A DNA stretch of 64,000 nucleotides from Pseudomonadota bacterium. Its GTDB lineage: Bacteria; Myxococcota; JACRCW01; JAFGSX01. The stretch is taken from the NCBI GenBank assembly GCA_043821645.1, contig JBDRCO010000003.1:1-64000 (forward strand), written 5' to 3'. Shown here one piece after another: positions 1-64,000 of the stretch. The translations under genes were made by a program, and so were the position numbers. Numbering within the stretch: position 1 is the first letter of the stretch; the number at the start of each line of letters is the position of its first letter. The notes beneath the pieces are model-generated. The model saw only the letters and a list, made by a program, of their open reading frames with translations. It did not search any database and was not told the DNA's origin.

Positions 1-157
1 GAGCCACACCTTCGAGGACTGGCAGAAGCGCGTGGACGACCAGGTGCACCGGGCCATGTCCACCATGACCAACCTGTCGACCCTCGGCAGCGAGCTTCAG
101 GCCCTGCGCAGTCGCGTCAGCGAGCTCGAGGAGACCCTGTCCCGGCTCGAGCGCTAG
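1..157 (+). CDS. 3' end of a gene entering from the left edge; coiled-coil C-terminus, possibly a PhaR-like PHA synthesis regulator
   Basis: Frame 2 is open from the edge to TAG at 155-157 (SHTFEDWQKRVDDQVHRAMSTMTNLSTLGSELQALRSRVSELEETLSRLER) with genome-typical codon usage. The identity is inferred from context only. Confidence 0.5.
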   Translation, partial: SHTFEDWQKRVDDQVHRAMSTMTNLSTLGSELQALRSRVSELEETLSRLER

Positions 158-248
158 CCCACCTTCCCGACCACGAGCACACCTCTTCAGCGCGCCCCGT
201 CCACGGGGACGCTCTGGACATCCTGTGCAGGGGCCAGACCTGGACCGG

Positions 249-1067
249 TCAGGCGGTGGCCTGGGCAGGCGGGGCGCTGGCCCGGGGACTAGCGTCGGGC
301 TGCAGGGCGACGATCTCCTCGCACAGGGCGCGCAGGGTGACCGCACCGGAGCACCGTGGTGCATACTCCCAGATGCTCTTGCCGTGGCTCTGAGCCTCAT
401 CGATGCGCACGTTGTAGCTCATGACGGTGCGCGAGACGCGATCGCCGAAGTGGCCGCGTAGCTTGGTCAGGATCTCGTCGGCGAGGCGGGTCGGGCGATA
501 CAGGGTCGGCACCACCAGGCTCACCCGCAGGCCGGTGTGCTGGTAGCGGTCGCGGACCTGCTGCACGGTGTCGACGATCTCGGCGCAGCCGTCGAGACCC
601 AGGTAGGTCATGGGCACCGGGATCACGATCTCCTCGGCAGCCAGCATGACCCCGAGCGAGAACAGGCCCAGGGAGGGCGGCGAGTCGAAGATCACGGTGT
701 CGTAGGACCTGAACAGGGGCCGCAGTCGATCGCGCACCAGCAGCTCCCGGCGTGGTTGAGCTGCCGCCTCCAAAGGCCAGTCGGCGAGCCTTTTGTTGCT
801 GGCCACCACGTCGAGATCCGGAAGGCGTGTCCGCTGCACCACCTGACCGGGGGCCAGGGTGTCGTTCACCAGCAGTTCGCGCATCGTGGCGTCGAGGCGC
901 CGCACATCAAGACCCAGTGCCTTGCCGGCCTGGCCCTGAGGGTCGAGGTCCACCAGCAACACGCGCTGCCTGGCCTCGGTGGCCAGGTAGGCCGCGATGT
1001 TAACCGCCAGTGTGGTCTTGCAGGAGCCGCCCTTCTCGTTGATGAAGGCGATGCGCCTCGCACTCAT
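249..1067 (-). CDS. ParA/Soj-family ATPase
   Basis: Deviant Walker A NEKGGSCKTT, LLVDLDPQG, FDSPPSLG, RIDEAQSHGKSIWEYAP. Confidence 0.92.
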   Translation of the reverse strand: MSARRIAFINEKGGSCKTTLAVNIAAYLATEARQRVLLVDLDPQGQAGKALGLDVRRLDATMRELLVNDTLAPGQVVQRTRLPDLDVVASNKRLADWPLEAAAQPRRELLVRDRLRPLFRSYDTVIFDSPPSLGLFSLGVMLAAEEIVIPVPMTYLGLDGCAEIVDTVQQVRDRYQHTGLRVSLVVPTLYRPTRLADEILTKLRGHFGDRVSRTVMSYNVRIDEAQSHGKSIWEYAPRCSGAVTLRALCEEIVALQPDASPRASAPPAQATA

Positions 1068-1432
1068 GGCGCGTTGTCCTCGTCCGCTGCTGTGGTGGGG
1101 GTCGTTGCGCGAGGGCGTCGGGTGGGTTTGGGTTTGCTTCGCAGCAGCCCCTCGACCAGCTTCACCTCGGTGGACAGCTCCGCGATCAAGGACTCGAGTT
1201 CTTCGAGCTTGGCCTCAAGCTGCGCCACGTCCTCAAGCGTCGGCACGTTGAATAGCTGCAGCATCCGGGCCAGGCCCTTCTCGATGCCATTGCGCGCGGT
1301 GGCCCCGGACGTCACGGCCTTCTCCACCGAGTGGATGAAACGTTCTGACGACAGCATCTCTCCCAGGGCAACGCCGAAGCGCTCCTCGCTCAGGGACAGC
1401 AGACGCCTCAAGAGTGATGCAGCCTCGGCCAT
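1064..1432 (-). CDS. Phasin-like / PHA granule-associated helical protein
   Basis: LFNVPTLEDVAQLEAKLEELE motif resembles the phasin C-terminal 'NLPSxxDV' helix; GGGGGAGG SD upstream; 4-nt overlap with parA. Confidence 0.55.
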   Translation of the reverse strand: MAEAASLLRRLLSLSEERFGVALGEMLSSERFIHSVEKAVTSGATARNGIEKGLARMLQLFNVPTLEDVAQLEAKLEELESLIAELSTEVKLVEGLLRSKPKPTRRPRATTPTTAADEDNAP

Positions 1433-1600
1433 GAATGCCTCCCCCGCCGATGCTTCCCGCCGACGGAGCTCGCATCATCAGTCGGCGATCTCAACACTGT
1501 CAAGGCAGCGGGCGCCCCGAAGGCGCGAATCCTCGTGGACAAGCACGGCGCCGCCGGGTTAGGGACCAGGCTCGTGCCACGCGCACCAGATGGAGTCCCA

Positions 1601-2584
1601 GTGACGCATCCCCTGCGACGGCCCTTGCAGCTGGTCACCGGCAAGGGCGGTGTGGGCAAGAGTGTGATGTCTGCGGCCATCGCCTGGCGCCTGGCCCGCG
1701 AAGGCCGCCGTACGCTGCTGTTCCAGGTTCATGCTACCGACGCCCATTCTCGCATGCTCGAGGTGGCGCCCATCACCCCCGAGCTGCGCCAGGTCCACCC
1801 CTACCTCTACGCCGTCAACACCACCCCGGCTGACGCCCTGCGCGAGTACGGCCTGCTGGTGCTGCGCTTTCGCACGGTTTACAACGCCGTGTTCGAGAAT
1901 CGACTGGTCAAGTACCTGCTGCGCTTCATTCCCTCGCTGGCCGAGGTGAACATGCTGGGCAAGGCCTGGTACCACGTGGATCAGGGCCGCGGGCACGAGC
2001 CAGTGTTCGACCACGTCATCGTCGATGCTCCAGCCACGGGGCATGGCCTGGCCTTCGTGCGCGTGGCGCGGGTGGTGGCGGATGGAGCGGTGCCGGGTCC
2101 GCTCAAGACCCAGGCCGAGGACATGGCGCGCACCATCGAGGACCCGGAACTCACCGCGGTCCACGTTGTCTGTCTTCCGGAACTGATGCCGGTGGAGGAA
2201 ACCCTGGAACTGACCGCGAGTCTGCGCCGCCTGCGTGCCGCCCCCCTGGGCATCGCGGTGCTCAATCGCTTCGGTGCGCACCTTTTCGCACCCGGTGACG
2301 CGGAGTTCCTTGCGCAGGTGACGGCGCAGGATGGGACGCGGTCGGTGATCGAGCGCGCCCGGCTGCGGGCTGACCGCGAGAGCGAGGAGATGCGCCTGGC
2401 CGCGCTGCTGCGTCAGGGGCTGGGCATGCCCCTGATCGAAGTGTCGGACCGCATCGAGCCAGTGCACGATCTGGCGAGCGTGGCGGCCATCGGCGATCAC
2501 CTGTTCACCCAGGCCGAGACCTTGAATTCTGCTGCGCCGGCTCCCGGATCGCACAACACGGTGGCGTCGCATGACCCCGCTTGA
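1601..2584 (+). CDS. ArsA/Get3-like ATPase (BagA-like subunit)
   Basis: VTGKGGVGKS Walker A, VIVDAPATGH, LPELMPVEET; GTG start at 1601 after GGAG. Confidence 0.88.
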   Translation: MTHPLRRPLQLVTGKGGVGKSVMSAAIAWRLAREGRRTLLFQVHATDAHSRMLEVAPITPELRQVHPYLYAVNTTPADALREYGLLVLRFRTVYNAVFENRLVKYLLRFIPSLAEVNMLGKAWYHVDQGRGHEPVFDHVIVDAPATGHGLAFVRVARVVADGAVPGPLKTQAEDMARTIEDPELTAVHVVCLPELMPVEETLELTASLRRLRAAPLGIAVLNRFGAHLFAPGDAEFLAQVTAQDGTRSVIERARLRADRESEEMRLAALLRQGLGMPLIEVSDRIEPVHDLASVAAIGDHLFTQAETLNSAAPAPGSHNTVASHDPA

Positions 2585-3719
2585 AACCCTGGTGCGGGAG
2601 CGCCACGTGATCTGTGTGGTGGGGCCCGGTGGTGTGGGCAAGACCACCACCGCGGCAGCGTTGGGCGTGTGCGCGGCGCGGGCAGGGCGACGCAGCCTGA
2701 TCATCACCATCGATCCTGCGCGCCGGCTGGCCACTGCCATGGGGTTGGCCGAGCTGGCCCAGGTCGAGCGCGAGGTGCGCGTACCCATGGCGGATGGCAC
2801 GCATGTGACGCTGCACGCCATGATGCTGGATCTCAAGCTGGCCTGGGATGACATGGTCCGTCGCCTGTCCCGGGACAAGGCCCAGCAGGAGCGCATCCTC
2901 GGCAATCGCTTCTATCACTACCTGTCGACCTCCCTGGCCGGTGCCCAGGAATACATCGCCTGCGAGCAGCTCTACACGCTGTGCGCGGAGCGCGACTATG
3001 ACCTGATCGTCCTTGACACGCCGCCCTCGGCCCACGCCATCGACTTCCTCGAGGCCCCGGGACGCATTCTCGATGTGCTGGAAAACGAGGCCTTGCGCCT
3101 GGTCGTCACCCCCTCGCTGGCCGCGGGCCGCGCCTCGCTGCGCCTGCTCGACTTGGGCAGCCGCTACGTGGCGCGGTCCTTGACCAAGATGGCCGGGGTC
3201 GAGATGCTCCAGGCCATCGCCGACTTCCTGCTCGCCTTTGAGGGCATGTACGGAGCCCTCAAGGAGCGCACTCTGGGCTTTCGCGACATCTTCACCTCGC
3301 CCGACACGGCCTTCGTCGTGGTGGCCACCCCGGCGCAGCAAGCGCTGGCCGAGGCTGTGGCGCTGGGCGAGCGGCTGGCTCACGACGGCTTGCCCCTCGG
3401 CGCCGTGGTGCTCAACCAGATTCACCTGCCGGTCGCGGTCGAGGTCGATGCGCAGGCCGTCGCCAGTGTCTTGCCGCCCGCGCTGGACGCGGCAGCGCGC
3501 GGACGCCTGGCTGGCGTGGTCCTGCAAGCAGCGCGACGGCACAACCGCGAGGTCGAGGTGGAGGCGCTGGGTATCGCGCGCAGCCTCGGCGAGGCGCTCG
3601 CGGTCCCGCGCGTGCTGGTCCCTCGACTCGGTCACGACGTCCATGACATGAAGGCGCTGGTCGAGATGGCCGACCAGCTCTGTCCAGTCCTCACGCCGAC
3701 CATCCAGGGGAACGCATGA
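2571..3719 (+). CDS. ArsA/Get3-like ATPase (BagB-like subunit)
   Basis: VGPGGVGKTT, TIDPARRLA, LAGAQEY, IVLDTPPSAHAIDFLEAP; overlaps the preceding ATPase gene. Confidence 0.9.
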   Translation: MTPLETLVRERHVICVVGPGGVGKTTTAAALGVCAARAGRRSLIITIDPARRLATAMGLAELAQVEREVRVPMADGTHVTLHAMMLDLKLAWDDMVRRLSRDKAQQERILGNRFYHYLSTSLAGAQEYIACEQLYTLCAERDYDLIVLDTPPSAHAIDFLEAPGRILDVLENEALRLVVTPSLAAGRASLRLLDLGSRYVARSLTKMAGVEMLQAIADFLLAFEGMYGALKERTLGFRDIFTSPDTAFVVVATPAQQALAEAVALGERLAHDGLPLGAVVLNQIHLPVAVEVDAQAVASVLPPALDAAARGRLAGVVLQAARRHNREVEVEALGIARSLGEALAVPRVLVPRLGHDVHDMKALVEMADQLCPVLTPTIQGNA

Positions 3720-4114
3720 CAGGGACCAGAGAGTTCAGCATCCGCACCTCGCAGCGAGAACAGATCGTCGATGTCACGGACCGCGTGCGGCAGGTGGTGC
3801 GCGAACTCGGTGTCGCTGACGGCATCGTGCACATCTACTGTCCTCACACCACGGCGGGGATTCTGATCCAGGAGAACTCGGATCCAGATCTCAAGGAGGA
3901 CATCCTGGAAGCACTGGCGCGGTTGGTGCCACGGGAGGGCTGGCGTCACCGCGAGGGCAACGCCGATGCACACCTCAAGAGCATCATGTGTGGTGCCAGT
4001 GCGACCCTGCCGTTGCAGGGTGGCCGGCTGATGCTCGGGACCTGGCAGGATATCTATTTTGGGGAGTTTGACGGTCCCCGCAGCCGGACCGTGATCGTGA
4101 CCGTGGTGGGGTGA
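3716..4114 (+). CDS. yjbQ: YjbQ / UPF0047 family protein
   Basis: CPHTTAGILIQENSDPD, HREGNADAHLKS, LGTWQDIYFGEFDGPR. Confidence 0.93.
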   Translation: MTGTREFSIRTSQREQIVDVTDRVRQVVRELGVADGIVHIYCPHTTAGILIQENSDPDLKEDILEALARLVPREGWRHREGNADAHLKSIMCGASATLPLQGGRLMLGTWQDIYFGEFDGPRSRTVIVTVVG

Positions 4115-4118
4115 CAGG

Positions 4119-5282
4119 ATGCGGCACGCTCGACATCTGAACCTGTGCCTGTTGCTGGTCGCGACCGTCGGTTGCGCCACCACAACGGGGACCACACGCG
4201 AGCTTCGCTTCCCGCCCATGCACGTGGTGGCTGGACCCCAGCTGCCGGATGCCCTGGATAGCTATGACGACAAGACCCTGTTCGAGCGCGGGGTCGAGTT
4301 CCTCGATGCCTCGGCCAACGAGGAAGCCCTGCTGTACTTCGGTCGCCTGGTGGTGCAGTTCCCCGAGAGCAGCTTCGTCAAGCCCAGCTACTACAACCTG
4401 GGCGTGGCACTCTCGAACCTGCACCGGTGCGAGGAAGCGCTGGAGAAATTCGACATCTACCTGGGCATTCTCGACGAGGGCAGCGAGTACCAGGATTCGG
4501 TCGACGCGCGCTTCAAGAAAGGTGTGTGCCTGGCCGAGCTGGGCCGCTACCAGGAGGTGGCCGAGCAGTACGATCTGATGCTGGTCGAGGAACAGCTCAG
4601 GGATGCGGATCGCGTCGAGGCGCTGGTCGACTCGGGCATCGGCCACTTCATGCTCGGTGATCCCGTCACCGCCGAGTACCGCATGCGCGACGCCATCCGC
4701 CTGCATCGCAATGCTGAACGCCTGCAGCGTCTGGAGTCGGACTACCACATTGCCCAGGCGCATTTTTACATCGGTGAGATCTATCGCGCCGAGTTCTCGC
4801 GGCTCAAGTTGACCCTGCCGCCGCCGGGCGAAGACCAGAAGGAGCAGATGGCCAGCCAGCTCGAGGACAAGTGCCAGCGCCTGCTCAGCGCCCAGTACGC
4901 GTACATCCGGGCCATCAAGATCGGCAATTCCGGCTGGGCCACCGCGGCGGGCTACAAGATCGGCACGCTGTACGAGGAACTCTACGACGACATGGTGAAC
5001 CTGCCGGTGCCCGATGACCTGGACAGTGAGCAGGCGCAGCTCTACCTCGTCGAGCTCAAGAAACGGGTCCATGTGCTGGTCAAGAAGGCCATCCTGGTCT
5101 GGGAGCGCTCGCTGGACATGGCCAACCGCACGGGCTCGGACAACGAGTGGGTGCGCCGCACCGAGACCAGCCTGGAGCGGCTGCGCTCCCTGCTGCAGCA
5201 GGACGAGGAGCTGTTCCAGGCCGCCGACGCTGACAGCGCACCTGCCAGCGGTCCGGCCACCGGTTCGGAAGGCGGCGCGTGA
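4119..5282 (+). CDS. TPR-repeat lipoprotein
   Basis: Lipobox-like LLLVATVGC; TPR helices (SYYNLGVAL, ARFKKGVCLAELGRY, AHFYIGEIY). Confidence 0.8.
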   Translation: MRHARHLNLCLLLVATVGCATTTGTTRELRFPPMHVVAGPQLPDALDSYDDKTLFERGVEFLDASANEEALLYFGRLVVQFPESSFVKPSYYNLGVALSNLHRCEEALEKFDIYLGILDEGSEYQDSVDARFKKGVCLAELGRYQEVAEQYDLMLVEEQLRDADRVEALVDSGIGHFMLGDPVTAEYRMRDAIRLHRNAERLQRLESDYHIAQAHFYIGEIYRAEFSRLKLTLPPPGEDQKEQMASQLEDKCQRLLSAQYAYIRAIKIGNSGWATAAGYKIGTLYEELYDDMVNLPVPDDLDSEQAQLYLVELKKRVHVLVKKAILVWERSLDMANRTGSDNEWVRRTETSLERLRSLLQQDEELFQAADADSAPASGPATGSEGGA

Positions 5283-5677
5283 CCTGCTACCTGGCCATCG
5301 ACCTTGGCAAGCTCCGAGTGGGCCTGGCCAGCGCTGACGACGTGGAGCGCGTGGTCACGCCCCTCGAGGTCCTTGATGGACGCGACCGCCGCGTGCTCAT
5401 CGATCGACTCGCCGTGCTGGCCGCGGAGCGCGATGCCGAGTTCGTGGTGGGCCTGCCCCTGAGCCTCGAGGGTGAAGAGCAGCGTGTGAGCAAAAACGCC
5501 CGGGCCTTTGCCAGGACCCTCGCGCGGGCCACCGGGCGACCGGTGCACCTGCAGGACGAGACCCTGAGCAGTTTCGAGGCCCTGGAGCTGGCGCGCGGCG
5601 CTGGCCGCAGCTCACGTGAGCCCATCGACGATCTCGCGGCGGGGGTGCTGCTGCGGGATTTTCTGGCCTCGCGCTGA
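5279..5677 (+). CDS. ruvX: YqgF/RuvX family nuclease
   Basis: YLAIDLGKLRVGLA, FVVGLPL, QDETLSS, IDDLAAGVLL. Confidence 0.92.
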   Translation: MTCYLAIDLGKLRVGLASADDVERVVTPLEVLDGRDRRVLIDRLAVLAAERDAEFVVGLPLSLEGEEQRVSKNARAFARTLARATGRPVHLQDETLSSFEALELARGAGRSSREPIDDLAAGVLLRDFLASR

Positions 5678-5684
5678 GCCCGGG

Positions 5685-7703
5685 TCAGGGTTCGAAGCGC
5701 ATCACGCTGAGGCCTGTGACCGTGCTCGTGGGCCTGTCCTTCATGAGCACATAGATCGAGTCGCTGCCCCCCGCGACCAGGATCGGGAACGATCTGATCG
5801 ACCCACCACGGCTGGTCGCGATCGTGACGTGGTGCCAGCTATCCACGTCGTCCGGCGCATCACCAGCGGCGATCATGTGGAGCGCGTAGGACTCCAGGCC
5901 GGTGCTCAGCAGCACCAGATCGCCTCTGGCGGTCACCGTGCCGTCGATGATCTGGTAGCTCGCCGCGCCAACCTGGCCCGTGATGTCCAGGCAGTCCGTG
6001 GCGCCGTCGTGGTCGGCGTCGTCGCACCACATCGCGTTCACCGATCCCGTGCCGTAGGCGATACCTCCTATGCCCCAGGGCAGGATGCCACGCCACTCGG
6101 CGTCCGCGGTCACCGTGCTCACCTCTCGTTCCGGCAGCCTGTCCTGATTCGCGTCGTCGTGCAGCCGCTTGTACATCGTCGCCACGGTACGTTTTCGGGC
6201 CAGGAGCATGCCCGCGTAGTAGCGCGTGGGAATACAGGGGGCGGGCGCACACTGGCTGTAGGAATAAGGCAGCACCGCCGTCATCGCGGCCTGGGTTTGC
6301 GTCAGGGTGTCGTGGGCGGTGTTGAGTCCAACCGTGCACGAGTCCGCGAACTGTACGGAGTTGAAGCATCGCGACAGGCGCCCTGTGGTGGGCGTGGTGG
6401 CGTCCTGACCGGCCAACCAGTAGTTCGAGCCGGTGTAGAACTGTCCCTCGGTGAGGGTCTGGATCGATGCGATGGAGCTGAGTTCGGCACTGGCGACCAC
6501 GGAGTTGATCCAGTTGCCGGTGGACCAGTCGACGGTCCCGGTCGAGGTATCGATCACGCCGAGAACAGGTCCCGCTGAGGCGGTCGCCGCGGCGAGTCCT
6601 CCGCCCATCGTGGTCCCCTCGCCGATCTGGACCGGCCCCCAGCGAGTGGTGTCGCTGGCACCGACCTCGAACACGCCGGTGACGTCGAGGGCCAGGCAGG
6701 TGACCCTCCCCGACGACGCATCCTGGTGCCAGTTGGCCAGGGCCAGGTACTTGCCGCTGCGATTCTCGAAGTCGGCGGCCGGGGGGTCCACGGACCAGGC
6801 GTCGCAGCCACAGTCCCCGCAGTCCAGGTCAAGGGTGCTACTGGTCTTGCCCACGCACGTGCCAGCCAGGCAGAAGTTGGGCAGGGAGACCGCGCCCCCC
6901 AGATCACAGGTCTCGAAGTCCGGTCCGGTGGAATAGCGGCAGTCCAGGGTGGCGTGGCAGGTGCCTCCGGTCTTGCACTGCGGGGCGGGCTGGCAGTTGG
7001 CGTCGTTGGCGGTGAACTGACAGCCCAGCACTGCGTCACAGGTGTCATCGGTGCAGTCAACGCCGTCGCTGCACTGGCTGTGAATCGGCGTGAACTGGCA
7101 GTCGAGGGTGGAGTGGCAGGTGTCTGCCGTGCAATCGACGTCGTCATTGCAGTTGGCGTTGTTGGGAGTGAACACGCAGCCCGTCGCCGTGCACACATCA
7201 TCGGTGCAGTCGACGCTGTCATCGCAGGCCGTGTTGCTGGTGGCGAACACGCAGTGGCCGTCTTCACAATAGTCGAGCGTGCAGGCCACGTTGTCATTGC
7301 ACTCGTTGCCGGTCGGGGTGCACTCGGGCGCCGCACTGTCGGCAACCGCTGTGTCGGGGACGGTGGCGTCCGCAACGAACGCGTCCGTGGCGATGATGTC
7401 CGTGGCTCCGAGGTCACTGGCCGCGACCTGGTCCGCGGTCTGGAGATCTGTGGCCGCAGCATCGAGGGGAGCGTTCTGGTCCGCGCTGGCTGCGTCCTGC
7501 ATCGCGGCAGTGTCGGTCGTCGCGATGTCCGTGCCCGTCACGTCCGCAGCCAGGGCGTCCAGCGAGCTGGCATCGCCGGTGATGGTCGAGCGGTCGCGGC
7601 CACTGCTCCCTCCGTCGTCACCCGCGGGCTCGGGGCCACACTGGCAGGCACCGACGCAGCACAGCAGGGTGACGAAGCTGATTCTCAGCGGGCGGGTACG
7701 CAT
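5685..7703 (-). CDS. Cys-rich exported/lipoprotein with CDDxxxCTxDxC repeats
   Basis: Signal ending VGACQCG, Asp/Ala/Thr-rich linker, four repeats (CNDNVACTLDYC, CDDSVDCTDDVC, CNDDVDCTADTC, CSDGVDCTDDTC), beta-rich C-terminus. ATG 7703 preferred. Confidence 0.75.
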   Translation of the reverse strand: MRTRPLRISFVTLLCCVGACQCGPEPAGDDGGSSGRDRSTITGDASSLDALAADVTGTDIATTDTAAMQDAASADQNAPLDAAATDLQTADQVAASDLGATDIIATDAFVADATVPDTAVADSAAPECTPTGNECNDNVACTLDYCEDGHCVFATSNTACDDSVDCTDDVCTATGCVFTPNNANCNDDVDCTADTCHSTLDCQFTPIHSQCSDGVDCTDDTCDAVLGCQFTANDANCQPAPQCKTGGTCHATLDCRYSTGPDFETCDLGGAVSLPNFCLAGTCVGKTSSTLDLDCGDCGCDAWSVDPPAADFENRSGKYLALANWHQDASSGRVTCLALDVTGVFEVGASDTTRWGPVQIGEGTTMGGGLAAATASAGPVLGVIDTSTGTVDWSTGNWINSVVASAELSSIASIQTLTEGQFYTGSNYWLAGQDATTPTTGRLSRCFNSVQFADSCTVGLNTAHDTLTQTQAAMTAVLPYSYSQCAPAPCIPTRYYAGMLLARKRTVATMYKRLHDDANQDRLPEREVSTVTADAEWRGILPWGIGGIAYGTGSVNAMWCDDADHDGATDCLDITGQVGAASYQIIDGTVTARGDLVLLSTGLESYALHMIAAGDAPDDVDSWHHVTIATSRGGSIRSFPILVAGGSDSIYVLMKDRPTSTVTGLSVMRFEP

Positions 7704-7818
7704 GATTTCCCCCGAACGAAGTCGGAATGGTTGAAGAACAGGTGGTGAGAACCTTACCACTCCGGGTGTCTTGATTCCCGCGAAAACGCAGCGCAGCGCG
7801 GGTTGCAGGTGGCCTCGG

Positions 7819-8364
7819 TCAGTCCACCAGCAAGAAGGCGTAGCGGTTCATCTCGTCGCTGGTGGTGCGCAGCACTTCGATGGGCAGGCCCGCCCGCCGC
7901 GCGGTGCCAAACACGTCGATGGCCATGGCCTCCGGGCTGGGCCTCATGCGCTGGGGATCCGTGCAGCCCCCGCGGCGCGGAGCGCAGTCCTGGCACAGGT
8001 TGCAGCTGTCCAGGAACAGCAGGAAGGCTTTGGGAAACCCTGCCAGGAACACGTCGCGCTCGAGAGCCAGCAGCCCGGTGTTGACCTCGCGAGTCCAGGC
8101 GTGGCGGTCTCGTGGATGGTCGACCTTTCGTGCGAAGTGCAGGATCAGCGCGTTGCTGTAATCGTCCAGAAAGGCGCGGCACTCGGCCACCGACGGGGTA
8201 CTGGGCGGGCAGCAGGCCCGGTGTCCGTATTCCGGACAGCCATACATGCATTTCATGCGCACCCACTGCGCCGTGGTGATGTCCGATGGGTGTAGCCAGC
8301 GATGGTCGGGGACTGCGTGCTGCGCCAGCAACTGATCCATCGCTTCCTGGTCGATGCTGGCCAC
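7819..8364 (-). CDS. DUF2284-like predicted metal-binding protein
   Basis: WVRMKCMYGCPEYG..CCPP, CNLCQDC, RPSPEAMAIDVF; GTG at 8364 after GGGAGG. Confidence 0.85.
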   Translation of the reverse strand: MASIDQEAMDQLLAQHAVPDHRWLHPSDITTAQWVRMKCMYGCPEYGHRACCPPSTPSVAECRAFLDDYSNALILHFARKVDHPRDRHAWTREVNTGLLALERDVFLAGFPKAFLLFLDSCNLCQDCAPRRGGCTDPQRMRPSPEAMAIDVFGTARRAGLPIEVLRTTSDEMNRYAFLLVD

Positions 8365-8548
8365 GGGACCTCCCTGCACATGATCGCACAACAAGACTAT
8401 CAGGCCACCAACCGAGTGGTCTTTGCGCACACACAGGGGACAGGCCTTGATCGTGATCCTGCCGGGATTGTCAGAGAGGTCAGGTTTTGTCCACAGACCC
8501 GTGTTGGCTCGCTATATTGGCCACTCCACGCGACCTGGAGGAGAGCGG

Positions 8549-8863
8549 ATGCAGGACGCTGACCGCCTGGTGCAGCAGCGCGATCTCGTGACCCGGCACA
8601 TCGAGCAGGAGACCGTGCTGGTGCCGGTGTGCGCTGGCGTTGCCGACCTCGAGGCCATCTACACCCTCAACGCAGTGGGCACCGTGGTGTGGGAGTGCCT
8701 CGATGGCTCGCGCACTGTGTCGCAGATCGTCGACGAGGTGGTCGCACGCTTCGAGGTGGAAGCCGCGCTCGCTCGGCAGGATGTCGAGGCCTTCCTCGAC
8801 GACATGCTGCGCGAAGGCCTGGCTTGTGAACGGGGGGCTGTGGGGCGCGATGGACCTGCTTGA
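8549..8863 (+). CDS. PqqD-family RiPP recognition element (RRE)
   Basis: ETVLVPV..IYTLNAVGTVVWECLDGSRTVSQIV..FEV..ARQDVEAFL; GGAGGA SD then ATG 8549. Confidence 0.92.
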   Translation: MQDADRLVQQRDLVTRHIEQETVLVPVCAGVADLEAIYTLNAVGTVVWECLDGSRTVSQIVDEVVARFEVEAALARQDVEAFLDDMLREGLACERGAVGRDGPA

Positions 8864-10001
8864 CTACGGCGCGTTCGGGGCGCGCATGCGCGCGTTACTC
8901 AACACGAAACGCATCCCACTCGGTGGCACCTTCGAGGTCACCGGGCGCTGCCCGCTGCGCTGCGGCCACTGCTACAACCGCGAGCCCCTGACCGCGCGCG
9001 AGCGCGACGAGCCCAGCCTGTCCCTGGCCCAGCAGTGCCGCATCGTCGACGAGCTGGTCGACGCGGGTTGCCTGTGGCTGCTGTTCACGGGTGGCGAGAT
9101 CTTCTCCCGGCCCGACTTCATGGACTTCTACCTGCATGCGCGTCGTCGTGGACTGCTCATCACTCTGTTTACCAGCGGGGTGCTGATCACCGATGAGATC
9201 GCTGACACGCTCGTTCGGCATCGACCCCTGCGTATCGAGATCACGCTGAGCGGTTCGAACCCCGAGGTTCACGAGAAAGTCACGGGCGTGGCGGGATCCT
9301 TCGAGCGATGCCTGCGCGGCATCCACCTGCTCAAGGCGCGTGATCTCCCCCTGGTTCTGAAGACGACCGTGACCCGGGACAACGTCGAGGACCTGCCTGC
9401 GATACAGGTGCTGGCCGAGCAGACCCTGGGCCTGCCGCACCGCTTCGATGCCATGCTGAATGGACGCCTCGACGTCGCGGGCGCGCCGCTGGAGCTGCGC
9501 CTGCGCGAGGACGAGGTAGTGGCGCTCGACGTCGGAGACGAGCGCCGCCGGGGCGAGTGGGTGGACTTCGCAGCTCGCTACCTTGGTGCCGAACATGCGG
9601 GGACTTCGAGTGGGACCTTGTACGGCTGCGGCGCCGGCGTGCACAGCTTCGCCATCGACCCCTGGGGAGGGCTCAAGCTCTGCACCCTGTCCCGGCAGGC
9701 CTGCTACGACCTGCACCAGGGCTCCTTTGCCGATGGCTGGAAGGCCCTGGTGAACCTGCGCCAGCAGCCCGCTGTCGAGGGTGCGATGTGCACGGCTTGT
9801 TCGCTACGCTCCATGTGCGAGAGCTGCCCGGCGGTGGCCGAGCTCGAGCACGGCGAGGCCCGCGTTCGTTCCGAGTTTCACTGCAGCGTCGCGCACGGGC
9901 GGGCGCGAGGGCTCGACCTGGCGGTCGAGGGTCACGGTCCCTGTTCTCATTGCCCACCCGACGATGGTGGCGTTCGAAAGTCCAGGAGTGCGGTCGCATG
10001 A
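8850..10001 (+). CDS. Radical SAM/SPASM peptide maturase
   Basis: CPLRCGHCY, FTGGE, and SPASM motifs CGAG..IDPWG..LC, CTACSLRSMCESCP..FHC; ATG 8850 overlaps the pqqD stop. Confidence 0.93.
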   Translation: MDLLDYGAFGARMRALLNTKRIPLGGTFEVTGRCPLRCGHCYNREPLTARERDEPSLSLAQQCRIVDELVDAGCLWLLFTGGEIFSRPDFMDFYLHARRRGLLITLFTSGVLITDEIADTLVRHRPLRIEITLSGSNPEVHEKVTGVAGSFERCLRGIHLLKARDLPLVLKTTVTRDNVEDLPAIQVLAEQTLGLPHRFDAMLNGRLDVAGAPLELRLREDEVVALDVGDERRRGEWVDFAARYLGAEHAGTSSGTLYGCGAGVHSFAIDPWGGLKLCTLSRQACYDLHQGSFADGWKALVNLRQQPAVEGAMCTACSLRSMCESCPAVAELEHGEARVRSEFHCSVAHGRARGLDLAVEGHGPCSHCPPDDGGVRKSRSAVA

Positions 10002-10183
10002 CGAGCAAGCACGACGGCTCGAAACAGCCGGAGCCGCGTCTCCCTTACGAGGCGCCACGCCTGAGCAAGGTGAAGCTGAGGCCCGAAGAGGCCGTGCTCG
10101 GCGGGTGCAAGACCGCGTCGGCGGCCGGGCCAGCTCAGCCCACCTGCGCGTTCCCTGATGCCTGCATCACGTCGGGATCCTGA
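9998..10183 (+). CDS. Putative RiPP precursor peptide (61 aa)
   Basis: MTSKHDGSKQPEPRLPYEAPRLSKVKLRPEEAVLGGCKTASAAGPAQPTCAFPDACITSGS; AGGAG SD at 9984-9988; ATGA overlap with the rSAM stop and TGATG overlap with the next gene; YxxPxL leader motif. Confidence 0.85.
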   Translation: MTSKHDGSKQPEPRLPYEAPRLSKVKLRPEEAVLGGCKTASAAGPAQPTCAFPDACITSGS

Positions 10184-11115
10184 TGCAGAGGGGGCAGCAA
10201 CTCATGGCATTCCGAGGGGACCTAGCCTGCTCGGGACTGAACATCGGCGGACTTCAGGTCGCGATTCACCACGATCCCTCCTGCGGCATCGATTTTGGCG
10301 GTGCTGCCCGCGCCTTCGCGCCCTCGGACGCGCCACCGGACCTCGATGTTGACCTGCAGCTGACCGATGTTGTGGATGAACCGCAGGGCGTCGTGCGCTT
10401 TGACTCGGGCGCGACCTGGAGGCTGCTCGAGGACGACGGTGAGCGGGTCATCCGGCTTGGCCTGCCCGGGGATGCAGGGCTCCCGCACGCGGTTCTGAGG
10501 CTGGATCAAGGTCGCCGCACGGGCACCCTGCAGGTGGCTCGCTCCAGGATCGGCCTCAACGGCGCACTCCGGGTCCTCGAGTACCCGCTGGATGAGCTGC
10601 TGTGGGTCCTACTGCTGGCTCGCCACCAGGGTCTGCTGCTGCACGCGCTCGGCGGCGTGGATGCCCGGGGGCAAGGCTTTGTCTGCGCGGGTGTGTCCGG
10701 CGCTGGAAAGTCCACCCTGGCCCGTCTGTGGAATCCCCAGCACCCTGCGACCGTGCTCAGCGATGACCGGGTGATCGTGCGGCTCGTCGACGGAAGACCG
10801 TGGATTCACGGCACGCCCTGGCACGGCGAGGATGAACTGGCCAGTGCGCAGTCGGCACCTCTGGCGCGCGTGTATTTCATCGAGCAGGCGGACCGCGATG
10901 AGCTGGTCGAGCTGTCCGCGGCCCAGGCCATGGCGCGCTTGCTGGCCCTGAGCTTCTTGCCCTTCTTCAGCGCCGAGGATCTGGGGGCCTGTGCGGACCT
11001 GGCGGCCGTGGTGGCCCGCCAGCGGAGGTGCCAGGTGCTTCGCTTCACGCCCTCGGCGAGCGCGTGGCAGCTGGTCGACGACGATCTGGGGCGGGTATCG
11101 GGTAGCCAGGCATGA
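10183..11115 (+). CDS. HPr-kinase-like P-loop kinase (lasso-kinase/ScmC-like)
   Basis: LLLHA, GVSGAGKST, LSDDRVIVR, HGTPWHG: a His-Lys-Asp-Asp arrangement. Confidence 0.8.
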   Translation: MQRGQQLMAFRGDLACSGLNIGGLQVAIHHDPSCGIDFGGAARAFAPSDAPPDLDVDLQLTDVVDEPQGVVRFDSGATWRLLEDDGERVIRLGLPGDAGLPHAVLRLDQGRRTGTLQVARSRIGLNGALRVLEYPLDELLWVLLLARHQGLLLHALGGVDARGQGFVCAGVSGAGKSTLARLWNPQHPATVLSDDRVIVRLVDGRPWIHGTPWHGEDELASAQSAPLARVYFIEQADRDELVELSAAQAMARLLALSFLPFFSAEDLGACADLAAVVARQRRCQVLRFTPSASAWQLVDDDLGRVSGSQA

Positions 11116-11666
11116 CGCTGCGCCGTGATACGCCCCTGTTCGTGGCCGTGGTGCAGCAGGTTCTGGCGCGCGGGGACAGGGTGCGCTTCGTGGCCGAGGG
11201 CCGCAGCATGCGCCCGGCCATCCTCGGCGGCGACCTGGTCGAGGTGGGCCCTTGTCCCGACGCGGTCCCCCGCATCGGCTCCATCGTCCTGGCCAGGGTA
11301 GCGACCCGCGTGTTCCTGCACCGCGTCGTCGACGTCGTCCACACCGGCGCAGGTGCCGGCGTGGTGCTGCGTGGTGATGCCAGCAGCGCCCAGGACCCTC
11401 AGCTCGACCACTCGCAGGTCCTGGCCGTGTTGAGCCGCATCGTTCGCCGGAACCTCCCGGATTCGCTCCGCCAGGTGGCACGCCAGGGGCTGCAGCGGAC
11501 TCCGCGCTGGCTGACCGGGCCTCTGCGCGCGGGTCTGGGGGGCGTTCGCGCCGCTCTGGCCAGCCGCGCCTCCCGGCCCAAAATGTATGGCTGGCGGCTA
11601 CATAAAGATGATCCAGCCCGCCAGGAATCCCATTCTGGCGAGCGTCAGCGACCGGGGGCCATGTAA
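11112..11666 (+). CDS. S24/S26 signal-peptidase-like protein
   Basis: GRSMRPAILGGD (Ser), FLHRV (His), LRGD; no clear transmembrane anchor. Confidence 0.8.
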   Translation: MTLRRDTPLFVAVVQQVLARGDRVRFVAEGRSMRPAILGGDLVEVGPCPDAVPRIGSIVLARVATRVFLHRVVDVVHTGAGAGVVLRGDASSAQDPQLDHSQVLAVLSRIVRRNLPDSLRQVARQGLQRTPRWLTGPLRAGLGGVRAALASRASRPKMYGWRLHKDDPARQESHSGERQRPGAM

Positions 11667-14600
11667 TGAGTGTGCTTGCGAGTGTGGTTTCAGCCCTGAC
11701 CCTGGTTGCTCCGACAACGCCTCCGCCCACCATGGAGCTGCCTGCACAAGCTCTGGAGCAGATACACCAGCTTGAACTCGAGAAGGCCTCGCGAACCCAG
11801 GCTCAGCGCAAGATGTCCTCGCACCTGGTGCACGAGGCCAAGCGGCAGCGGGGACAGTCCTTGGGCCTCGGACTCGAAACCCTGCGAGGCGGTGTCACGC
11901 TGGATACTCGTGGCCAGGTGACCGTCGACCTCGACGCCGAAATCACTCCCGAGCTACTGGCCGCCGTGCAACGTGAGGGTGGGCAGGTTCTAGGCTCATA
12001 CCCGCAGTTTCGGTCCGCTCGCGTGAAATTGCCCTTGCAGTCGGTCGAGCTCATTGCGGACTTGGTCGAGGTCGTTGGCGTGCACGAGGCGCTTCCACCC
12101 ATGCTCAACAAGGACAACACCTCAGAGGGCGACGCTGCCCATCGCGCAGACCTGGCGCGCGCAGGCTGGTCCGTCAACGGCAGCGGTGTCGCGGTGGGGG
12201 TACTGTCAGATTCGGTCGACTATCTCTCCACAGTCCAAACCAGCGGAGACCTGCCGGCCACGGTGACGGTGCTCAGCGGCCAGAGCGGTGTCCCCGGTAG
12301 TGGCGAGGGCACGGCGATGCTCGAGATCGTCTACGACCTCGCGCCTGGTGCGTCACTCTACTTCGCCACCGCATTCAACGGCGATGCCTCATTTGCCCAG
12401 AACATCCTGGATCTGCGCGCGGCCGGCTGCGACATTATCATCGACGACGTCAGTTACTTCGCCGAACCGGTGTTTCAGGACGGGATCATCGCCCAGGCCG
12501 TGGACCAGGTGGTGGCAGACGGTGCGCTGTACTTCTCGTCCGCCGGCAACTCCGGCAACCTGAATGACGGCGAGTCGGGTGTGTGGGAGGGCGATTTTGT
12601 GCCGTTTGTGCTCGGTGACGGCACGATCACCCACGACTTTGGGGGCGGCAGCAACGGCGATGTTCTCACAGTTCTTCCTTCTTCCGTCGTCACCCTGCAG
12701 TGGTCAGACCCCTGGGGCGCCTCAGCCAACGACTACGACATTTACCTCATCAATCGTAACACCGGCGCCGTTCGCTCCTCGTCGACCGGTACGCAGGATG
12801 GCAATGACAACCCATACGAGCAGCTCGCACGAACCAGTCAATGGCGAGCCGGAGACTACCTGGTCATCGTCAAGTACTCGGGAGCGGATCGCTTTCTGCA
12901 TCTGAGCACGCACCGAGGTCGACTTGGCGTGGGCACATCAGGGCAGACCAGCGGCCACAGCTCAGCAGCCGGTGCCTTCAGCGTGGCGGCCGTCGACGCT
13001 GCCGAGGCGGATCCTTCGACGGGTGCCTTCTTCGATGCCAGCCCAGCGCCTCCGGTGGAGTACTTCAGCTCAGATGGCCTGCGCCGCATCTTCTTTGACG
13101 CTGCGGGAAATGCGCTCACGCCTGGCAATTTTTCGTCGACAGGCGGCGTGGTCAGACAGAAACCTGACCTCGCTGCAGCCGACGGAGTGGCCTGCGCGAC
13201 CACAGGCTTCGACCCCTTCTACGGCACCTCCGCCGCCGCGCCTCACGCAGGCGCCGTCGCGGCACTGCTTTGGTCCCTGTTTCCCACCGCCAGCAACGAG
13301 GAGATCAGGGCGCGCTTGCTGGCCTCGGCCATCGACATCGAGGCGCCCGGCATCGATCGCGACTCCGGTGTCGGCATCGTCGACGCCTACAGTGCCCTGC
13401 TCACCGAAGTCGAACTCATCTCCTTCGACGCCCGGCAGGTCGGACCGCGCGTGGCCCTGACCTGGCGCACCGGGCGCGAGGTGGACAACCTGGGATTTCA
13501 CGTCTACCGCGAGGACGCCACCGGCCTGGTTCAGCTCACACCCTGGCTGGTCGCGGGCTCTGCCCTGTGGAGCAGCGCTGGCCCAGCCTTCGCGACCGGT
13601 CGCGGCTATCGCTGGTGGGATGAACCCGACAGCACGAACGCACACGTGCGCTACTGGCTCGAGGACATCGCCCTGGATGGCCAGCGCACCTGGCACGGCC
13701 CGGTGGCACTGTCCGCAGGTGACAACGACGAGGAGCTGGGCGAGGACTCGGCCACGCTTGGCGAGGTCGATCAGCGTTCCCGCCAGGCGCAGGCGCGGCA
13801 GGCGCGCGCGACCTCGGTTCGTGGGGCCTTGCGTGACAGTGGTCGAAGCCACAGGGGCAGTTCCGGGAAGGGCCGGACGCAGGTTCACGCCCGGGGTCCG
13901 AATCACCAGGGCGACGACGATCTGCTCCTCTCACCATGGCCCGGCGCGAGCCAGCCCTCGGTCCGCATCGTGACCGAATCGGCCGGCTGGTACGAGGTCA
14001 GCGGCGCCCAGCTCCTGGCCGCGGGGCTGGACCCCACCGTCGATCCGCGGCGGCTGCAGCTCTTCACCGAGGGCCAGCAGCAGGCCATCGAGATCCGCAA
14101 CCTCGTCGGCGGACACCTGCAGCCCTCGTCCCGCATTGGATTTTACGCACGTGCCCTCGACACCCCGTGGGCGGGTCAGCGCACGTCGTTTCTCGTCGAG
14201 GGATCGGATCCTGGCCTCCGCGTCCGTGATCCGCGCGGCTCCGGCAACGGTGGCCGCCAGGCGAGCAGCGTGCCCTTCACGGTGAAGCAGAGCGACAAGC
14301 AGATCTACTTCTCGGCCTTGCTCAACGGCGACGCCGACAACTTCTTCGGTGCGCCGGTGACAGCAAGTGGTGTTGACCAGGTGATCGCCCTGCCAGCGGT
14401 GGACCCGGCCTTCACCGGCACCGCGCACCTGCAGGTGGTCGTGCAGGGTGTCACCGAGCAGGCGCACCGCATCCCGCTGCTGCTCAATGAACAGGCCCTG
14501 GGTGAGATCGTATTCGCAGGACGTGCGCTGGCCACCTACGAGGTCGAGCTACCCCAGAGCTGGCTGCTCGACGGCGACAACCTGCTGCACCTGAGTTCCA

Positions 14601-15970
14601 GCGCCGGGGACTCGGACATCAGCCTGGTGGCGAGCATCCGCGTCGACTACCAGCGCCTGTTGCGCGCCGATTCCAGTGAACTCACCTTCTTCGTCGACGG
14701 GGCGCGTCAGGCGCGGCTCGCAGGCTTCGGAGCCGCAAGCGTCCGCGTGCTCGATCTCGACGACGACGGCGCGATCCAGGAGCTCACGGTCACAACCGTG
14801 GGCGGTTCCAGCGGGGAGCTGCTGGCTCGAGTACCGGACAACCAACAGCACCAGATCTACGCCTTCGCGGCATCCGCTGTGCGCGCGCCTGTCTCCGTGC
14901 TGCCAGGCCAACCCTCGTCGTGGAACGCCCTGGATCCGGGCGCGGACATGGTGGTGATCGCCCACGCCAGCCTGCTCGACGCCATGCAGCCCCTGGTCGA
15001 CCTGCGCGAGTGGCAGGGCCTGTCCGTGGCCCTCATCGACGTGCAGGACCTGTACGACGAGTTCAATTTCGGTCACAAGAGCCCGCAGGCCATCCGCGAC
15101 TTTTTGGCACACGCCACGCGGACCTGGCAGATTCCTCCACGCTTCGCCCTGATGGTGGGCGATGCCAGCTTCGATCCCCGCGACCACCTGGGCTTCGGCG
15201 ATCGCGACCTGCTGCCTACCAAGCTCGTCGACACCCGGCAGCTCGAGACCGCAAGCGATACCTGGTTCGTCGACCTCGACGGCAGCGGCATCCCCGCCCT
15301 GGCCATTGGCCGGCTCCCCGCTCGCAATGCCACCGAGGCCACGCTGCTGGTCGACAAGCTCCTGCAGCACGCGTCCACTGCGGGAGCCGACTGGGCGCGG
15401 CAAGCGCTGCTGGTTGCCGACGTCGACCCGCGGCACGACTTTGCAGCAGGCGCTGCCCGCGTTGCCACCGAGCTCAATGCAGGCTTCGACGTGCAGCAGC
15501 TGGTGCTCGATCCGGCAGATCCGGTGCCCGTGCGCGGCCAGTTGCTGAGCGCCCTCAACCAGGGCGCAGGCCTGGTCGACTACCTCGGCCATGGTTCGGT
15601 CGAGATCTGGTCCCGCACCTCGCTGTTCACCAGCCAGGACGCGCGGGCCCTGAGCAACGGCGAGCGACAGCCCGTGCTGCTCACCATGACCTGCTTCAAT
15701 GGCTTCTTCCACGACCTGTACACCGAGAGCCTGGGCGAGGCGCTGCTGCGGGCCCCAGACGGTGGTGCCGTGGCCGTCTGGGCCTCGTCCGGACTGACCG
15801 AGCCGGTGGCGCAGCAGGTCGTGAATCGCGAGCTGGCCGCGCTGCTGGCGACCCAGCCTGAGATGACCCTGGGTGAGGCCGTGATGCTGTCGACGTCACT
15901 GGTGGGTGATCCCGACGTGAGGCACACCTTCAACCTGCTTGGCGATCCCAGCATGCGCGTCGTCGAGTGA
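11666..15970 (+). CDS. Secreted S8 subtilase + C25 (gingipain-like) fusion protein, 1434 aa
   Basis: Signal-like N-terminus and propeptide; VLSDS, EGTAM, SAGN, FYGTSAAAPH (subtilase); VELISFDA..LTWRTGREVDNLGF Ig-like linker; C25 motifs LYDEFNFG, MVGDASFD, AIGRLP, YLGHGS, MTCFNG, NLLGDP. Confidence 0.88.
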   Translation: MSVLASVVSALTLVAPTTPPPTMELPAQALEQIHQLELEKASRTQAQRKMSSHLVHEAKRQRGQSLGLGLETLRGGVTLDTRGQVTVDLDAEITPELLAAVQREGGQVLGSYPQFRSARVKLPLQSVELIADLVEVVGVHEALPPMLNKDNTSEGDAAHRADLARAGWSVNGSGVAVGVLSDSVDYLSTVQTSGDLPATVTVLSGQSGVPGSGEGTAMLEIVYDLAPGASLYFATAFNGDASFAQNILDLRAAGCDIIIDDVSYFAEPVFQDGIIAQAVDQVVADGALYFSSAGNSGNLNDGESGVWEGDFVPFVLGDGTITHDFGGGSNGDVLTVLPSSVVTLQWSDPWGASANDYDIYLINRNTGAVRSSSTGTQDGNDNPYEQLARTSQWRAGDYLVIVKYSGADRFLHLSTHRGRLGVGTSGQTSGHSSAAGAFSVAAVDAAEADPSTGAFFDASPAPPVEYFSSDGLRRIFFDAAGNALTPGNFSSTGGVVRQKPDLAAADGVACATTGFDPFYGTSAAAPHAGAVAALLWSLFPTASNEEIRARLLASAIDIEAPGIDRDSGVGIVDAYSALLTEVELISFDARQVGPRVALTWRTGREVDNLGFHVYREDATGLVQLTPWLVAGSALWSSAGPAFATGRGYRWWDEPDSTNAHVRYWLEDIALDGQRTWHGPVALSAGDNDEELGEDSATLGEVDQRSRQAQARQARATSVRGALRDSGRSHRGSSGKGRTQVHARGPNHQGDDDLLLSPWPGASQPSVRIVTESAGWYEVSGAQLLAAGLDPTVDPRRLQLFTEGQQQAIEIRNLVGGHLQPSSRIGFYARALDTPWAGQRTSFLVEGSDPGLRVRDPRGSGNGGRQASSVPFTVKQSDKQIYFSALLNGDADNFFGAPVTASGVDQVIALPAVDPAFTGTAHLQVVVQGVTEQAHRIPLLLNEQALGEIVFAGRALATYEVELPQSWLLDGDNLLHLSSSAGDSDISLVASIRVDYQRLLRADSSELTFFVDGARQARLAGFGAASVRVLDLDDDGAIQELTVTTVGGSSGELLARVPDNQQHQIYAFAASAVRAPVSVLPGQPSSWNALDPGADMVVIAHASLLDAMQPLVDLREWQGLSVALIDVQDLYDEFNFGHKSPQAIRDFLAHATRTWQIPPRFALMVGDASFDPRDHLGFGDRDLLPTKLVDTRQLETASDTWFVDLDGSGIPALAIGRLPARNATEATLLVDKLLQHASTAGADWARQALLVADVDPRHDFAAGAARVATELNAGFDVQQLVLDPADPVPVRGQLLSALNQGAGLVDYLGHGSVEIWSRTSLFTSQDARALSNGERQPVLLTMTCFNGFFHDLYTESLGEALLRAPDGGAVAVWASSGLTEPVAQQVVNRELAALLATQPEMTLGEAVMLSTSLVGDPDVRHTFNLLGDPSMRVVE

Positions 15971-16009
15971 GCGGCGGGCGAGGCTTGTAGGTCGTCCCGA
16001 AGACAGTCC

Positions 16010-17203
16010 TCAGAACGCGATGTGCACGTGGTCGCGGTGGCCGCCGATGGCGCCGATGTCTCGGCCGTACTTCACGCCACCGAGCGGGTCGTAGAACATC
16101 TCGGTCGGGTTCATCGAGCGCATCTCGCGATAGAACGCTGCCATCTGACTGGGCGAGCCTGCCACGTCCACCGCGCGGCCACTGTAGTGGTAGGAACCTG
16201 GCGCGTGGGTGCCGCCCGTGGTCGAGGTGATGCGCAGACCCATCTGCACGGCCCGGCGCTTGGCGTAATCGAGCTTGGCCGCGTTGCTGGCGCCCGCGCC
16301 CGGCACTCCCGTGGGACCGGTGGTGCCGCCCACCGAACCACTGACATGGATGCCCAGCTTGTTCCAGGTCTGTGGTCCCACCACACCGTCGGCGGAGATG
16401 CCGCGCGAGCGCTGGAAGGCCACCACCGCGGCGCGCGTGTTGGGGCCGAAGTCGCCATCGACGCCGCCCGGGTTGAATCCCAGGTCCTTGAGCCGCTGCT
16501 GCAGCTTGCGCACGGGCTCGCCGCGCGCGCCCTGGCGCATCACCGGGCCCGAGCCGCCGGTGCTGGTGCTGCCCGAGGTGCCGCTGCTGCCGCTTGTGCC
16601 GTTGAGCTTGCCCCAGGTCTGCGGGCCGACCACGCCGTCTGCGCTGATGCCGCGCGAGCGCTGGAAGGCGAGCACCGCAGCGCGGGTGCGAGGACCGAAG
16701 TCACCGTCGACGGCGCCGGGGTTGAAGCCGGCGTTCTTGAGCTTCTGCTGCAGGGTCTTGACCGCGGCACCCTTGGCACCCTGGCGCAGCGTCGGCTGCG
16801 ATGCAGTGGACGCCTGGGTCGAGGCCACGGCGGGGGCAGCAGACTCGATCCGCGAGCGGATGGTGTCCGAGCTCAGACCACCGTTGCTTCCCACGGGCAC
16901 GCGCTCGCCGCTGCTCACCGCCGGTCTCGCGTCGTCACGCAAGGTCGGGTTCTGGCCACCCTCGACCAGCTCCAGGCGCGGCTGCGCGGCGCTGCGTGCA
17001 GGCACCTCGAGGACCTGTCCGGCGACGATGCGATTGGGATCGCGAAGCTGCGGGTTGGCCGCCATCATCTCGCCCACGCTCACGCCATGCTGCCGGGCGA
17101 TCGCGCTCAGGGTCTCGCCTCGCTGCACCCTGTGCTCCTGGCCTGTGCTGGCGCGGACGGGGCTGGTGCTGGTTCGAACGGCGGTGGCATGGAGTGGTGG
17201 CAT
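16010..17203 (-). CDS. LysM + two PG-binding domains + putative Zn-peptidase (M15-like) C-terminus
   Basis: HRVQRGETLSAIA..DPNRIVAGQVL (LysM); two copies of LQQxL..GFNPGxVDGDFGPxTRAAVxAFQRSRGISADGVVGPQTW; SYHYSGRAVD..HRDHVHIAF; GGAGGG SD. Confidence 0.85.
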   Translation of the reverse strand: MPPLHATAVRTSTSPVRASTGQEHRVQRGETLSAIARQHGVSVGEMMAANPQLRDPNRIVAGQVLEVPARSAAQPRLELVEGGQNPTLRDDARPAVSSGERVPVGSNGGLSSDTIRSRIESAAPAVASTQASTASQPTLRQGAKGAAVKTLQQKLKNAGFNPGAVDGDFGPRTRAAVLAFQRSRGISADGVVGPQTWGKLNGTSGSSGTSGSTSTGGSGPVMRQGARGEPVRKLQQRLKDLGFNPGGVDGDFGPNTRAAVVAFQRSRGISADGVVGPQTWNKLGIHVSGSVGGTTGPTGVPGAGASNAAKLDYAKRRAVQMGLRITSTTGGTHAPGSYHYSGRAVDVAGSPSQMAAFYREMRSMNPTEMFYDPLGGVKYGRDIGAIGGHRDHVHIAF

Positions 17204-17426
17204 GAACAGCCCTCCGGGGTGCGGTGATGTCGTACCCGGGTATCGGGTCCCGTGCGCACAAGGTGCGACAAGCCCCATCGGTCGATAGGCTGATGCGAAA
17301 AATACAAATAATACAGATGTGTTAGCAGCCTTGCATCGAGCCTGTGCCGGCTGCAAGCGACATCAAGTGTGATCGATCGCACGCTGTGACGACCGCGATT
17401 CCGCGCGCCGCCCGTTTGCTCTTTGC

Positions 17427-17472
17427 AGGAACCGGGAACGGGGAACAGGGAACCGGGAACAGGGAACCAGAA
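17427..17472 (-). repeat. Heptamer tandem repeat (GTTCCCN)x6 directly after the apbE stop
   Basis: Plus strand: aggaacc gggaacg gggaaca gggaacc gggaaca gggaacc. Confidence 0.9.
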
Positions 17473-18516
17473 TCAGGGCCCATCCGTCGGCGGCCGAAAC
17501 CGCACCTGGTCGACGAGGCCAGGCGACAGCTGCACCCGGTTCTGGTCATCGACCACGATGGCCTCGATGCCACTGAGGCGCCCGACCAGCTCGAGGCCAG
17601 CCTCTGGCCCCAGCACAAACACCGCATGGGCCAGGGCCGAAGCCAGCTCGGCGTTGCTGGCCACCACCGTGGCGCTCCGGGTGGAGCGTGCAGGCACGCC
17701 GCTGCGGGGATCGATCACACCGTGAAAGCGCACGCCGGCGCGGAAGAAGAAGCGCTCGTAGTCCGAGGCTGTGGCCACGGCGCCGTCGCTGGCGGAGAAG
17801 GCGGCGAAGTAGCCAGCGGCGCGCGGATCCTGCACCCCGACCATCCACGGCTGCTCCGCCTTCTGTCCGCGCACCACCAGGTCGCCTCCGCTGCGCAGCA
17901 CGAAGCTGTCGAGGCCGGCGTCGAGCAGAGCCTGGGTCGCGCGCTCGAGGGCTGCCCCGCGACGCAGCGAGCCAAGTCCTATCCGCTTGCCCGGGGCGAG
18001 GGTCGCGATGTGCTGCACGGCGTCGAGCTTGAGAGCGCGGTAGTCCACCTGGTCGAGGGCCGTCTTGACGGCCACGGGATCCGGCACCAGCCCGCCGCTC
18101 CCGAAACCCCACAGCTCGACCACGGACGCCGCCGTCGGGTCGTAGGCGCCACTGGACAGGCGAGCCACGCGCAAGGCCTCGGCCAGGCTGTCGAACACGT
18201 CAGGGGACAGCACCACGGGCTTGCCGTCCGAGTGCGACAGGCGATACAGCTCGCTCCCCGCGCTGTTCTCGTCGAGGCGTTGCAGGGTGCGGGTCATGGC
18301 CTCCCGCGCCCTCTGGGCCGCGGTCACCGCCTGGTCACGGTTACTGGTGAACACCAAAAGCTCGGCGTCGAGCCCGGCACTGCTCCAGTAGAAATGCTCG
18401 ACCCGAGCCACGACCTCGGTGGTCGCGTCCTCGGCACCTCCATCGATGGCAGGAGTGGCGGGTCCCGAGGCAGTGGCGAGCAGGAGGCCGAAGCCCAGCA
18501 CAGCAGACGTGTTCAT
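17473..18516 (-). CDS. apbE: FAD:protein FMN transferase (ApbE family)
   Basis: SELYRLS, SSGAYDPT, GGDL, WMVGVQDPR, AVATASDYERFF, HGVIDPRSG. Several motifs are divergent. Confidence 0.88.
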   Translation of the reverse strand: MNTSAVLGFGLLLATASGPATPAIDGGAEDATTEVVARVEHFYWSSAGLDAELLVFTSNRDQAVTAAQRAREAMTRTLQRLDENSAGSELYRLSHSDGKPVVLSPDVFDSLAEALRVARLSSGAYDPTAASVVELWGFGSGGLVPDPVAVKTALDQVDYRALKLDAVQHIATLAPGKRIGLGSLRRGAALERATQALLDAGLDSFVLRSGGDLVVRGQKAEQPWMVGVQDPRAAGYFAAFSASDGAVATASDYERFFFRAGVRFHGVIDPRSGVPARSTRSATVVASNAELASALAHAVFVLGPEAGLELVGRLSGIEAIVVDDQNRVQLSPGLVDQVRFRPPTDGP

Positions 18517-18717
18517 GGTTCCGCTGCGTAGCACGGGCCCGAGGTCGACGACAAGCGCGACTCTGTCCCCGTCTCTCGCGGGGGTGCGCTGCGATTGCCC
18601 GGCCTGCGGGTGCGTGCTAGCGTCCAGGCGCTTCGTTCGACGACACGCGTCCGACCACACCGAGCCGAAGACCGTGCCGCGCGCGGTCCGAGCGGCCCAA
18701 CCGGAGGGAGCCATCCC

Positions 18718-20775
<2,058 letters not shown>

Positions 20776-20826
20776 GGCCCGAACCGAGCACGACGTCGCT
20801 GTTGCCGGCGTCGACGAGGCACATTC

Positions 20827-21933
20827 ATGGCCCAGCGTATTGACGCCGACCACGCCCGCTTCAAGGACATCGTGCGCGGGCGCATCAAGCAGAACCTCAA
20901 GAAGTACATCCAGAAGGGTGAACTGATCGGCCGTCGCGGCAAGGACACCATCACCATCCCGGTGCCGCACATCGACATCCCCAACTTCCGCTTCGGTGAG
21001 CGCCAGAAGGGCGGGGTGGGGCAGGGCGAGGGCGAGGAGGGGCAGGCCCTCTCCCCCGAGGATGGCGACGAGCAGGGCCAGGGCAAGGCCGGCGATCAGG
21101 AAGGCAAGCACATCCTCGAGACCGAGGTCACCCTCGACGAGCTCGCCGACATGCTGGGCGAGGAACTCGAGCTGCCTCGCATCGAGCCCCGCGGCCACAA
21201 GCTGGTGTCGGATCGCATCCGCTACATCGGCGTTTCCCCGACCGGTCCCGAGTCGCTTCGCCACTTCAAGCGAACCTACAAGCAAGCCCTGCGGCGCAGC
21301 ATCGCCAGCGGGATCTACGACCCCAAGCGGCCCATCGTGGTGCCGGTGCGCGAGGACAAGCGCTATCGCACCTGGAAGCAGGAGCAGCACCCCGAGTCCA
21401 ACGCGGTCATCGTGTACATGATGGACGTGTCCGGTTCGATGGGGGAGGAGCAAAAGGAGATCGTGCGCATCGAGAGCTTCTGGATCGATACCTGGCTCCG
21501 GCGCAACTACAAGGGCATCGAGAATCGCTACATCATCCACGACGCCACGGCCCGCGAGGTCGACCGCGAGACCTTCTTTCACACGCGAGAATCGGGTGGC
21601 ACCATGATCTCCAGCGCCTACAAGCTGTGCGCGGACATCATCGCGTCCGAGTACCCGTCGAGCGAGTGGAACATCTATCCTTTCCACTTCTCCGATGGCG
21701 ACAACTGGAGCGCCGACGACACGCGGCAGTGCCTGGAGCTGATGCGGGATCAGCTGCTGCCGGTGAGCAACCAGTTCTCCTACGGCCAGGTCGAGAGCCC
21801 GTATGGCTCGGGGCAGTTCATCAAGGACCTGCGCGAGGCCTTTCACGAAACCGAGAGTGTGGTGCTGTCCGAGATCAAGGACAAGGAAGGCATCTACGGC
21901 TCGATCAAGGACTTCCTGAGCCACGGGAAGTAG
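20827..21933 (+). CDS. yeaH: YeaH/YhbH (DUF444) vWA protein
   Basis: [34 protein letters not shown]. Confidence 0.95.
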
Positions 21934-21946
21934 CGAGGCATCCCAG

Positions 21947-23557
21947 GTGCAACCAAGCCGACGCCATCTCTCGCGCGAGCTCAGCGATCTGCAGCAGGAG
22001 ATCGTGGGCTACGCCCGCGAGTTCAAGCTCGATTTCTTCGACGTCATGTTCGAGGTGCTCGACTACGAGGAGATCAACATGGTCGCCTCGTACGGAGGCT
22101 TTCCGGTGCGCTACCCGCACTGGAAGTGGGGCATGGAGTACGAGCGCATGCAGAAGTCGTACACCTACGGCCTGCACCGCATCTACGAGATGGTCATCAA
22201 CAACGACCCCTGCTACGCCTACCTGCTCGAGTCCAACACCTTCGTCGACCAGAAGATCGTGATGGCGCACGTCTACGCGCACTGCGACTTCTTCAAGAAT
22301 AACTTCACCTTTGCCCACACCAATCGCAAGATGATGGACGAGATGGCCAACCATGCCACCCGCATCCGTCGCTACATCGACCGGCTGGGTGTGGAGCGCG
22401 TCGAGGCTTTCATCGACTGCTGCCTGTCCCTCGACAATCTCATCGACTACTACTCGCCCTACATTGCCCGCAAAGCAGCGCCGACACCCTCCGGAGAACG
22501 GCGGCGCACCCGAGAGCAGGAGCTGGCCGAGCAGGACAAGGAGCGGGTCCTCGAACTGGCGCACAACGACAGGGATGGTGAGAGCGACTCCTCGAACAGC
22601 GCCTACGATGGCGTGCGCGGCGAGGTGCACCGGCTGCCCACGCACCGCGAGTACATGGAGTCCTACATCAACCCGCCGGCCTACATCGAGGAGCAGCGCC
22701 AGCGGGCGCGCGAGAAGGCCAAGGAACGCCGCAAGACGCCTCCCGAGCCCGAGCGCGACGTCATGGGCTTCTTGCTCGAGCACGCGCCGCTGCAGCGCTG
22801 GCAGCACGACATCCTGGGCATGCTGCGCGAGGAGGCCTACTACTTTGCACCCCAGGGCATGACCAAGATCATGAACGAGGGCTGGGCCAGCTACTGGCAC
22901 TCCAAGATCATGACCGAGCGCGCCCTGGGCCCGTCCGAGTTCATCGACTTCGCGGATCACCACTCGGGCGTGGTGGCCACCAGCGGCATGAGGCTCAATC
23001 CCTACAAGCTGGGCATCGAGCTGTACCGCGACATCGAGGACCGCTGGAACCGCGGCCGCTTCGGCAAGGAGTACGATGACTGCGAGGACCTCGCCGAGCG
23101 CCGGCGCTGGGACACCGGTGCGGGACTCGGCCGCGAGAAGATCTTCCAGGTGCGCAAGATCTACAACGACATCACCTTCATCGACGAGTTCTTGACCCTG
23201 GATTTCTGCCGCGAGCACAAGCTGTTCTCGTTTGGTTACAACCCCAAGCACAACCGCTGGGAGATCGAGAGCCGCAAGTTCGAGGCGATCAAGACGCAGC
23301 TGCTCAACTCGCTGACCAACCTCGGGCAACCCTACATTGCCGTCGAGGACGCCAACTTCGAGAACCGCGCCGAGCTGCTGCTCTTGCACCGCCACGAGGG
23401 CGCTGACCTCGATCCCAACTACGCCACCGAGACCCTGAAGAACCTGCTCACGCTGTGGAGCCGACCGGTCAACATCCGCACCCTGGTCGAGGGCAAGCCC
23501 GTGCTGCTGCGCTTTGATGGCAAGGAATATTCGGAGAAGCCGCTCGAGACAGAGTGA
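21947..23557 (+). CDS. spoVR: SpoVR/YcgB family protein
   Basis: [51 protein letters not shown]. Confidence 0.95.
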
Positions 23558-23559
23558 GC

Positions 23560-23597
23560 GTTCCGGGTTCCCGGTTCCGAGTTCCCAGTTCTCGGTT
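23560..23597 (+). repeat. Heptamer tandem repeat (GTTCCNN)x5 directly after the spoVR stop
   Basis: gttccgg gttcccg gttccga gttccca gttctcg gtt. Confidence 0.88.
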
Positions 23598-23664
23598 GAG
23601 GACCCATCCTGGTGGCAAGCGGTCGCCGGTGCACCCGAGCCGCGACAGAGTCCCCTGGCCACCC

Positions 23665-23698
23665 AAAAAAACGAAGGCCCCCACCAGGGGGGCCTTCG
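23665..23698 (-). terminator. Rho-independent terminator of the Cys-rich lipoprotein gene
   Basis: 11-bp stem CGAAGGCCCCC/GGGGGCCTTCG with an A7 run on its left, which is a U-tract on the minus strand. Confidence 0.85.
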
Positions 23699-23727
23699 CG
23701 GGCTCAATTCAGAACCGGGGAGTCAGA

Positions 23728-24897
23728 TCACGGAACGTCGATGTCGACGCACACACGGTTGGACTGGCCATCACCCGCAGGCGGATGGTTGTCGGTCGCG
23801 TTGCTCGAACCGTCGTTGTCGTGCGTGAATGCGCGGGTGAGGGTGCCCGAGCTCTGGAAGCACAGATCAGTGAAGATGAAGGTGTAACCGCCCGAGGACG
23901 TGCTGGTGACGTAGTAGGTCTTGGCCCAGGCGTTGCTGCTGTTGAGGAAATAGGTGTTGTTGTAGGGGGAGCTGTTCACGGTGCCATCGGCAGTCAGCGT
24001 GACCTCCATCAAGGTGTCGCCGTCGCTGATGCAGCTGCCCGGGTCACCGGTGGTCAGCTCCTCGATGTCCACCGAGGGGTCATCGACGTAGATGATCGCG
24101 CCGCTGGTGGTCATGGTGCCCGGGGCGCCGCAGGTGTTGGTAGCATCGTCAGGATCGACGCACAGGTTGAGCGTCTCGCCGGTGGCCAGGTCGCACAGCA
24201 TGCTGTCGGCCAGGCAGTCGTCGTTGAGGCAGCTGCCGGGGTTGGCCAGGCACAGGCCGGTGTCGGCGAAGCGCGCGTCGTCGCAGTAGTTGCCCGTGGT
24301 GCAGCCACCGGCGGTGCAGCGGTCGACGCAGAAGCCACTCGAGGTGTTGCACACCTGGGTGCCGCAGGAGCCGGCGGTGCACTTCTCGATGCAGGTACCG
24401 GCCGTGGCCGAGCCCGTGCGATCGTCGCACACCGTGGTGCCCGTGCAGTTGGCGGGGGTGGGCCGGCAGTCGTCGGCGGGCAGCAGGCAGAACATGGTGC
24501 CGGTCGAGTCCTGGCAGGTCCGGTTCTGATCCGAGGGGTACTCGGAGCAGTCCGTGTCACCCGTGCAGGGCACGTCGCAGGCGCGGTCGTAGGGGTTGCA
24601 CTTCTCACCCTCGGGGCAGGTGTCGTTGGCGGGGTCGCAGATGCACACGCCGTTGAAGAGCAGGCCGTCGATGTCGTTCTCGGAGCAGGAGGTTCCGGTC
24701 TCGGTGTCGCAGGCGCCGTCCACCTTCTTGCAGTTGGGCACGCAGACCTTGAGGGTCGGGTGGCAATGCTCGTCGGTGGTGCAGTCGGTCTCGGCGCTGC
24801 AGTCGTTGCCCGCCGGAGGCGTGCAGTTGCCGGCCATCAAGGGCAAGGTCAGCAGGGCGGTTCCAAAGACACTGAGAAGAAGTTTACGCGTCGACAT
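23728..24897 (-). CDS. Cys-rich lipoprotein
   Basis: MSTRKLLLSVFGTALLTLPLMAGNC lipoprotein signal; many short Cys modules; AGGAGG SD. Confidence 0.8.
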   Translation of the reverse strand: MSTRKLLLSVFGTALLTLPLMAGNCTPPAGNDCSAETDCTTDEHCHPTLKVCVPNCKKVDGACDTETGTSCSENDIDGLLFNGVCICDPANDTCPEGEKCNPYDRACDVPCTGDTDCSEYPSDQNRTCQDSTGTMFCLLPADDCRPTPANCTGTTVCDDRTGSATAGTCIEKCTAGSCGTQVCNTSSGFCVDRCTAGGCTTGNYCDDARFADTGLCLANPGSCLNDDCLADSMLCDLATGETLNLCVDPDDATNTCGAPGTMTTSGAIIYVDDPSVDIEELTTGDPGSCISDGDTLMEVTLTADGTVNSSPYNNTYFLNSSNAWAKTYYVTSTSSGGYTFIFTDLCFQSSGTLTRAFTHDNDGSSNATDNHPPAGDGQSNRVCVDIDVP

Positions 24898-25300
24898 TCG
24901 ATGCCCTCCTATTTTTTGAGCTTCATGCTCTGTTAGGGTGGGTTTCCGTTCAACCTGGAGCCAGAAACGGCGCCACGCTATACGCAAGTCTGTCCCCTTG
25001 TAAAGTCCTGTTGGGTCCAATGTGGGGACTGTGCAATACCCGTTCCTGTGCCGCGAGGTGGCGTGAGAGCCCGACCTGAAAGGCTATTTCTTCCCTCGCC
25101 GGGCGAGAGCCCGGGCTGACTCCGGGCGCCTCTGTCAAGGACTGTGGCGAATATGCAACAGATGCCGCCCATATAACACGCGGGCTCGAAAGCGCAGCTT
25201 GTGAGCAGCGCTGGTGGTCGAATAATGCCCTGCGCGCCGCGTCTCGAATGTGGAGGAAAACAGCGGTCAGGCTCGCAGGCCTTGTACTAGGATGTGCGCG

Positions 25301-25777
25301 ATGCGTGTGCTGTCGGACATGCGGGGCTGGGTCGAAGCTCTCGTGCTGAGCGTTGGCGCCCAGCTGCGCGAGGGTACCGAGGGGCGCCAGGCCCTGGCCA
25401 CCTGGCTCGGGCCCCAGGGCTGGCTGGCTCTCCCTTTGGATGTGGCCGACAAGCTCGCCCAGTTCGAGCGCTGCACCGCCTGCGAGGCTTGCAATACCGT
25501 GTGCCCGCTGCTGGCGAGTTCGTCTCTGGTGACCTTTGGTGGGCCCATGGACCTGGCGCTGCGCTGGGGGCGGCGCGGGCAGAACCTGGCGCCCGCTCGG
25601 CGCTACCTCGACGTGTTCAGCCGCTGCGGGGCGTGCAGGCAGTGCGAGCAGGAATGCCCGCAGCAGATTCCCCTGCGCAGCCTGGCCGAGCAGCTGCGCC
25701 AGGTGCTGGATGACAACGGAGTGCGGCCGGCGTGGCCGGTGCCCTCCAAGACCGAGGGGTCGCAAGATCCCGGCTGA
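25301..25777 (+). CDS. 4Fe-4S dicluster protein
   Basis: CTACEACNTVCP and CGACRQCEQECP. Start codon uncertain. Confidence 0.75.
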   Translation: MRVLSDMRGWVEALVLSVGAQLREGTEGRQALATWLGPQGWLALPLDVADKLAQFERCTACEACNTVCPLLASSSLVTFGGPMDLALRWGRRGQNLAPARRYLDVFSRCGACRQCEQECPQQIPLRSLAEQLRQVLDDNGVRPAWPVPSKTEGSQDPG

Positions 25778-25786
25778 GGACATGCC

Positions 25787-26497
25787 ATGCGCAGGATCCT
25801 ACTTGGCAGTCTCGCTTCCATTCTCCTCGTCACCAGTGCCCGAGGTGCCGAGGAGGGTTGGATCAAGCAGAGCGATGAGGGGGGTGTCACCATCTACAAC
25901 CGCGAGAAGACCGGCTCGGCCATCAAGGAGGTCAAGGCCATTGGCGTCATCAACGCACCGCCCCACGCCTGCTTCAACGTCGTCCTCGACATGGCTCATT
26001 TCAAGGACTTCATGCCTTACACCAAGCGAAGCGATATCGTCGGCCAGGAGGGCGAGCGCGTGCTTTACAGCTACCAGCACCTGGCACTCCCGCTCATCAG
26101 CGACCGGGATTACACGCTGAAGGTCGTGGATGTGACGCCACAGGCCGCACCCGGGCAAGAGCCGGCCTACTACAAGAAGACCTGGACCCAGGCCAATGCG
26201 CGCGGACCGAAGCCCAGGGATGGCGTCGAACGCGTCGAGGTCAATGATGGTTTCTGGCGCTTCGACCCCATCGACGGAGGCACGCGCACGCGGGCGACGT
26301 ATTATGTCTTCACCGACCCCGGGGGCATGATTCCCTCGTGGGTTGCCAACCAGGCCAACACCCAGGCCATCCCGAACCTGTTCAAGGCGCTGGGGACCCA
26401 GAGCCAGAAGCCTGCCTACCAGACCCGTCGCCACGTCGCGCCAGCAGCGCCAGCCGCACCGGCGAGTGCGCCCTTTGCACCCCAGGGCGGTGGTTGA
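25787..26497 (+). CDS. Exported START/SRPBCC lipid-binding domain protein
   Basis: Signal peptide; LPLISDRDY, GFWRFDP, TDPGGMIPSWVAN. Confidence 0.88.
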   Translation: MRRILLGSLASILLVTSARGAEEGWIKQSDEGGVTIYNREKTGSAIKEVKAIGVINAPPHACFNVVLDMAHFKDFMPYTKRSDIVGQEGERVLYSYQHLALPLISDRDYTLKVVDVTPQAAPGQEPAYYKKTWTQANARGPKPRDGVERVEVNDGFWRFDPIDGGTRTRATYYVFTDPGGMIPSWVANQANTQAIPNLFKALGTQSQKPAYQTRRHVAPAAPAAPASAPFAPQGGG

Positions 26498-26558
26498 CAC
26501 GGCTTCGACACGCGAGCTACAAGCAGCCAGGTCCTAATCATCCGCGACGAGGACGACC

Positions 26559-27698
26559 ATGATCACGTGCCCGAACTGTGGCCGCGAGAACGCTGACAAC
26601 TTCAACTTCTGCCTGGACTGCGGGACCGAGCTCGGTGCGGCTGCGACGCCTCCTCCGGCTGCGCCCCCACCGGCCGCACCTCCCCCGGCCGCGAGCAAAG
26701 CGCCCGTGGCACCCGCCGCCAGTCCATCGCCGACGGCGTCGCGACCGGCTCCAGCACCCGTTCCGCCGTCTGCTCCGACCGGCCCCATGGTCCCCGCCGC
26801 GGCGGCGCCATCGAAGCCCGCCGTGGCCGCGCCTCCTGGGCCCACGGCGGCAGGCGCCACGGGTCAGATGGGCGCTGCTGCTGGCGCCAGCCCTTGCCCC
26901 AAGTGCTCCACGCCCAACGCCGCAGGCATGAAGTTCTGCGGCAACTGCGGGCACAGGCTGGATGGTTCGGCGCCGACAGGCACCACCGAGGCGGCGGGTG
27001 GCGGCAAGACCATGTTCATGCACGCCGCGGACATGAGCGCGCTGTCCCAGCCCAAGGCACGCCTCATCACCATCGACCAGCATGGCAAGGAGGGGATGAC
27101 CTTCAACCTCAGTGCCAAGGAGACCGTCTGCGGTCGCACCAACGGCACCATCCTGTTCTTCGACGATCCCTACGTCTCTCCCACGCACTGCGTGTTCATC
27201 TTCGAGAAGGGGCGCCTGGCCGTCGTCGACAAGAGCAGCCTCAATGGCGTGTACATGCGGGTGCGTGCGGACTGGCCGCTCGCCGACGGCGACATGGTGC
27301 GCGTGGGACGCCAGCTGTTCAAGCTGGAGACCGAGCTGGTGGGTGGCGAGAAGCTGCTGGTGGCCAATCCTGACGACGACGCAAAGGTGTGGGGAAGTCC
27401 GGACCCGGGTTCGTGGAGTCGCCTGGTACAGGTGCTCGACAACGGACAGGCCGGAGAGGTTCACCTGCTTCGCGGCGAGGAGTGTCGCATCGGTCGCGAG
27501 GTGGGCGACATCATCCTGCACGGCGATGGCTTCGTCTCGGCGAGCCACTGCGCTCTCACGGCGCAGGGTGCACGGGTGGTGCTGCGTGACCTGGGGAGCT
27601 CCAACGGCACCTACGTGCGCCTGCGGGAAGCTCGCGAGCTGACCAACGATGATTTCGTGCTCATCGGCAACCAGATGCTTCGGGTTGAGCTGCGCTGA
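26559..27698 (+). CDS. Double zinc-ribbon + tandem FHA domain protein
   Basis: CPNC..FCLDCG and CPKC..FCGNCG; FHA motifs GR..SPTH..SLNG and IGR..SASH..SSNGT. Confidence 0.92.
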   Translation: MITCPNCGRENADNFNFCLDCGTELGAAATPPPAAPPPAAPPPAASKAPVAPAASPSPTASRPAPAPVPPSAPTGPMVPAAAAPSKPAVAAPPGPTAAGATGQMGAAAGASPCPKCSTPNAAGMKFCGNCGHRLDGSAPTGTTEAAGGGKTMFMHAADMSALSQPKARLITIDQHGKEGMTFNLSAKETVCGRTNGTILFFDDPYVSPTHCVFIFEKGRLAVVDKSSLNGVYMRVRADWPLADGDMVRVGRQLFKLETELVGGEKLLVANPDDDAKVWGSPDPGSWSRLVQVLDNGQAGEVHLLRGEECRIGREVGDIILHGDGFVSASHCALTAQGARVVLRDLGSSNGTYVRLREARELTNDDFVLIGNQMLRVELR

Positions 27699-27704
27699 TT
27701 TTCT

Positions 27705-27860
27705 AAAGGGGGCGTCGGGCGCCAGTCTGACACAGGGGCGGTCGGCCCGCCCCTCGCCGACGGGAGTGAATCCCGTCAGCTTCACCCCGGCAGCACTGGG
27801 CGGGCGCAGGTCCCGCCGGCATTAACCCTGCCAGCACAGTTCCGGTTCTTCTCGCTGCCA
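27705..27860. ncRNA. Candidate structured intergenic RNA, family unknown
   Basis: Consecutive stems AGGGGCGG/CCGCCCCT, GACGGGA/TCCCGTC, GGCGGG/CCCGCC and GGCA/TGCC, the last two enclosed by ACTG/CAGT and CCGG/CCGG. Confidence 0.3.
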
Positions 27861-27904
27861 CGATATTTTTCAGCTTTTTCCGTCGTGGGGGCTGTCGGGA
27901 CTGC

Positions 27905-27934
27905 TTGACCCGGAGTCGGCATGTTCGCTATGGT
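27905..27934 (+). promoter_or_regulatory. Putative sigma70 promoter of dksA
   Basis: TTGACC-N18-TATGGT. Confidence 0.45.
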
Positions 27935-27985
27935 GTTCAGCCCTCTAGCGGGTGATCCACAGCACGAGGATGACGGGGCGAGGCC

Positions 27986-28351
27986 ATGGTCAACAAGCGA
28001 GATCTCAAGCGGTTCAATGACCTTCTCAGCAAGCAGCGCGATGAGGTGCTGGTCAATGCTCGCCGGACGCGCAGCGAGGAAGCTGTGTTTGACAAGGACG
28101 ATCTGCCCGACGAGTTCGACCTGGCCAGCTCCGAGTATGCGCAGTCGCTGACCTTTCGCCTACGCGATCGCGAAAAGTGGTTGCTCGGCAAGATCGACAA
28201 GGCGCTCAAGAAGATCGAGGCCGGTGACTTTGGCGTGTGCGAGGAGTGCGGCGAGGAGATCTCTATCAAGCGCCTCGAGGCTCGCCCCGTGACCACCCTG
28301 TGCATCCGCTGCAAGGAGGAACAGGAGAAGGTCGAGAAAAGCTTCAGCTAG
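27986..28351 (+). CDS. dksA: DksA/TraR C4 zinc-finger transcription factor
   Basis: PDEFDLAS, RDRE..KIDKAL, FGVCEECGEEI..RLEARP..LCIRCK. Confidence 0.93.
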   Translation: MVNKRDLKRFNDLLSKQRDEVLVNARRTRSEEAVFDKDDLPDEFDLASSEYAQSLTFRLRDREKWLLGKIDKALKKIEAGDFGVCEECGEEISIKRLEARPVTTLCIRCKEEQEKVEKSFS

Positions 28352-28362
28352 GCCCGCGCTTC

Positions 28363-28384
28363 GTTCCGTTCCACGTTCCACGTT
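28363..28384 (+). repeat. Short (GTTCCAC) tandem repeat after the dksA stop
   Basis: gttcc gttccac gttccac gtt. Confidence 0.6.
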
Positions 28385-28519
28385 GGAGACAGCATCGTGG
28401 GTCGCTCTGCGCCCGGCCAGAGACTGCATCCGCCCCGCTTGTCGCCTTGCCCGCCGTCGCCATGACGCACACGAGCGCCTGAATCGCTCGCCCAACAACC
28501 GCTGACTGCCCGCTGAGAG

Positions 28520-28553
28520 AGGAACCGGGAACTGGGAACCAGGAACCTGAACC
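28520..28553 (-). repeat. Heptamer tandem repeat (GTTCCNN)x4-5 after the stop of the 28557-29567 gene
   Basis: Plus strand: aggaacc gggaact gggaacc aggaacc tgaacc. Confidence 0.85.
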
Positions 28554-28556
28554 GAG

Positions 28557-29567
28557 CTACTCGACCGCCGTCGCCTCGACCACATTGGTGTAGTCCTCAT
28601 AGCGCCCCGGGATGTCGGCCAGGTTGTACAGCGCGCCGGCCGTGACCGCCGCCACCACCGCGGCGAAGCCCGCGCCGAGCGAGGCGAAGCTTTCGAGGCG
28701 GCCGCGAGACTCGAGGTCGCGATAACGGGACACCGCGGGGTCGAACTCGTTGTGGACGGTGACGCTGGACCCAGAGACCACAAAGGCCTGGGGATTGGCC
28801 TGGGCCAGGTCCTGTGCCTCACCGTTGGTCAGGCCCGTCTGCACTGCCAGCAGGATGCCCGTGGCCGCGCCGACGATGGCCACCGCAGACGCGGAAGCAA
28901 AGGCGCCCGCGAGAACCCCATTCTTCTCGAGATAGGCCCGGCGTGCGTCGACGTCGGGGACCACGGTCAGCCACAGGTCCTCGGCGGTTCCTCCGACGCT
29001 GGCGGCGAGGCGCTCGCGATCGGAATGCGAGGTGACGAACACCCGTCCGCTGCACGGTGCCTCGGCCAGGGCACCCTCGCGTCCGCTGGCGGACCACAGG
29101 GCGTCGCGGCCGAGACACTCGCCAGCCAGCTCCATGTCGAGCTCGTCGCCCCGCGCCGGGAACAGCCGAACATCGCGCACACCAAACAGCTCGGCGCTCT
29201 CGGCGTCGACCACCTTGAGCTGCACCAGGTAGCCGTCGCCGGTCCGCTCCAGCACGCCGGTCAAGGTCTGCCCGGCACCGGTCTTCTGGGCGGCACTGGC
29301 CAGGCAGCTCGCAGAGATGCGAGCGGGGCATCGCGCCACGAGGTCACCGGGGGTCACCGCAGCCAGGTCCGCATCGAGCAGAGCGGCGCTTCCGCTCTCG
29401 CGCTCGACAGCACGCCCCAGCCCGCGGGTGAAGGCCTCGAGGGCCGGCCGGGCGTCCTTGCCCGCCCGGGGAGTGAGGATCAGCGTCTGCGAGGGAGCCT
29501 CTTCCTCGGCCACGGCCAGCCCGGGGACCAGCAACATACACAGCGATGTCACGACGAGAGATCGCAT
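28557..29567 (-). CDS. Exported hypothetical protein with two C-terminal hydrophobic segments
   Basis: Signal peptide (..PGLAVA-EEE); C..SCLASAAQKTGA..TGVLERTGDGYLVQLKVVD domain; Ala-rich helices. Confidence 0.65.
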   Translation of the reverse strand: MRSLVVTSLCMLLVPGLAVAEEEAPSQTLILTPRAGKDARPALEAFTRGLGRAVERESGSAALLDADLAAVTPGDLVARCPARISASCLASAAQKTGAGQTLTGVLERTGDGYLVQLKVVDAESAELFGVRDVRLFPARGDELDMELAGECLGRDALWSASGREGALAEAPCSGRVFVTSHSDRERLAASVGGTAEDLWLTVVPDVDARRAYLEKNGVLAGAFASASAVAIVGAATGILLAVQTGLTNGEAQDLAQANPQAFVVSGSSVTVHNEFDPAVSRYRDLESRGRLESFASLGAGFAAVVAAVTAGALYNLADIPGRYEDYTNVVEATAVE

Positions 29568-29663
29568 CCTGCACCTCTTTCATCGGGGGTCAGATCTCTG
29601 GTTGCCGCGGGCGGATGCCCTGCCCGCGCCCATGGCCTCCGGGTCGGGGACGATAGCACAGAG

Positions 29664-30359
29664 TCAAGGAGAGGAAAGCACAGCCGGGTCCACCTCGCCG
29701 ATCTTGCCCTCGTTCATCACCAGTTTGCGCGGCATCTGAGCGGCGAGTCGCGTGTTGTGCGTCACCACCACTGCGGTGACCTGGCGCTCCTGGTTGATGC
29801 GAAAGAGCAGTTCGTGGATCTCGTCGCTGGTGTGCTCGTCGAGGTTGCCCGTGGGCTCGTCGGCAAGGAGCAGGGCAGGCTGCAGCACGAGGGCACGGGC
29901 CAGGGCCACACGCTGCTGTTCACCGCCGGAGAGCTCCCCGGGCCGATGCCGCACACGGTGACCGAGGCCGACCAGGTCCAGCACTTCGCGCGCGGCGTCG
30001 GTGGCACGCTGGCGCGACCAGCGCTGTGCCAGCGCGGGCATCATCACGTTCTCGAGACCACTGAACTCACTGAGCAGGTGGTGAAACTGGAACACGAAGC
30101 CGACCTGCCGGTTGCGAAAGCTCGCGATCTCCGGCGGCTCGAGGGAAAAGACCTGGATTCCATCGAAGCTGACCTGGCCACTGGTGGGCTCGTCGAGCGT
30201 CCCCAGGACGTGCAGGAAGGTGCTCTTGCCAACCCCGGACGGGCCGGTGAGCGACATCATGTCGCCCTGGCGAATGTCGAGGTCGAAGCCGCGCAGCACC
30301 GAGATGGTGCGGCCGTCGATGTCGTAGCTCTTGTGGAGGCCGCGGATGGTGATGTCCAT
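29664..30359 (-). CDS. lolD: Lipoprotein-releasing ABC ATPase
   Basis: [38 protein letters not shown]. Confidence 0.93.
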
Positions 30360-32335
30360 CAGTCGTACCTCAATCCCTCGACAGGATTCAGGCGTGCGGC
30401 CTGCAGCGAGGGGTAGAGCGTGGCCAGGTAGCTGACGACGATCGCGGACAGTGCGACCACCACGAACTCGGCCGGGTTCATGCGCACCGGGAGCTGCGAG
30501 ATGTAGTAGACCTCGGGATCCAGGCCGACGCCGAACTGGCGGATGCCCAGGCAGGAGACGAAGCCCAGGACCACTCCGAGCACCGTGCCCACCGCACCGA
30601 TGATCAGCCCGTAGACGACGAAGATCTTCATGATGCTCGGGTCGGTGGCGCCCATGGACTTGAGAATGGAGATCTCCTTGCCCTTTTCGAGCACCACCAT
30701 GATCAACGTCGACAGGATGTTGAAGCTGGCCACCAGGATGATGAAGGTCAGGATGATGAACATGGCGATCTTCTCGAGCTTGAGCGCCGAGAACAGGTTG
30801 CGGTTCATCTCCTTCCAGTCCTTGGTCCGGTAGGGGTAGCCGCCCAGGGTCTGCAGGATGCTGCGCGAGATGGCGGTGGTGGCCTCGATGTCATCGACCT
30901 TGACCTCGATGCCCGTGACCGCTCCGTTGGTGGTGAAGAACTGCTGGGCCTCGTCGAGGTGGATGTAGACGAACTTGGCGTCGTACTCATACATGCCCGA
31001 GTAGAAGATGCCGGCGATCCGGAACACCTTGGCCTTGGGCACGGGGCCCGTCGGCCCCAGTTCGCCCACCGGCGACACCACGTTGATGGGGTCCCCCACG
31101 AAGACCTTGAGGCTGCGCGCGAGTTCCTGGCCGATGATGATGCCTGGAAGTGGCGCGTGCGTCCCCTCGTCGCCGAGGTCGGGCAGAGCGTCTGGATCCA
31201 GCTCAGGTTCGGCAGGCTTCGAGGTCGCACCCGGCGTGTCGGGGGGCAATCCGAACGATCGGTCATCGCCCCCTGTGTGCTGGATCTCCTCGGGCCGGAT
31301 CAGGTTCTCCAGCTTGCCCTGCACCATGTTGCCCGCCAGGTCGGACACCTGCTCGGCGGTCTCGGGGCGAATGCCCTTGATGATGGCGCCCGAGAGGTTG
31401 ATCTCGCTCGAGACCATGACCTCGTTGAGGACGAAGGGTGACGCACCGGTCACACCTCGCGTTGCCCGGACCTTCTCCACCACGTCCTCGTACTCGGTGA
31501 AGTCGGTGCCGTAGCGCAGCACGATGAGGTGCGCGTTGGCGCCCAGGATCTTGCCGCGCAGATCGGTCATGAAGCCGCTCATCACGCTGAGCACGACAAG
31601 CATGGCCCACACGCCCACGGCCACGCCGCCTATCGAGATGACGGTGATCACCGAGATGAAGCTCGAGCGGCGCTTGGCCATCAGGTAGCGTCGTCCGACC
31701 CAGGCCTCGTAGGAGAAGTGCAGCGATAGCCGGCCGTCCCCCGCCACCATGAAGCCGATGCTCCCGCCGAGCATGCGGGACACCTCCAGAATGAGGTAGC
31801 CCGCGATGGTGACGACGAGAAAGAACACAGGTGTGGTGCCGTAGGTGAAGGCCACCTCGACCCTGGGGCCCAGCGCCACGATGCCCAGCAGCAGCGCGAG
31901 ATCGATGCACAGGGACTCAAAAAATGCGACGCGGCGCGCGATCACCGCCGCGACAAAGCCGCCGATCAGACCGCCAACGATGAGCCCGCCCACGATGTAC
32001 GACTGCAGGGTCTCGCCCCGTTCCTCGACCAGCTGGTAGCCGATCGCCAGCGCAGCGGTGACGCTGAGCAGGCCGATGACCACGGCAAGGGCTGCGGCCA
32101 GGGGGTGAAAGCGCGGGTGGCGGCGCGGGCTGGCTGGCGCCTCCTGGCGCCGCGGGAGCAGGCTGGCAATCACCGCGGCAAGCGGACCGCTGACCAGCCC
32201 GAGCAGGGTCAGGGCCCAGCGCGAGCGACCTCGATCCCGGGCGATGAGCGAGGCCAGGGGTGCGCCCAGCAGGATGGCCACCAGGGCCACCATGCTCAGG
32301 GCAATGGGTCGAAAGAAGCCGAGCTCGTCGATCAT
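30359..32335 (-). CDS. lolE: LolC/E permease with an extended N-terminal membrane region
   Basis: [73 protein letters not shown]. Confidence 0.9.
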
Positions 32336-32398
32336 GCCAGCCGCCGATCTCCAGCACCTGCCAGGCGGGTTCTGCGCTCAACCCGCGACCCAGTGTCG

Positions 32399-34117
32399 CT
32401 ATTCCGTTGGGGTATCGATCGTGGCCGCCTCATCGTCACCACTCTCCATGCGCCGCAGCTGCGGGAACAGGATGACCTCGCGGATGGTGGCCGCGTTACA
32501 CAGCACCATGGTCAGGCGGTCGATGCCGATGCCCTCTCCTGCTGTGGGGGGCATGCCGACCTCGAGGGCGCGCACGAAGTCCTCGTCCATGTCCGGGGCC
32601 TCCTCGTCTCCGCGTCGCTTGAGCCGGACCTGATCCTCGAACCGTCGACGCTGTTCCATCGGGTCGTTGAGCTCGCTGAAAGCATTGGCGAGTTCCATGC
32701 CGGCGGCAAAGAATTCGAAGCGGTCGACCACCGCAGGGTCGGCGTCGTGTTGGCGAGCCAGGGGCGAGGCGGGCAGGGGGTAGTCGGTGATGAAGGTGGG
32801 CTGGATCAGCGTGGCCTCGACCTCGTGATCGAAGCAGGCATAGAGCAGGTGCAGAGCCAGGGCGCGTCGCCGGTCAGGGCTGAGGGCCTCGTCGAGGCGG
32901 CCGCAGAGGCGGGTCAGGGCGGTCTTGCGGTCCGGGTCCGCCAAGTAGGCGGCGCGGGCCGACTTCACCAGGGCTGCCGGGTTGTCGCCGCTGGCGCCAG
33001 GTACCAGAGTACTCAGCTCGTCGTCGTCGAGATTCTGCAAGATGGCGTCGATGGGATCGGTGTCGAGGCAGTGCTCGAACACGAGCTCGCCAGCCCGCGA
33101 GGCCGAGTCGATGCTCCGAAGCGGACCCACTCCGAGGTGCTGACCCACCGCATCGGCCATGGCGATCCGGGTGAAGGGCCGGGCAAAAGAGATGCGATGC
33201 TCGCCGAACTCGACCACCTCGTCACCCGCCACGCGCGTGGCAAGCCTGTTCAGCAGCTCCTCGGTGAGCAGGATCAGGTCCTCGGCCGTGGCATAGGCCT
33301 GGTAGAGCTCGAGCGAGGTGAACTCGGGATTGTGCTTCTTGCTCAGCCCCTCGTTGCGGAAGCAGCGCCCGATCTCGTACACGCGCTCGAGGCCGCCGAC
33401 GACCAGGCGCTTGAGGTGCAGCTCGGTGGCGATGCGCAGGTACAGGTCCTGACCCAGGGCGTTGTGGTGGGTCACGAAGGGTTGGGCGCTGGCGCCGCCT
33501 GCCACGTCCTGCAGGATGGGGGTCTCGACCTCCAGGAACTCACGCACATCCAGAAACTGGCGAATGCCCGAGATGATGGCCGCGCGGCGTCTGAAGATCT
33601 CACGCGCCGCCGGATTGGCGATCAGATCGACGTAGCGACGACGGTAGCGCTGCTCCACGTCGGTCAGGCCGTGCCACTTCTCGGGAGGTGGTTGCAGCGA
33701 CTTGGTGAGGATGCGCAATCCCTCGGCAGCCAGGGTCAGCTCCCCCGTGCGCGTTCGCATGGGTGTGCCGGCCACCCCCACGATGTCGCCGAGGTCGAAG
33801 AGCTTGAGGTGCCCGTAGGCCGCCTCGCCGATGGTGTCCTGCTTGACGAAGATCTGCAGCACGCCGGTGCGATCCTGGAGATTGAAGAAGGTGCTCTTGC
33901 CGTGGCGGCGCAGCGACACGATCCGGCCTGCCACGATGTAGATCTTGGTCGACCCTTGCAGGCTCTCGGTGCTGTCGCCCTGGTGCCGCTCGTGGACCTC
34001 GGTACAGGTCAACTCGGGCTTGAAGTCGTTGGCATAGGCGCGGTAGCCGGCCCGGGTCAGCTCGTCGAGCTTGCTCTGCCGCTGCTCGCGCAGGGTATCC
34101 TCGTGAGACGTCGTCAT
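32399..34117 (-). CDS. lysS: Lysine--tRNA ligase (class II)
   Basis: PPEKWHGLTDVEQRYRRRYVDL, YLRIATELHLKRL, FRNEG..HNPEF, GMPPTAGEGIGIDRL. Confidence 0.97.
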   Translation of the reverse strand: MTTSHEDTLREQRQSKLDELTRAGYRAYANDFKPELTCTEVHERHQGDSTESLQGSTKIYIVAGRIVSLRRHGKSTFFNLQDRTGVLQIFVKQDTIGEAAYGHLKLFDLGDIVGVAGTPMRTRTGELTLAAEGLRILTKSLQPPPEKWHGLTDVEQRYRRRYVDLIANPAAREIFRRRAAIISGIRQFLDVREFLEVETPILQDVAGGASAQPFVTHHNALGQDLYLRIATELHLKRLVVGGLERVYEIGRCFRNEGLSKKHNPEFTSLELYQAYATAEDLILLTEELLNRLATRVAGDEVVEFGEHRISFARPFTRIAMADAVGQHLGVGPLRSIDSASRAGELVFEHCLDTDPIDAILQNLDDDELSTLVPGASGDNPAALVKSARAAYLADPDRKTALTRLCGRLDEALSPDRRRALALHLLYACFDHEVEATLIQPTFITDYPLPASPLARQHDADPAVVDRFEFFAAGMELANAFSELNDPMEQRRRFEDQVRLKRRGDEEAPDMDEDFVRALEVGMPPTAGEGIGIDRLTMVLCNAATIREVILFPQLRRMESGDDEAATIDTPTE

Positions 34118-34194
34118 GGCGTGCCTCGTGCTTGGCCCGGGAAAGGGAACCAAGCGATATGTGCCCGGCCAAAGGGAGTCAAGTCACGCGGACG

Positions 34195-35332
34195 TCAGCT
34201 CTCACCCGGAGGTGTCATTCCCACGCCCTCGAGCAGGGCTTTCTCCAGGAAGTCGTGCAGGTCACCGTCGAGCACCGCTTCAACGTTGCCGCGCTCGTAG
34301 CCCGTGCGCAGATCCTTGGCCAGGCGATAGGGGTGCAGCACGTAGTTCCGGATCTGCGAGCCGAAGGAGATCTCCATCTTGGCACTCTCGGTGGCGTCGC
34401 GCACGGCCTCGCGCTTCTTCACCTCGTGCTTGTACAGCTTGGCCTTGAGCAGCTTGAGCGCCAGCGCGCGGTTCTTGTGCTGGCTGCGCTCCTGCTGACA
34501 CAGCACGACGATGCCCGTGGGCAGGTGGGTGAAGCGCACCGCGCTCTCGGTCTTGTTGACGTGCTGACCGCCCGCACCCCCTGAACGCAGGGTGTCGATC
34601 TTGAGGTCTTCGTCCTTGACCTCGATGTCGATGTCGTCGTCGACCTCGGGGTACACATAGGCGCTGGCAAATGAGGTGTGGCGCCGCTGATTGCTGTCGA
34701 AGGGCGAGATGCGCACCAGGCGGTGCACGCCGCTCTCGACCTTGAGGTAGCCATAGGCGTACTCGCCGGTGATGTGCAGGGTGCAGCTCTTGATGCCTGC
34801 CTCGTCACCGTCCTGCTGGTCCATCACCTCGACCTGCCAGCCGCGCCGCTCGACGTAGCGCAGGTACATCCGCATGAGCATCTGCGCCCAGTCCTGGCTG
34901 TCGGTGCCGCCGGCGCCGGCGTTGATATCGAGGTAGGCATTCCGAACATCGTCCGCGCTGCCCAGGATGCGCTGGAACTCCATCTCCTCGACGGCCTGGC
35001 GCACACCCTCCAGATCCTTGCTGACGTCCGCCAGGGCGGCGGCATCCTCCTCCTCGACGACCAGGTCGATGAGCTCTGGCAGGTCCTTCAGGGTGTGATC
35101 GGCGCGGTCGAAGCGCTGCACGGCGGTGTCGAGCTGCGAGCGCTCGCGCTGCACCGAGGCGGCTTTTTCTTGTTCATTCCAGAAGTTCGGCCTGCCGATT
35201 TCTTCATCGAGCCTGTCGCGCCGTGCGCGCTTGCCCTCGACGTCAAAGATAACCCCGGAGCCCCTGCAGGCGCTGGGTGAGGTCCTTGACCAGGTTGCGC
35301 ATCTCGTTGATCTGTATGTTCAGGTCCGCCAT
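34195..35332 (-). CDS. prfB: Peptide chain release factor 2, translated via a +1 frameshift
   Basis: 29-codon first frame MADLNIQ..LRGYL ends CTT TGA C at 35248-35242; the second frame carries SPF and GGQ motifs. Confidence 0.97.
35242..35260 (-). promoter_or_regulatory. prfB programmed +1 frameshift site
   Basis: CGG GGT TAT CTT TGA C: internal SD-like GGGG followed by the CTTTGAC slippery stop. Confidence 0.93.
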
Positions 35333-35597
35333 GGCAGCTCTCTCCGCCGGCGCTCGATGTGGCCGCGCCGGGGCGCATCATGATGGCCCGGGCCCGGCAA
35401 TTCAAGGGGCCGCTGCGTGCCACCCCGCACCCTCAGAATGCAGCGGCCGCGGCATCGCTCGCACGGCCGGTGAATGGCTCGGGCCTCAGAACACTTGATG
35501 GAGCCGAGATGGCGCAGCTATCCTGAGCCAACGACCCGGGAAGCGCGTGCCGCCGGGCACGTGGACAGTGAACCGGGGTCGTGAGAAAACAGGCTCC

Positions 35598-37784
35598 ATG
35601 ATCGTCGAGTGCAAGAACTGCCAGACCAAGTTCCGGATCGCCGACGACAAAGTCACGGCGCGCGGGACCAAGGTGCGCTGCTCCAAGTGCCAGCACACGT
35701 TTGTTGTGCGCAAGGACGAGGCTGCCCCCGATGTCGCTGCCGCGTCACCCAGCACCGAGATCCAGACCCGGGTCAGCAAGCCTTTGTCCGCTCCAGCTTC
35801 CTCGAAGACCATGCAGATGTTCGCGGTCTCGCCCGCGGACATTCGCACCAGCGCCAGCGCCGCGAGCTTTGACCTTGACGGCGGGGTCTCCACCGACCCC
35901 TTTGCCGTGCCCGATACGATGGCAGCGCACAAGGCCTCCTTCGATGACGCCGGCGTGCCACCCACCAATCCTCTGGGAGCCGCCAACGCTGCCTTTGGCG
36001 GTATGGGCCAGGCTGGTCCTGCGCTGCGCGGGGCATCCCCTCGTGCGTCCTCACCGCAGGAGAACACGAGGCGTCTTGACGCACCCGCAGGGCCTCCAGA
36101 TCCCTTCGGGCCGCCTGCCTCGCAGAGCGCGCCGCAAGACCGCACGGATGTGACCGTGCAGACCGACCCCTTTGCTGCGCGAGGAGATCTGTTCGGCGGA
36201 TCGATGTCCTTTGACCAGGACGAGCCCGAACCGCCTGTCCCGGTCTCTCCTCCTCCCGCGGCAGCCATTGCCGGCACGCAGGCGGACCCCTTCGGCGAGA
36301 CAGCGGTGGCCAAGCCGCCCAGGCTTCCTCCGCAGACACCGCCCGCAGAATTTCAGGATCCCTTCGGCATGCCCGCGACGGCTGCAGCCAGGCCATCTGG
36401 AGGGGTGGCCCGGGCTGCGAACGCACAGAGCAGCCCCTTTGCTCCTCCCCCGGCCGAGGCCGCCGATCCCTTCGCCGCGATGAGCCCCCCGCCCGCGCTT
36501 GCTGCGGCGCTTCCACAAGAGGATCCCTTCGGCGCTCTCGCGCACGATCCCGTCGCAGCTCCCTTCAGTCCACCGCCCGGCCCCAGCGCCGGCGCCGATC
36601 CCCTGGCTCCCGCGAGCGGTTCCGCGGCACTGGGTGGCAGCGCAGAAGACATCTTCGGTGGCCTGGGGCTGCCGGACGCGGTGGCCAGCCAGACGGTGCC
36701 CTGGGGCAGTGGGGCGGGCGAAGCGAGCTTCGAGAATGCCCTCGATGCAGAGACCCGGGTTCGCACCGTCGATGACGACATGCTCAAGATGCTGGCTACC
36801 TACAGCGCAACCGAGCAGGCCTCGGCCGAGCCGCAGGTGGTGGCTCCAGCGACAGTGCCCGCCCCGAAGCCAATCGAGGACACCGACGACGCGGTCCCCA
36901 CACCTGGCCGAGGTGTGGTGTTGCACGTTGCTCAGGGCTTGTTTGGCCTGATGCTGGCCGCCGCCATGCTGCTGGGTGTCTTCCACTTCAGGGGTGGGCG
37001 CTTTCAGGACCTTTCGCTGGGGCACGTGTTCCGGGTCGTGCTGTTTGGTGATCTGGGCTACGTCGATGCTCGCCTCCAGACCGACACCGTCGACGTCGTG
37101 ACCTACGAGCTGTCCTCGCACCATAGGGTCGTGGTGGTGACGGGGGAGGTGCGCAACAAGGGCTCCGATGCGCTTCCGGGGGTGGTGGTCAAGGGCGTCC
37201 TGCGCGATCCCGCTGGCCAGGAGATCGGATCCGGTGAGGTCTATGCCGGTGCCGTGCTCGATCCCTTCGAACTCGAACGCCTCAAGGCTGCGCCAGCGGC
37301 CACTCGCTACCTGAACGCCAAGGTCGCCAGGCAGGCGAGTGCACTGGCGCCAGGCGCGAGCTGGGCGTTTTCCCTGGTCCTGGCCGCACCCGGCGATGCG
37401 GACCTCACCGCGAGCGCCCTGGACATCGCGCTGCATGCGGCAGACGCTCCTCGCGCGTCGGCCCTCGAGGGAGCGCTGGAACCCGCCACCGAGCCGACCG
37501 AGGGTGGATCCGCCAAACCCGATACGACGGGATCCACGACCCACAAGGGCGACCGCAATGCCGAGCCCGCCACTCCAGCCGCCGCTACCAAGGACAAGCC
37601 TGCCGCCCGTCCGACAGCCGATCCTGGCACCAAGCCCGGACTCAAGGCACCGGCCACCAAGCCCACGCCAGTGGCTCGGCCAAAGCCCACGCCCGTCGCC
37701 CCGCGCAAGCCGGCACCCGAACCCACTGCCGCGCCTCCACCGCCACCACCACCTCCTCCCCCCCCGCCACCGCCAGGCGAGTGA
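35598..37784 (+). CDS. MJ0042-type zinc-ribbon single-pass membrane protein (DUF3426-like)
   Basis: MIVECKNCQTKFRIADDKV..KVRCSKCQHTF; long Pro/Ala linker with DPF motifs; one TM; VVTGEVRN domain; poly-Pro tail. Confidence 0.85.
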   Translation: MIVECKNCQTKFRIADDKVTARGTKVRCSKCQHTFVVRKDEAAPDVAAASPSTEIQTRVSKPLSAPASSKTMQMFAVSPADIRTSASAASFDLDGGVSTDPFAVPDTMAAHKASFDDAGVPPTNPLGAANAAFGGMGQAGPALRGASPRASSPQENTRRLDAPAGPPDPFGPPASQSAPQDRTDVTVQTDPFAARGDLFGGSMSFDQDEPEPPVPVSPPPAAAIAGTQADPFGETAVAKPPRLPPQTPPAEFQDPFGMPATAAARPSGGVARAANAQSSPFAPPPAEAADPFAAMSPPPALAAALPQEDPFGALAHDPVAAPFSPPPGPSAGADPLAPASGSAALGGSAEDIFGGLGLPDAVASQTVPWGSGAGEASFENALDAETRVRTVDDDMLKMLATYSATEQASAEPQVVAPATVPAPKPIEDTDDAVPTPGRGVVLHVAQGLFGLMLAAAMLLGVFHFRGGRFQDLSLGHVFRVVLFGDLGYVDARLQTDTVDVVTYELSSHHRVVVVTGEVRNKGSDALPGVVVKGVLRDPAGQEIGSGEVYAGAVLDPFELERLKAAPAATRYLNAKVARQASALAPGASWAFSLVLAAPGDADLTASALDIALHAADAPRASALEGALEPATEPTEGGSAKPDTTGSTTHKGDRNAEPATPAAATKDKPAARPTADPGTKPGLKAPATKPTPVARPKPTPVAPRKPAPEPTAAPPPPPPPPPPPPPPGE

Positions 37785-38911
37785 TGGCCGGTGGGGCCCA
37801 CAGCATCGCGCAGCTGTGGCAGCGGATCCTCGGCGACCCGTCAGGTGAGGCGCGCCTGCACACCGTGCTCGAATGGCTGAACACCCAGGCCACCGCAGAG
37901 CAATGCGACGACCTGGTGGTGCACCTCGAGGACGCAGCCTTCTCGAGTGGTGACGGGGATTCGCTGCGCGCGCTCGTGCAAGCTGCGGCGGCCTCCGGTC
38001 GCTTGAGCTACGATGCGGTCGAGCGGCTCTACCTCGCCGCCGTGCAACTGGGTGACGACCTCCTGAGCGAGCGGCTGCTCGGTCTGCAGCACGGGCCCGC
38101 GGCGATCCGCCACCAGGTGGAGCCAGAGGATCCGCGAAGCCAGCCCGAACAGCCTCCGGACGATGAGACCAGACTCGCGCTGCAGGAGCTGCTGACCCTG
38201 CTCCGGGCCCTCTCCGAGTTCACGCAGCGCACGGCTGTGCTGTCCGAGTGGATGGACCGCCTGGGTGCAGAGCGCGTGGTGCGCGTGCTTGGCGCGGCCC
38301 TGTACGCCATCGGCGAAGGGCAGGGTGACGCCAGGATCGCCGTCGATGTGTTCCATGCGGTGATGGTGGGCGAGCAGCTCAGCTACGAGCATCGGGCTCG
38401 CCTGTACGAGGAGGCCGTGACCCAGGGACGGATCGGTGTGCAGCGGCTTGTCCTGGCCCCGCCGGCGCAGGAGATCGACACCCAGGGGCACGATCCCAAG
38501 GGCTCCCTGGCAGCCAAGGGCCAGCCCCTGGGCATGCGGACCTGGCTCGCCCGGCGCGCCGGACGCGATCTCATCGACCGCCTGCTGCTGGATCCGGATG
38601 CCAGCGTGGTGGCCAACCTGCTGCTCAACCCTATGCTGACCGAGAGCGACGTGCTCCGCATCGCGTCGCGGCGTCCCAACCGACCCGACGTCCTGCTCGA
38701 GCTGAGCCAGGCACCGCGCTGGAACCGTCGCTACGCCCTGCGCCGCGCGCTGGTGTTCAATCCCTACACTCCGGTGGATCTGGCCCTGCGCCAGGTGCCG
38801 TTTCTCACGCGGGCGGATCTGCTCTCCGTCGCAGGCGACGCCAAGCTGCACCAGGAAGTGCGGGACGGCGCCCGTGCCCTCGCGCACAAGCGCCCCCCGA
38901 CCCGGGTGTGA
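37784..38911 (+). CDS. Hypothetical helical-repeat protein
   Basis: RLLLDPDASVVANLLLNP, RRALVFNPYTP; TGATG coupling with the upstream gene. Confidence 0.7.
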   Translation: MAGGAHSIAQLWQRILGDPSGEARLHTVLEWLNTQATAEQCDDLVVHLEDAAFSSGDGDSLRALVQAAAASGRLSYDAVERLYLAAVQLGDDLLSERLLGLQHGPAAIRHQVEPEDPRSQPEQPPDDETRLALQELLTLLRALSEFTQRTAVLSEWMDRLGAERVVRVLGAALYAIGEGQGDARIAVDVFHAVMVGEQLSYEHRARLYEEAVTQGRIGVQRLVLAPPAQEIDTQGHDPKGSLAAKGQPLGMRTWLARRAGRDLIDRLLLDPDASVVANLLLNPMLTESDVLRIASRRPNRPDVLLELSQAPRWNRRYALRRALVFNPYTPVDLALRQVPFLTRADLLSVAGDAKLHQEVRDGARALAHKRPPTRV

Positions 38912-38953
38912 ACTCTGTGCTGTGACGAGGGAGGCGCAGATTCTGAAGAGGCG

Positions 38954-39160
38954 CTAGCTGTCTTTACTGGCGGGATTTTTCGCGTCACCCTCTGGCAGCT
39001 CGTCCTTCTTGGGCGAGACGTCGATCTCGTCGCCACGCAGACCGCGCTTGAAGGATCGCACACCTCGCCCGACCGCCTCGGCCAGGGCCGGGATGCGGCT
39101 GGCGCCGAACAGCAGCACCACGACCACCAGGATCAGGATCAGTTCGGTGGTACCGATCAT
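38954..39160 (-). CDS. tatA: Twin-arginine translocase TatA/E
   Basis: IGTTELILILVVVVLLFGASRIPALAEAVGRGVRSFKRGL. Confidence 0.93.
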   Translation of the reverse strand: MIGTTELILILVVVVLLFGASRIPALAEAVGRGVRSFKRGLRGDEIDVSPKKDELPEGDAKNPASKDS

Positions 39161-39201
39161 CTCTCGCCATCCGCGCGGGTCGGCGCTCGGCGCCTGCTCC
39201 G

Positions 39202-40077
39202 CTAGAAATTCAGGGACAGCTGGAAGCCAAGCTGTTGAACCGACTGCTGTCCCGCAAAGTTAATATCGCCCTCGATGGTCAGATCGAAGATGAAGCTGCC
39301 GAGTCGAAGGCCAGCCACGGCGCGGTGGTAGCCGTTGCCCAGGATGCTCACCTGGTCAAAAGTGAAGTTGCCGCCGATGTCGTCCGCCGAGCGCGGATCC
39401 GGGTCGATCACCGCCGAGGCGGCGTTGATGGCCACGTAGTTGTAGCCCGCGAAGGGCGCCAGCCGCATCATCCCGAACAGGCCAAAAGTCTTGGAGATCT
39501 GTGCTCCCGCAGAGGCCACGGTGAGGTCGATCTGGTCGTTGCCGAGCAGCCGGTTGACCGACAATGTGACTGCGAGATCTGGCAGCCAGATGAACCCCTC
39601 GTTGAGCGCCCAGCGGATGTCCGCGCCCACCGCGTACATGTGGCTCTCGAACAGGTACTGGCCTCCGCCTCCGACCTCCAGGCTGAACGGAAGGCCCTTG
39701 CGCGCGCGGACACCCAGGGTCTGCAAGACCGGCGGCATGGTACGGCCAGCCTGGCCTCGTTCCGTGGAATCCGCCCAGTAGCTGTTGCTGGGCTGGATGA
39801 AGTGCAGGGTGTAATCCAGGCCAATGTCGAAGCCCGCGTGACCGGGGGTCTCCGAGGGGGCCAGGGACCTGGGTGAGAACACCAGGCCGAGCTCCGTGGT
39901 CAGCCCCTTGAACGCGTCCTGGTCACCCATCACCAGGTCTGTGTTGGGATTCTTCATGGGCTGCCCGTTTGCATCGCGCTGCACCAGGTTGGTCAGCACG
40001 ATATCGTTGGGAGCTGCCCATGCCAGGCTAGCAAAGAGCGCACTTGCGAGGACCACCGGCCAGACATACGCGCGCAT
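39202..40077 (-). CDS. Exported protein, probable outer-membrane beta-barrel
   Basis: Signal peptide (..SLAWA), PSETPGHAGF, RKGLPFSLEVG, alternating beta-strands, C-terminal Phe. Confidence 0.7.
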   Translation of the reverse strand: MRAYVWPVVLASALFASLAWAAPNDIVLTNLVQRDANGQPMKNPNTDLVMGDQDAFKGLTTELGLVFSPRSLAPSETPGHAGFDIGLDYTLHFIQPSNSYWADSTERGQAGRTMPPVLQTLGVRARKGLPFSLEVGGGGQYLFESHMYAVGADIRWALNEGFIWLPDLAVTLSVNRLLGNDQIDLTVASAGAQISKTFGLFGMMRLAPFAGYNYVAINAASAVIDPDPRSADDIGGNFTFDQVSILGNGYHRAVAGLRLGSFIFDLTIEGDINFAGQQSVQQLGFQLSLNF

Positions 40078-40534
40078 GAAGTTCCCCGTTAGCAGGAGCG
40101 GATGGTCTACGACACCTCCCGACGGTTCTGCCGGGCCGCCACAACATAGGGAAAGCTCCGGGTAAGTGTCAAGACCGGTGCTGGACCAGCGGGCAAAAGC
40201 AGGGTGCCGCGAGGTGACGCTAGAAGCCCCGGGCTGGTCAGCACGCTCAAAGTCTCGAATGTCGCAGAGAGCGGCAATCCCAAAAATTAATTTTACCGAA
40301 TCCACACATGCAGCGAAAAGTGCGACTTTGCTAGAGGCTACTTTAGAATCATCGACGTATGGCCAGGTAAAATAAAGTCTTTCATGAAAATTTCGGTTTG
40401 CCGATGGGATGAGCCAGAAAAGCAAAAAAGAGAAGAATCTCAAGCATCCGAATCAATGTTACATAATGTGTTATAAAATGAGCAGATAAGAGCAATAGTT
40501 AAACCTGAATCAAAGGTGTGCTTCAATCTGGATA

Positions 40535-40571
40535 CCACCACATATAGTTACTAGGCAACAATATATAGTAT
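40535..40571. promoter_or_regulatory. Tandem NrdR-box-like sites
   Basis: CCACCACATATAGTTA (40535-40550) and CAACAATATATAGTAT (40556-40571), 21 bp apart. Confidence 0.55.
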
Positions 40572-40616
40572 CTCATCGAGTTTCTCCAAATGCCCGCCAT
40601 GTGTGCGTTTTTTCTA

Positions 40617-40646
40617 TTGACACTCGATCCCCTTCCTCACTAGATT
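40617..40646 (+). promoter_or_regulatory. sigma70 promoter of the dcw cluster
   Basis: TTGACA-N18-TAGATT, immediately before the MraZ repeats. Confidence 0.7.
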
Positions 40647-40694
40647 GTGGATCGAAGTGGGGCGAAGTGGATCGTAGGCGATCGATGTGGATCG
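40647..40694 (+). promoter_or_regulatory. MraZ-binding direct repeats
   Basis: GTGG at 40647, 40657, 40667 and 40687 (degenerate GGCG at 40677), an exact 10-nt period, upstream of mraZ. Confidence 0.85.
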
Positions 40695-40719
40695 CACACT
40701 CCCGAAAAGCGGATAGAAG

Positions 40720-41169
40720 ATGTTCCGAGGCTGGTTCGAGCATCTGCTGGACACCAAAGGGCGGGCGGCCATTCCCTCGACCTTCCGGGATAATCTTGCC
40801 CAGGCTGGAGACGAACGCCTGGTCATCACCACGGCCCTGTCTGGAGATCATCTCGTCGCCTATCCCCTGAGCAAGTGGCTGGCCTTCGAAGAGCGCGTCC
40901 GCTCGCAACTGCCCCAGTTTGACGCCAACGTTGAACGGTTTCGCAGGCTGTACATAGGCGGGGCCATGGAGTGCGGGTTCGACAAGCTGGGCCGCTTGGT
41001 GATCCCGGCCAACCTGCGCGAGGCCGCGGACCTGACCAAGGAGATCGTGTTTGTGGGCGACATCGAGAAGTTTGCGATCTGGTCCAAAGAGCGCTGGAGC
41101 GAGACCCAGCGGGTGGACCAGTCACAGCGCGACAGCATGCAAGATACACTTGCGAATCTTGGCCTATAG
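40720..41169 (+). CDS. mraZ: Division/cell-wall cluster regulator MraZ
   Basis: MFRG..LDTKGR..IP; DKLGRLVIP; first gene of the dcw cluster. Confidence 0.95.
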   Translation: MFRGWFEHLLDTKGRAAIPSTFRDNLAQAGDERLVITTALSGDHLVAYPLSKWLAFEERVRSQLPQFDANVERFRRLYIGGAMECGFDKLGRLVIPANLREAADLTKEIVFVGDIEKFAIWSKERWSETQRVDQSQRDSMQDTLANLGL

Positions 41170-41205
41170 CATTGTTCAGTAAGGTTAATTTTTGATCAAC
41201 GCCAT

Positions 41206-42192
41206 GTGCACGGTGGTCCAGTGGATGAAGGCGCGTTCCATGTTCCTGTGCTGCTCGACGAGCTGGTGCAGGGGCTCCGGCTGCGGCCGGATTCGCGCGT
41301 CATCGATGCCACGGTGGGTGGGGCAGGGCACAGTTTGGCGATCGCCCGCGCTCTGGGACCATCGGGCAGACTGCTGTGCATCGACCAGGACCGCGAAGCC
41401 CTCGACCAAGCTGGCCAGCGGCTGCGCGATTGCGCGCCGGCCGTCACCCTGGTCCACAGTAATTTCGGGAGCATCGGCGATGTGGCCCGGGCCAATGGGC
41501 TGCCCCAGTGCGATGCCATCGTCGCCGATCTGGGGGTGTCGTCGCACCAGCTCGACAGTGTCGAGCGCGGATTCTCTTTCATGCACGATGCGCCGCTGGA
41601 CATGCGAATGGATCGCGACGGCGGAACCCCGGTGTTCGAGCTCCTGCAGCGCCTCGGCGAGGCGGAACTGTCAAAAATCATCAGGGATTACGGTGAGGAA
41701 GCGGGTGCTCGGCGTATCGCTCGCGCCATCAAGCAGGACAATCCTCAGACCACGGGCGAGCTGGCGCGACTGGTCGAGAGCGTGCTCGGAGGCCGTCGTG
41801 GCCGCCGAATCCACCCTGCCACCAAGACTTTTCAAGCGCTGCGCATGGCGGCCAATGACGAGCTCGACGCACTGCGCCGCCTGCTCCAGGACGCGCCGGA
41901 CCTGCTGGCCGTCCGCGGCCGCCTGGCCATCATCAGCTTTCACAGCCTCGAGGACAGGATGGTCAAGCGCGCCTTTGCCGAGCGCGCGCGGACCTGCACC
42001 TGCCCACCCGAGGCGCCCCTGTGCACCTGCGGCGCGGACCCAGAGTTCGAGCTGGTGTCGCGCAAGGCGCTTCGGCCAGCGGACGCCGAGGCCGCAGCCA
42101 ATCCTCGAGCGCGATCGGCCAAGCTGCGCATCCTTTCGAAACGAGTACGGAAATCATCAAGCCTTGGGGCGCATGGAGTGACGGATCTGTAA
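41206..42192 (+). CDS. rsmH: 16S rRNA m4C methyltransferase RsmH
   Basis: HVPVLL, DATVGGAGHS, DLGVSS, LDMRMD, ISFHSLEDR, NPRARSAKLR. Confidence 0.96.
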   Translation: MHGGPVDEGAFHVPVLLDELVQGLRLRPDSRVIDATVGGAGHSLAIARALGPSGRLLCIDQDREALDQAGQRLRDCAPAVTLVHSNFGSIGDVARANGLPQCDAIVADLGVSSHQLDSVERGFSFMHDAPLDMRMDRDGGTPVFELLQRLGEAELSKIIRDYGEEAGARRIARAIKQDNPQTTGELARLVESVLGGRRGRRIHPATKTFQALRMAANDELDALRRLLQDAPDLLAVRGRLAIISFHSLEDRMVKRAFAERARTCTCPPEAPLCTCGADPEFELVSRKALRPADAEAAANPRARSAKLRILSKRVRKSSSLGAHGVTDL

Positions 42193-42193
42193 C

Positions 42194-42571
42194 ATGCCTG
42201 CTACAGATGCCATACGTCAGCCGACTGCACGGCGCAGGATGCGGGAGCAGGGCGCCCGGCGCGCTGTGACGAGCCCCGATCTCCAGGCCGCCTCGTCCGG
42301 GGCGCGAGCGGGCTTTGGCACCTACGTGCTTGCCATGATTCTGATCGCGGCGAGCCTGGTGTTCTACGTTTTCCTGCGTGTGAGCAGCCTCCAGCTGGGC
42401 TACCAGCTGTCCCAGGCGCGTACCGATCAACTCAAGCTTGTTCAAGAAAATCGGGCACTCAAGACAGAAATCGGGACCCTGTCCGCACCCGGACGGATTC
42501 GTTCGCTGTCGACCGGCACGCTGGGCATGGTTCCTGCCGAGCACATCATCGATCTCTCGGAGGTGCGATGA
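42194..42571 (+). CDS. ftsL: Cell division protein FtsL
   Basis: Single TM plus coiled coil (ENRALKTEIGTLSAPGRI..LGM); position between rsmH and ftsI. Confidence 0.85.
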   Translation: MPATDAIRQPTARRRMREQGARRAVTSPDLQAASSGARAGFGTYVLAMILIAASLVFYVFLRVSSLQLGYQLSQARTDQLKLVQENRALKTEIGTLSAPGRIRSLSTGTLGMVPAEHIIDLSEVR

Positions 42572-44559
42572 TGCGAAAGCCTGCCAGTCCCATGCGGACC
42601 CTGCGAACTGGACGGGTGTGGGTGGTTGGTCTTCTGCTGAGCAGTGGCTTTGCACTGGTGGCTGCGCGCACGGTGCAGGTTCAGCTACTGCATGGCACCC
42701 GCCTGCGAGGCCTGGCAGAAGAGCAATACCTCAAGGAAATCGAGATCACCGCGCCTCGAGGCAACATCTACGACCGGACCGGGCGGACCCTGGCCGTGTC
42801 AGTGGCCGTCGAATCCGTGTACGTGGACCCACGCCGCTTTGACCAGGCCAAACTGCCCGTGCTGGCCAGTACCCTCGGTCTGAAAGTGCGCGAGATAGAG
42901 AAGCGGCTCAAGGGGCGCAAGACCTTTGCCTGGATACAGCGTCAGGTACCCCCGCAGCGAGCCCAGGGGCTGCGTGCGCTCAAACTCGCGGGCGTTTATT
43001 TCACCACCGAATCCAAGCGCTACTATCCCAACCGCGACATGGCCGGCCACGTGCTGGGCTTCGTGGGACTGGATGGCAAGGGCCTCGCAGGGGTGGAGCT
43101 GCAGAACGACGAGGCCATGCGCGGTCGCACCATGGACGTCGGCGTGCTGCGCGATGCCCGCGGCACGCCGCTGTCTACAGGTAACGTGCTGCCCGTGCTG
43201 ACCCTGGAGGGAGACCACCTGCACCTGACCCTGGACGCGGCGGTGCAGCAGCTGACCGAGGAGGTCCTGGCGCGCACCGTGGCGGAGTATCAGGCTGCGG
43301 CGGGCATGGTCGTGGTGCTGGAGCCGGCCACTGGCGCCTTGCTGGCGATGGCTGCGGTCCCCGAGTTCAACCCCAACGATCCGGGCAAGGCCAAGGCCGC
43401 CGCACGTCGCAATCGCATCGTCACCGACGTGTTTGAGCCCGGTTCGACGCTCAAGCCGCTGGTGGTGGCGGCAGCACTGGAAAAGGGCGCAGTCAAGGCC
43501 AACGAGCGCGTGTACTGCGAGAAGGGCTCGGTCGCGGTGGGGCGGCATGTCATTCGCGACACCCATTCTTACGAATGGCTCGATGTCGGGGATGTGATAG
43601 CAAAATCTAGCAATATCGGCACCTTGAAGATCGGGACCAGCCTTGGCGCGGAGAACCTGCACGCCGCATTGACAGCCCTGGGATTCGGTCAGCGCAGCGG
43701 TATTGGCTTGCCTGGCGAGGTGTCCGGGATGCTGGCCCCCGCCAGGCAGTGGTCGCGCGCACGCCTGGCGACGGTGTCGTTTGGTCAGGGCATAGGGGTC
43801 ACCGCTCTGCAACTCGCCGCGGGCATGGCCACCATCGCCAGCGGTGGCGAGTGGAAGGCTCCCTATCTGGTCGACCACATCACGGCGCCGGACGGCACGG
43901 TGCGCTGGCAACATCCGGCACCTGAGCCGCGCCGTGTCTTCAGTAACGAGACGGCTCGCGCCATGACAGGGATGATGGAGCGCGTGGTGGCGAAGGGTGG
44001 GACCGGGGAGCGCGCCGCCATCGAGGGGATACGCGTCGCCGGCAAGACTGGCACCGCGCAGAAGGTCGATGTGGTCAGCGGCGGCTACTCCGCGGACAAG
44101 CGCATCTCCTCTTTCATCGGCTTCGCACCTGCGGAGCGCCCGCGCGTCCTCGTGCTGGTGGTCATCGACGAGCCCCAGGGTTCGACCTACGGCGGCGTGG
44201 TGGCGGCGCCCGCCTTCAGGGAGATCATGCGCGGCACGCTGGCGCACCTCGGCGTGAGCGTGGCTGCGAGCCCGCTGCTGGCCGTGGCCGAGCCCATCAT
44301 GCCCACGACGGATGAGGTGGCGGGGGCCATCGCCATCAGTGATCAGACCTCGGCCCTGCCCACGGCTGGATCCGGCCTGTCGTTGATGCCGGATCTGCGC
44401 GGCATGGATCTTCGGCGCGCGGCGACCTCGGCCCTGGCCACCGGACGTGAGCTCGAGGTGCATGGACAGGGGCGCGTGGTCGAGCAGGACCCGGCCGCGG
44501 GGGCAGCGCTGAACGAGGTCGAGGTGATCCGGCTCCATCTGCGGGAGGGGCAGGGCTGA
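42568..44559 (+). CDS. ftsI: Class B PBP FtsI with C-terminal PASTA domain
   Basis: RGNIYDR, RYYP, EPGSTLK (SxxK), SSN, KTGTAQ. Confidence 0.95.
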   Translation: MMRKPASPMRTLRTGRVWVVGLLLSSGFALVAARTVQVQLLHGTRLRGLAEEQYLKEIEITAPRGNIYDRTGRTLAVSVAVESVYVDPRRFDQAKLPVLASTLGLKVREIEKRLKGRKTFAWIQRQVPPQRAQGLRALKLAGVYFTTESKRYYPNRDMAGHVLGFVGLDGKGLAGVELQNDEAMRGRTMDVGVLRDARGTPLSTGNVLPVLTLEGDHLHLTLDAAVQQLTEEVLARTVAEYQAAAGMVVVLEPATGALLAMAAVPEFNPNDPGKAKAAARRNRIVTDVFEPGSTLKPLVVAAALEKGAVKANERVYCEKGSVAVGRHVIRDTHSYEWLDVGDVIAKSSNIGTLKIGTSLGAENLHAALTALGFGQRSGIGLPGEVSGMLAPARQWSRARLATVSFGQGIGVTALQLAAGMATIASGGEWKAPYLVDHITAPDGTVRWQHPAPEPRRVFSNETARAMTGMMERVVAKGGTGERAAIEGIRVAGKTGTAQKVDVVSGGYSADKRISSFIGFAPAERPRVLVLVVIDEPQGSTYGGVVAAPAFREIMRGTLAHLGVSVAASPLLAVAEPIMPTTDEVAGAIAISDQTSALPTAGSGLSLMPDLRGMDLRRAATSALATGRELEVHGQGRVVEQDPAAGAALNEVEVIRLHLREGQG

Positions 44560-46046
44560 TGAGCACCTCGATGCACCAGCTCTGCCAGCGCCTCGGCGTG
44601 CAGCCCGCAGGTGTGGACGTGGAAATCTCCCGCGTCGAACTCGACTCGCGGCGGGTGGGACCAGGTGTGCTGTTCGTGGCCTGTCGCGGCGCCACGGCCA
44701 GCTCTGCTGACGGACACGACTTCATCGACGCGGCGATCGCGGCGGGTGCCTCGGCGGTGCTGGCCGAGCACCTGGTGCGGACGCCTGCGGTGGCGCACGC
44801 GGTGGTCTCAGACAGCCGCCGGGCGCTGGCCATCCTGGCCGAGGAACTGGCTGGCAATCCCTCTCACAGCCTCCGGCTGGCCGGGATCACGGGCACCAAC
44901 GGCAAGACCACGGTCGTGCACATGACCGCGGCGGCCCTGGAGTCCGCGGGCACGCCCTGCGCGAGCCTGGGCACGCTGGGGCTCGAGTTCGCCGGGGAGC
45001 ACACCGCGTGGCTGCACACCACACCCGAGGCCACGGAGCTGTCAGGTGCCCTGGCTCGTCTGCGTCAGCGTGGTGCCCGGGCCGTGGCCATGGAGGTGTC
45101 GAGCCATGCGCTGAGCCTGAAGCGGGTCGAGGGCCTGCACTTCGCGGTGGCGGCCTTTACCAACCTGTCGCAGGACCACCTGGATTTCCACGGCGACATG
45201 GCGAGCTACTTCGACGCCAAGCGTCGCCTGTTCGACGAGCTGCTTCCGGCTGACGCCCGCGCCGTGTGCTGCGTGGACGATGCCGCGGGCCGCGAGCTGG
45301 CCGAGAGCCTGCGTTCCCGTGCCCTGCGCGTGGGCACCGGTGACCAGCCGGAGCTGGACCTGGCCGTGCGCGAGGCTCGCCTGACGCCGCACGGCACAGA
45401 GGTCACGCTGCGCGTCGGTGGCACCAGCTTGCAGGCGCTGTTGCCCCAGGTCGGGCGCTTCAACCTGGCCAATGCCCTGGTCGCCCTGGGCGTCGCGCAC
45501 GCGCTCGAGCAACCCCTGGCGGCCGCGCTGGACGGCATCGCGCGCTGTCCGCAGGTCCCTGGGCGTCTCGAACAGCTCGCGGTGGCCGGATGCCCGCGGG
45601 TCTTCGTGGACTACTCGCACACGCCCCAGGCCCTGGAGCTGGCCCTGGCCACCTTGCAGGAACTGTCCGGCGGCCGGGTGGTGGTGGTGTTTGGCTGCGG
45701 CGGTGAGCGCGATGCAGGCAAGCGTCCGCTCATGGGACGCATCGCCGCCAGTGGTGCGGATGCGGTGGTCATCACCGACGACAATCCGCGACGCGAGGAC
45801 CCTCAGCAGATCACCGCCGCGATCCTCGAGGGTGCGCGCTCGGTGCAGACCCCGCGGGCCGGCCACATCGAGATCGAGCGCGACAGGCAGCGAGCCATCG
45901 CCAGGGCCATTGCCCTGGCGGCGGTCGACGACATCGTGCTGATCGCAGGCAAGGGACACGAGGACTATCAGGAAGTGGCTGGCCAGCGCCGGCATTTCAA
46001 TGACCGCGAGGTCGCGCTCGAGATCCTCGAGGGGAGGGCGGCATGA
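44559..46046 (+). CDS. murE: UDP-MurNAc-dipeptide--DAP ligase
   Basis: GITGTNGKT, MEVSSH, DNPR, AGKGHE. Confidence 0.96.
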   Translation: MSTSMHQLCQRLGVQPAGVDVEISRVELDSRRVGPGVLFVACRGATASSADGHDFIDAAIAAGASAVLAEHLVRTPAVAHAVVSDSRRALAILAEELAGNPSHSLRLAGITGTNGKTTVVHMTAAALESAGTPCASLGTLGLEFAGEHTAWLHTTPEATELSGALARLRQRGARAVAMEVSSHALSLKRVEGLHFAVAAFTNLSQDHLDFHGDMASYFDAKRRLFDELLPADARAVCCVDDAAGRELAESLRSRALRVGTGDQPELDLAVREARLTPHGTEVTLRVGGTSLQALLPQVGRFNLANALVALGVAHALEQPLAAALDGIARCPQVPGRLEQLAVAGCPRVFVDYSHTPQALELALATLQELSGGRVVVVFGCGGERDAGKRPLMGRIAASGADAVVITDDNPRREDPQQITAAILEGARSVQTPRAGHIEIERDRQRAIARAIALAAVDDIVLIAGKGHEDYQEVAGQRRHFNDREVALEILEGRAA

Positions 46047-47440
46047 CCTTCACCTCGGACTTCGTGCTGCGCGCCACCGGCGGCCGCCTCGTCGGATCCG
46101 GCTTCGTGGCCCGGCGCGTGGACAAGGACAGCCGGGTCGCGCTCGACGACACCCTGTACGTGGCGCTGGCGGGCGATCGCTTCGACGGTCACGACTTCGT
46201 GCGCCAGGCGCGCGAGGCTGGTGCGGTGGCGGCGCTGGTGGATGCCGCCCATGCCAGGTCGCTGTCGGATCCGGGGTACCCGCTGGTGGTGGTCGAGGAT
46301 ACCGGGCGCGCCCTGCTCGACCTGGCACACGCCCACCTGCAGCGCATGCCTGCTCGGCGGGTGGCGCTGACCGGATCCAACGGCAAAACCACGACGAAGG
46401 AAATGATCGCCGCCGTCTGCCGTGCCAGCGTCGGCGACGAGCGGGTGCTGGCGACCCAGGGCAACCTCAACAACCTCATCGGAATGCCCCTGACGGCACT
46501 GGCGGTCGGGCCCGATCACGCCATCGCCGTGCTGGAGATGGGCATGAACCATCCCGGTGAGATCGCGGCCATGGCTGCCGCCGCCCGGCCCCAGGTGGGA
46601 CTGATCACCAACATCGCCCCAGCTCACCTCGAGGGTCTCGGCAACCTCGAGGGTGTGGCCCGGGCCAAGGGTGAACTGTTTGCGGCCCTCGGATCCGACG
46701 CAGTGGCCGTGGTTCACGCCGATGATGCGAACTGTCTGCGCATGGCCGAGGGCTGCCGCGCCCGCCAGCTTCGCTTCGGTTCGGCCGCGGGCTGCGAGGT
46801 CCGCCTGCGCTCCAGCACCCCCGACGAACAGGGGCAGACGCTGGTGCTCGAGCTGGCGGGTGTCGAGCATGCGCTGCACCTGTCGCACGAGGGCGCCCAC
46901 AACGCCCGCAACGCGGCCGCCGCCGCCGCCGTGGGGCTGGCCCTCGAGGTCCCGGTTGCGCACATCGTCGAGGGCCTGGTCCGCGCCCCGGTGGTCGCAG
47001 GACGCCTGCGCATGCATCGGGTGCGCGACGCCCTGATCATCGACGACACCTACAACGCCAATCCCGCCTCGATGAAGGCGGCCATTGACGTTGCGGTCCA
47101 GCGCGCCCGCGGTCACCGCCTGCTGCTGGTGCTGGGCGAGATGCGCGAACTCGGTGCGTTCGCGGGGGATCTGCATGCCGAGCTCGGGGCGCACGCGGCG
47201 ACCGCTGCGCCGGCGCGCGCGTGGTTCTGTGGAGCCTTCGCCGAGGACTACCGGCGAGGCGCCCAGCAGGGGGGCCTGGATCCGGCCACGATCACCGTCG
47301 CGGGCGACGCGGGTGAGATCGCGGCGGAGGTGGTTGCCAATCTGGCGGCCGGTGACGTGGTGCTGGTCAAGGGCTCGCGCGGGGCCCGGACCGAGCGCGT
47401 CGTGCAGGCCATGACCGGACAGCTGGACGGGGTGCACTGA
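46043..47440 (+). CDS. murF: UDP-MurNAc-tripeptide--D-Ala-D-Ala ligase
   Basis: TGSNGKTTTKE, NNLIGMP, EMGMNH, DTYNANP, VKGSR. Confidence 0.96.
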   Translation: MTFTSDFVLRATGGRLVGSGFVARRVDKDSRVALDDTLYVALAGDRFDGHDFVRQAREAGAVAALVDAAHARSLSDPGYPLVVVEDTGRALLDLAHAHLQRMPARRVALTGSNGKTTTKEMIAAVCRASVGDERVLATQGNLNNLIGMPLTALAVGPDHAIAVLEMGMNHPGEIAAMAAAARPQVGLITNIAPAHLEGLGNLEGVARAKGELFAALGSDAVAVVHADDANCLRMAEGCRARQLRFGSAAGCEVRLRSSTPDEQGQTLVLELAGVEHALHLSHEGAHNARNAAAAAAVGLALEVPVAHIVEGLVRAPVVAGRLRMHRVRDALIIDDTYNANPASMKAAIDVAVQRARGHRLLLVLGEMRELGAFAGDLHAELGAHAATAAPARAWFCGAFAEDYRRGAQQGGLDPATITVAGDAGEIAAEVVANLAAGDVVLVKGSRGARTERVVQAMTGQLDGVH

Positions 47441-48567
47441 TGCTGTACCACCTGCTGGTGCCGCTGGCGGACTCGTTCTCGTTCCTCAATGTGTTTCGCT
47501 ACGCGACCTTTCGCATCGTGATGGCGGCGCTCACCGCGCTGGTGGCGACCCTGGTGCTGTACCCGGGTTTCATCCGGGCCCTGCAGCGCTTGCAGTGGGG
47601 CCAGTCCATTCGCGAGGACGGACCCGAGAGCCATTTGCAGAAGAAGGGCACCCCCACCATGGGCGGCGCCTTGCTGCTGGGTACCGTGTTCCTGTCGGTG
47701 GGTCTGTGGGCAGACCTGACCAACACATCGCTGTGGATGGTGAGCCTGGTGACTGCGGGCTACGGCGCCCTGGGCTTCGTCGACGACTATCGCAAGATCC
47801 GTCAGCGCAATTCCAAGGGTGTGTCGGCCAAGGGCAAGCTGCTGTGGCAGTTCCTCATCGCCGGCGTGGCCGTGGGTCTGCTGCTGTACGTGTTCAAGTT
47901 CGACAACACGCGCGTGGCAGTGCCCTTTTTGAGCACCGATCGCTACTACCCGACGCTGCCCCTGATCGTGTACCTGGGCTTCGCGGTCTTCGTGGTGGTG
48001 GTGACCTCGAACGCCGTCAACCTGACCGACGGTCTCGACGGGCTGGCCATCGGTCCCACCATCGTTTCTGCGTTCGTGTTCATGCTGCTGGCCTACGCCG
48101 CAGGCACCAAGCTCGGCATCGAGGTGAAGCCCGGCGAGTTTCAGTACTTCGACATCGCCCGCTACTTGCGCATCCCTTACCAGGAGGGCGCGCCCGAGCT
48201 CGCGGTGTTCTGCGCAGCCATCATCGGCTCCAGCATCGGCTTCCTGTGGTACAACACCTATCCGGCCAGCGTGTTCATGGGTGACGTCGGCTCGCTGGCT
48301 CTGGGTGGCGCGCTGGGCATGCTCGCCATCGTCACCAAGAACGAGTTTCTATCCGCCATCATCCACGGCGTGTTCGCCATGGAGGCGCTGTCCGTGGTCA
48401 TCCAGGTGACCTCGTTCAAGCTCACAGGCAAGCGCGTGTTCAAGATGTCGCCCATCCACCACCACTTCGAGCTGGCAGGCTGGGCCGAGCCCAAGATCAT
48501 CGTTCGCTTCTGGATCGTCTCGATCATGCTGGCCCTGTTTGCCCTGGCCACACTCAAGCTGAGGTGA
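47440..48567 (+). CDS. mraY: Phospho-MurNAc-pentapeptide transferase
   Basis: KKGTPTMGG, NAVNLTDGLDGL, FMGDVGS, PIHHHFE. Confidence 0.97.
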   Translation: MLYHLLVPLADSFSFLNVFRYATFRIVMAALTALVATLVLYPGFIRALQRLQWGQSIREDGPESHLQKKGTPTMGGALLLGTVFLSVGLWADLTNTSLWMVSLVTAGYGALGFVDDYRKIRQRNSKGVSAKGKLLWQFLIAGVAVGLLLYVFKFDNTRVAVPFLSTDRYYPTLPLIVYLGFAVFVVVVTSNAVNLTDGLDGLAIGPTIVSAFVFMLLAYAAGTKLGIEVKPGEFQYFDIARYLRIPYQEGAPELAVFCAAIIGSSIGFLWYNTYPASVFMGDVGSLALGGALGMLAIVTKNEFLSAIIHGVFAMEALSVVIQVTSFKLTGKRVFKMSPIHHHFELAGWAEPKIIVRFWIVSIMLALFALATLKLR

Positions 48568-49982
48568 CGACGTCGATGCCGTTCCCGGTGCCAGATTCCC
48601 GACGTGTGCGCGCCGCCCTCGACCAGGTCGACGGGAAGGCCGTGGTCGTCGTGGGAGCGGGCAAGAGCGGTGTGGCGGCTGCCCGTCTGCTGGCCACGCG
48701 CGGCGCTCGCGTCTGCATCGTCGACGACAAGCCGCAGGCGGCCCTGGCGGAGACCGCGGACAGTTTGCAGGCCCTGGGTATCGCCGTGCACGGAGGCGGC
48801 TTTGCGGCGCTGGATCTGACCGCTGCGCAGTTCGCGGTGGTGAGCCCGGGCGTCCCGCTGGTAAGGCCCGAGCTGCGCCAGGCCCTGGATGCCGGTGCGT
48901 TGCTGGTGAGCGAGATCGACGTGGCCCTGCACCGCCTCGGCCTGCCCGTGGTGGCCATCACCGGCACCAATGGCAAGTCCACCACCACGACGTTGGTGGG
49001 TTCCCTGCTCGAGGCCGGCGGACGCAAGCCCTTTGTCGGCGGTAACCTGGGCGAGCCCCTGTGCCTGGCGGCCATGGCGCCAGGAACCTGGCACAGCGCG
49101 GTGATCGAGCTGTCCAGCTACCAGCTGGAGCTGGCCAGCTTGCTCGAGCCCCAGGTTGCGGTGATCACCAACCTGGCGCCGGACCACCTGGACCGCTACC
49201 CCGACGTCGGCAGCTACTACGCCGCCAAGCACCAGGTGTTTGCGAACCTGCCTGCGGACGGGGTCGTGGTTGCCCGCGAGCGCGAACTTCACGACGGCAC
49301 CCTGCGCGTTCCTGCCTCGGCGCGCCTGCTTCGCTATGGCGCCACGATCGACGGCGACGGTGCCGCGATCAGCGCACAGCGAATCCAGGTGACCTTGCAG
49401 GGGATCAGCCACACTTTTGACATCAGCAACCCGCGCATCCGCGGCGCCCACAACCGGGAAAACCTCGCCGCTGCCGTCCTGGCCGCTCTGGCCTTCGGTC
49501 TCGAGGCTCCTGCCATTCGCGAGGGCATCCGTCTCTACGCGGGCATCCGACATCGGCTGGAGGACGTGGCATCCGTCGACGGCGTGCTCTACGTCAACGA
49601 CTCCAAGGGCACCAACGTCGACGCCACGGTGAAGGCCGTGGAGGCCTTCGAGCAGCCGCTGCTGCTCATTGCCGGTGGTCGCGACAAGGGCACCGGGTAT
49701 GCGGACCTGGCACAGGCCGCGCGCGGTCGCGTCCGCGTTCTCCTCACCATCGGCGAGGCAGGTCCTGCCATCGCCGAGGCCCTGCGTGGAATGGTCGACG
49801 AGGTGGTGGATGCAGGCACCCTGGGCCAGGCCCTGGAGCAGGCCAGGACGCGTGCACGCCAGGACGAGGTCGTGCTGCTCTCTCCGGCCTGCGCCTCCTT
49901 CGACCAGTTCAAGAACTTCGAGGAGCGCGGGAGCCGCTTCGTCGAGCTGGTGCAGGCCATGGCCCGAGGGAGTGCCTCATGA
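48564..49982 (+). CDS. murD: UDP-MurNAc-L-Ala--D-Glu ligase
   Basis: GAGKSG, TGTNGKST, ELSSYQL, NDSKGTN, SPACASFDQF. Confidence 0.96.
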   Translation: MTTSMPFPVPDSRRVRAALDQVDGKAVVVVGAGKSGVAAARLLATRGARVCIVDDKPQAALAETADSLQALGIAVHGGGFAALDLTAAQFAVVSPGVPLVRPELRQALDAGALLVSEIDVALHRLGLPVVAITGTNGKSTTTTLVGSLLEAGGRKPFVGGNLGEPLCLAAMAPGTWHSAVIELSSYQLELASLLEPQVAVITNLAPDHLDRYPDVGSYYAAKHQVFANLPADGVVVARERELHDGTLRVPASARLLRYGATIDGDGAAISAQRIQVTLQGISHTFDISNPRIRGAHNRENLAAAVLAALAFGLEAPAIREGIRLYAGIRHRLEDVASVDGVLYVNDSKGTNVDATVKAVEAFEQPLLLIAGGRDKGTGYADLAQAARGRVRVLLTIGEAGPAIAEALRGMVDEVVDAGTLGQALEQARTRARQDEVVLLSPACASFDQFKNFEERGSRFVELVQAMARGSAS

Positions 49983-51124
49983 ACAGCCGTCGCATCAACC
50001 TCGCCACGCTGCTGCCGACCCTGCTGTTGATCGGCTTCGGCGTGGTCATGGTCTACAGCGCCTCGGCGGTGTTCGCGGCCACCAAGCTGCATGATGCGAC
50101 CTACTTTTTGGTGCGCCAGGCTGCCTTCGCGGTGGTGGGCGTGGCCGTGCTGTACGTCACCTGGCGCATGGACTTCCGGCTGGTGCGGCGCTTCGCTCTG
50201 CCGCTGGGTATCGCTGTGCTGGCGCTGCTGGTCGCTGTCCTGCTACCGGGCATCGGCCGTGCGGGTGGTGGGGCGATGCGCTGGATTCCGCTGGGGCCCG
50301 TGGCGCTGCAGCCTGGCGAGCTGGCCAAGCCGGTGCTGGTGGTGCTGCTGGCCGGCTTGGTGGCACGTCGACGCGAGCGCGAGCTCGAGGGCGAGGACAC
50401 GGGGCCGCTGTGGCCCATGCTGCTGGTCCCGGGCGTGATGATGGGCCTGCTGCTGCTCGAGCCCGACTTCGGCAGCGCCGTGGTCCTGGGTGTGCTCACC
50501 GTCGTCATGCTGTTCGTGGGCGGCGCCCGGGTGAGCTACCTGCTGCTGGCGGTCCTGGCCTCGCTGCCTGTGGTCTACCACCTGATCGCGTCGTCGCCAT
50601 ACCGCATGCGACGCCTGATGTCCTTTCTCGATCCGTGGAGCCACCGCCAGGACATCGGCTACCAGGTCTCGGAATCCCTGATCAGCATTGGCTCGGGTGG
50701 CGTGTCTGGCCTGGGTATTGGCGACGGTCGACAGAAGCTGTTCTTCTTGCCCGCGGCCCACACCGACTTCATCTTCAGCATCATTGGCGAGGAACTCGGC
50801 CTGATCGGCGCGATCCTGGTGATCGCCAGCTTCGCCTGCATCGTCATTGCTGGCATTCGTGTCACGCTGCGCGCGCGCACGGTGTTCGGCGCCTACCTGG
50901 CGCTCGGCCTGACCTCGCTGGTCGGGCTGCAGGCGATCACCAACATGGCCGTGACCCTGGGCCTGGCCCCCACCAAGGGCCTGACCCTGCCCCTCATCAG
51001 CTACGGCGGCTCGTCGCTGGTGGCCACCTGCTTCGCCCTGGGCTTGTTGCTCAGCGTCGATGCCACCGACCATGGTGGGGAGGTGTCGCGGACCAGGGCC
51101 ACGGCCCCGGGAGGCGCCAGGTGA
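49979..51124 (+). CDS. ftsW: SEDS peptidoglycan polymerase FtsW
   Basis: MVYSAS, QPGELAK, EPDFG, HTDFIF, LPLISYGGSS. Confidence 0.96.
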   Translation: MNSRRINLATLLPTLLLIGFGVVMVYSASAVFAATKLHDATYFLVRQAAFAVVGVAVLYVTWRMDFRLVRRFALPLGIAVLALLVAVLLPGIGRAGGGAMRWIPLGPVALQPGELAKPVLVVLLAGLVARRRERELEGEDTGPLWPMLLVPGVMMGLLLLEPDFGSAVVLGVLTVVMLFVGGARVSYLLLAVLASLPVVYHLIASSPYRMRRLMSFLDPWSHRQDIGYQVSESLISIGSGGVSGLGIGDGRQKLFFLPAAHTDFIFSIIGEELGLIGAILVIASFACIVIAGIRVTLRARTVFGAYLALGLTSLVGLQAITNMAVTLGLAPTKGLTLPLISYGGSSLVATCFALGLLLSVDATDHGGEVSRTRATAPGGAR

Positions 51125-52227
51125 GCCTGCGTCTCCTCATCGCCGGTGGTGGCACCGGTGGCCACGTGTTCCCGGCCCTGGCCGTGGCGGAGGCGCTGCG
51201 TGCCCGCAAGGACGGATCGCAGGTGCTTTTTGTCGGCACCGAGCGCGGCTTCGAAGCCAGGGCCGTGCCCGCGGCGGGTTTCGACATCGCCTTCATTCGC
51301 ATCTCGGGTCTCAAGCGCGTCGGATTGCTGGGCACCGTGCGCACGCTGCTCCGCTTGCCCCTGTCCCTGCTGTCGTCGTGGTCCATCCTGAGCCGATTCC
51401 AGCCGCAGGCCGTGCTCGGTGTGGGCGGCTACGCCTCGGGGCCGGTGCTACTGGCCGCCTGGCTGAAGCGCCTGCCCTCGGCGGTGGCCGAGCAGAACTC
51501 GGTGCCTGGATTCACCAACCGCGTCCTCGGCAAGCTGGTGCGCGCGGTGTTCGGATCCTTCGAGCACAGCGCACGCTACTTCGACGCCAGGCGCTTTCGT
51601 GTGGTGGGCAATCCGGTGCGTGCGGCCCTGGCGGAACAGGCCCGGGAGGAACGGCCCGCCGCGGCCACCGACACGGTGCGGGTGCTGGTGCTCGGCGGGA
51701 GCCAGGGCGCCCGGCCACTCAACGAGAAGCTGCCGCAGGGCTTTGCCCTGGCGATGCAGCGGGGCTTGAAGCTGGAGATCACCCACCAGGCTGGCGAGGC
51801 CGACGCCGAGCGGGCGCGCCAGGTCTATGCCGGACAGGGCGTGCCGGCGACGGTGCACAGCTTCATCGACGACATGGCGGCGGCCTATGGCGCCGCGGAT
51901 CTGGTGGTGGGACGCGCCGGCGCCACGACCTGCGCCGAGCTCACCGCCCTGGGGATTCCCTCGATCCTGATCCCCTTTCCGCAGGCTGCTGACGACCACC
52001 AGACCCTCAACGCCCGCGCCCTGGCGGACGCGGGAGCCGCCGTGGTGATCCCCCAGCACGAACTCGACGCGGAGAGTCTGAGCACGGCCCTGCATGCGCT
52101 GTGCGGCGACGGGGCAGGCCGCCTCGGGCAGATGCGCGAGGCGGCACGATCGCTCGGTCGCCCCGAGGCAGCACACCAACTGGTCGACGCGCTGTGCGCA
52201 CTGGCCCGAGGAGACAAGCCGTGGTGA
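51121..52227 (+). CDS. murG: GlcNAc transferase MurG
   Basis: [34 protein letters not shown] 51121 overlaps the ftsW stop. Confidence 0.96.
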
Positions 52228-53627
52228 CGCCGGTGTTCAGAGGCCGCGTGCGGCAGATCCACTTCGTGGGCATCGGTGGCATCGGCATGTCCGGCATCGC
52301 CGAGGTCCTGCTCAACCTCGGCTTCCAGGTCAGCGGCAGCGACCTGAGCCGCGGCGAGACCTGCGAGCGCCTGGCCCAGCTCGGTGCGACCATCTTCACA
52401 GGACACGACGCCGCCAACCTGGGCGAGGTCGACGTGGTGGTGACCTCGAGCGCGGTCCGGCCCACCAATCCCGAGGTGACCAGCGCGCACCAGCGTGGCA
52501 TTCCGGTCATTCCCCGTGCCGAAATGCTGGCCGAGCTGATGCGCCTGAAGCACGGTGTGGCCATTGCGGGCACGCATGGCAAGACCACCACCACCTCGCT
52601 GGTGGCGGCGATCCTGGGCCAGGCCGGCCTCGACCCCACCATCGTCATCGGTGGCAAGGTCAACGCCCTGGGCACCAATGCGCGGCTGGGGCAGGGCGAC
52701 TATCTGGTAGCCGAGGCGGATGAGTCCGACGGGAGCTTCTTGCACCTGTCCCCCACGGTCGCCGTCGTCACCAACATCGACCCCGAGCATCTGGATCACT
52801 GGACCGGCGGCTTGCCCGAGATCCTCGACGCCTTCACGGTCTTCGCCAACAAGGTGCCCTTCTTCGGGCTCGACGTGCTGTGCCTCGATCATCCGGGTGT
52901 GCAGGCCATCCTGCCACGCGTCACCCGTCGCCACGTCACCTACGGTCTGTCCCCCCAGGCCGACTATCGCGCCGAGAACATCCAGTTCGAGGGCCTCGGC
53001 ATGCGTTACACCGTGCTGCGGCGCGGTGAGGTGCTGGGGGAGATCCGGCTCAACATGGTCGGAGCGCACAACGTGCTCAACAGCCTCGCGGCCATCGCCG
53101 TGGCCGACGAGCTGGGCGCGCCCTTCGACGCCATGGCCCAGGGACTGGCGGGTTTCGGTGGTGTGGCCCGGCGCTTCTCCATCCTCGCCGATGACCGCGA
53201 CATCACCATCGTCGACGACTACGGTCACCATCCCGCCGAGATCCGGGCTGTCCTCGACGCTGCGCGCCGCGTGTACAGCGACCGGCACCTGCGCGTGCTG
53301 TTCCAGCCTCATCGCTACACCCGCACGCGCGACCTGATCGACGAGTTCGCCACCTGCTTCCACCTGGCCGAGAGCGTGGTGGTCACCGACATCTATGCAG
53401 CCAGCGAGGATGCGATCCCGGGCATCAGCGGCGAGAGCCTCGCCCGGGCCATTCGTGAGCGCGGCCATCGCGATGCCAGGTACTGCGCCTTCGACGCGCT
53501 GCTCGACGATACCGCGGCCCAGGTGCACGCCGGCGACGTGGTGTTCACCCTGGGTGCGGGCAACATCACCTCGATAGGTCCCAAGCTCGCGCGGCGGCTC
53601 AACCTGGCGGTGGCCCACCATGGCTAG
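52221..53627 (+). CDS. murC: UDP-MurNAc--L-Ala ligase
   Basis: [39 protein letters not shown]. Confidence 0.96.
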
Positions 53628-54450
53628 GACCCGAAGTTCGGCTCGAGTGGTCACGCGTGGGCGGCGGCTCGGCCGCGCCCGGGTGCGCCTGCTCGGCCTG
53701 CTCGTCCTGGCCTCGGGGGGCGTGGGCGCGGGTTATCTCGGGGTGCAGGTGCGGCATGCCTTGCAGCGTGGCGAGCTGCTCGCCATCGAGACCATCCAGG
53801 TGGAGGGTGCCAGGCTGGTCAAGCGATCCGAGTTGCTGGGCTACGCTGGCGTCGACGTTGGCACGGGTCTCTACGCCTTCGATCTGGACCGCGCCACCCG
53901 TGCGATCCAGGAACACCCCCTGGTTGCCAGCGCGCGCCTGGTGCGCCGCCCACCCCACGAACTTCGCCTGTTCGTCGTCGAGCAGAAACCCGTCGCATAC
54001 GTGGCTCTCGAGCACCTGTATGCGATGAACAGCAGCGGGCAGTTGTTTGCCCGTGCCGAGGTTCTGGGTGGCCTGGACCTGCCTGTGATCGTCGGTGTCG
54101 ACGCGGCGAGCATGGATCGTGACGAGGTTCCTGCCCCCCTTCGTACCGCACTGCAGGTGCTGGCGGCCTGGGATCGGTCGGGCCTCAAGCGCTCCGAGCT
54201 GGCGACCCTGCGGGCAGATCCCGCGCTGGGTGTGGACCTTCAGCTGATGGGGCCACTGCGCCACGTACACCTGGGCGTGCAGCGCTTCGAGACCAAGCTG
54301 GGCCAGCTGGTGCGCCTGCGAGCCGAGCTGGACCGGCGCGGAGTGCAGGCGAGCGAGGTGTTCATGACCGACGGTCCGGACCCCCGCCGCGTGGTGGTTC
54401 GCAGTGCTGCGGTGCCGGTGGCAACGGGGACCGTCGAGAAACCGACCTGA
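53620..54450 (+). CDS. ftsQ: Cell division protein FtsQ
   Basis: TM plus POTRA domain ([31 protein letters not shown]); located before ftsA. Confidence 0.88.
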
Positions 54451-54504
54451 AGAATGATCGTGACCTGGTGAGGACACGGCGCTGACAAGAAAGGCTGGTG
54501 TGAG

Positions 54505-55740
54505 ATGGCAAAAAAGGGCGGAGGGCTGGTGGTCGGGCTCGATATCGGCACGACCAAGATCTGCGCGATCGTCGGCGAGGTGGGGGATGACGGTGTCGAC
54601 ATCGTCGGTATCGGCACCTTCCCCTCCAAGGGCCTCAAGAAGGGCGTGGTCATCAACATCGAGTCCACGGTCAACTCCATCAAGAAGGCCATCGATGAGG
54701 CCGAGTTGATGGCCGGCTGCGAGATCTCCTCGGTGTACTGCGGCATTGCTGGCTCGCACATCCGTGGCTTCAACTCGCACGGCATCGTGGCCATCAAGGA
54801 CAAGGAAGTGCGCGATTCTGACATCTCGCGCGTCATCGACGCTGCCTGCGCCGTGGCCATCCCGCCGGACCGCGAGGTCATCCACATCCTGCCGCAGGAA
54901 TACATCATCGACGACCAGGACGGCATCCGCGAACCCCTGGGTATGTGCGGCGTGCGCCTCGAGGCCAAGGTGCACATCGTCACCGGCGCCGTGGCCAGCG
55001 CCCAGAACATCATCAAGTGCGCCCAGCGTTGCGGGCTCAATGTGTCCGACATCGTGCTCGAACAGCTCGCCTCGGCCGAGGCCGTGCTGGCCGAGGACGA
55101 GAAGGAACTCGGCGTCGCCCTCGTCGACATCGGCGGCGGCACCACCGACATCGCCATCTTCAGCAGCGGTAGCATCGTGCACACCGGTGTGCTGGCCATC
55201 GCCGGCAACCATCTGACCCACGACATCGCGGTGGGTCTGCGCACGCCGGCCGACGAGGCCGAGCGTCTGAAGCAGCGCTATGGCTGCGCCATGAGCAGCA
55301 TGGTCGACAAGGAAGAGACCATCGAGGTGCCCAGCATCGGCGCCCGGCCCTCGCGCATCATGGGTCGCCAGATCCTGTGCGAGATCATCGAGCCGCGGGT
55401 CGAGGAGATCTTCGAGCTGGTCAAGCGCGAGATCGAGAAGACCGGCTACGAGGACCTGCTGGCCTCGGGTGTGGTCATCACCGGTGGCTCGACCCTGCTG
55501 CCAGGCATCGTGGAGCTGGCCGAGGAGGTCATCGGCATGCCCGTGCGGCGAGGCATCCCCAAGGGCGTCGGCGGGCTGGTTGACGTCGTCAAGAGCCCCA
55601 TGTTCGCCACGGGTGTGGGCCTGGTGCAGTACGGCAGCAAGCACATGGACAGACGCTTCATCAAGGTCAGGCAGGACGATGAAGGCGTGTACACCAAGGT
55701 CATGTCGCGCATGAAGGATTGGCTGGGCGGAGCCAGCTGA
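54505..55740 (+). CDS. ftsA: Cell division protein FtsA
   Basis: [28 protein letters not shown]-terminal amphipathic helix. Confidence 0.97.
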
Positions 55741-55846
55741 GCTCGTCAAGACAACCTCTGGGGTCGGCATCGCAATCCCGCCAGCCGACCTCGACGGGGA
55801 TTCCCTCGAGGACACCAATCTGGCGGGCAACGACGTGGAGGACACG

Positions 55847-57028
55847 ATGCTGGAATTCGAGACCAACGGAATGGACACGCAGGCCAAGATCAAGGTCATC
55901 GGTGTGGGTGGCGGCGGTGGCAATGCCATCGAGACCATGATCACCAACCGCATGGCAGGGGTGGAGTTCGTCGCTGCCAACACGGATATCCAGGCCCTGG
56001 CCAAGAACAAGGCCCACATCAAGTTGCAGATCGGCGCCGAGCTCACCGCCGGCCTGGGTGCGGGTGCCAACCCCGAGGTGGGCCGGCAGGCCGCCCTCGA
56101 GGACCGCGAGCAGATCGAGGAACTGCTGCACGGCAGCGACATGGTCTTCGTCACGGCGGGCATGGGTGGTGGAACGGGCACCGGCGCCGCCCCGGTCATC
56201 GCCGAGATCGCACGCCATCTGGGGGCCCTGACCGTCGGCGTGGTGACCAAGCCCTTCTTCTTCGAGGGCAACCGTCGTCGTCGCCAGGCCGAGGAGGGTA
56301 TCGCCTCGCTCAAGCAGGCCGTGGATACCCTGATCACGATCCCCAACCAGCGGCTGCTGTCGATCACCGACCCGCAGACCACCATGCTCGACGCCTTCAA
56401 GAAGGCCGACGAGGTGCTGCTCAACGCAGTCCGCGGCATCAGCGACCTGATCACGGTCGATGGCCACATCAACGTCGACTTCGCCGACGTCCGCACCATC
56501 ATGCGCGAGCAGGGCATGGCGCTCATGGGGACAGGTCGTGCGGCCGGCGAGAAGCGCGCCATCGAGGCGGCGCACCAGGCCGTGTCGAGTCCCCTGCTCG
56601 AGGACGTGACCATCGACGGTGCCACCGGCATCCTCATCAACATCACCGGTGGCAGCAACCTGACCCTGCACGAGGTCAATGCTGCGGCGACCCTGATCCA
56701 GGAGGCCGCGCACGAAGACGCCAACATCATCTTCGGCTCCGTGATCAGCGAGAACATGCGCGACGAGGTGGTCATCACCGTCATCGCCACCGGCTTTGAC
56801 CGCAGCCCCACCCGGCGTGCCCAGAAGCCCGAGAGCAGCACCATCCCGACCGCATTGCGCGTCGAGGACCCGCGCGACATCCCGACCTACCTGCGCCGCA
56901 AGTGGGAGAAGACCAATCCCCCCATGCGCGTCGAGGAGAAGGGCCCCCTGGCCGTGCTGCCCGCGGTCGAGGACGACGAGTACGACATTCCGGCCTTCCT
57001 GCGCCGCTCGGCACAGAACGAGGGCTAG
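55847..57028 (+). CDS. ftsZ: Cell division protein FtsZ
   Basis: [45 protein letters not shown] before ATG 55847. Confidence 0.98.
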
Positions 57029-57109
57029 TGCCCGGCGGGGTGAAGCGCTGCGGCACCTCCGGGGCCGGAGCGCGAGGGGCCAGCCCGACTGGCCCCTGGA
57101 AAGGATCGC

Positions 57110-57349
57110 ATGCCACAGGCACATGTGAGTGGACGCGGGCCCTCGCCAGAGTCCCAGGTCGAGACGGCGGAGGTCGAGAACCCGGTGGTCGCGTGGCTAC
57201 GCTCGGGCCGCCGCAAACGGCGCCTGGCTGCCGGGCTTCAGCTCGATCTGCCGCTCAGCGCGCAGCGCAGGGCGAGGGTGTCGAGTGACGGCGATGCGGA
57301 CGGTGTCGTCGAGGTCACCGCAAGCGGCGGCTGGCAGTTGCGCGGCTAG
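57110..57349 (+). CDS. Small hypothetical protein (79 aa)
   Basis: AAGGA SD-like sequence and plausible codon usage; QLDLP motif. No family recognised. Confidence 0.35.
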   Translation: MPQAHVSGRGPSPESQVETAEVENPVVAWLRSGRRKRRLAAGLQLDLPLSAQRRARVSSDGDADGVVEVTASGGWQLRG

Positions 57350-57581
57350 CGCGCCGGGAGCCCTGCGCGGCGAACACACAGGAGCGGACACCAGCCCCGA
57401 CCGCGCTCAGCGTCGAAGTCCTTGTCTCTCCCGTTGCTGCGCACAGGTGCATCCCGGGCGAAGGCCGGGCCCAGGCGGTGCCCTGGCGCTCCTGCCAAAA
57501 CGCTTTTGTACTGCGAAGGGATGTGTAGAATCCTGGCGACCTGTGCACTCTGATATTCACCCACCACGAATGGGAGACTTC

Positions 57582-58067
57582 ATGCGCCGAATGCTCGTCT
57601 CGTTGACTGCGCTGTGTCTCGTGGTCCTTTCCTCGGCCTGTGCGACGACGACCACCATCAAGACGGATCCTCCGGGCGGCGTGGTTTTCGACGAGAACGG
57701 AAACCAGCTGGGAGCGACTCCCTACGAGTACACCTCCAAGACCTGGAAGACCGACCAGGACAAGCTGGTCATCAAGAAGTCTGGATTCAAGGATCAGGTC
57801 CTGTTGCTCGAACGCAGTGACGTGGCCGTGGGCCCGCTGGTCGGTGCCATCGCGATGATCTGCTGCGGTGTGCCGTTTCTGTCGACGGTCGTCATCGGCG
57901 GCGGTCTGATCGCCGGGGGCATCGTCGTGATCCTCGCCGGAGGCTTCAACTACCCCGCAGAAACCGTGGTCGTCATGAAGCCTGCCGCGGATGCCAGCCC
58001 CGACCCGGCACCGCTGGTGCCGCCCGCGATCAAGGAAGATGAAGTGCCGCTCAGCCTGCTCTTCTGA
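57582..58067 (+). CDS. PEGA-like domain lipoprotein
   Basis: LVVLSSAC lipobox; IKTDPPGG..LGATP..KKSGF; C-terminal hydrophobic hairpin. Confidence 0.75.
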   Translation: MRRMLVSLTALCLVVLSSACATTTTIKTDPPGGVVFDENGNQLGATPYEYTSKTWKTDQDKLVIKKSGFKDQVLLLERSDVAVGPLVGAIAMICCGVPFLSTVVIGGGLIAGGIVVILAGGFNYPAETVVVMKPAADASPDPAPLVPPAIKEDEVPLSLLF

Positions 58068-58265
58068 TCACCAGCCGACCGAACGTCGTGGTCGCCTGTG
58101 GGTCCAGGTTCTCCAGCTGACCCGCCCCTGGAAAACCTTTCGCCCGCCCGCGGCTGCTTGCCCGGCGGACCGCGCCTTGCGCCTGATCCAGGGTGCGGGA
58201 CCTTGGCCGGATCGTATAAGACATCTCCTGGCGATTGTTCACGCACAAGACCCCAGGACGTCACC

Positions 58266-60890
58266 ATGAGACTGCTGCGGCCCGGCCCCTTGCATCGCGT
58301 GCCTGTGCTGGTCGCGCTGGCAGGCCTGGGGCGCTGCACATGTGGGGACGCCGTCGTCGTCGAGGACGCGGCCGTGACCGATGGCTCCGCCTTGCAGGAC
58401 GCCGCAGGGACGGATGCTGGCCTGCAGGCCGACACCGCCCGCTTCGACGTGGCGCGCCGACCAGATGCGACCTCGGGCGACAGTGCACTGCCAGACGCCG
58501 CTCTTCCCCCGCCCAGCCTCGTCGTGCAACTGGATTCCGAGCTGTCCGACCGCGTGCGCGCACGCCTGATCGACCTGCTGCAGCAGGCGTCGCCACGCCC
58601 TCTGCGGGTGGTCGACGACCCAGGACCGTTCACCGGACAGGGAGACTGCTGGATCATCGCCATGGGCGACGTATGGGCTGTGCGCCAGCTGCTGCCGGCC
58701 GCGGAGGTCGCAGCCCTGGGTAGCGAGGGATTCGTACTGCGGTCAGGGGACATCAACGGCTGCGCTGCCCTCGTGGGCGACGGCAATGCGCTGCAGCCCG
58801 ATCCCTTTGGCCATGCACCGCTGGGCCTTGTCTACGCGGCCTATGCAGCGCTCGAGCTGCTGGGCTACGGTTTCCTGCATCCCCTGGCTCCGGTGACGCC
58901 GGAGAGCTTTGACCTGGGTGCGGTCCTCATCGACCGTACCGAGGCACCGCACTGGCCTGTGCGTGGCTTGCAGATCCACACCATGCATCCCCTCGAGCTG
59001 ACGGATCTGCTGCAGGGCTTCGGGATCACCGGGCCCGACGACGCCCTGGGCTTCGAGGCCATGCTCCCCGAGTGGGAGAGGGTGGCCGAGTGGCTGGTGG
59101 CCAATCGCCAGAACCGGGTGCACTGGCCCCTGCTCGAGGCGACGCCCTGGCAGGACTTCTCTCGTGGGCCGATTCGCCAGCAGCGCCTGGCGACCTTGGT
59201 CGAGCTGGCCCAGGACTACGGTGTGGCGGTGGGTGCAGACGCGCCTGTGGCCCTGCAGCAGCAGCACACCTTCCGCCTGCTGCGCTCGAGCGGCAGCCTC
59301 GACGACGAGAAGGCCGAGATCCGCAGCAGCCTCGACTGGCTCATGGGCGCGGGCTTTGACTACCTGGCCACCGAGAATGGCTCGACCGAGTTCACCCACC
59401 CGGATCCGGATCGCATGCTGGCCTGGCTCGACGAGGTGGCGCGCTACCTCGATGAACAGTACGGCAAGCCCGCTGTGATCAAGGTGCACTGCTCGCAGGG
59501 TCAGGTGGCGGACGGCTATCTCGACCAGGATACCGGTGAGCCCCTCAACTTCAACTTCCTGCCGGCGTACGCGGATCCTCGCCTGGGCGTGGCACCGCAC
59601 AGCGTGCAGATCTACGGCCTCGACGACCCAGCGCCCACTTATGGCAACACCGACTTCGGTTACATGCGGACCTTCATGCAGCAGCAGGCCGGTCGCCGCA
59701 CCGTGCTGTGGCATCCGGAGACCGCCTACTGGGTCAGCTACGACGTGGACGTGCCGCTCTTCCTGCCGGTCTACGCGTATCGCCGTGTGCACGACCTGCG
59801 CCTCATTGCGGACGACGAGGCGCAGGGTCGCACCGGACGCGGCGAGCACGCGGGCGCCCACATCGACGGACAGCTCACCTTCAGCAGTGGCTGGGAGTGG
59901 GGGAACTGGCTCAACGACGTCGTCACGGCGCGGGCCGCCTGGGATCCGCACACCGCGGCTACCGACGATGCAACGGCCCTGCACGAGATCCTGGGCGAGG
60001 TGCTGGCACCCTTTGGTGAGGCGCGGGGCGATCTGGCCTCGGTGCTTGTCGACACGGCCACGACGCAGCACGCGCTCCTGGTGCTCGGGCGCGTGCAGGG
60101 CCAGGACCCGGTGGCCATCGAGCGACGCAGTGGCATGGCGTACCTGCAGGGTTTCGATGCCTGGGACGACGTCATGGACCTTGGACAAGGCCTGCCCCTG
60201 GTGGGTCACATCACGACCCAGCCCGACAAGCTGGGCCTGGTCGAGATGCGCAATCCGCTCCATGCACCGCCTTCCTACAGCAATGAGCTGAAGCCCCTGT
60301 TCGAGGAGATGCAGCGCACCCTGAGCGAACTTGCGGACCGCTATGTGCCTTTGATCCCGCTCGCCGCGGCCCCGAGCATCGAACTGATCGAGGACCTGGG
60401 CGATGCTTCGCGCATCACGGCGCTGCGGGCGACCCAGATCGAGAACTTGTACGCCTTCGTGGCCGACGACCCCAATCCCCTGCGCCAGGCCGAGGCCGCT
60501 GCCTCCCTCGAACGCGCACGCGCGGCCCTCGACGCTGCGCAGGCGCTGGTCGCGGCGCGGGAACCCCACTACAGGGTGCATGCCGACCGCGCGGCCGGCT
60601 GGTACCCCGGCCCAACCGCCTACGCCTACCGCTACCTGTGGACCGTGCGCACGCTTCTGTACTGGTGGCGTGATGAGCACAAGGCGGTGAATGCACCGAC
60701 CAACCCCTGCACCCTCAACATCGTCAACCCGGCGACCGTGGGCCTGGGCGAGGGCGTCTATGCCGATGCTGCGCGCCTGGCGCAGGATCTCGTCGACAGC
60801 GTGCCGCTGGTCGGCAGTCTGTCCGAGTGCCTCGCCGAGCCTGGCACGGAGCCTGTGATGCCTCCCGCTGGCTTGCGCGACACTCCCTGA
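58266..60890 (+). CDS. Large exported hypothetical protein, possibly glycoside-hydrolase-like
   Basis: Signal ending LGRCTCG, Asp-Ala linker, LGSEGFVLR..GLVYAAYAALELLG..HP module, RGLQIHTMHPLE, WHPETAYWV, SGWEWG. Confidence 0.65.
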   Translation: MRLLRPGPLHRVPVLVALAGLGRCTCGDAVVVEDAAVTDGSALQDAAGTDAGLQADTARFDVARRPDATSGDSALPDAALPPPSLVVQLDSELSDRVRARLIDLLQQASPRPLRVVDDPGPFTGQGDCWIIAMGDVWAVRQLLPAAEVAALGSEGFVLRSGDINGCAALVGDGNALQPDPFGHAPLGLVYAAYAALELLGYGFLHPLAPVTPESFDLGAVLIDRTEAPHWPVRGLQIHTMHPLELTDLLQGFGITGPDDALGFEAMLPEWERVAEWLVANRQNRVHWPLLEATPWQDFSRGPIRQQRLATLVELAQDYGVAVGADAPVALQQQHTFRLLRSSGSLDDEKAEIRSSLDWLMGAGFDYLATENGSTEFTHPDPDRMLAWLDEVARYLDEQYGKPAVIKVHCSQGQVADGYLDQDTGEPLNFNFLPAYADPRLGVAPHSVQIYGLDDPAPTYGNTDFGYMRTFMQQQAGRRTVLWHPETAYWVSYDVDVPLFLPVYAYRRVHDLRLIADDEAQGRTGRGEHAGAHIDGQLTFSSGWEWGNWLNDVVTARAAWDPHTAATDDATALHEILGEVLAPFGEARGDLASVLVDTATTQHALLVLGRVQGQDPVAIERRSGMAYLQGFDAWDDVMDLGQGLPLVGHITTQPDKLGLVEMRNPLHAPPSYSNELKPLFEEMQRTLSELADRYVPLIPLAAAPSIELIEDLGDASRITALRATQIENLYAFVADDPNPLRQAEAAASLERARAALDAAQALVAAREPHYRVHADRAAGWYPGPTAYAYRYLWTVRTLLYWWRDEHKAVNAPTNPCTLNIVNPATVGLGEGVYADAARLAQDLVDSVPLVGSLSECLAEPGTEPVMPPAGLRDTP

Positions 60891-60916
60891 GAAAAAATCC
60901 CGCGCGGCGCGCATTT

Positions 60917-61142
60917 GGGTGAAACGTGCTGGGTGAAACGTGCCTGGGCACATTTCCAAGGGCGCTGGAACGCGGAGACCGACCTGTCCACGCTGGACGA
61001 CGGCGGGGAGACCACAGCGGGTTCACCAGGGCAAGGTCCGGCTGGCCCCTGCCCGGGTGAAACGTGCCACCAACCTTCCCCTGCCGGGTGAAACGTGCCA
61101 CCAACCTTCCCCTGCGGTGAAACGTGCCACCAACCTTCCCTG
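60917..61142 (+). repeat. REP-like repeats upstream of the RAYT transposase
   Basis: GGGTGAAACGTGC at 60917 and 60931; three tandem ~30-nt units GGTGAAACGTGCCACCAACCTTCCC at 61055, 61086 and 61116. Confidence 0.88.
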
Positions 61143-61234
61143 ACTCTTTGGCGCTTTTTGCATCAGACTGTTTCAAATTGCGGCAGGTTTGCCCGGATGC
61201 GGCGAAAAATTACCTTATTATCCCATGATGCGGC

Positions 61235-61250
61235 TGGCCCATCGCTTGCT
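61235..61250 (+). promoter_or_regulatory. sigma54-type promoter of the transposase
   Basis: TGGCCCATCGCTTGCT (GG-N10-GC), 12 nt before ATG 61263. Confidence 0.5.
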
Positions 61251-61262
61251 TCATGCGTGCCC

Positions 61263-62177
61263 ATGGGCCGTGCAATCCGCATCATCGAGCCCCAGCGGCT
61301 TTATTTCGTGACCAACCGAACCCAGCAGGGTCGGCTCCTTCTCGCCCCCTCGCGCGAGGTGAACGATCTCATTGGTGGTGTCCTGGGCCGCGCACTATCG
61401 CTCTTTGAAGTCGAAATCTTCGCCTTTGTTTTCATGTCCAATCACTTTCACCTGATCGTTCGCGCAAACGAAGGGCAGCTCTCACCCTTCATGTCTCACC
61501 TGCAGGGAAACATCGCACGCGAGCTTGGGCGCCTCATTCACTGGAGAGGCGCATTCTGGGAGCGCCGCTACTCGGCCGAACCCATTCTTGACGACGAGTC
61601 CTATGAATCACGGCTGGCCTACCTGCTCTCGCATGGGGTGAAAGAGGGGCTTGTCGAGAAGGCCCGACAATGGCCAGGCCTCAGTTGCCTGCCCGAGCTC
61701 ACCGGCAGCTCTCCCAGGAGTTTTCCGTGGATACATCGAGCGGAGCTATGTCGTCGTCGCGAGAAGAAACCGGAGCTGTGCGAGCGTTCTTGCACGACGC
61801 TCTACCCTGTACCGCTATCCGTCGCCCCCGCATGGGCAAGGATGAGCCAGGACCTTCGTTGCGAACGAGTGAAGTCGCTGGTTCGCGACGGCGAGAAGAA
61901 GGCAAGCGAGCAACGCGCGGGTCGTGCTGTGCTCGGAGTGAAGCATCTGCGAAGGCAGCGCCCTCATCACCGGCCCCGGCAAGTAAAACGCTCCCGGCGC
62001 CCACTCTGCCATGCGGCGACACGCAGTGCTCGTCAGGAATACAGGCAACTCTACCTGCGTACAGTCGCCGTGTATCGTGACTGCTCCCATCGCTTTCGTT
62101 CAGGTGAGTTCGGTATCGAGTTCCCAAAGTACTGTTACAGGCCACCCTTGCATTACAGCAGCGAGAGACCGACTTGA
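61263..62177 (+). mobile_element. REP-associated tyrosine (Y1 HUH) transposase, RAYT-like
   Basis: YFVTNRT, FVFMSNHFHLIV (HUH), FWERRYS, AYLLSHGVKEGLV..WPG; flanked by repeats. Confidence 0.88.
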
Positions 62178-62364
62178 CCGACACCTTTCTTCTGCCAGGG
62201 TACACCGATAGTTCAGCTTGTCTTTCCTGACAATTTATTCCTGCAATCGCCGCGCGTCTGGGTCGATTGCCAACCTCCGCATCCCATAAAATGCAGCACA
62301 TATTTGTCCGTTGCGCAAACAAGGAGGGGAAGTGGCACTTCGTTGGAAAATGCATCAGCAGGAT

Positions 62365-62417
62365 GGGATAGGTGGCTGATGGAGTAAAGCGGCTGGGGTA
62401 GGTGGCTGGCACCTTTC
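62365..62417 (-). repeat. Inverted copy of the REP-like repeat downstream of the transposase
   Basis: Minus strand GAAAGGTGCCAGCCACCTACCCC (62417-62395) matches upstream GAAACGTGCCACCAACCTTCCCC at 19/23; partial copy at 62365-62379. Confidence 0.75.
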
Positions 62418-62432
62418 CTGGGGCTCTCGACG

Positions 62433-63284
62433 TCATCGGTCCCCGGCAACGACCGCTCCGGCGTCAGCTTGGACAGCGCCGACATGTGACATTTGACGAG
62501 TCCTGACCGCATTCTCTTCTGACACGCAATGAAAGGAAAGTTCACTAAGAGTATTTTCTAGGTTAAAGTTGCTTCCAGTTTCCTTGGACAGCTCCTGCAA
62601 TACTCTGTTGGCTTCGTGCTTCACTTTACTCATAATTTCAGGATTGGATGTATCCTTATTTGTCAAGTTCGCCAATGCAAATAGAATTGCCAATTCTTCA
62701 TGTGTAATCTCCTGCAAGTCGTGCGCGAAGTAGACTCGACCAGCCATGCGCAGGCCGACCACCCCACGACCGTAGTAAGAATTATCAAGATAAATTTCGA
62801 TTAGCTCATCCTCTGTGAATCTGTTACTAAGTTGAATTGCAAGTATTCGAGCCTTTAGATGTCGATTTATGCTCTCAGGAGGTACGAATAGCAGTGAGAC
62901 TAGGTCGACGAAATATAACTCATTAAAATGATATTCTTCAAAAAAAATACTTGGCACTACTGGCAAAGACAAAGCTGCAACTGAAACGGAACATTGTTCC
63001 TTTCGAAACATTGCTCTCTGGGCAACATGAAATTCTCCGATGATCATTTTTGGAAGAGAGTCCTTTGTAGGGTATCTTGAACTCAATACTGGGCACTGCT
63101 TTATTGCGGAGTTTGATGAGTTGAATACTCGGACGGTTTCTGGCTTGGTGGCGACAATTTCTACCAGTGGTAGACCCCTGGCCTCCCTGCTTATACGATG
63201 GGTTACTAGAGCACAAACACCGAGCATCAGTGCACATAGGAAGCCAGAAGTGTATACTGCTGTTCTCTTCGAATAGATTCCCAT
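62433..63284 (-). CDS. Degenerate GT51 transglycosylase-like membrane protein; candidate immunity protein
   Basis: N-terminal TM; EDELIEIYLDNSYYGRGVVGLRMAGRVYFAHDLQEITHEELAILFAL; AT-rich; ATG directly follows the Rhs stop. Confidence 0.7.
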   Translation of the reverse strand: MGIYSKRTAVYTSGFLCALMLGVCALVTHRISREARGLPLVEIVATKPETVRVFNSSNSAIKQCPVLSSRYPTKDSLPKMIIGEFHVAQRAMFRKEQCSVSVAALSLPVVPSIFFEEYHFNELYFVDLVSLLFVPPESINRHLKARILAIQLSNRFTEDELIEIYLDNSYYGRGVVGLRMAGRVYFAHDLQEITHEELAILFALANLTNKDTSNPEIMSKVKHEANRVLQELSKETGSNFNLENTLSELSFHCVSEENAVRTRQMSHVGAVQADAGAVVAGDR

Positions 63285-64000
63285 TTACCTAACGTACCCG
63301 ATTCGCTTCGGCCAGCCCACGTCATTGATGTTTGTAGTTATTATTGTTATCGGCAACTGAGGTGTTGGAGGTGTAGTGCTGTCGTCATATGTGATCGGGG
63401 ATGATGGATCGAACATCTCGATCCAACCGCAACCTGCCGATGCTCCAACCACCCACTCCTTATAGGCAGTTCCCCAGCCGAGCATATCCCAAAAGAGTTC
63501 TTCATCCTTGTGAGAAAATCCACAGGCGCCATCGGCTGTGTGGCTATGAATTACAGAAATGTATCCTGGCTGTTGTCTTCCCGGTTCAACGTCGTCGGGA
63601 GTACCTGGAATAGGGGGCCACGTGAAAGTGTATCCTCCTCCTGAAGCGACAGTAACCCAGACTGCGTACTCGATTGTCCCATTTTCTGAATGGAGGAGCT
63701 TTGCCGCTGTGATGGCAGCGTCATTATCAGTAAGATACTTCGCAGCCCAGCGGGGTAGTTCTCTGCTTGATCTGCATCCTGAGAGCGCCGAAAGTGCGAT
63801 CGATATTGATATTGCAATTGACGCCTCTGTCAAATTCGCGAACTCGCCTGAGGGATCGGCCCTGCGAATAGGGTCGCCATCAGCGTATGTGTACTTATTT
63901 AATGTGCTAGTAGCTGAGATGTAACCGATGTGTTTGTCTCGACTATCGAACCGGCCGTTCATTGGGTTATAGTACCTCGCCCTAAAGTAGTAGTCGCCAA
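63285..64000 (-). CDS. 3' end of an Rhs gene with a JAB-like (DUF4329-type) C-terminal toxin
   Basis: GDYYFRARYYNPMNGRFDSRD..NKYTYADGDPIRRADPSG (Rhs core end), then E..HSH..FS..D. Open to the right edge. Confidence 0.88.
   Translation of the reverse strand, partial: GDYYFRARYYNPMNGRFDSRDKHIGYISATSTLNKYTYADGDPIRRADPSGEFANLTEASIAISISIALSALSGCRSSRELPRWAAKYLTDNDAAITAAKLLHSENGTIEYAVWVTVASGGGYTFTWPPIPGTPDDVEPGRQQPGYISVIHSHTADGACGFSHKDEELFWDMLGWGTAYKEWVVGASAGCGWIEMFDPSSPITYDDSTTPPTPQLPITIITTNINDVGWPKRIGYVR

Follow-up and report, generated by a model that had tools for sequence, protein, structure and literature searches.

Six adjacent genes in the window (the 64,000-nucleotide stretch of contig JBDRCO010000003.1 analyzed here) form an operon, and we consider it probable that this operon makes a RiPP, one of a family that bears a radical SAM (rSAM) enzyme and is related to the phosphorylated lasso peptides and to the linear polyphosphorylated peptides (LPP). 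The arrangement is far from chance, since 9 other genomes of the phylum carry the same gene set (10 loci), as do 80 metagenome loci. The six ORFs are all open and codirectional on the + strand from 8549 to 15970 (Table 1). The initial annotation had called them translationally coupled, and all five junctions are exactly as it described: a 14-nt overlap between the RRE and rSAM genes (8850 to 8863), ATGA at 9998 between the rSAM and precursor genes, TGATG at 10181 between precursor and kinase, ATGA at 11112 between kinase and S26-like gene, and TAATG at 11664 ahead of the S8-C25 gene. GC3 is 0.80 to 0.82 across all six genes. A Shine-Dalgarno-like GGAGGAG lies 5' of the ATG at 8549, and one promoter-type site was found between 7600 and 16600, against 0.5 expected from shuffles. 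The domain assignments made earlier agree with the Pfam scores in Table 1, and the components of a RiPP-type operon that had been named (RRE, rSAM/SPASM enzyme, precursor, HprK-like kinase, and YxxP leader) are all present; in domain-model scoring, the operon proteins reach no curated family cutoff.

Table 1. Features of the operon, with coordinates in the window
Feature	Coordinates	Strand	Evidence
Sigma-70-like promoter candidate (weak)	8490..8518	+	Upstream of first gene, consensus match only
PqqD-type RRE, 104 aa	8549..8863	+	Pfam PqqD, 65.8 bits
Radical SAM/SPASM peptide maturase, 383 aa	8850..10001	+	Radical_SAM, 75.8 bits
Precursor, 61 aa	9998..10183	+	Homologue alignment; no Pfam or NCBIfam model
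HPr-kinase/PEPCK-fold P-loop kinase, 310 aa	10183..11115	+	HprK_rel_B, 30.4 bits; ScmC, 28.2 bits (weak)
Soluble archaeal-type signal-peptidase-I (Sec11/SipW-like) homologue, 184 aa	11112..11666	+	sigpep_I_arch, 25.9 bits (weak)
Multidomain S8-C25 protein, 1434 aa	11666..15970	+	Weak signal-like N-terminus, subtilase-like module, beta-rich middle, PorU/gingipain-like C25
Subtilase-like (clan SB) module, aa ~131-600	12056..13465	+	Peptidase_S8, 52.1 bits, second half only
Beta-rich middle part	13466..14935	+	Conserved, travels with C25 domain
Peptidase C25 catalytic domain	14948..15961	+	PF01364, 262.6 bits; His1309 in GHGS, Cys1343 in TCFNG

The precursor leader carries Y17-x-x-P20-x-L22 followed by an E31-A-V-L-G35 block, and the core contains C37, K38, G44, C50, C56, and a C-terminal S61. 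YxxP occurs in all 63 complete homologues (YxxPx[LIVMF] in 61), CK and the C-terminal Ser in 62 each, and three Cys in 60. Across 41 aligned precursors, Y17, P20, C37, G44, C50, and S61 are invariant; K38 and G44 are conserved to the same degree as the cysteines, the last residue is the only invariant Ser, and the first Cys lies 24 to 26 residues from the end in 53 of 62 cores. A [Y/W]xxPx[L/V/I..] motif is what the discrete RREs of lasso and LPP systems bind, according to PMC13381572. The RRE protein has no membrane segment, and a homologue of it is encoded upstream of the rSAM gene in 76 of 92 related loci. Against NCBIfam it remained below each cutoff, with 46.9 bits for the GeoRSP PqqD model (cutoff 100), 45.9 for lasso_PqqD_Bac (cutoff 80), and 42.6 for ScmD (cutoff 100). 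In the rSAM enzyme, the CX3CX2C motif corresponds to C34/C38/C41, and further Cys follow toward the C terminus (260, 278, 285, 314, 317, 323, 326, 345, 365, and 368). Its family profile, over positions 6 to 354, matches PqqE (4.4 × 10−18), SkfB (2.8 × 10−16), and CteB (3.6 × 10−9, over the whole length). Because the enzyme is approximately equidistant from AhbD, ScmE, NirJ2, MftC, and PqqE (90 to 107 bits, all far under cutoff), its chemistry is not readable from homology.

The P-loop protein carries H154, K176, D194, and D195; the H/K/D residues are invariant together with D195, which fits the His-Lys-Asp-Asp motif of lasso kinases. Of the 35 members of its family, 17 match Hpr_kinase_C. In the AF2 model (pLDDT 92.6), residues 149 to 310 align in VIA-align with PEPCK (Z 13.3) and HPrK/P (Z 10.7 to 11.2), ahead of the next unrelated fold (Z 5.4). 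The residue that lasso kinases phosphorylate is a conserved Ser at the C terminus of the precursor (PMC9266682), whereas the LPP kinase LppK modifies Ser3 of the core and not a C-terminal Ser (PMC13381572); the phosphorylation site here could therefore differ from the C-terminal Ser. The fifth gene had been annotated as an S26 peptidase. That homology held, and the assignment can be refined: the sequence places the protein in the archaeal/eukaryotic Ser-His type, shows no membrane segment or anchor, and contains the putative catalytic residues S32, H70, and D89/D95. Its family profile matches SEC11C (1.7 × 10−10) with Ser, His, and Asp aligned, and the family members match sigpep_I_arch (26/26) and SipW (14). 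G30, M33, H70, and R71 are invariant in the family. S32 is found in at least 90% of members, with Cys instead in loci L024 and L026, a swap expected of a nucleophile position. In LPP, removal of the leader was demonstrated to be the work of LppS (S29/H68/D93) and to depend on the RRE (PMC13381572), and by analogy the protein encoded here is best read as a candidate leader peptidase.

Together, these assignments suggest a course of six steps. The PqqD-type RRE would bind the 61-aa precursor at its leader motif, Y17xxP20xL22, and the rSAM/SPASM enzyme would link C37, C50, and C56 to backbone or side-chain carbons, most likely yielding sacti- or ranthipeptide-type thioethers. The HprK-like kinase (H154/K176/D194/D195) would add phosphate, perhaps repeatedly, to Ser61, the invariant C-terminal residue. 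With the aid of the RRE, the soluble Sec11/SipW-like peptidase (S32/H70/Asp) would take off the leader within or just after the E-A-V-L-G block, either after A32, by LppA-like spacing from the Tyr, or after G35, by the −3/−1 rule. Export would proceed via a transporter encoded elsewhere, of which the MsbA-like ABC exporter of related loci is an example. Outside the cell, the product would meet the secreted PorU/gingipain-like C25 protein, the His/Cys dyad of which is intact and which would most likely cleave the peptide a last time or transfer it in a sortase-like manner; this C25 step is the least certain of the six. We infer the thioether crosslinks, the C-terminal phosphorylation, the cleavage site, and the role of C25 by analogy with described systems. 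As had been stated for the lasso cyclase and the transporter, Pfam and NCBIfam searches of the six operon proteins revealed no Asn-synthetase-like lasso cyclase (C), no transglutaminase-like B2 leader protease, and no transporter. A PF14907 NTP transferase and an exporter resembling MsbA were found neither among the six genes nor among the flanking genes tested, and the sole PF14907 gene of the genome sits on another contig (C97); elsewhere in the cassette family, these occur in 12 and 16 loci, respectively.

The closest described system is LPP, lppA-K-B-S-D-N (Popov 2026, Nat Commun, PMC13381572). As described there, LPP and the operon have in common a PqqD-type RRE that is a discrete protein, a leader with YxxPx[L/V], an HprK-like kinase (which in LPP polyphosphorylates a Ser), and a soluble archaeal-type signal peptidase I whose Ser/His/Asp residues are at almost identical positions (S29/H68/D93 in LPP, S32/H70/D89-95 here). 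The PF14907 NTP transferase and MsbA-like exporter of LPP are present in related loci but not in this operon, which has no N or D gene. LPP is described as a linear product made without a radical SAM enzyme, whereas the operon includes an rSAM/SPASM gene, and the words "radical," "SPASM," and "C25" are absent from the paper. The LPP core is variable and phosphorylated at Ser3, while the core here is conserved, with three Cys and a Ser end. Of the LPP leader motif, YxxPxVLxHQxIxFETxxS, only YxxPxL is in common, the remainder here being LRPEEAVLG. LPP is reported there only in Bacillota, while the cassette occurs in a high-GC Gram-negative-type lineage and in many metagenomes, and the PorU-like C25 partner is found in this operon but not in LPP as described. 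The phosphorylated lasso peptides (paeninodin PadeK/ThcoK and pseudomycoidin PsmK/PsmN), as presented in the review PMC9266682, likewise share with the operon an RRE, a YxxP leader, an HprK-like kinase with His-Lys-Asp-Asp, and a conserved C-terminal Ser, which is the lasso phosphorylation site; a companion nucleotidyltransferase is common to some loci of both families. The lasso-type pairing of a discrete RRE with a [Y/W]xxPx[L/V/I] motif is thus seen here. In place of the lasso C protein and B2 protease, however, the operon has an rSAM/SPASM enzyme and an S26-type peptidase.

Two further groups bear a more distant likeness. The initial annotation compared the gene set to SynChlorMet cassettes (TIGR04248 to TIGR04251), with which the operon has three types of protein in common (PqqD-like, rSAM/SPASM, and HprK/ScmC-like P-loop). 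The likeness stands as that of a distant relative but not as membership: besides the shortfall for ScmD, scores were 28.2 for ScmC (cutoff 125), 102.9 for ScmE (cutoff 400), and 62.9 for ScmF (cutoff 400), and the operon has one rSAM where SynChlorMet has two. Our literature search returned no paper containing the word SynChlorMet. The GeoRSP cutoffs (TIGR04302 and TIGR04303) were also missed, by the rSAM (52.7 against 400) as by the RRE. Sacti- and ranthipeptide maturases (SkfB, 6efn; CteB, 5wgg) resemble the operon in having a SPASM-type rSAM, an RRE partner, and a Cys-bearing core, and CX3CX2C and a SPASM-type Cys pattern in the enzyme, as well as Cys in the precursor, are present. The RRE, however, is a separate protein here and an N-terminal fusion in SkfB/CteB-type maturases, and a kinase, an S26-type leader peptidase, and a C25 partner are foreign to those systems.

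The S8-C25 protein has an orthologue in genome G029 (64% identity over residues 7 to 1432). Its N-terminus is hydrophobic without a basic n-region, so export of the protein is likely rather than certain; the C25 partners in related loci bear clear signal peptides. The protein had been annotated as a giant S8-C25 protease, and only the C25 half of that description recurs beyond this clade. The subtilase-like module contains GTSAAAP (aa 520), GNSGN (aa 294), and LSDS (aa 180, the Asp candidate), but where subtilases have HGT it reads GEGT (aa 213), and the Glu of EGT is invariant in 14/14 aligned relatives; alignment to solved subtilases is limited to the Ser-containing part. Although the module has 4,017 representatives at E ≤ 1 × 10−30, it was found in 0/80 metagenome cassette loci and is, as an addition to the cassette, seen only in this clade. 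In contrast, the middle part is 33 to 35% identical in cassette-linked partners, and the C25 His and Cys are invariant in 10/10 of these. An AF2 model of aa 600 to 1434 (pLDDT 69.2) gave latent PorU (6za2) as its best Foldseek match (E = 1.6 × 10−27; ∼800 columns), with RgpB and Kgp next, and the C25 GHG and TC motifs align to PorU and Kgp. PorU, which is the sortase of type IX secretion (T9SS), and the gingipains (6za2, 1cvr, and 4rbm) thus share with the protein a multidomain architecture and aligned catalytic His and Cys. The protein differs from them in its subtilase-like fusion, in its link to a RiPP cassette, and in having no T9SS C-terminal sorting domain, although the family search for that domain, which found no match in this genome, was equally silent in control genomes. 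The NCBIfam T9SS_sortase match (residues 892 to 1431) reached 188.3 against a cutoff of 420.

We found 697 rSAM homologues at E ≤ 1 × 10−10 and 560 metagenomic relatives, and of the 401 genomes sampled across the phylum, 10 carry the cassette. Among the 92 related loci, most of them on short contigs, the rSAM gene is accompanied by the RRE in 76, the precursor in 58, the kinase in 51, and the S26-like gene in 36. Some related loci adjoin GT4 and Wzy_C genes. The initial annotation proposed that the C25 gene belongs to the system and named gene-neighborhood analysis as the check, which was positive: among the 19 loci whose flank spans 8 kb or more, 11 have a C25 partner within about 6 kb. This set leaves out L121, fetched because of its C25 match. 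C25 genes are present in 10/10 cassette genomes compared to 66/391 without the cassette, although these genomes are kin and not independent. In one locus, the S26-like and C25 partners form a single ORF. The rSAM and C25 distance matrices are correlated (r = 0.75; Mantel P = 2 × 10−4; 17 units), which would equally result from shared descent of the genomes. Nevertheless, C25 is missing from the long loci L051, L062, and L110, G276 has its C25 genes on contigs other than that of the cassette, and LamG/DUF2341 giants stand in place of C25 in some loci. C25 is therefore a usual cassette neighbor, yet not an obligatory one.

The proposed course can be questioned at its chemistry and at its last step. 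The rSAM might form no Cys thioethers, catalyzing instead C-C or C-O crosslinking, epimerization, or Cys oxidation, or the P-loop protein might phosphorylate a residue other than Ser61 or act as an ATP-dependent scaffold, a role supposed for ScmC. We regard this as unlikely, though deserving of serious consideration: the near-equal distance of the rSAM to five differing enzymes and the conservation of K38 and G44 favor it, but a SPASM maturase together with three Cys that are invariant, or nearly so, and fixed in their spacing is the sacti-/ranthipeptide signature, and the PDB matches include SkfB and CteB. Another phosphorylation site would find precedent in LppK (PMC13381572), but the sole invariant Ser is at the last position, where the substrates of lasso kinases also have theirs (PMC9266682). 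It is also conceivable, but distinctly improbable, that C25 has no biochemical connection to the peptide, the two being neighbors through cell-envelope or secretion gene neighborhoods and inherited together. C25 genes are indeed far commoner than the cassette (76 versus 10 of 401 genomes), the C25 tree does not set cassette-linked domains apart from unlinked ones (5 changes versus 5.5 in shuffles), GT4 and Wzy_C genes stand beside some relatives, and the loci of paeninodin and LPP likewise lie within polysaccharide loci (PMC13381572). Such an accident of location is hard to reconcile with the translational coupling, by TAATG here and by a 4-nt overlap in a second, divergent operon copy of the same genome, so that both C25 genes of the genome (2/2) lie in such cassettes; with loci L024 to L026, where the C25 gene separates the RRE gene from the precursor gene and is retained though gene order varies; or with the closeness in 11/19 long loci, the chance of which we roughly estimate at well below 1% (for 1 to 4 copies in a 5- to 7-Mb genome).

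If C25 and the peptide do act together, the peptide may be a dedicated ligand, inhibitor, latency factor, or covalent anchor of the secreted C25 protein and not its substrate, an idea that goes back to the initial annotation and that we judge improbable. The core is unusually conserved for a RiPP, with fixed Cys spacing and near-uniform length, a better fit to one fixed partner than to an arms-race antibiotic; the link to C25 survives changes in gene arrangement and is seen in each of the genome's two paralogous cassettes; and the best structural match of the modeled C25 partner is latent PorU. The complete absence of C25 from several long loci, however, argues against such a role, as do related loci that encode ABC exporters, NTP transferases, or glycosyltransferases and so resemble ordinary export-and-decorate RiPP loci. 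We retain as the preferred reading a crosslinked, phosphorylated peptide that C25 would process or transfer. Literature searches found no paper on this architecture and no characterized product, in line with the initial annotation, and the cassette is a widespread, unstudied RiPP family. Should the peptide prove to be a ligand, inhibitor, or anchor of C25, the cassette would exist to control or equip the protease.

The initial annotation had read six open reading frames here as a RiPP-like operon that included a giant protease. We recovered all six on the forward strand, each where it had been placed (see the table), together with every overlap proposed for them: 14 nt at 8850 to 8863, ATGA at 9998, TGATG at 10181, ATGA at 11112, and TAATG at 11664. 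GC3 ranged from 0.80 to 0.82 across the six genes, and the first ATG of the operon was preceded by a GGAGGAG run. Because the six overlapping frames share one strand and both flanking genes lie on the other, the six genes form one block. A scan of positions 7600 to 16600 returned one promoter-like site (0.5 expected by chance) and no terminator-like sites. DNA occurrences of the operon came from groundwater, biofilm, and aquatic metagenomes, and no RNA data set was listed for it. The window also encodes a 691-aa protein with a lipoprotein-like N terminus and many Cys-rich repeats of the CxDDxC type, which had no Pfam match at E ≤ 0.001.

Coordinates of the operon, its surroundings, and features in related loci (L numbers) and in contig C87 of the same genome
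Sequence	Feature	Position	Strand	Remark
Window	691-aa protein	5685-7760	-	
Window	DUF2284 predicted metal-binding protein	7819-8430	-	161 bits; divergent from operon
Window	Promoter-like site	8490-8518		
Window	RRE	8549-8863	+	104 aa, PqqD domain
Window	rSAM/SPASM	8850-10001	+	383 aa
Window	Precursor	9998-10183	+	61 aa
Window	Kinase	10183-11115	+	310 aa
Window	S26-like peptidase	11112-11666	+	184 aa
Window	S8-C25 protein	11666-15970	+	1434 aa
Window	Subtilase-like module	12056-13465		aa 131-600 of S8-C25 protein
Window	LysM/PG-binding protein	16010-17356	-	3' flank of operon
C87	Second cassette	181837-187944		= L121 7838-13945
L024	S26-like peptidase	4150-4539		Cys for Ser
L026	S26-like peptidase	4690-5079		Cys for Ser
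L041	23S_rRNA_IVP-family gene	5035-5448		
L045	Reference frame left out	7052-8851		contains stop codon
L103	Reference frame left out	4603-5571		contains stop codon
L051	LamG/DUF2341 protein	15154-17850		
L062	LamG/DUF2341 protein	13913-16552		
L093	LamG/DUF2341 protein	3-1874		
L099	LamG/DUF2341 protein	5616-7421		
L074	Second RRE-rSAM pair and C25 gene	3980-7650		
L094	S26-like/C25 single frame	12435-16232		1265 aa

The RRE scored 65.8 bits against PqqD. The rSAM enzyme carries C34-x3-C38-x2-C41 and ten more C-terminal Cys residues with SPASM-like spacing, and its family profile matched PqqE (4.4e-18), SkfB (2.8e-16), and, over the whole length, CteB (3.6e-9) in the PDB. The precursor had no Pfam or NCBIfam model, and it is among the best-conserved parts of the system. 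Among 63 complete homologues recovered, YxxP was present in all 63 and YxxPx[LIVMF] in 61; EAVLGxCK, exact or nearly so, occurred in 52, and CK in 62. Exactly three Cys residues followed the motif in 60/63. All copies except one, which looks truncated, end in Ser (62/63; 46 of them in GS), and 53 of 62 copies have 24 to 26 residues between the first Cys and the C terminus. Across a 41-copy alignment, Y17, P20, C37, G44, C50, and S61 were invariant, and L27, E31, A32, V33, L34, K38, and C56 nearly so.

Family matches of the kinase were weak (HprK_rel_B, 30.4 bits; ScmC, 28.2; HprK_rel_A, 21.3), and Pfam Hpr_kinase_C was matched by 17 of 35 relatives; two reference frames containing a stop codon (in L103 and L045) were left out of the kinase alignment and the Pfam list. 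Single-sequence PDB searches with the kinase and the S26-like peptidase gave no useful matches, and family profiles did match. In an AlphaFold model of the kinase (pLDDT 92.6), the C-terminal domain (residues 149 to 310) resembled four HPr kinase/phosphatase structures (Z 10.7 to 11.2); the whole model aligned with PEPCK at Z 13.3, compared to 5.4 for the next unrelated fold, and Foldseek likewise found PEPCK. Invariant in 35 sequences were H154, G170, S172, G175, K176, T178, D194, and R196, with D195 adjoining. H154, K176, D194, and D195 correspond to the His-Lys-Asp-Asp set given as catalytic for lasso kinases (PMC9266682).

The S26-like peptidase is small, with no predicted membrane segment. 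Its family profile matched the eukaryotic signal-peptidase catalytic subunits SEC11C (1.7e-10) and SEC11A (1.2e-9) in the PDB, with Ser (in the SM pair), His (in HR), and Asp (in GD) lining up. All 26 members matched sigpep_I_arch, and 14 matched the SipW model; G30, M33, H70, and R71 were invariant, and at least 90% of members have S32. In two loci (L024 and L026), Cys replaces the Ser of the GxSMxP motif, which is Ser in all others, an apparent nucleophile swap.

None of the operon proteins reached the curated NCBIfam cut-offs of named systems: ScmE (102.9; cut-off, 400), ScmD (42.6; 100), ScmC (28.2; 125), GeoRSP PqqD (46.9; 100), GeoRSP rSAM (52.7; 400), lasso PqqD (45.9; 80), and T9SS_sortase (188.3; 420). 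The closest parallels are the linear polyphosphorylated peptides (LPPs) of Popov et al. 2026 (PMC13381572) and the phosphorylated lasso peptides, with which the window's system has the RRE, the leader motif, the kinase, and the peptidase in common. According to PMC13381572, the LPP leader carries YxxPxV, the peptidase LppS cuts the leader only with the RRE protein LppB (its S29A, H68A, and D93A variants being inactive), and the kinase LppK adds several phosphates to core Ser3; the paper presents SpI-like peptidases as new to RiPP pathways and leaves the biological role of LPPs open. PadeK, ThcoK, SyanK, and PsmK phosphorylate a conserved C-terminal Ser of their precursors (PMC9266682). Unlike these systems, that of the window combines a conserved core of three Cys residues with an rSAM/SPASM enzyme and a C25 partner, and it is missing the lasso B2 and C genes. 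The terms radical, SPASM, and C25 are absent from the LPP paper (PMC13381572). In the openly accessible literature searched, including the main text of the LPP paper, we found no description of a cassette combining rSAM, HprK kinase, and SpI peptidase or of the C25 partner; PMC13692751, in its available part, is unrelated to the cassette.

The family is large. At E ≤ 1e-10, the scored candidates included 697 rSAM homologues, of which hundreds were 45 to 50% identical and annotated merely as "radical SAM protein"; relatives came from metagenome-assembled genomes labeled "Deltaproteobacteria bacterium" and "Thermodesulfobacteriota bacterium." At E ≤ 1e-60, 10 of the 401 sampled genomes of the window's phylum carried the enzyme. 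Scanning metagenomes with an rSAM alignment gave at least 560 relatives, of which the best 80 were analyzed as loci, and a genome-contig search with a single rSAM protein as query gave one distant Desulforudis locus. Across 92 related loci, mostly contigs of a few kilobases, tblastn detected the RRE in 76, the precursor in 58, the kinase in 51, and the S26-like peptidase in 36. The dominant order was RRE-rSAM-precursor-kinase-(S26), with S26 upstream of the RRE in some loci. Among recurrent extra neighbors, taken from greedy frame calls polluted by antisense frames at high GC and kept after Pfam checks, an ABC_membrane plus ABC_tran exporter occurred in 16 loci and a nucleotidyltransferase of family PF14907 in 12; the others were GT4 glycosyltransferases, methyltransferases, and a Wzy_C protein. 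The window's operon has none of these neighbors, and the sole PF14907 gene of its genome lies on another contig. Six metagenome loci, L041 for example, had a small gene of the 23S_rRNA_IVP family (four-helix bundle) directly after the rSAM gene, seven copies in all.

The sixth protein ends in a Peptidase_C25 domain (262.6 bits) whose GHG (His1309) and TC (Cys1343) motifs align with PorU and Kgp. A model of residues 600 to 1434 (pLDDT 69.2) was most similar to latent PorU (E 1.6e-27; some 800 columns), with RgpB and Kgp next. The N-terminal subtilase-like module belongs to a family of 4017 representatives at E ≤ 1e-30, which are N-terminal modules of secreted multidomain proteins. Its members have EGT in place of the HGT motif, and the Glu and further E/D residues are invariant. 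The window's module has its Ser motif, GTSAAAP, from aa 520, which makes S522 the Ser; a profile search of the PDB aligned the Ser region alone with solved subtilases and gave no sedolisin match. None of the 80 metagenome cassette loci (the best 80 of at least 560 relatives) carried the subtilase-like half, and the only full S8-C25 orthologue was in a sister genus (64% identity). From these sequence comparisons, this half appears local to the window's clade.

By neighborhood analysis, the claim that the C25 gene belongs to the cassette held in most long loci and in both cassettes of the window's own genome; against a strict link, C25 was absent from three loci with long flanks (L051, L062, and L110). 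The window's middle-plus-C25 part, the middle being the beta-rich region between the subtilase-like module and the C25 domain, was matched in 18 of 92 related loci. Among loci whose flank reached 8 kb or more, 11/19 carried the partner, as did 10/15 of those reaching 12 kb or more; these counts leave out L121, chosen for its C25 match, and include L045, where the partner is a 52-residue fragment. Its gene lies after S26 as in the window (L087, L094, and L108), upstream in the same direction (L092 and L103), on the other strand (L069, L027, L030, and G378), or between the RRE and the precursor (L024 to L026); it thus stays with the cassette through rearrangements. The only two C25 matches in the window's genome are that of the window and that of a second, divergent cassette on C87 with the order S26-RRE-rSAM-precursor-kinase-C25. 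There the rSAM is 32% identical to the window's, the 58-aa precursor ends in TAS, and the kinase gene shares 4 nt with the gene for a 1035-aa C25 protein that has a clear signal peptide. C25 was found in 10/10 cassette genomes versus 66/391 others of the phylum sample; the genomes are kin, so the comparison does not amount to a formal test. In L094, a single frame joins an S26-like domain to the C25 partner and also encodes a hydrophobic, signal-like stretch; this one case may be a natural fusion or may stem from an assembly error. Two further arrangements were observed: L074 carries, upstream of its main cassette on one contig, a more distant RRE-rSAM pair (30% identical) with a C25 gene, and in another genome (G061, contig C336) a C25 gene is paired with an rSAM of 26% identity.

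Pairwise distances were correlated between rSAM and C25 across 17 units (Mantel P = 2e-4; r = 0.75), between rSAM and kinase (r = 0.89), and between kinase and C25 (r = 0.83), although shared descent alone could explain these correlations. In a tree of 23 C25 domains, the cassette-linked members did not form a clade (5 changes versus 5.5 in shuffles), a test with little power because all unlinked rows came from cassette-bearing genomes. In four loci without C25 (L051, L062, L093, and L099), large LamG/DUF2341 proteins were present instead, and in genome G276 the C25 genes lay elsewhere, away from the cassette. The lack of a cassette-linked clade and the G276 arrangement also count against a strict link. 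A short stretch of the L093 LamG/DUF2341 protein matches the middle part of the window's S8-C25 protein (E 0.002). When the C25 partner (aa 600 to 1434; alignment of 10 rows) was modeled together with the precursor (41 rows), the complex scored 0.02 against a mark of 0.32 in a run with no control pairs, a value that speaks neither for nor against an interaction.

We conclude that the operon very probably encodes an rSAM-bearing RiPP pathway of this general kind, kin to the LPP and phosphorylated lasso systems. The analysis itself shows which genes are present, how conserved they are, their catalytic motifs and folds, and their linkage, and homology suggests the rest of the course: the RRE would bind the precursor leader, the rSAM enzyme would form thioethers, the kinase would phosphorylate Ser61, and the S26-like enzyme would cleave the leader, perhaps after A32 or after G35; export of the product and then any C25 action would follow. 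We regard this full course, as written, as reasonably likely, while direct action of the C25 protein on the peptide seems possible but doubtful. Going further, the cassette and its PorU-like protein might work together as a system for sorting peptides outside the Bacteroidota, which we consider improbable. In it, the invariant C-terminal Gly-Ser-phosphate of an exported, thioether-stapled peptide would be a sorting or activation signal, and the secreted C25 enzyme would, like PorU, cut at that end and transfer the peptide to a glycan or protein of the cell surface or, alternatively, take it as its own covalent anchor. TIGR04183, the family of type IX C-terminal domains, had no match in the window's genome and none in the control genomes either. 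If sorting of this sort were true, a ribosomal natural product would be finished by sortase-type transpeptidation.

Particular to the window are a C25 partner fused to a subtilase-like module, the lack of exporter and NTP-transferase genes, and the second paralogous cassette in the genome. Each enzyme type of this large family is individually understood, and for their combination we found no published product, bond type, or biological role. The system joins three separately studied fields, namely, radical-SAM peptide stapling, the recently described kinase plus signal-peptidase route of LPPs and paeninodin, and PorU/gingipain-like secreted cysteine peptidases, here in bacteria with no detected type IX secretion. 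Since the precursor is short and strongly conserved and the pathway consists of five small soluble proteins, its chemistry is directly testable by coexpression and mass spectrometry. Finally, on the question of what such peptides are for, which the LPP authors leave open (PMC13381572), the conserved C25 partner offers a handle.

Follow-up and report, generated by a model that had tools for sequence, protein, structure and literature searches.

What does a subtilase with glutamate in place of its catalytic histidine do when it is joined to a gingipain- or PorU-like C25 peptidase at the end of a peptide-modification operon? The question is raised by a gene at positions 11666 to 15970 of the window, by which we mean the whole stretch of 64,000 nucleotides analyzed here. 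The answer we prefer, and to which we give roughly an even chance of being right, is that a two-unit protease, made of a re-wired S8 passenger and a PorU-like C25 unit, closes the operon and that the C25 unit acts on or with the modified peptide. What is new here is the Glu/Ser re-wiring and the fusion of the S8 unit to a C25 unit.

Layout of the operon and the fusion protein

Positions 11666 to 15970 form a single genuine ORF on the forward strand, coding for 1,434 amino acids. The initial annotation had described one frame holding both a subtilase and a C25 peptidase, and the ORF call and the Pfam matches to S8 and C25 agree with it. This gene stands last in a compact six-gene operon (8549 to 15970), translationally coupled through overlapping start and stop codons and with all parts intact.

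8490..8518, + strand: promoter-like site ahead of the operon (consensus match only, 9 of 12)
8549..8863, + strand: PqqD-family peptide chaperone (RRE); Pfam PqqD (PF05402), 64.8 bits
8850..10001, + strand: radical SAM (rSAM)/SPASM maturase; Pfam Radical_SAM, 75.2 bits
9998..10183, + strand: 61-residue precursor peptide; start codon (ATG) overlapping the stop of the rSAM gene, stop codon overlapping the ATG of the kinase gene
10183..11115, + strand: HprK-related kinase-like protein (weak NCBIfam matches; Pfam AAA_33; kept in cassettes)
11112..11666, + strand: S24/S26 (SpI/LppS-like) peptidase; stop codon and fusion-gene ATG overlap by one base
11666..11734, + strand: residues 1 to 23, hydrophobic N terminus without Lys or Arg (sequence reading)
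11735..12106, + strand: residues 24 to 147, conserved N-terminal region, a pro-domain-like beta-alpha-beta unit (family conservation, model, fold matches)
12107..13402, + strand: residues 148 to 579, Glu-type S8-like catalytic domain (Ser181, Asp182, Glu214, Asp260/261, Asn295, Ser522)
12581..12907, + strand: residues 306 to 414, beta-sandwich insertion within the catalytic domain (all-strand segment in the model)
13403..13735, + strand: residues 580 to 690, first domain of the C-unit (boundary and conserved residues)
13736..13990, + strand: residues 691 to 775, low-complexity Arg/Gln/Ser/Gly-rich linker (poorly conserved in alignment A1)
13991..14947, + strand: residues 776 to 1094, PorU-N-terminal-like and middle domains (profile match to PorU)
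14948..15970, + strand: residues 1095 to 1434 and stop, C25 catalytic domain and end of the protein (Pfam, 262.6 bits)

The consensus scan found one promoter-like site, against 0.3 expected in shuffles, and the PqqD gene was started at the first ATG ahead of the domain. NCBIfam matches of the PqqD protein (PqqD-type families) and of the maturase (rSAM/SPASM families) all lie under their cut-offs, although rSAM orthologues are found in related cassettes at E = 1e-85 to 1e-162. Also below cut-off are the matches of the kinase-like protein to HprK_rel_B (30.4 bits, cut-off 200) and ScmC (28.2 bits), and those of the S24/S26 peptidase to TIGR02228 (25.9 bits, cut-off 51.85) and Peptidase_S24.

The module boundary falls between residues 579 and 580, at nucleotide 13403, very near the join at about 13400 that had been proposed by eye, and the fusion is one polypeptide from two autonomous units, S8 (residues 24 to 579) and C25 (residues 580 to 1434, the C-unit). 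The other signatures that had been pointed out by eye, namely the catalytic Ser, EGT for HGT, and the C25 His and Cys, are all in place. By residue, the motifs of the S8 unit are LSDS at 180, GEGT at 213 (Glu214), SAGNSG at 292 and GTSAAAP at 520 (Ser522), and those of the C-unit are VELISF at 582, GHG at 1308 (His1309) and TCFNG at 1342 (Cys1343). No convincing signal peptide is seen in the window protein or in its nearest relatives, whereas other cassette-linked C25 proteins have one; signal-peptide-like N termini, judged by eye rather than by a predictor, are ordinary among the S8 family relatives.

The PorU-like C-unit and its front ends

Pfam Peptidase_C25 (PF01364) matches residues 1095 to 1432 with 262.6 bits over positions 1 to 374 of its 374, and His1309 and Cys1343 are invariant in 92/92 copies of the C-unit, so that both a full-length profile match and the His/Cys dyad place the domain in the C25 family. 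Residues 580 to 1095 gave no Pfam or NCBIfam match, and residues 580 to 690 none in Pfam even at E = 1; searched in the ESM Atlas, residues 580 to 1094 hit unnamed or C25 clusters only, with scores of at most 0.85. Residues 580 to 690, a putative Ig-like domain in the initial annotation, nevertheless form a conserved domain, in which W600, E605, L609, G610, Y614 and R615 are each kept in at least 90 of the 92 copies.

The best solved relative of residues 776 to 1434 is PorU (6za2), the C25 sortase of the Porphyromonas gingivalis type IX secretion system (E = 4.3e-36; gingipain R, 4e-24). The N-terminal domain (PorU residues 17 to 63) and the catalytic domain (374 to 785) can be aligned, GHG and TC motifs included, and positions 160 to 731 of the NCBIfam PorU model cover residues 892 to 1431; the scores stay below cut-off both for the PorU equivalog NF033707 (188.3 bits against 420) and for a PorU2-related model (170.4 against 450). 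The two proteins differ at both ends: about 370 further residues of PorU lie beyond the end of the window protein, the alignment stopping at PorU residue 785 of 1156, whereas the large front end, the extra domain and the linker of the window protein are absent from PorU. Residues 580 to 1434 are an autonomous PorU-like C25 unit with an intact dyad. According to the text available for PMC5445135, PorU acts by cleaving C-terminal domains and, in the manner of a sortase, attaching anionic LPS. In the genome carrying the window (94.7% complete), the SprA model of type IX secretion scored 18.6 bits at best, against 200, and the CTD model did not match, and both models were equally silent in 14 control genomes.

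Relatives of the C-unit were confirmed at least 416 times in public genomes, in Acidobacteriota, Myxococcota, Armatimonadota and Nitrospirota and not in Bacteroidota. The unit is 855 residues long and always occupies the extreme C terminus, and what precedes it varies widely. A Pfam search with 70 of the 91 front ends recognized S8, LamG, DUF2341, FG-GAP, SBBP, sortilin/BNR, GSDH, cohesin, EEP, LTD, DUF11, BACON, PPC, GDSL lipase, fn3 and Ig families, and three C25 ORFs have almost no front end. The Glu-type S8 unit itself was joined to the C-unit at no fewer than three separate positions, as seen in the tree of C-units as well as in that of S8 units. Diverse front ends and repeated joining bear out the initial suggestion of an exchangeable N-terminal domain on a conserved C25 module.

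Such a protein may also be an ordinary secreted multidomain protease, with C25 as the payload and front ends for targeting or adhesion, its only tie to the peptide pathway being late trimming of the exported peptide, of the kind carried out by LanP, and with no transpeptidation or anchoring. Binding-type domains do predominate among the front ends, many C-unit proteins start with signal-peptide-like segments (again by eye), the C-terminal part of PorU is missing, and the fold search with the S8 unit lists EpiP, a lantibiotic leader-processing subtilase, at rank 36. We nevertheless think this explanation improbable, although it deserves to be taken seriously. The conserved 855 residues far exceed a catalytic domain and keep to the extreme C terminus, several front ends are enzymes (S8, GDSL lipase, EEP, GSDH), and the C-unit is nearer in sequence to PorU than to the gingipains. 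Moreover, three loci (L006, L034 and L050) encode the S24 domain and the C25 protein as one in-frame fusion, and this joining of leader peptidase and C25 points to a coupling tighter than late trimming.

The Glu-type S8 unit

Peptidase_S8 (PF00082) matches the first unit with 52.1 bits (cut-off 21.8), over profile positions 112 to 288 only (residues 368 to 570). The AlphaFold2 model of the unit (pLDDT 78.3, pTM 0.84) predicts the subtilisin alpha/beta fold, and 50 of the 50 Foldseek matches listed from the PDB are subtilases, with probability 1.00. The top matches are the Csp-type subtilases (probability 1.00, TM of about 0.5), and identity to solved structures is 11 to 17%. Subtilases with a pro-domain lead the fold matches, and residues 24 to 147 are modeled with the secondary structure E84-91, H95-103, E107-123, H124-131 and E136-141; residues 435 to 518 of Tk-SP (3afg), which belong to its C-terminal beta-domain, align with the insertion at residues 306 to 414. 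CspB, CspC, CspA and Tk-SP thus share with the window protein the subtilisin fold, a pro-domain-like unit and an extra beta-sandwich, in which, however, Glu replaces the His and Ser the canonical Asp of subtilases, and which has the Asp pair 260/261.

These substitutions characterize a very large, mostly secreted family, with 4,064 cluster representatives matching at E <= 1e-30. Ser181, Glu214, Asp260 and Ser522 are each found in 232/232 members, the oxyanion residue Asn295 in 230/232 and Asp182 in 216/232 (Asn or Gly in the other 16); Asp261, nearly invariant, pairs with invariant Asp260 at the end of the neighboring stretch. The replacement of His by Glu had been taken as a feature of this fusion, a view that does not survive the invariance of Glu214 across the family. 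Judged from these alignments, the change is a putative catalytic re-wiring of the whole family, neither peculiar to this protein nor a sign of decay.

Used alone, the Glu-type profile aligned only the Ser region, both with solved structures and with one classical S8 protein of the genome, and the bridge to classical subtilases was made via a His-bearing sister family. Solved subtilases line up with the S8 unit at the GTSxAxPH motif of the Ser and at the oxyanion Asn. Among the His-bearing relatives aligned with HMMER, the Ser181 column holds Asp in 107/107 aligned rows and the Glu214 column His in 110/120. In the MAFFT alignment A4, columns 181, 214 and 261 read Asp, His and Ser in the His-bearing rows (58/58 each) and Ser, Glu and Asp in the 11 Glu-family rows, and the A4 profile maps columns 181 and 214 onto the motifs IIDTG and HGTH in the solved structure of Tk-SP. 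The canonical Asp column of the Glu-type family is therefore probably occupied by Ser181, as two independent alignments agree, with Asp182 one column later. The LSDS motif to which the catalytic Asp had initially been assigned is indeed present at residue 180, but its Asp is probably not the canonical one. In sum, the S8 profile, the Ser and oxyanion Asn and the fold are found, and the catalytic His (HGT) and Asp (D-T/S-G) of the S8 family are not. Eight natural Asp+Glu intermediates occur among the classical relatives.

Sedolisins (S53) have the same clan fold and, like the window S8 unit, Glu in the column of the subtilisin His as the presumed general base, but their triad Asp lies four residues after the Glu and the oxyanion position is an Asp. 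Here the corresponding residues are Met218 (Met in 105/111) and Asn295, on which grounds sedolisin identity was rejected; the matches listed for the S8 unit, by sequence or by fold, include no S53 entry.

We read the S8 unit as a putative active protease of Ser/Glu/Asp type and not as a dead one. A catalytically dead pseudoprotease, kept as a binding or scaffolding module, would accord with the replacement of both the canonical His and Asp, with the restriction of the Pfam match to the C-terminal part of its profile, and with the top rank of CspA and CspC; as these Clostridioides difficile pseudoproteases are among the best fold matches, a binding-only role is conceivable. We regard it as unlikely, given that the 232 members keep Ser522, Asn295, Glu214 and Ser181 with no or almost no exception, as in an active site and unlike decay, and that Asp+Glu intermediates exist. 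As the text available for PMC11593635 has it, subtilisin-like proteins use two known triads, and in the related Ser-Glu-Asp serine-carboxyl proteinases the Glu acts as the base. If the Glu/Ser/Asp re-wiring is active, it would be a third catalytic solution on the subtilisin fold, besides Ser-His-Asp and the sedolisin triad, in a family whose thousands of members are currently annotated merely as "S8 family serine peptidase." Literature searches, with subscription journals outside their scope, turned up nothing published on the Glu-type S8 proteins, on the C-unit family or on the pairing of cassette and C25.

The peptide cassette and its link to C25 units

Peptides homologous to the precursor occupy the same place in related loci. 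All 15 that were aligned share Y17, P20, C37, G44, C50, C56 and the C-terminal Ser, and the Lys after the first Cys is nearly invariant; Pfam and NCBIfam gave no match to the precursor. The cassette resembles the linear polyphosphorylated peptide (LPP) clusters of Bacillota (LppA, LppB, LppK and LppS) described by Popov et al. 2026 (PMC13381572), which, as far as the text available for that paper goes, share with it a YxxP-type leader motif and a discrete PqqD-type RRE and may also share an HprK-like kinase and an SpI/SipW-like leader peptidase, which in the window give sub-threshold model matches. In the same text, the LppS-type peptidase with its RRE is the experimentally shown leader peptidase, a soluble SpI/SipW-like Ser/His/Asp enzyme that requires the RRE. 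Y17 and P20 in 15/15 peptides, together with the discrete PqqD-type RRE, fit an LPP-type precursor, and Ser32, His70 and Asp89/95 of the S24/S26 peptidase (by eye) compare with S29, H68 and D93 given there for LppS. The window cassette, unlike LPP, has an rSAM/SPASM enzyme, a core with three Cys and a terminal Ser, and a linked C25 protein, whereas an LPP cluster as there described has a PF14907 nucleotidyltransferase and an MsbA-like transporter and no rSAM enzyme; the window operon contains neither a PF14907 gene nor a transporter gene. PF14907 nucleotidyltransferases do lie beside related cassettes (L020, L022, L083 and L100), which polysaccharide genes also adjoin. The words radical SAM, SPASM, C25, gingipain and subtilisin are absent from the main text of PMC13381572 as available. 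A second resemblance is to the NCBIfam models for the SynChlorMet (SCM) cassette, in that the kinase-like, PqqD and rSAM proteins give weak best or near-best matches to ScmC, ScmD and ScmE, at scores far under cut-off (28 against 125, 41.5 against 100 and 102 against 400).

The link of the PqqD/rSAM cassette to C25 units is real. In a 401-genome phylum sample the C-unit is held by 10/10 genomes with the cassette and by 30/391 others, although 10/10 overstates the link because related genomes are not independent. At 13 places found with the rSAM protein as seed, the fetched stretch contained a C25 unit in eight and none in three (L098, L104 and L105), and the contig was too short in two. The dependence is one-sided: an rSAM gene lies in the flanks of only 8/76 C25-seeded loci, and of five C25-rich genomes two have no rSAM match and one a weak match (9.6e-16), which implies that the basic role of the C-unit is independent of the cassette. 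The tie of C25 to RiPP genes proposed at the outset thus stands for the cassettes and fails for most C25 units, which lie outside any cassette.

As to what these parts do together, we infer that the PqqD RRE, the rSAM/SPASM enzyme, the HprK-like kinase and the LppS-like leader peptidase would produce a leader-guided peptide, probably Cys-cross-linked and C-terminally Ser-phosphorylated. The PorU-like C25 unit would then work as an endopeptidase or transpeptidase on or with that peptide after leader removal, by cleavage or ligation, and the S8 unit would be a passenger protease, one among many interchangeable front ends. Against this reading, the leader-peptidase job would already fall to the S24/S26 protein, with no obligatory step left for C25, and the window protein lacks the clear signal peptide of other cassette-linked C25 proteins. 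A complex prediction of residues 769 to 1434 with the 61-residue precursor, run without controls, scored 0.02 against a mark of 0.32, a result that speaks neither for nor against an interaction. A tie of C25 to this uncharacterized rSAM/kinase pathway would connect a modified peptide with protein processing, a connection that, to our knowledge, is absent from known RiPP pathways.

A bolder form of this reading, which we put forward as a long shot, would make the S8 unit a third catalytic arrangement of the subtilisin clan and the PorU-like unit a cis-acting sortase outside type IX secretion. The acid of a Ser/Glu triad, in use by thousands of secreted proteases, would have shifted from its place at the end of the first strand, where Ser181 now stands, to Asp260/261 on the neighboring strand. 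In phyla without type IX secretion, each cargo protein would carry its own 855-residue unit, the linker would be cut and the released front end joined to an acceptor. In cassette-linked copies the part of acceptor would fall to the rSAM-cross-linked, Ser-phosphorylated peptide, with the Lys after the first Cys as a possible nucleophile and the modified C-terminal Ser as a possible handle to surface polysaccharide. Action of the PorU-like unit in cis on its front ends would amount to a device for protein sorting or surface attachment outside Bacteroidota.

The modified peptide could instead be a regulator of the C25 protease (an inhibitor, an activator or a trans-acting pro-peptide) and not its substrate. 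The small, conserved core with three invariant Cys would suit that function, as would the near-constant presence of C25 with cassettes that most C25 units lack, but the cassette-free C25 units evidently do without such a regulator, and we consider it more doubtful still than the sortase proposal.

The S8-C25 fusion is old. In the C-unit tree a single clade (99, starred) unites the window protein with L003 and L006, and in the S8 tree the three are mutually nearest, although the starred set there (98, starred) comprises only the window protein, P0002 and L003; identity among the three is only 44 to 66%, which dates the join well back. That the S8 half has more A/T-ending codons, as had been noted by eye, was upheld when GC3 was computed on either side of the join (0.746 over 579 codons against 0.842 over 855 codons; chi-square p = 1e-5). 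L003, the nearest relative, shows a similar step (0.798 against 0.931), but L006 does not (0.840 against 0.856, p = 0.45). Because the fusion predates the split from these relatives, whose identity is only 44 to 64%, and L006 has no step, GC3 is poor evidence for exchange, and the lower value does not mark a recent swap. Recent horizontal capture of the S8 half by a resident C25 gene, which the steps in the window and L003 might suggest, was accordingly rejected as the cause and is very improbable; it is further opposed by the spread within the window, where GC3 is 0.80 to 0.82 in the operon genes and reaches 0.93 in other genes.

The fusion protein and its operon

The fusion protein has a two-unit architecture: a single ORF (11666-15970, plus strand) encodes 1434 residues, with a Glu-type S8 unit at the front and a PorU-like C25 unit (C-unit) at the back. 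All the motifs quoted for it in the initial annotation were located, LSDS at residue 180, GEGT at 213 and GTSAAAP at 520 in the S8 unit, and VELISF at 582, GHG at 1308 and TCFNG at 1342 in the C-unit; the S8 unit also has SAGNSG at 292. The full Pfam Peptidase_C25 profile is covered by residues 1095-1432 (262.6 bits), and Peptidase_S8 is covered in its C-terminal part only, by residues 368-570 (52.1 bits). The match to the NCBIfam PorU sortase model is partial and sub-threshold (188.3 bits; cut-off, 420).

Five coupled genes lie upstream of the fusion gene, and every start codon overlaps the preceding stop codon:

8490-8518: promoter-like site
8549-8863 (+): PqqD chaperone
8850-10001 (+): rSAM/SPASM enzyme
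9998-10183 (+): precursor ORF of 61 codons, with ATGA and TGATG overlaps with its neighbours
10183-11115 (+): HprK-related protein
11112-11666 (+): S24/S26 peptidase

Related cassettes encode a homologous peptide at the equivalent place, and in 15 such precursors Y17, P20, three Cys residues, G44 and the C-terminal Ser are all invariant. These data establish both the operon and its precursor. The 61-codon precursor gene is easily missed by gene callers. Divergent from the operon is a gene for a DUF2284 metal-binding protein (7819-8430, minus strand; 161 bits), separated from the PqqD gene by 118 bp within which the promoter-like site falls. The operon resembles the linear polyphosphorylated peptide (LPP) clusters of Popov et al. 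2026 (PMC13381572). There, the SpI-like peptidase (catalytic S29/H68/D93) is reported to cleave the leader only if the RRE is present, and the main text of that paper makes no mention of radical SAM, SPASM, C25, gingipain or subtilisin.

Several other genes in the window flank this region. A 691-residue ORF (5685-7760, minus strand; GC3 0.84) with a hydrophobic N-terminal segment and many repeated Cys/Asp-rich motifs has no match in Pfam or NCBIfam. Convergent on the fusion gene is a gene for a LysM and peptidoglycan-binding protein (16010-17356, minus strand), followed by an ApbE gene (17473-18714, minus strand) and a PrkA ... SpoVR gene set (18595-23557, plus strand; GC3 0.91-0.93).

An S8 family with Glu in place of His

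Hundreds of proteins share 50-58% identity with residues 24-578, and these proteins end in unrelated C-terminal domains. An all-against-library search gave 4064 cluster representatives at E <= 1e-30; residue conservation was counted in 232 members only. Ser181, Glu214, Gly215, Asp260 and Ser522 are present in all 232, Asn295 in 230, His431 in 229 and Asp182 in 216 (otherwise Asn in 13 and Gly in 3). Because Glu is found in every one of the 232 members, Glu214 is a trait of the family and does not reflect decay within the fusion gene.

The genome also encodes a 660-residue paralogue (L111; contig C33, ORF 388-2370) that aligns across the whole S8 catalytic domain, keeps the classical motifs around Asp, His, Asn and Ser and has a beta-sandwich insertion like that of the S8 unit. 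Its relatives, 120 sequences in all, were collected as a sister family, and a MAFFT alignment (A4) was made of Glu-type rows and classical, His-bearing rows.

Residues at S8 columns in the sister family (HMMER) and in A4
Column 181: sister family Asp in 107/107 aligned rows; A4 classical Asp 58/58, Glu-type Ser 11/11
Column 214: sister family His in 110 and Glu in 9 of 120; A4 classical His 58/58, Glu-type Glu 11/11
Column 261: sister family Ser in 115 of 120; A4 classical Ser 58/58, Glu-type Asp 11/11
Column 295: sister family Asn in 119 of 120; A4 classical Asn 58/58, Glu-type Asn 11/11
Column 522: sister family Ser in 120 of 120; A4 classical Ser 58/58, Glu-type Ser 11/11

The Glu/Ser/Asp pattern is family-wide. 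Aligned to the solved structures of Tk-SP (3afg) and subtilisin BPN', the A4 profile spans the whole domain, and its columns 181 and 214 fall on their Asp and His motifs. Since column 181 is placed on the solved Asp motif, the Asp of LSDS, which the initial annotation named, probably lies one column off, although the motif itself is there; judged from these alignments, the canonical Asp position is probably occupied by Ser181. In eight of the 120 sister-family sequences the canonical Asp occurs together with Glu for His, and these are natural intermediates. The S8 unit may well be active, with Glu serving as the base, in which case the acid partner of Glu214 would be Asp261, Asp260 or Asp182.

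In an AlphaFold2 model of the S8 unit (pLDDT 78.3, pTM 0.84), residues 84-147 form a pro-domain-like unit, followed by a subtilisin core with an all-beta insertion at 306-414. Foldseek matches this model best to clostridial Csp subtilases, Tk-SP and subtilisins, and sedolisin is absent among the 50 matches listed.

The PorU-like C-unit and its front ends

Residues 580-1434 match other proteins as a single block, and the front ends of the matched proteins differ. At least 416 relatives were confirmed among at least 613 matched stretches (one genome per species); those listed are mainly from Blastocatellia, with others from further Acidobacteriota, Armatimonadota, Nitrospirota and Myxococcota. 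Several C-units per genome are common, as is tandem placement, and in Blastocatellia genomes as many as four C25-unit genes, differing in their front ends, stand in tandem (L019, L056, L010, L039 and other loci). The C25 dyad is intact: His1309 and Cys1343 are conserved in 92 of 92 copies. Among solved structures, the C-unit is most like PorU (6za2; E = 4.3e-36), of which an N-terminal stretch and the catalytic domain both align, and gingipain R is second (4e-24). The window protein stops at the end of the C25 domain, whereas PorU runs on for about 370 residues. The C25 unit may cut or ligate.

Front ends in 91 C-unit ORFs range from 25 to 2948 residues (median, 756), and three are shorter than 100. 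Pfam searches with 70 of the 91 identified S8, LamG, DUF2341, FG-GAP, DUF7948/SBBP, sortilin/BNR, GSDH, cohesin, PATR, fn3, EEP, LTD, CarboxypepD_reg, DUF11, BACON, PPC, GDSL lipase and Ig domains, and about 30 of the 70 had no Pfam match. The front ends are thus modular, and these unrelated domains bear out the initial proposal of an exchangeable front end on a conserved C25 module.

In a FastTree tree of 92 C-units, the window protein groups with those of the related loci L003 and L006 in one clade (99, starred). Two more positions in this tree, L012 and L054, have a Glu-type S8 unit joined to the C-unit. In the 236-row S8 tree, at least three changes are required to account for the C25-fused members, and starred branches force each of them. 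A GC3 step at the join, anticipated from codon usage by eye, is present in the window (S8 half 0.746, C25 half 0.842; p = 1e-5) and in L003 (0.798 and 0.931; p = 7.5e-14); the values for L006 are 0.840 and 0.856 (p = 0.45). The fusion common to these three loci is old, their identity being 44-66%, and we therefore read the step as a local compositional difference rather than a sign of recent capture.

The genome has a second, more distant C25 gene (L002; C87:186601-187911), with 32% identity over the catalytic part in an ORF of about 1050 residues. About 1.6 kb away is a classical S8 gene (L107; C87:189531-190331; 194 bits to PF00082), which makes this an S8/C25 pairing as separate genes.

Linkage of the cassette to the C25 unit

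An rSAM homologue flanks the C25 gene in 8 of 76 C25-seeded loci (L006, L011, L020, L022, L034, L035, L050 and the variant L060). Searching five C25-rich genomes with the rSAM protein gave matches at E <= 1e-10 in three of them, at four places, and none at that threshold in the other two. The three strongest all adjoin a C25 unit (L083, a full cassette, and L084 and L085, variants); the fourth match had E = 9.6e-16. In a phylum sample of 401 genomes, ten had an rSAM match at E <= 1e-60, and a C25 unit was present at five of these places (L100-L103 and L106); none was found in the fetched stretches of L098, L104 and L105, and the contigs of L097 and L099 are too short to tell. C-unit matches (E <= 1e-30) occurred in 40 of the 401 genomes, comprising 10 of the 10 cassette genomes versus 30 of the 391 others, counts that come from related, non-independent genomes. 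In the C-unit tree, eight of the nine cassette-linked rows fall within one starred set of 15.

Cassette and C25 unit are thus genomically linked. The association with PqqD/rSAM genes noted initially holds in one direction, in that cassettes nearly always occur with C25, but C25 occurs mostly without a cassette. This asymmetry suggests that it is the peptide that serves the protease unit and not the reverse, and the C25 unit may act on or with the modified peptide. In L006, L034 and L050 the C25 protein carries an S24/S26 domain as an in-frame N-terminal fusion, and the L006 protein (P0003) combines S24, Glu-type S8 and C25 in one chain.

By eye, S8-unit family members and many C-unit proteins have signal-peptide-like N-termini. 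That of the window protein has 23 hydrophobic residues without Lys or Arg; such a stretch is absent from its nearest relative, and other relatives have the S24 domain in place of the signal-like segment. PF14907 nucleotidyltransferase genes adjoin the related cassettes L020, L022, L083 and L100, and L020 and L083 lie within polysaccharide biosynthesis/export loci (Poly_export/SLBB, Wzz/GNVR kinase, Wzy_C, Bac_transf and GT4). These neighbours are consistent with, and do not prove, the suggestion that cargo is attached to the cell surface.

In the variant cassette of L084 and L085, from Blastocatellia-type genomes, a pair of rSAM genes is accompanied by S24, PqqD and an HprK-like gene, and the C25 unit is convergent. 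L060 appears to be of this type and includes a 400-residue nucleotidyltransferase-like ORF.
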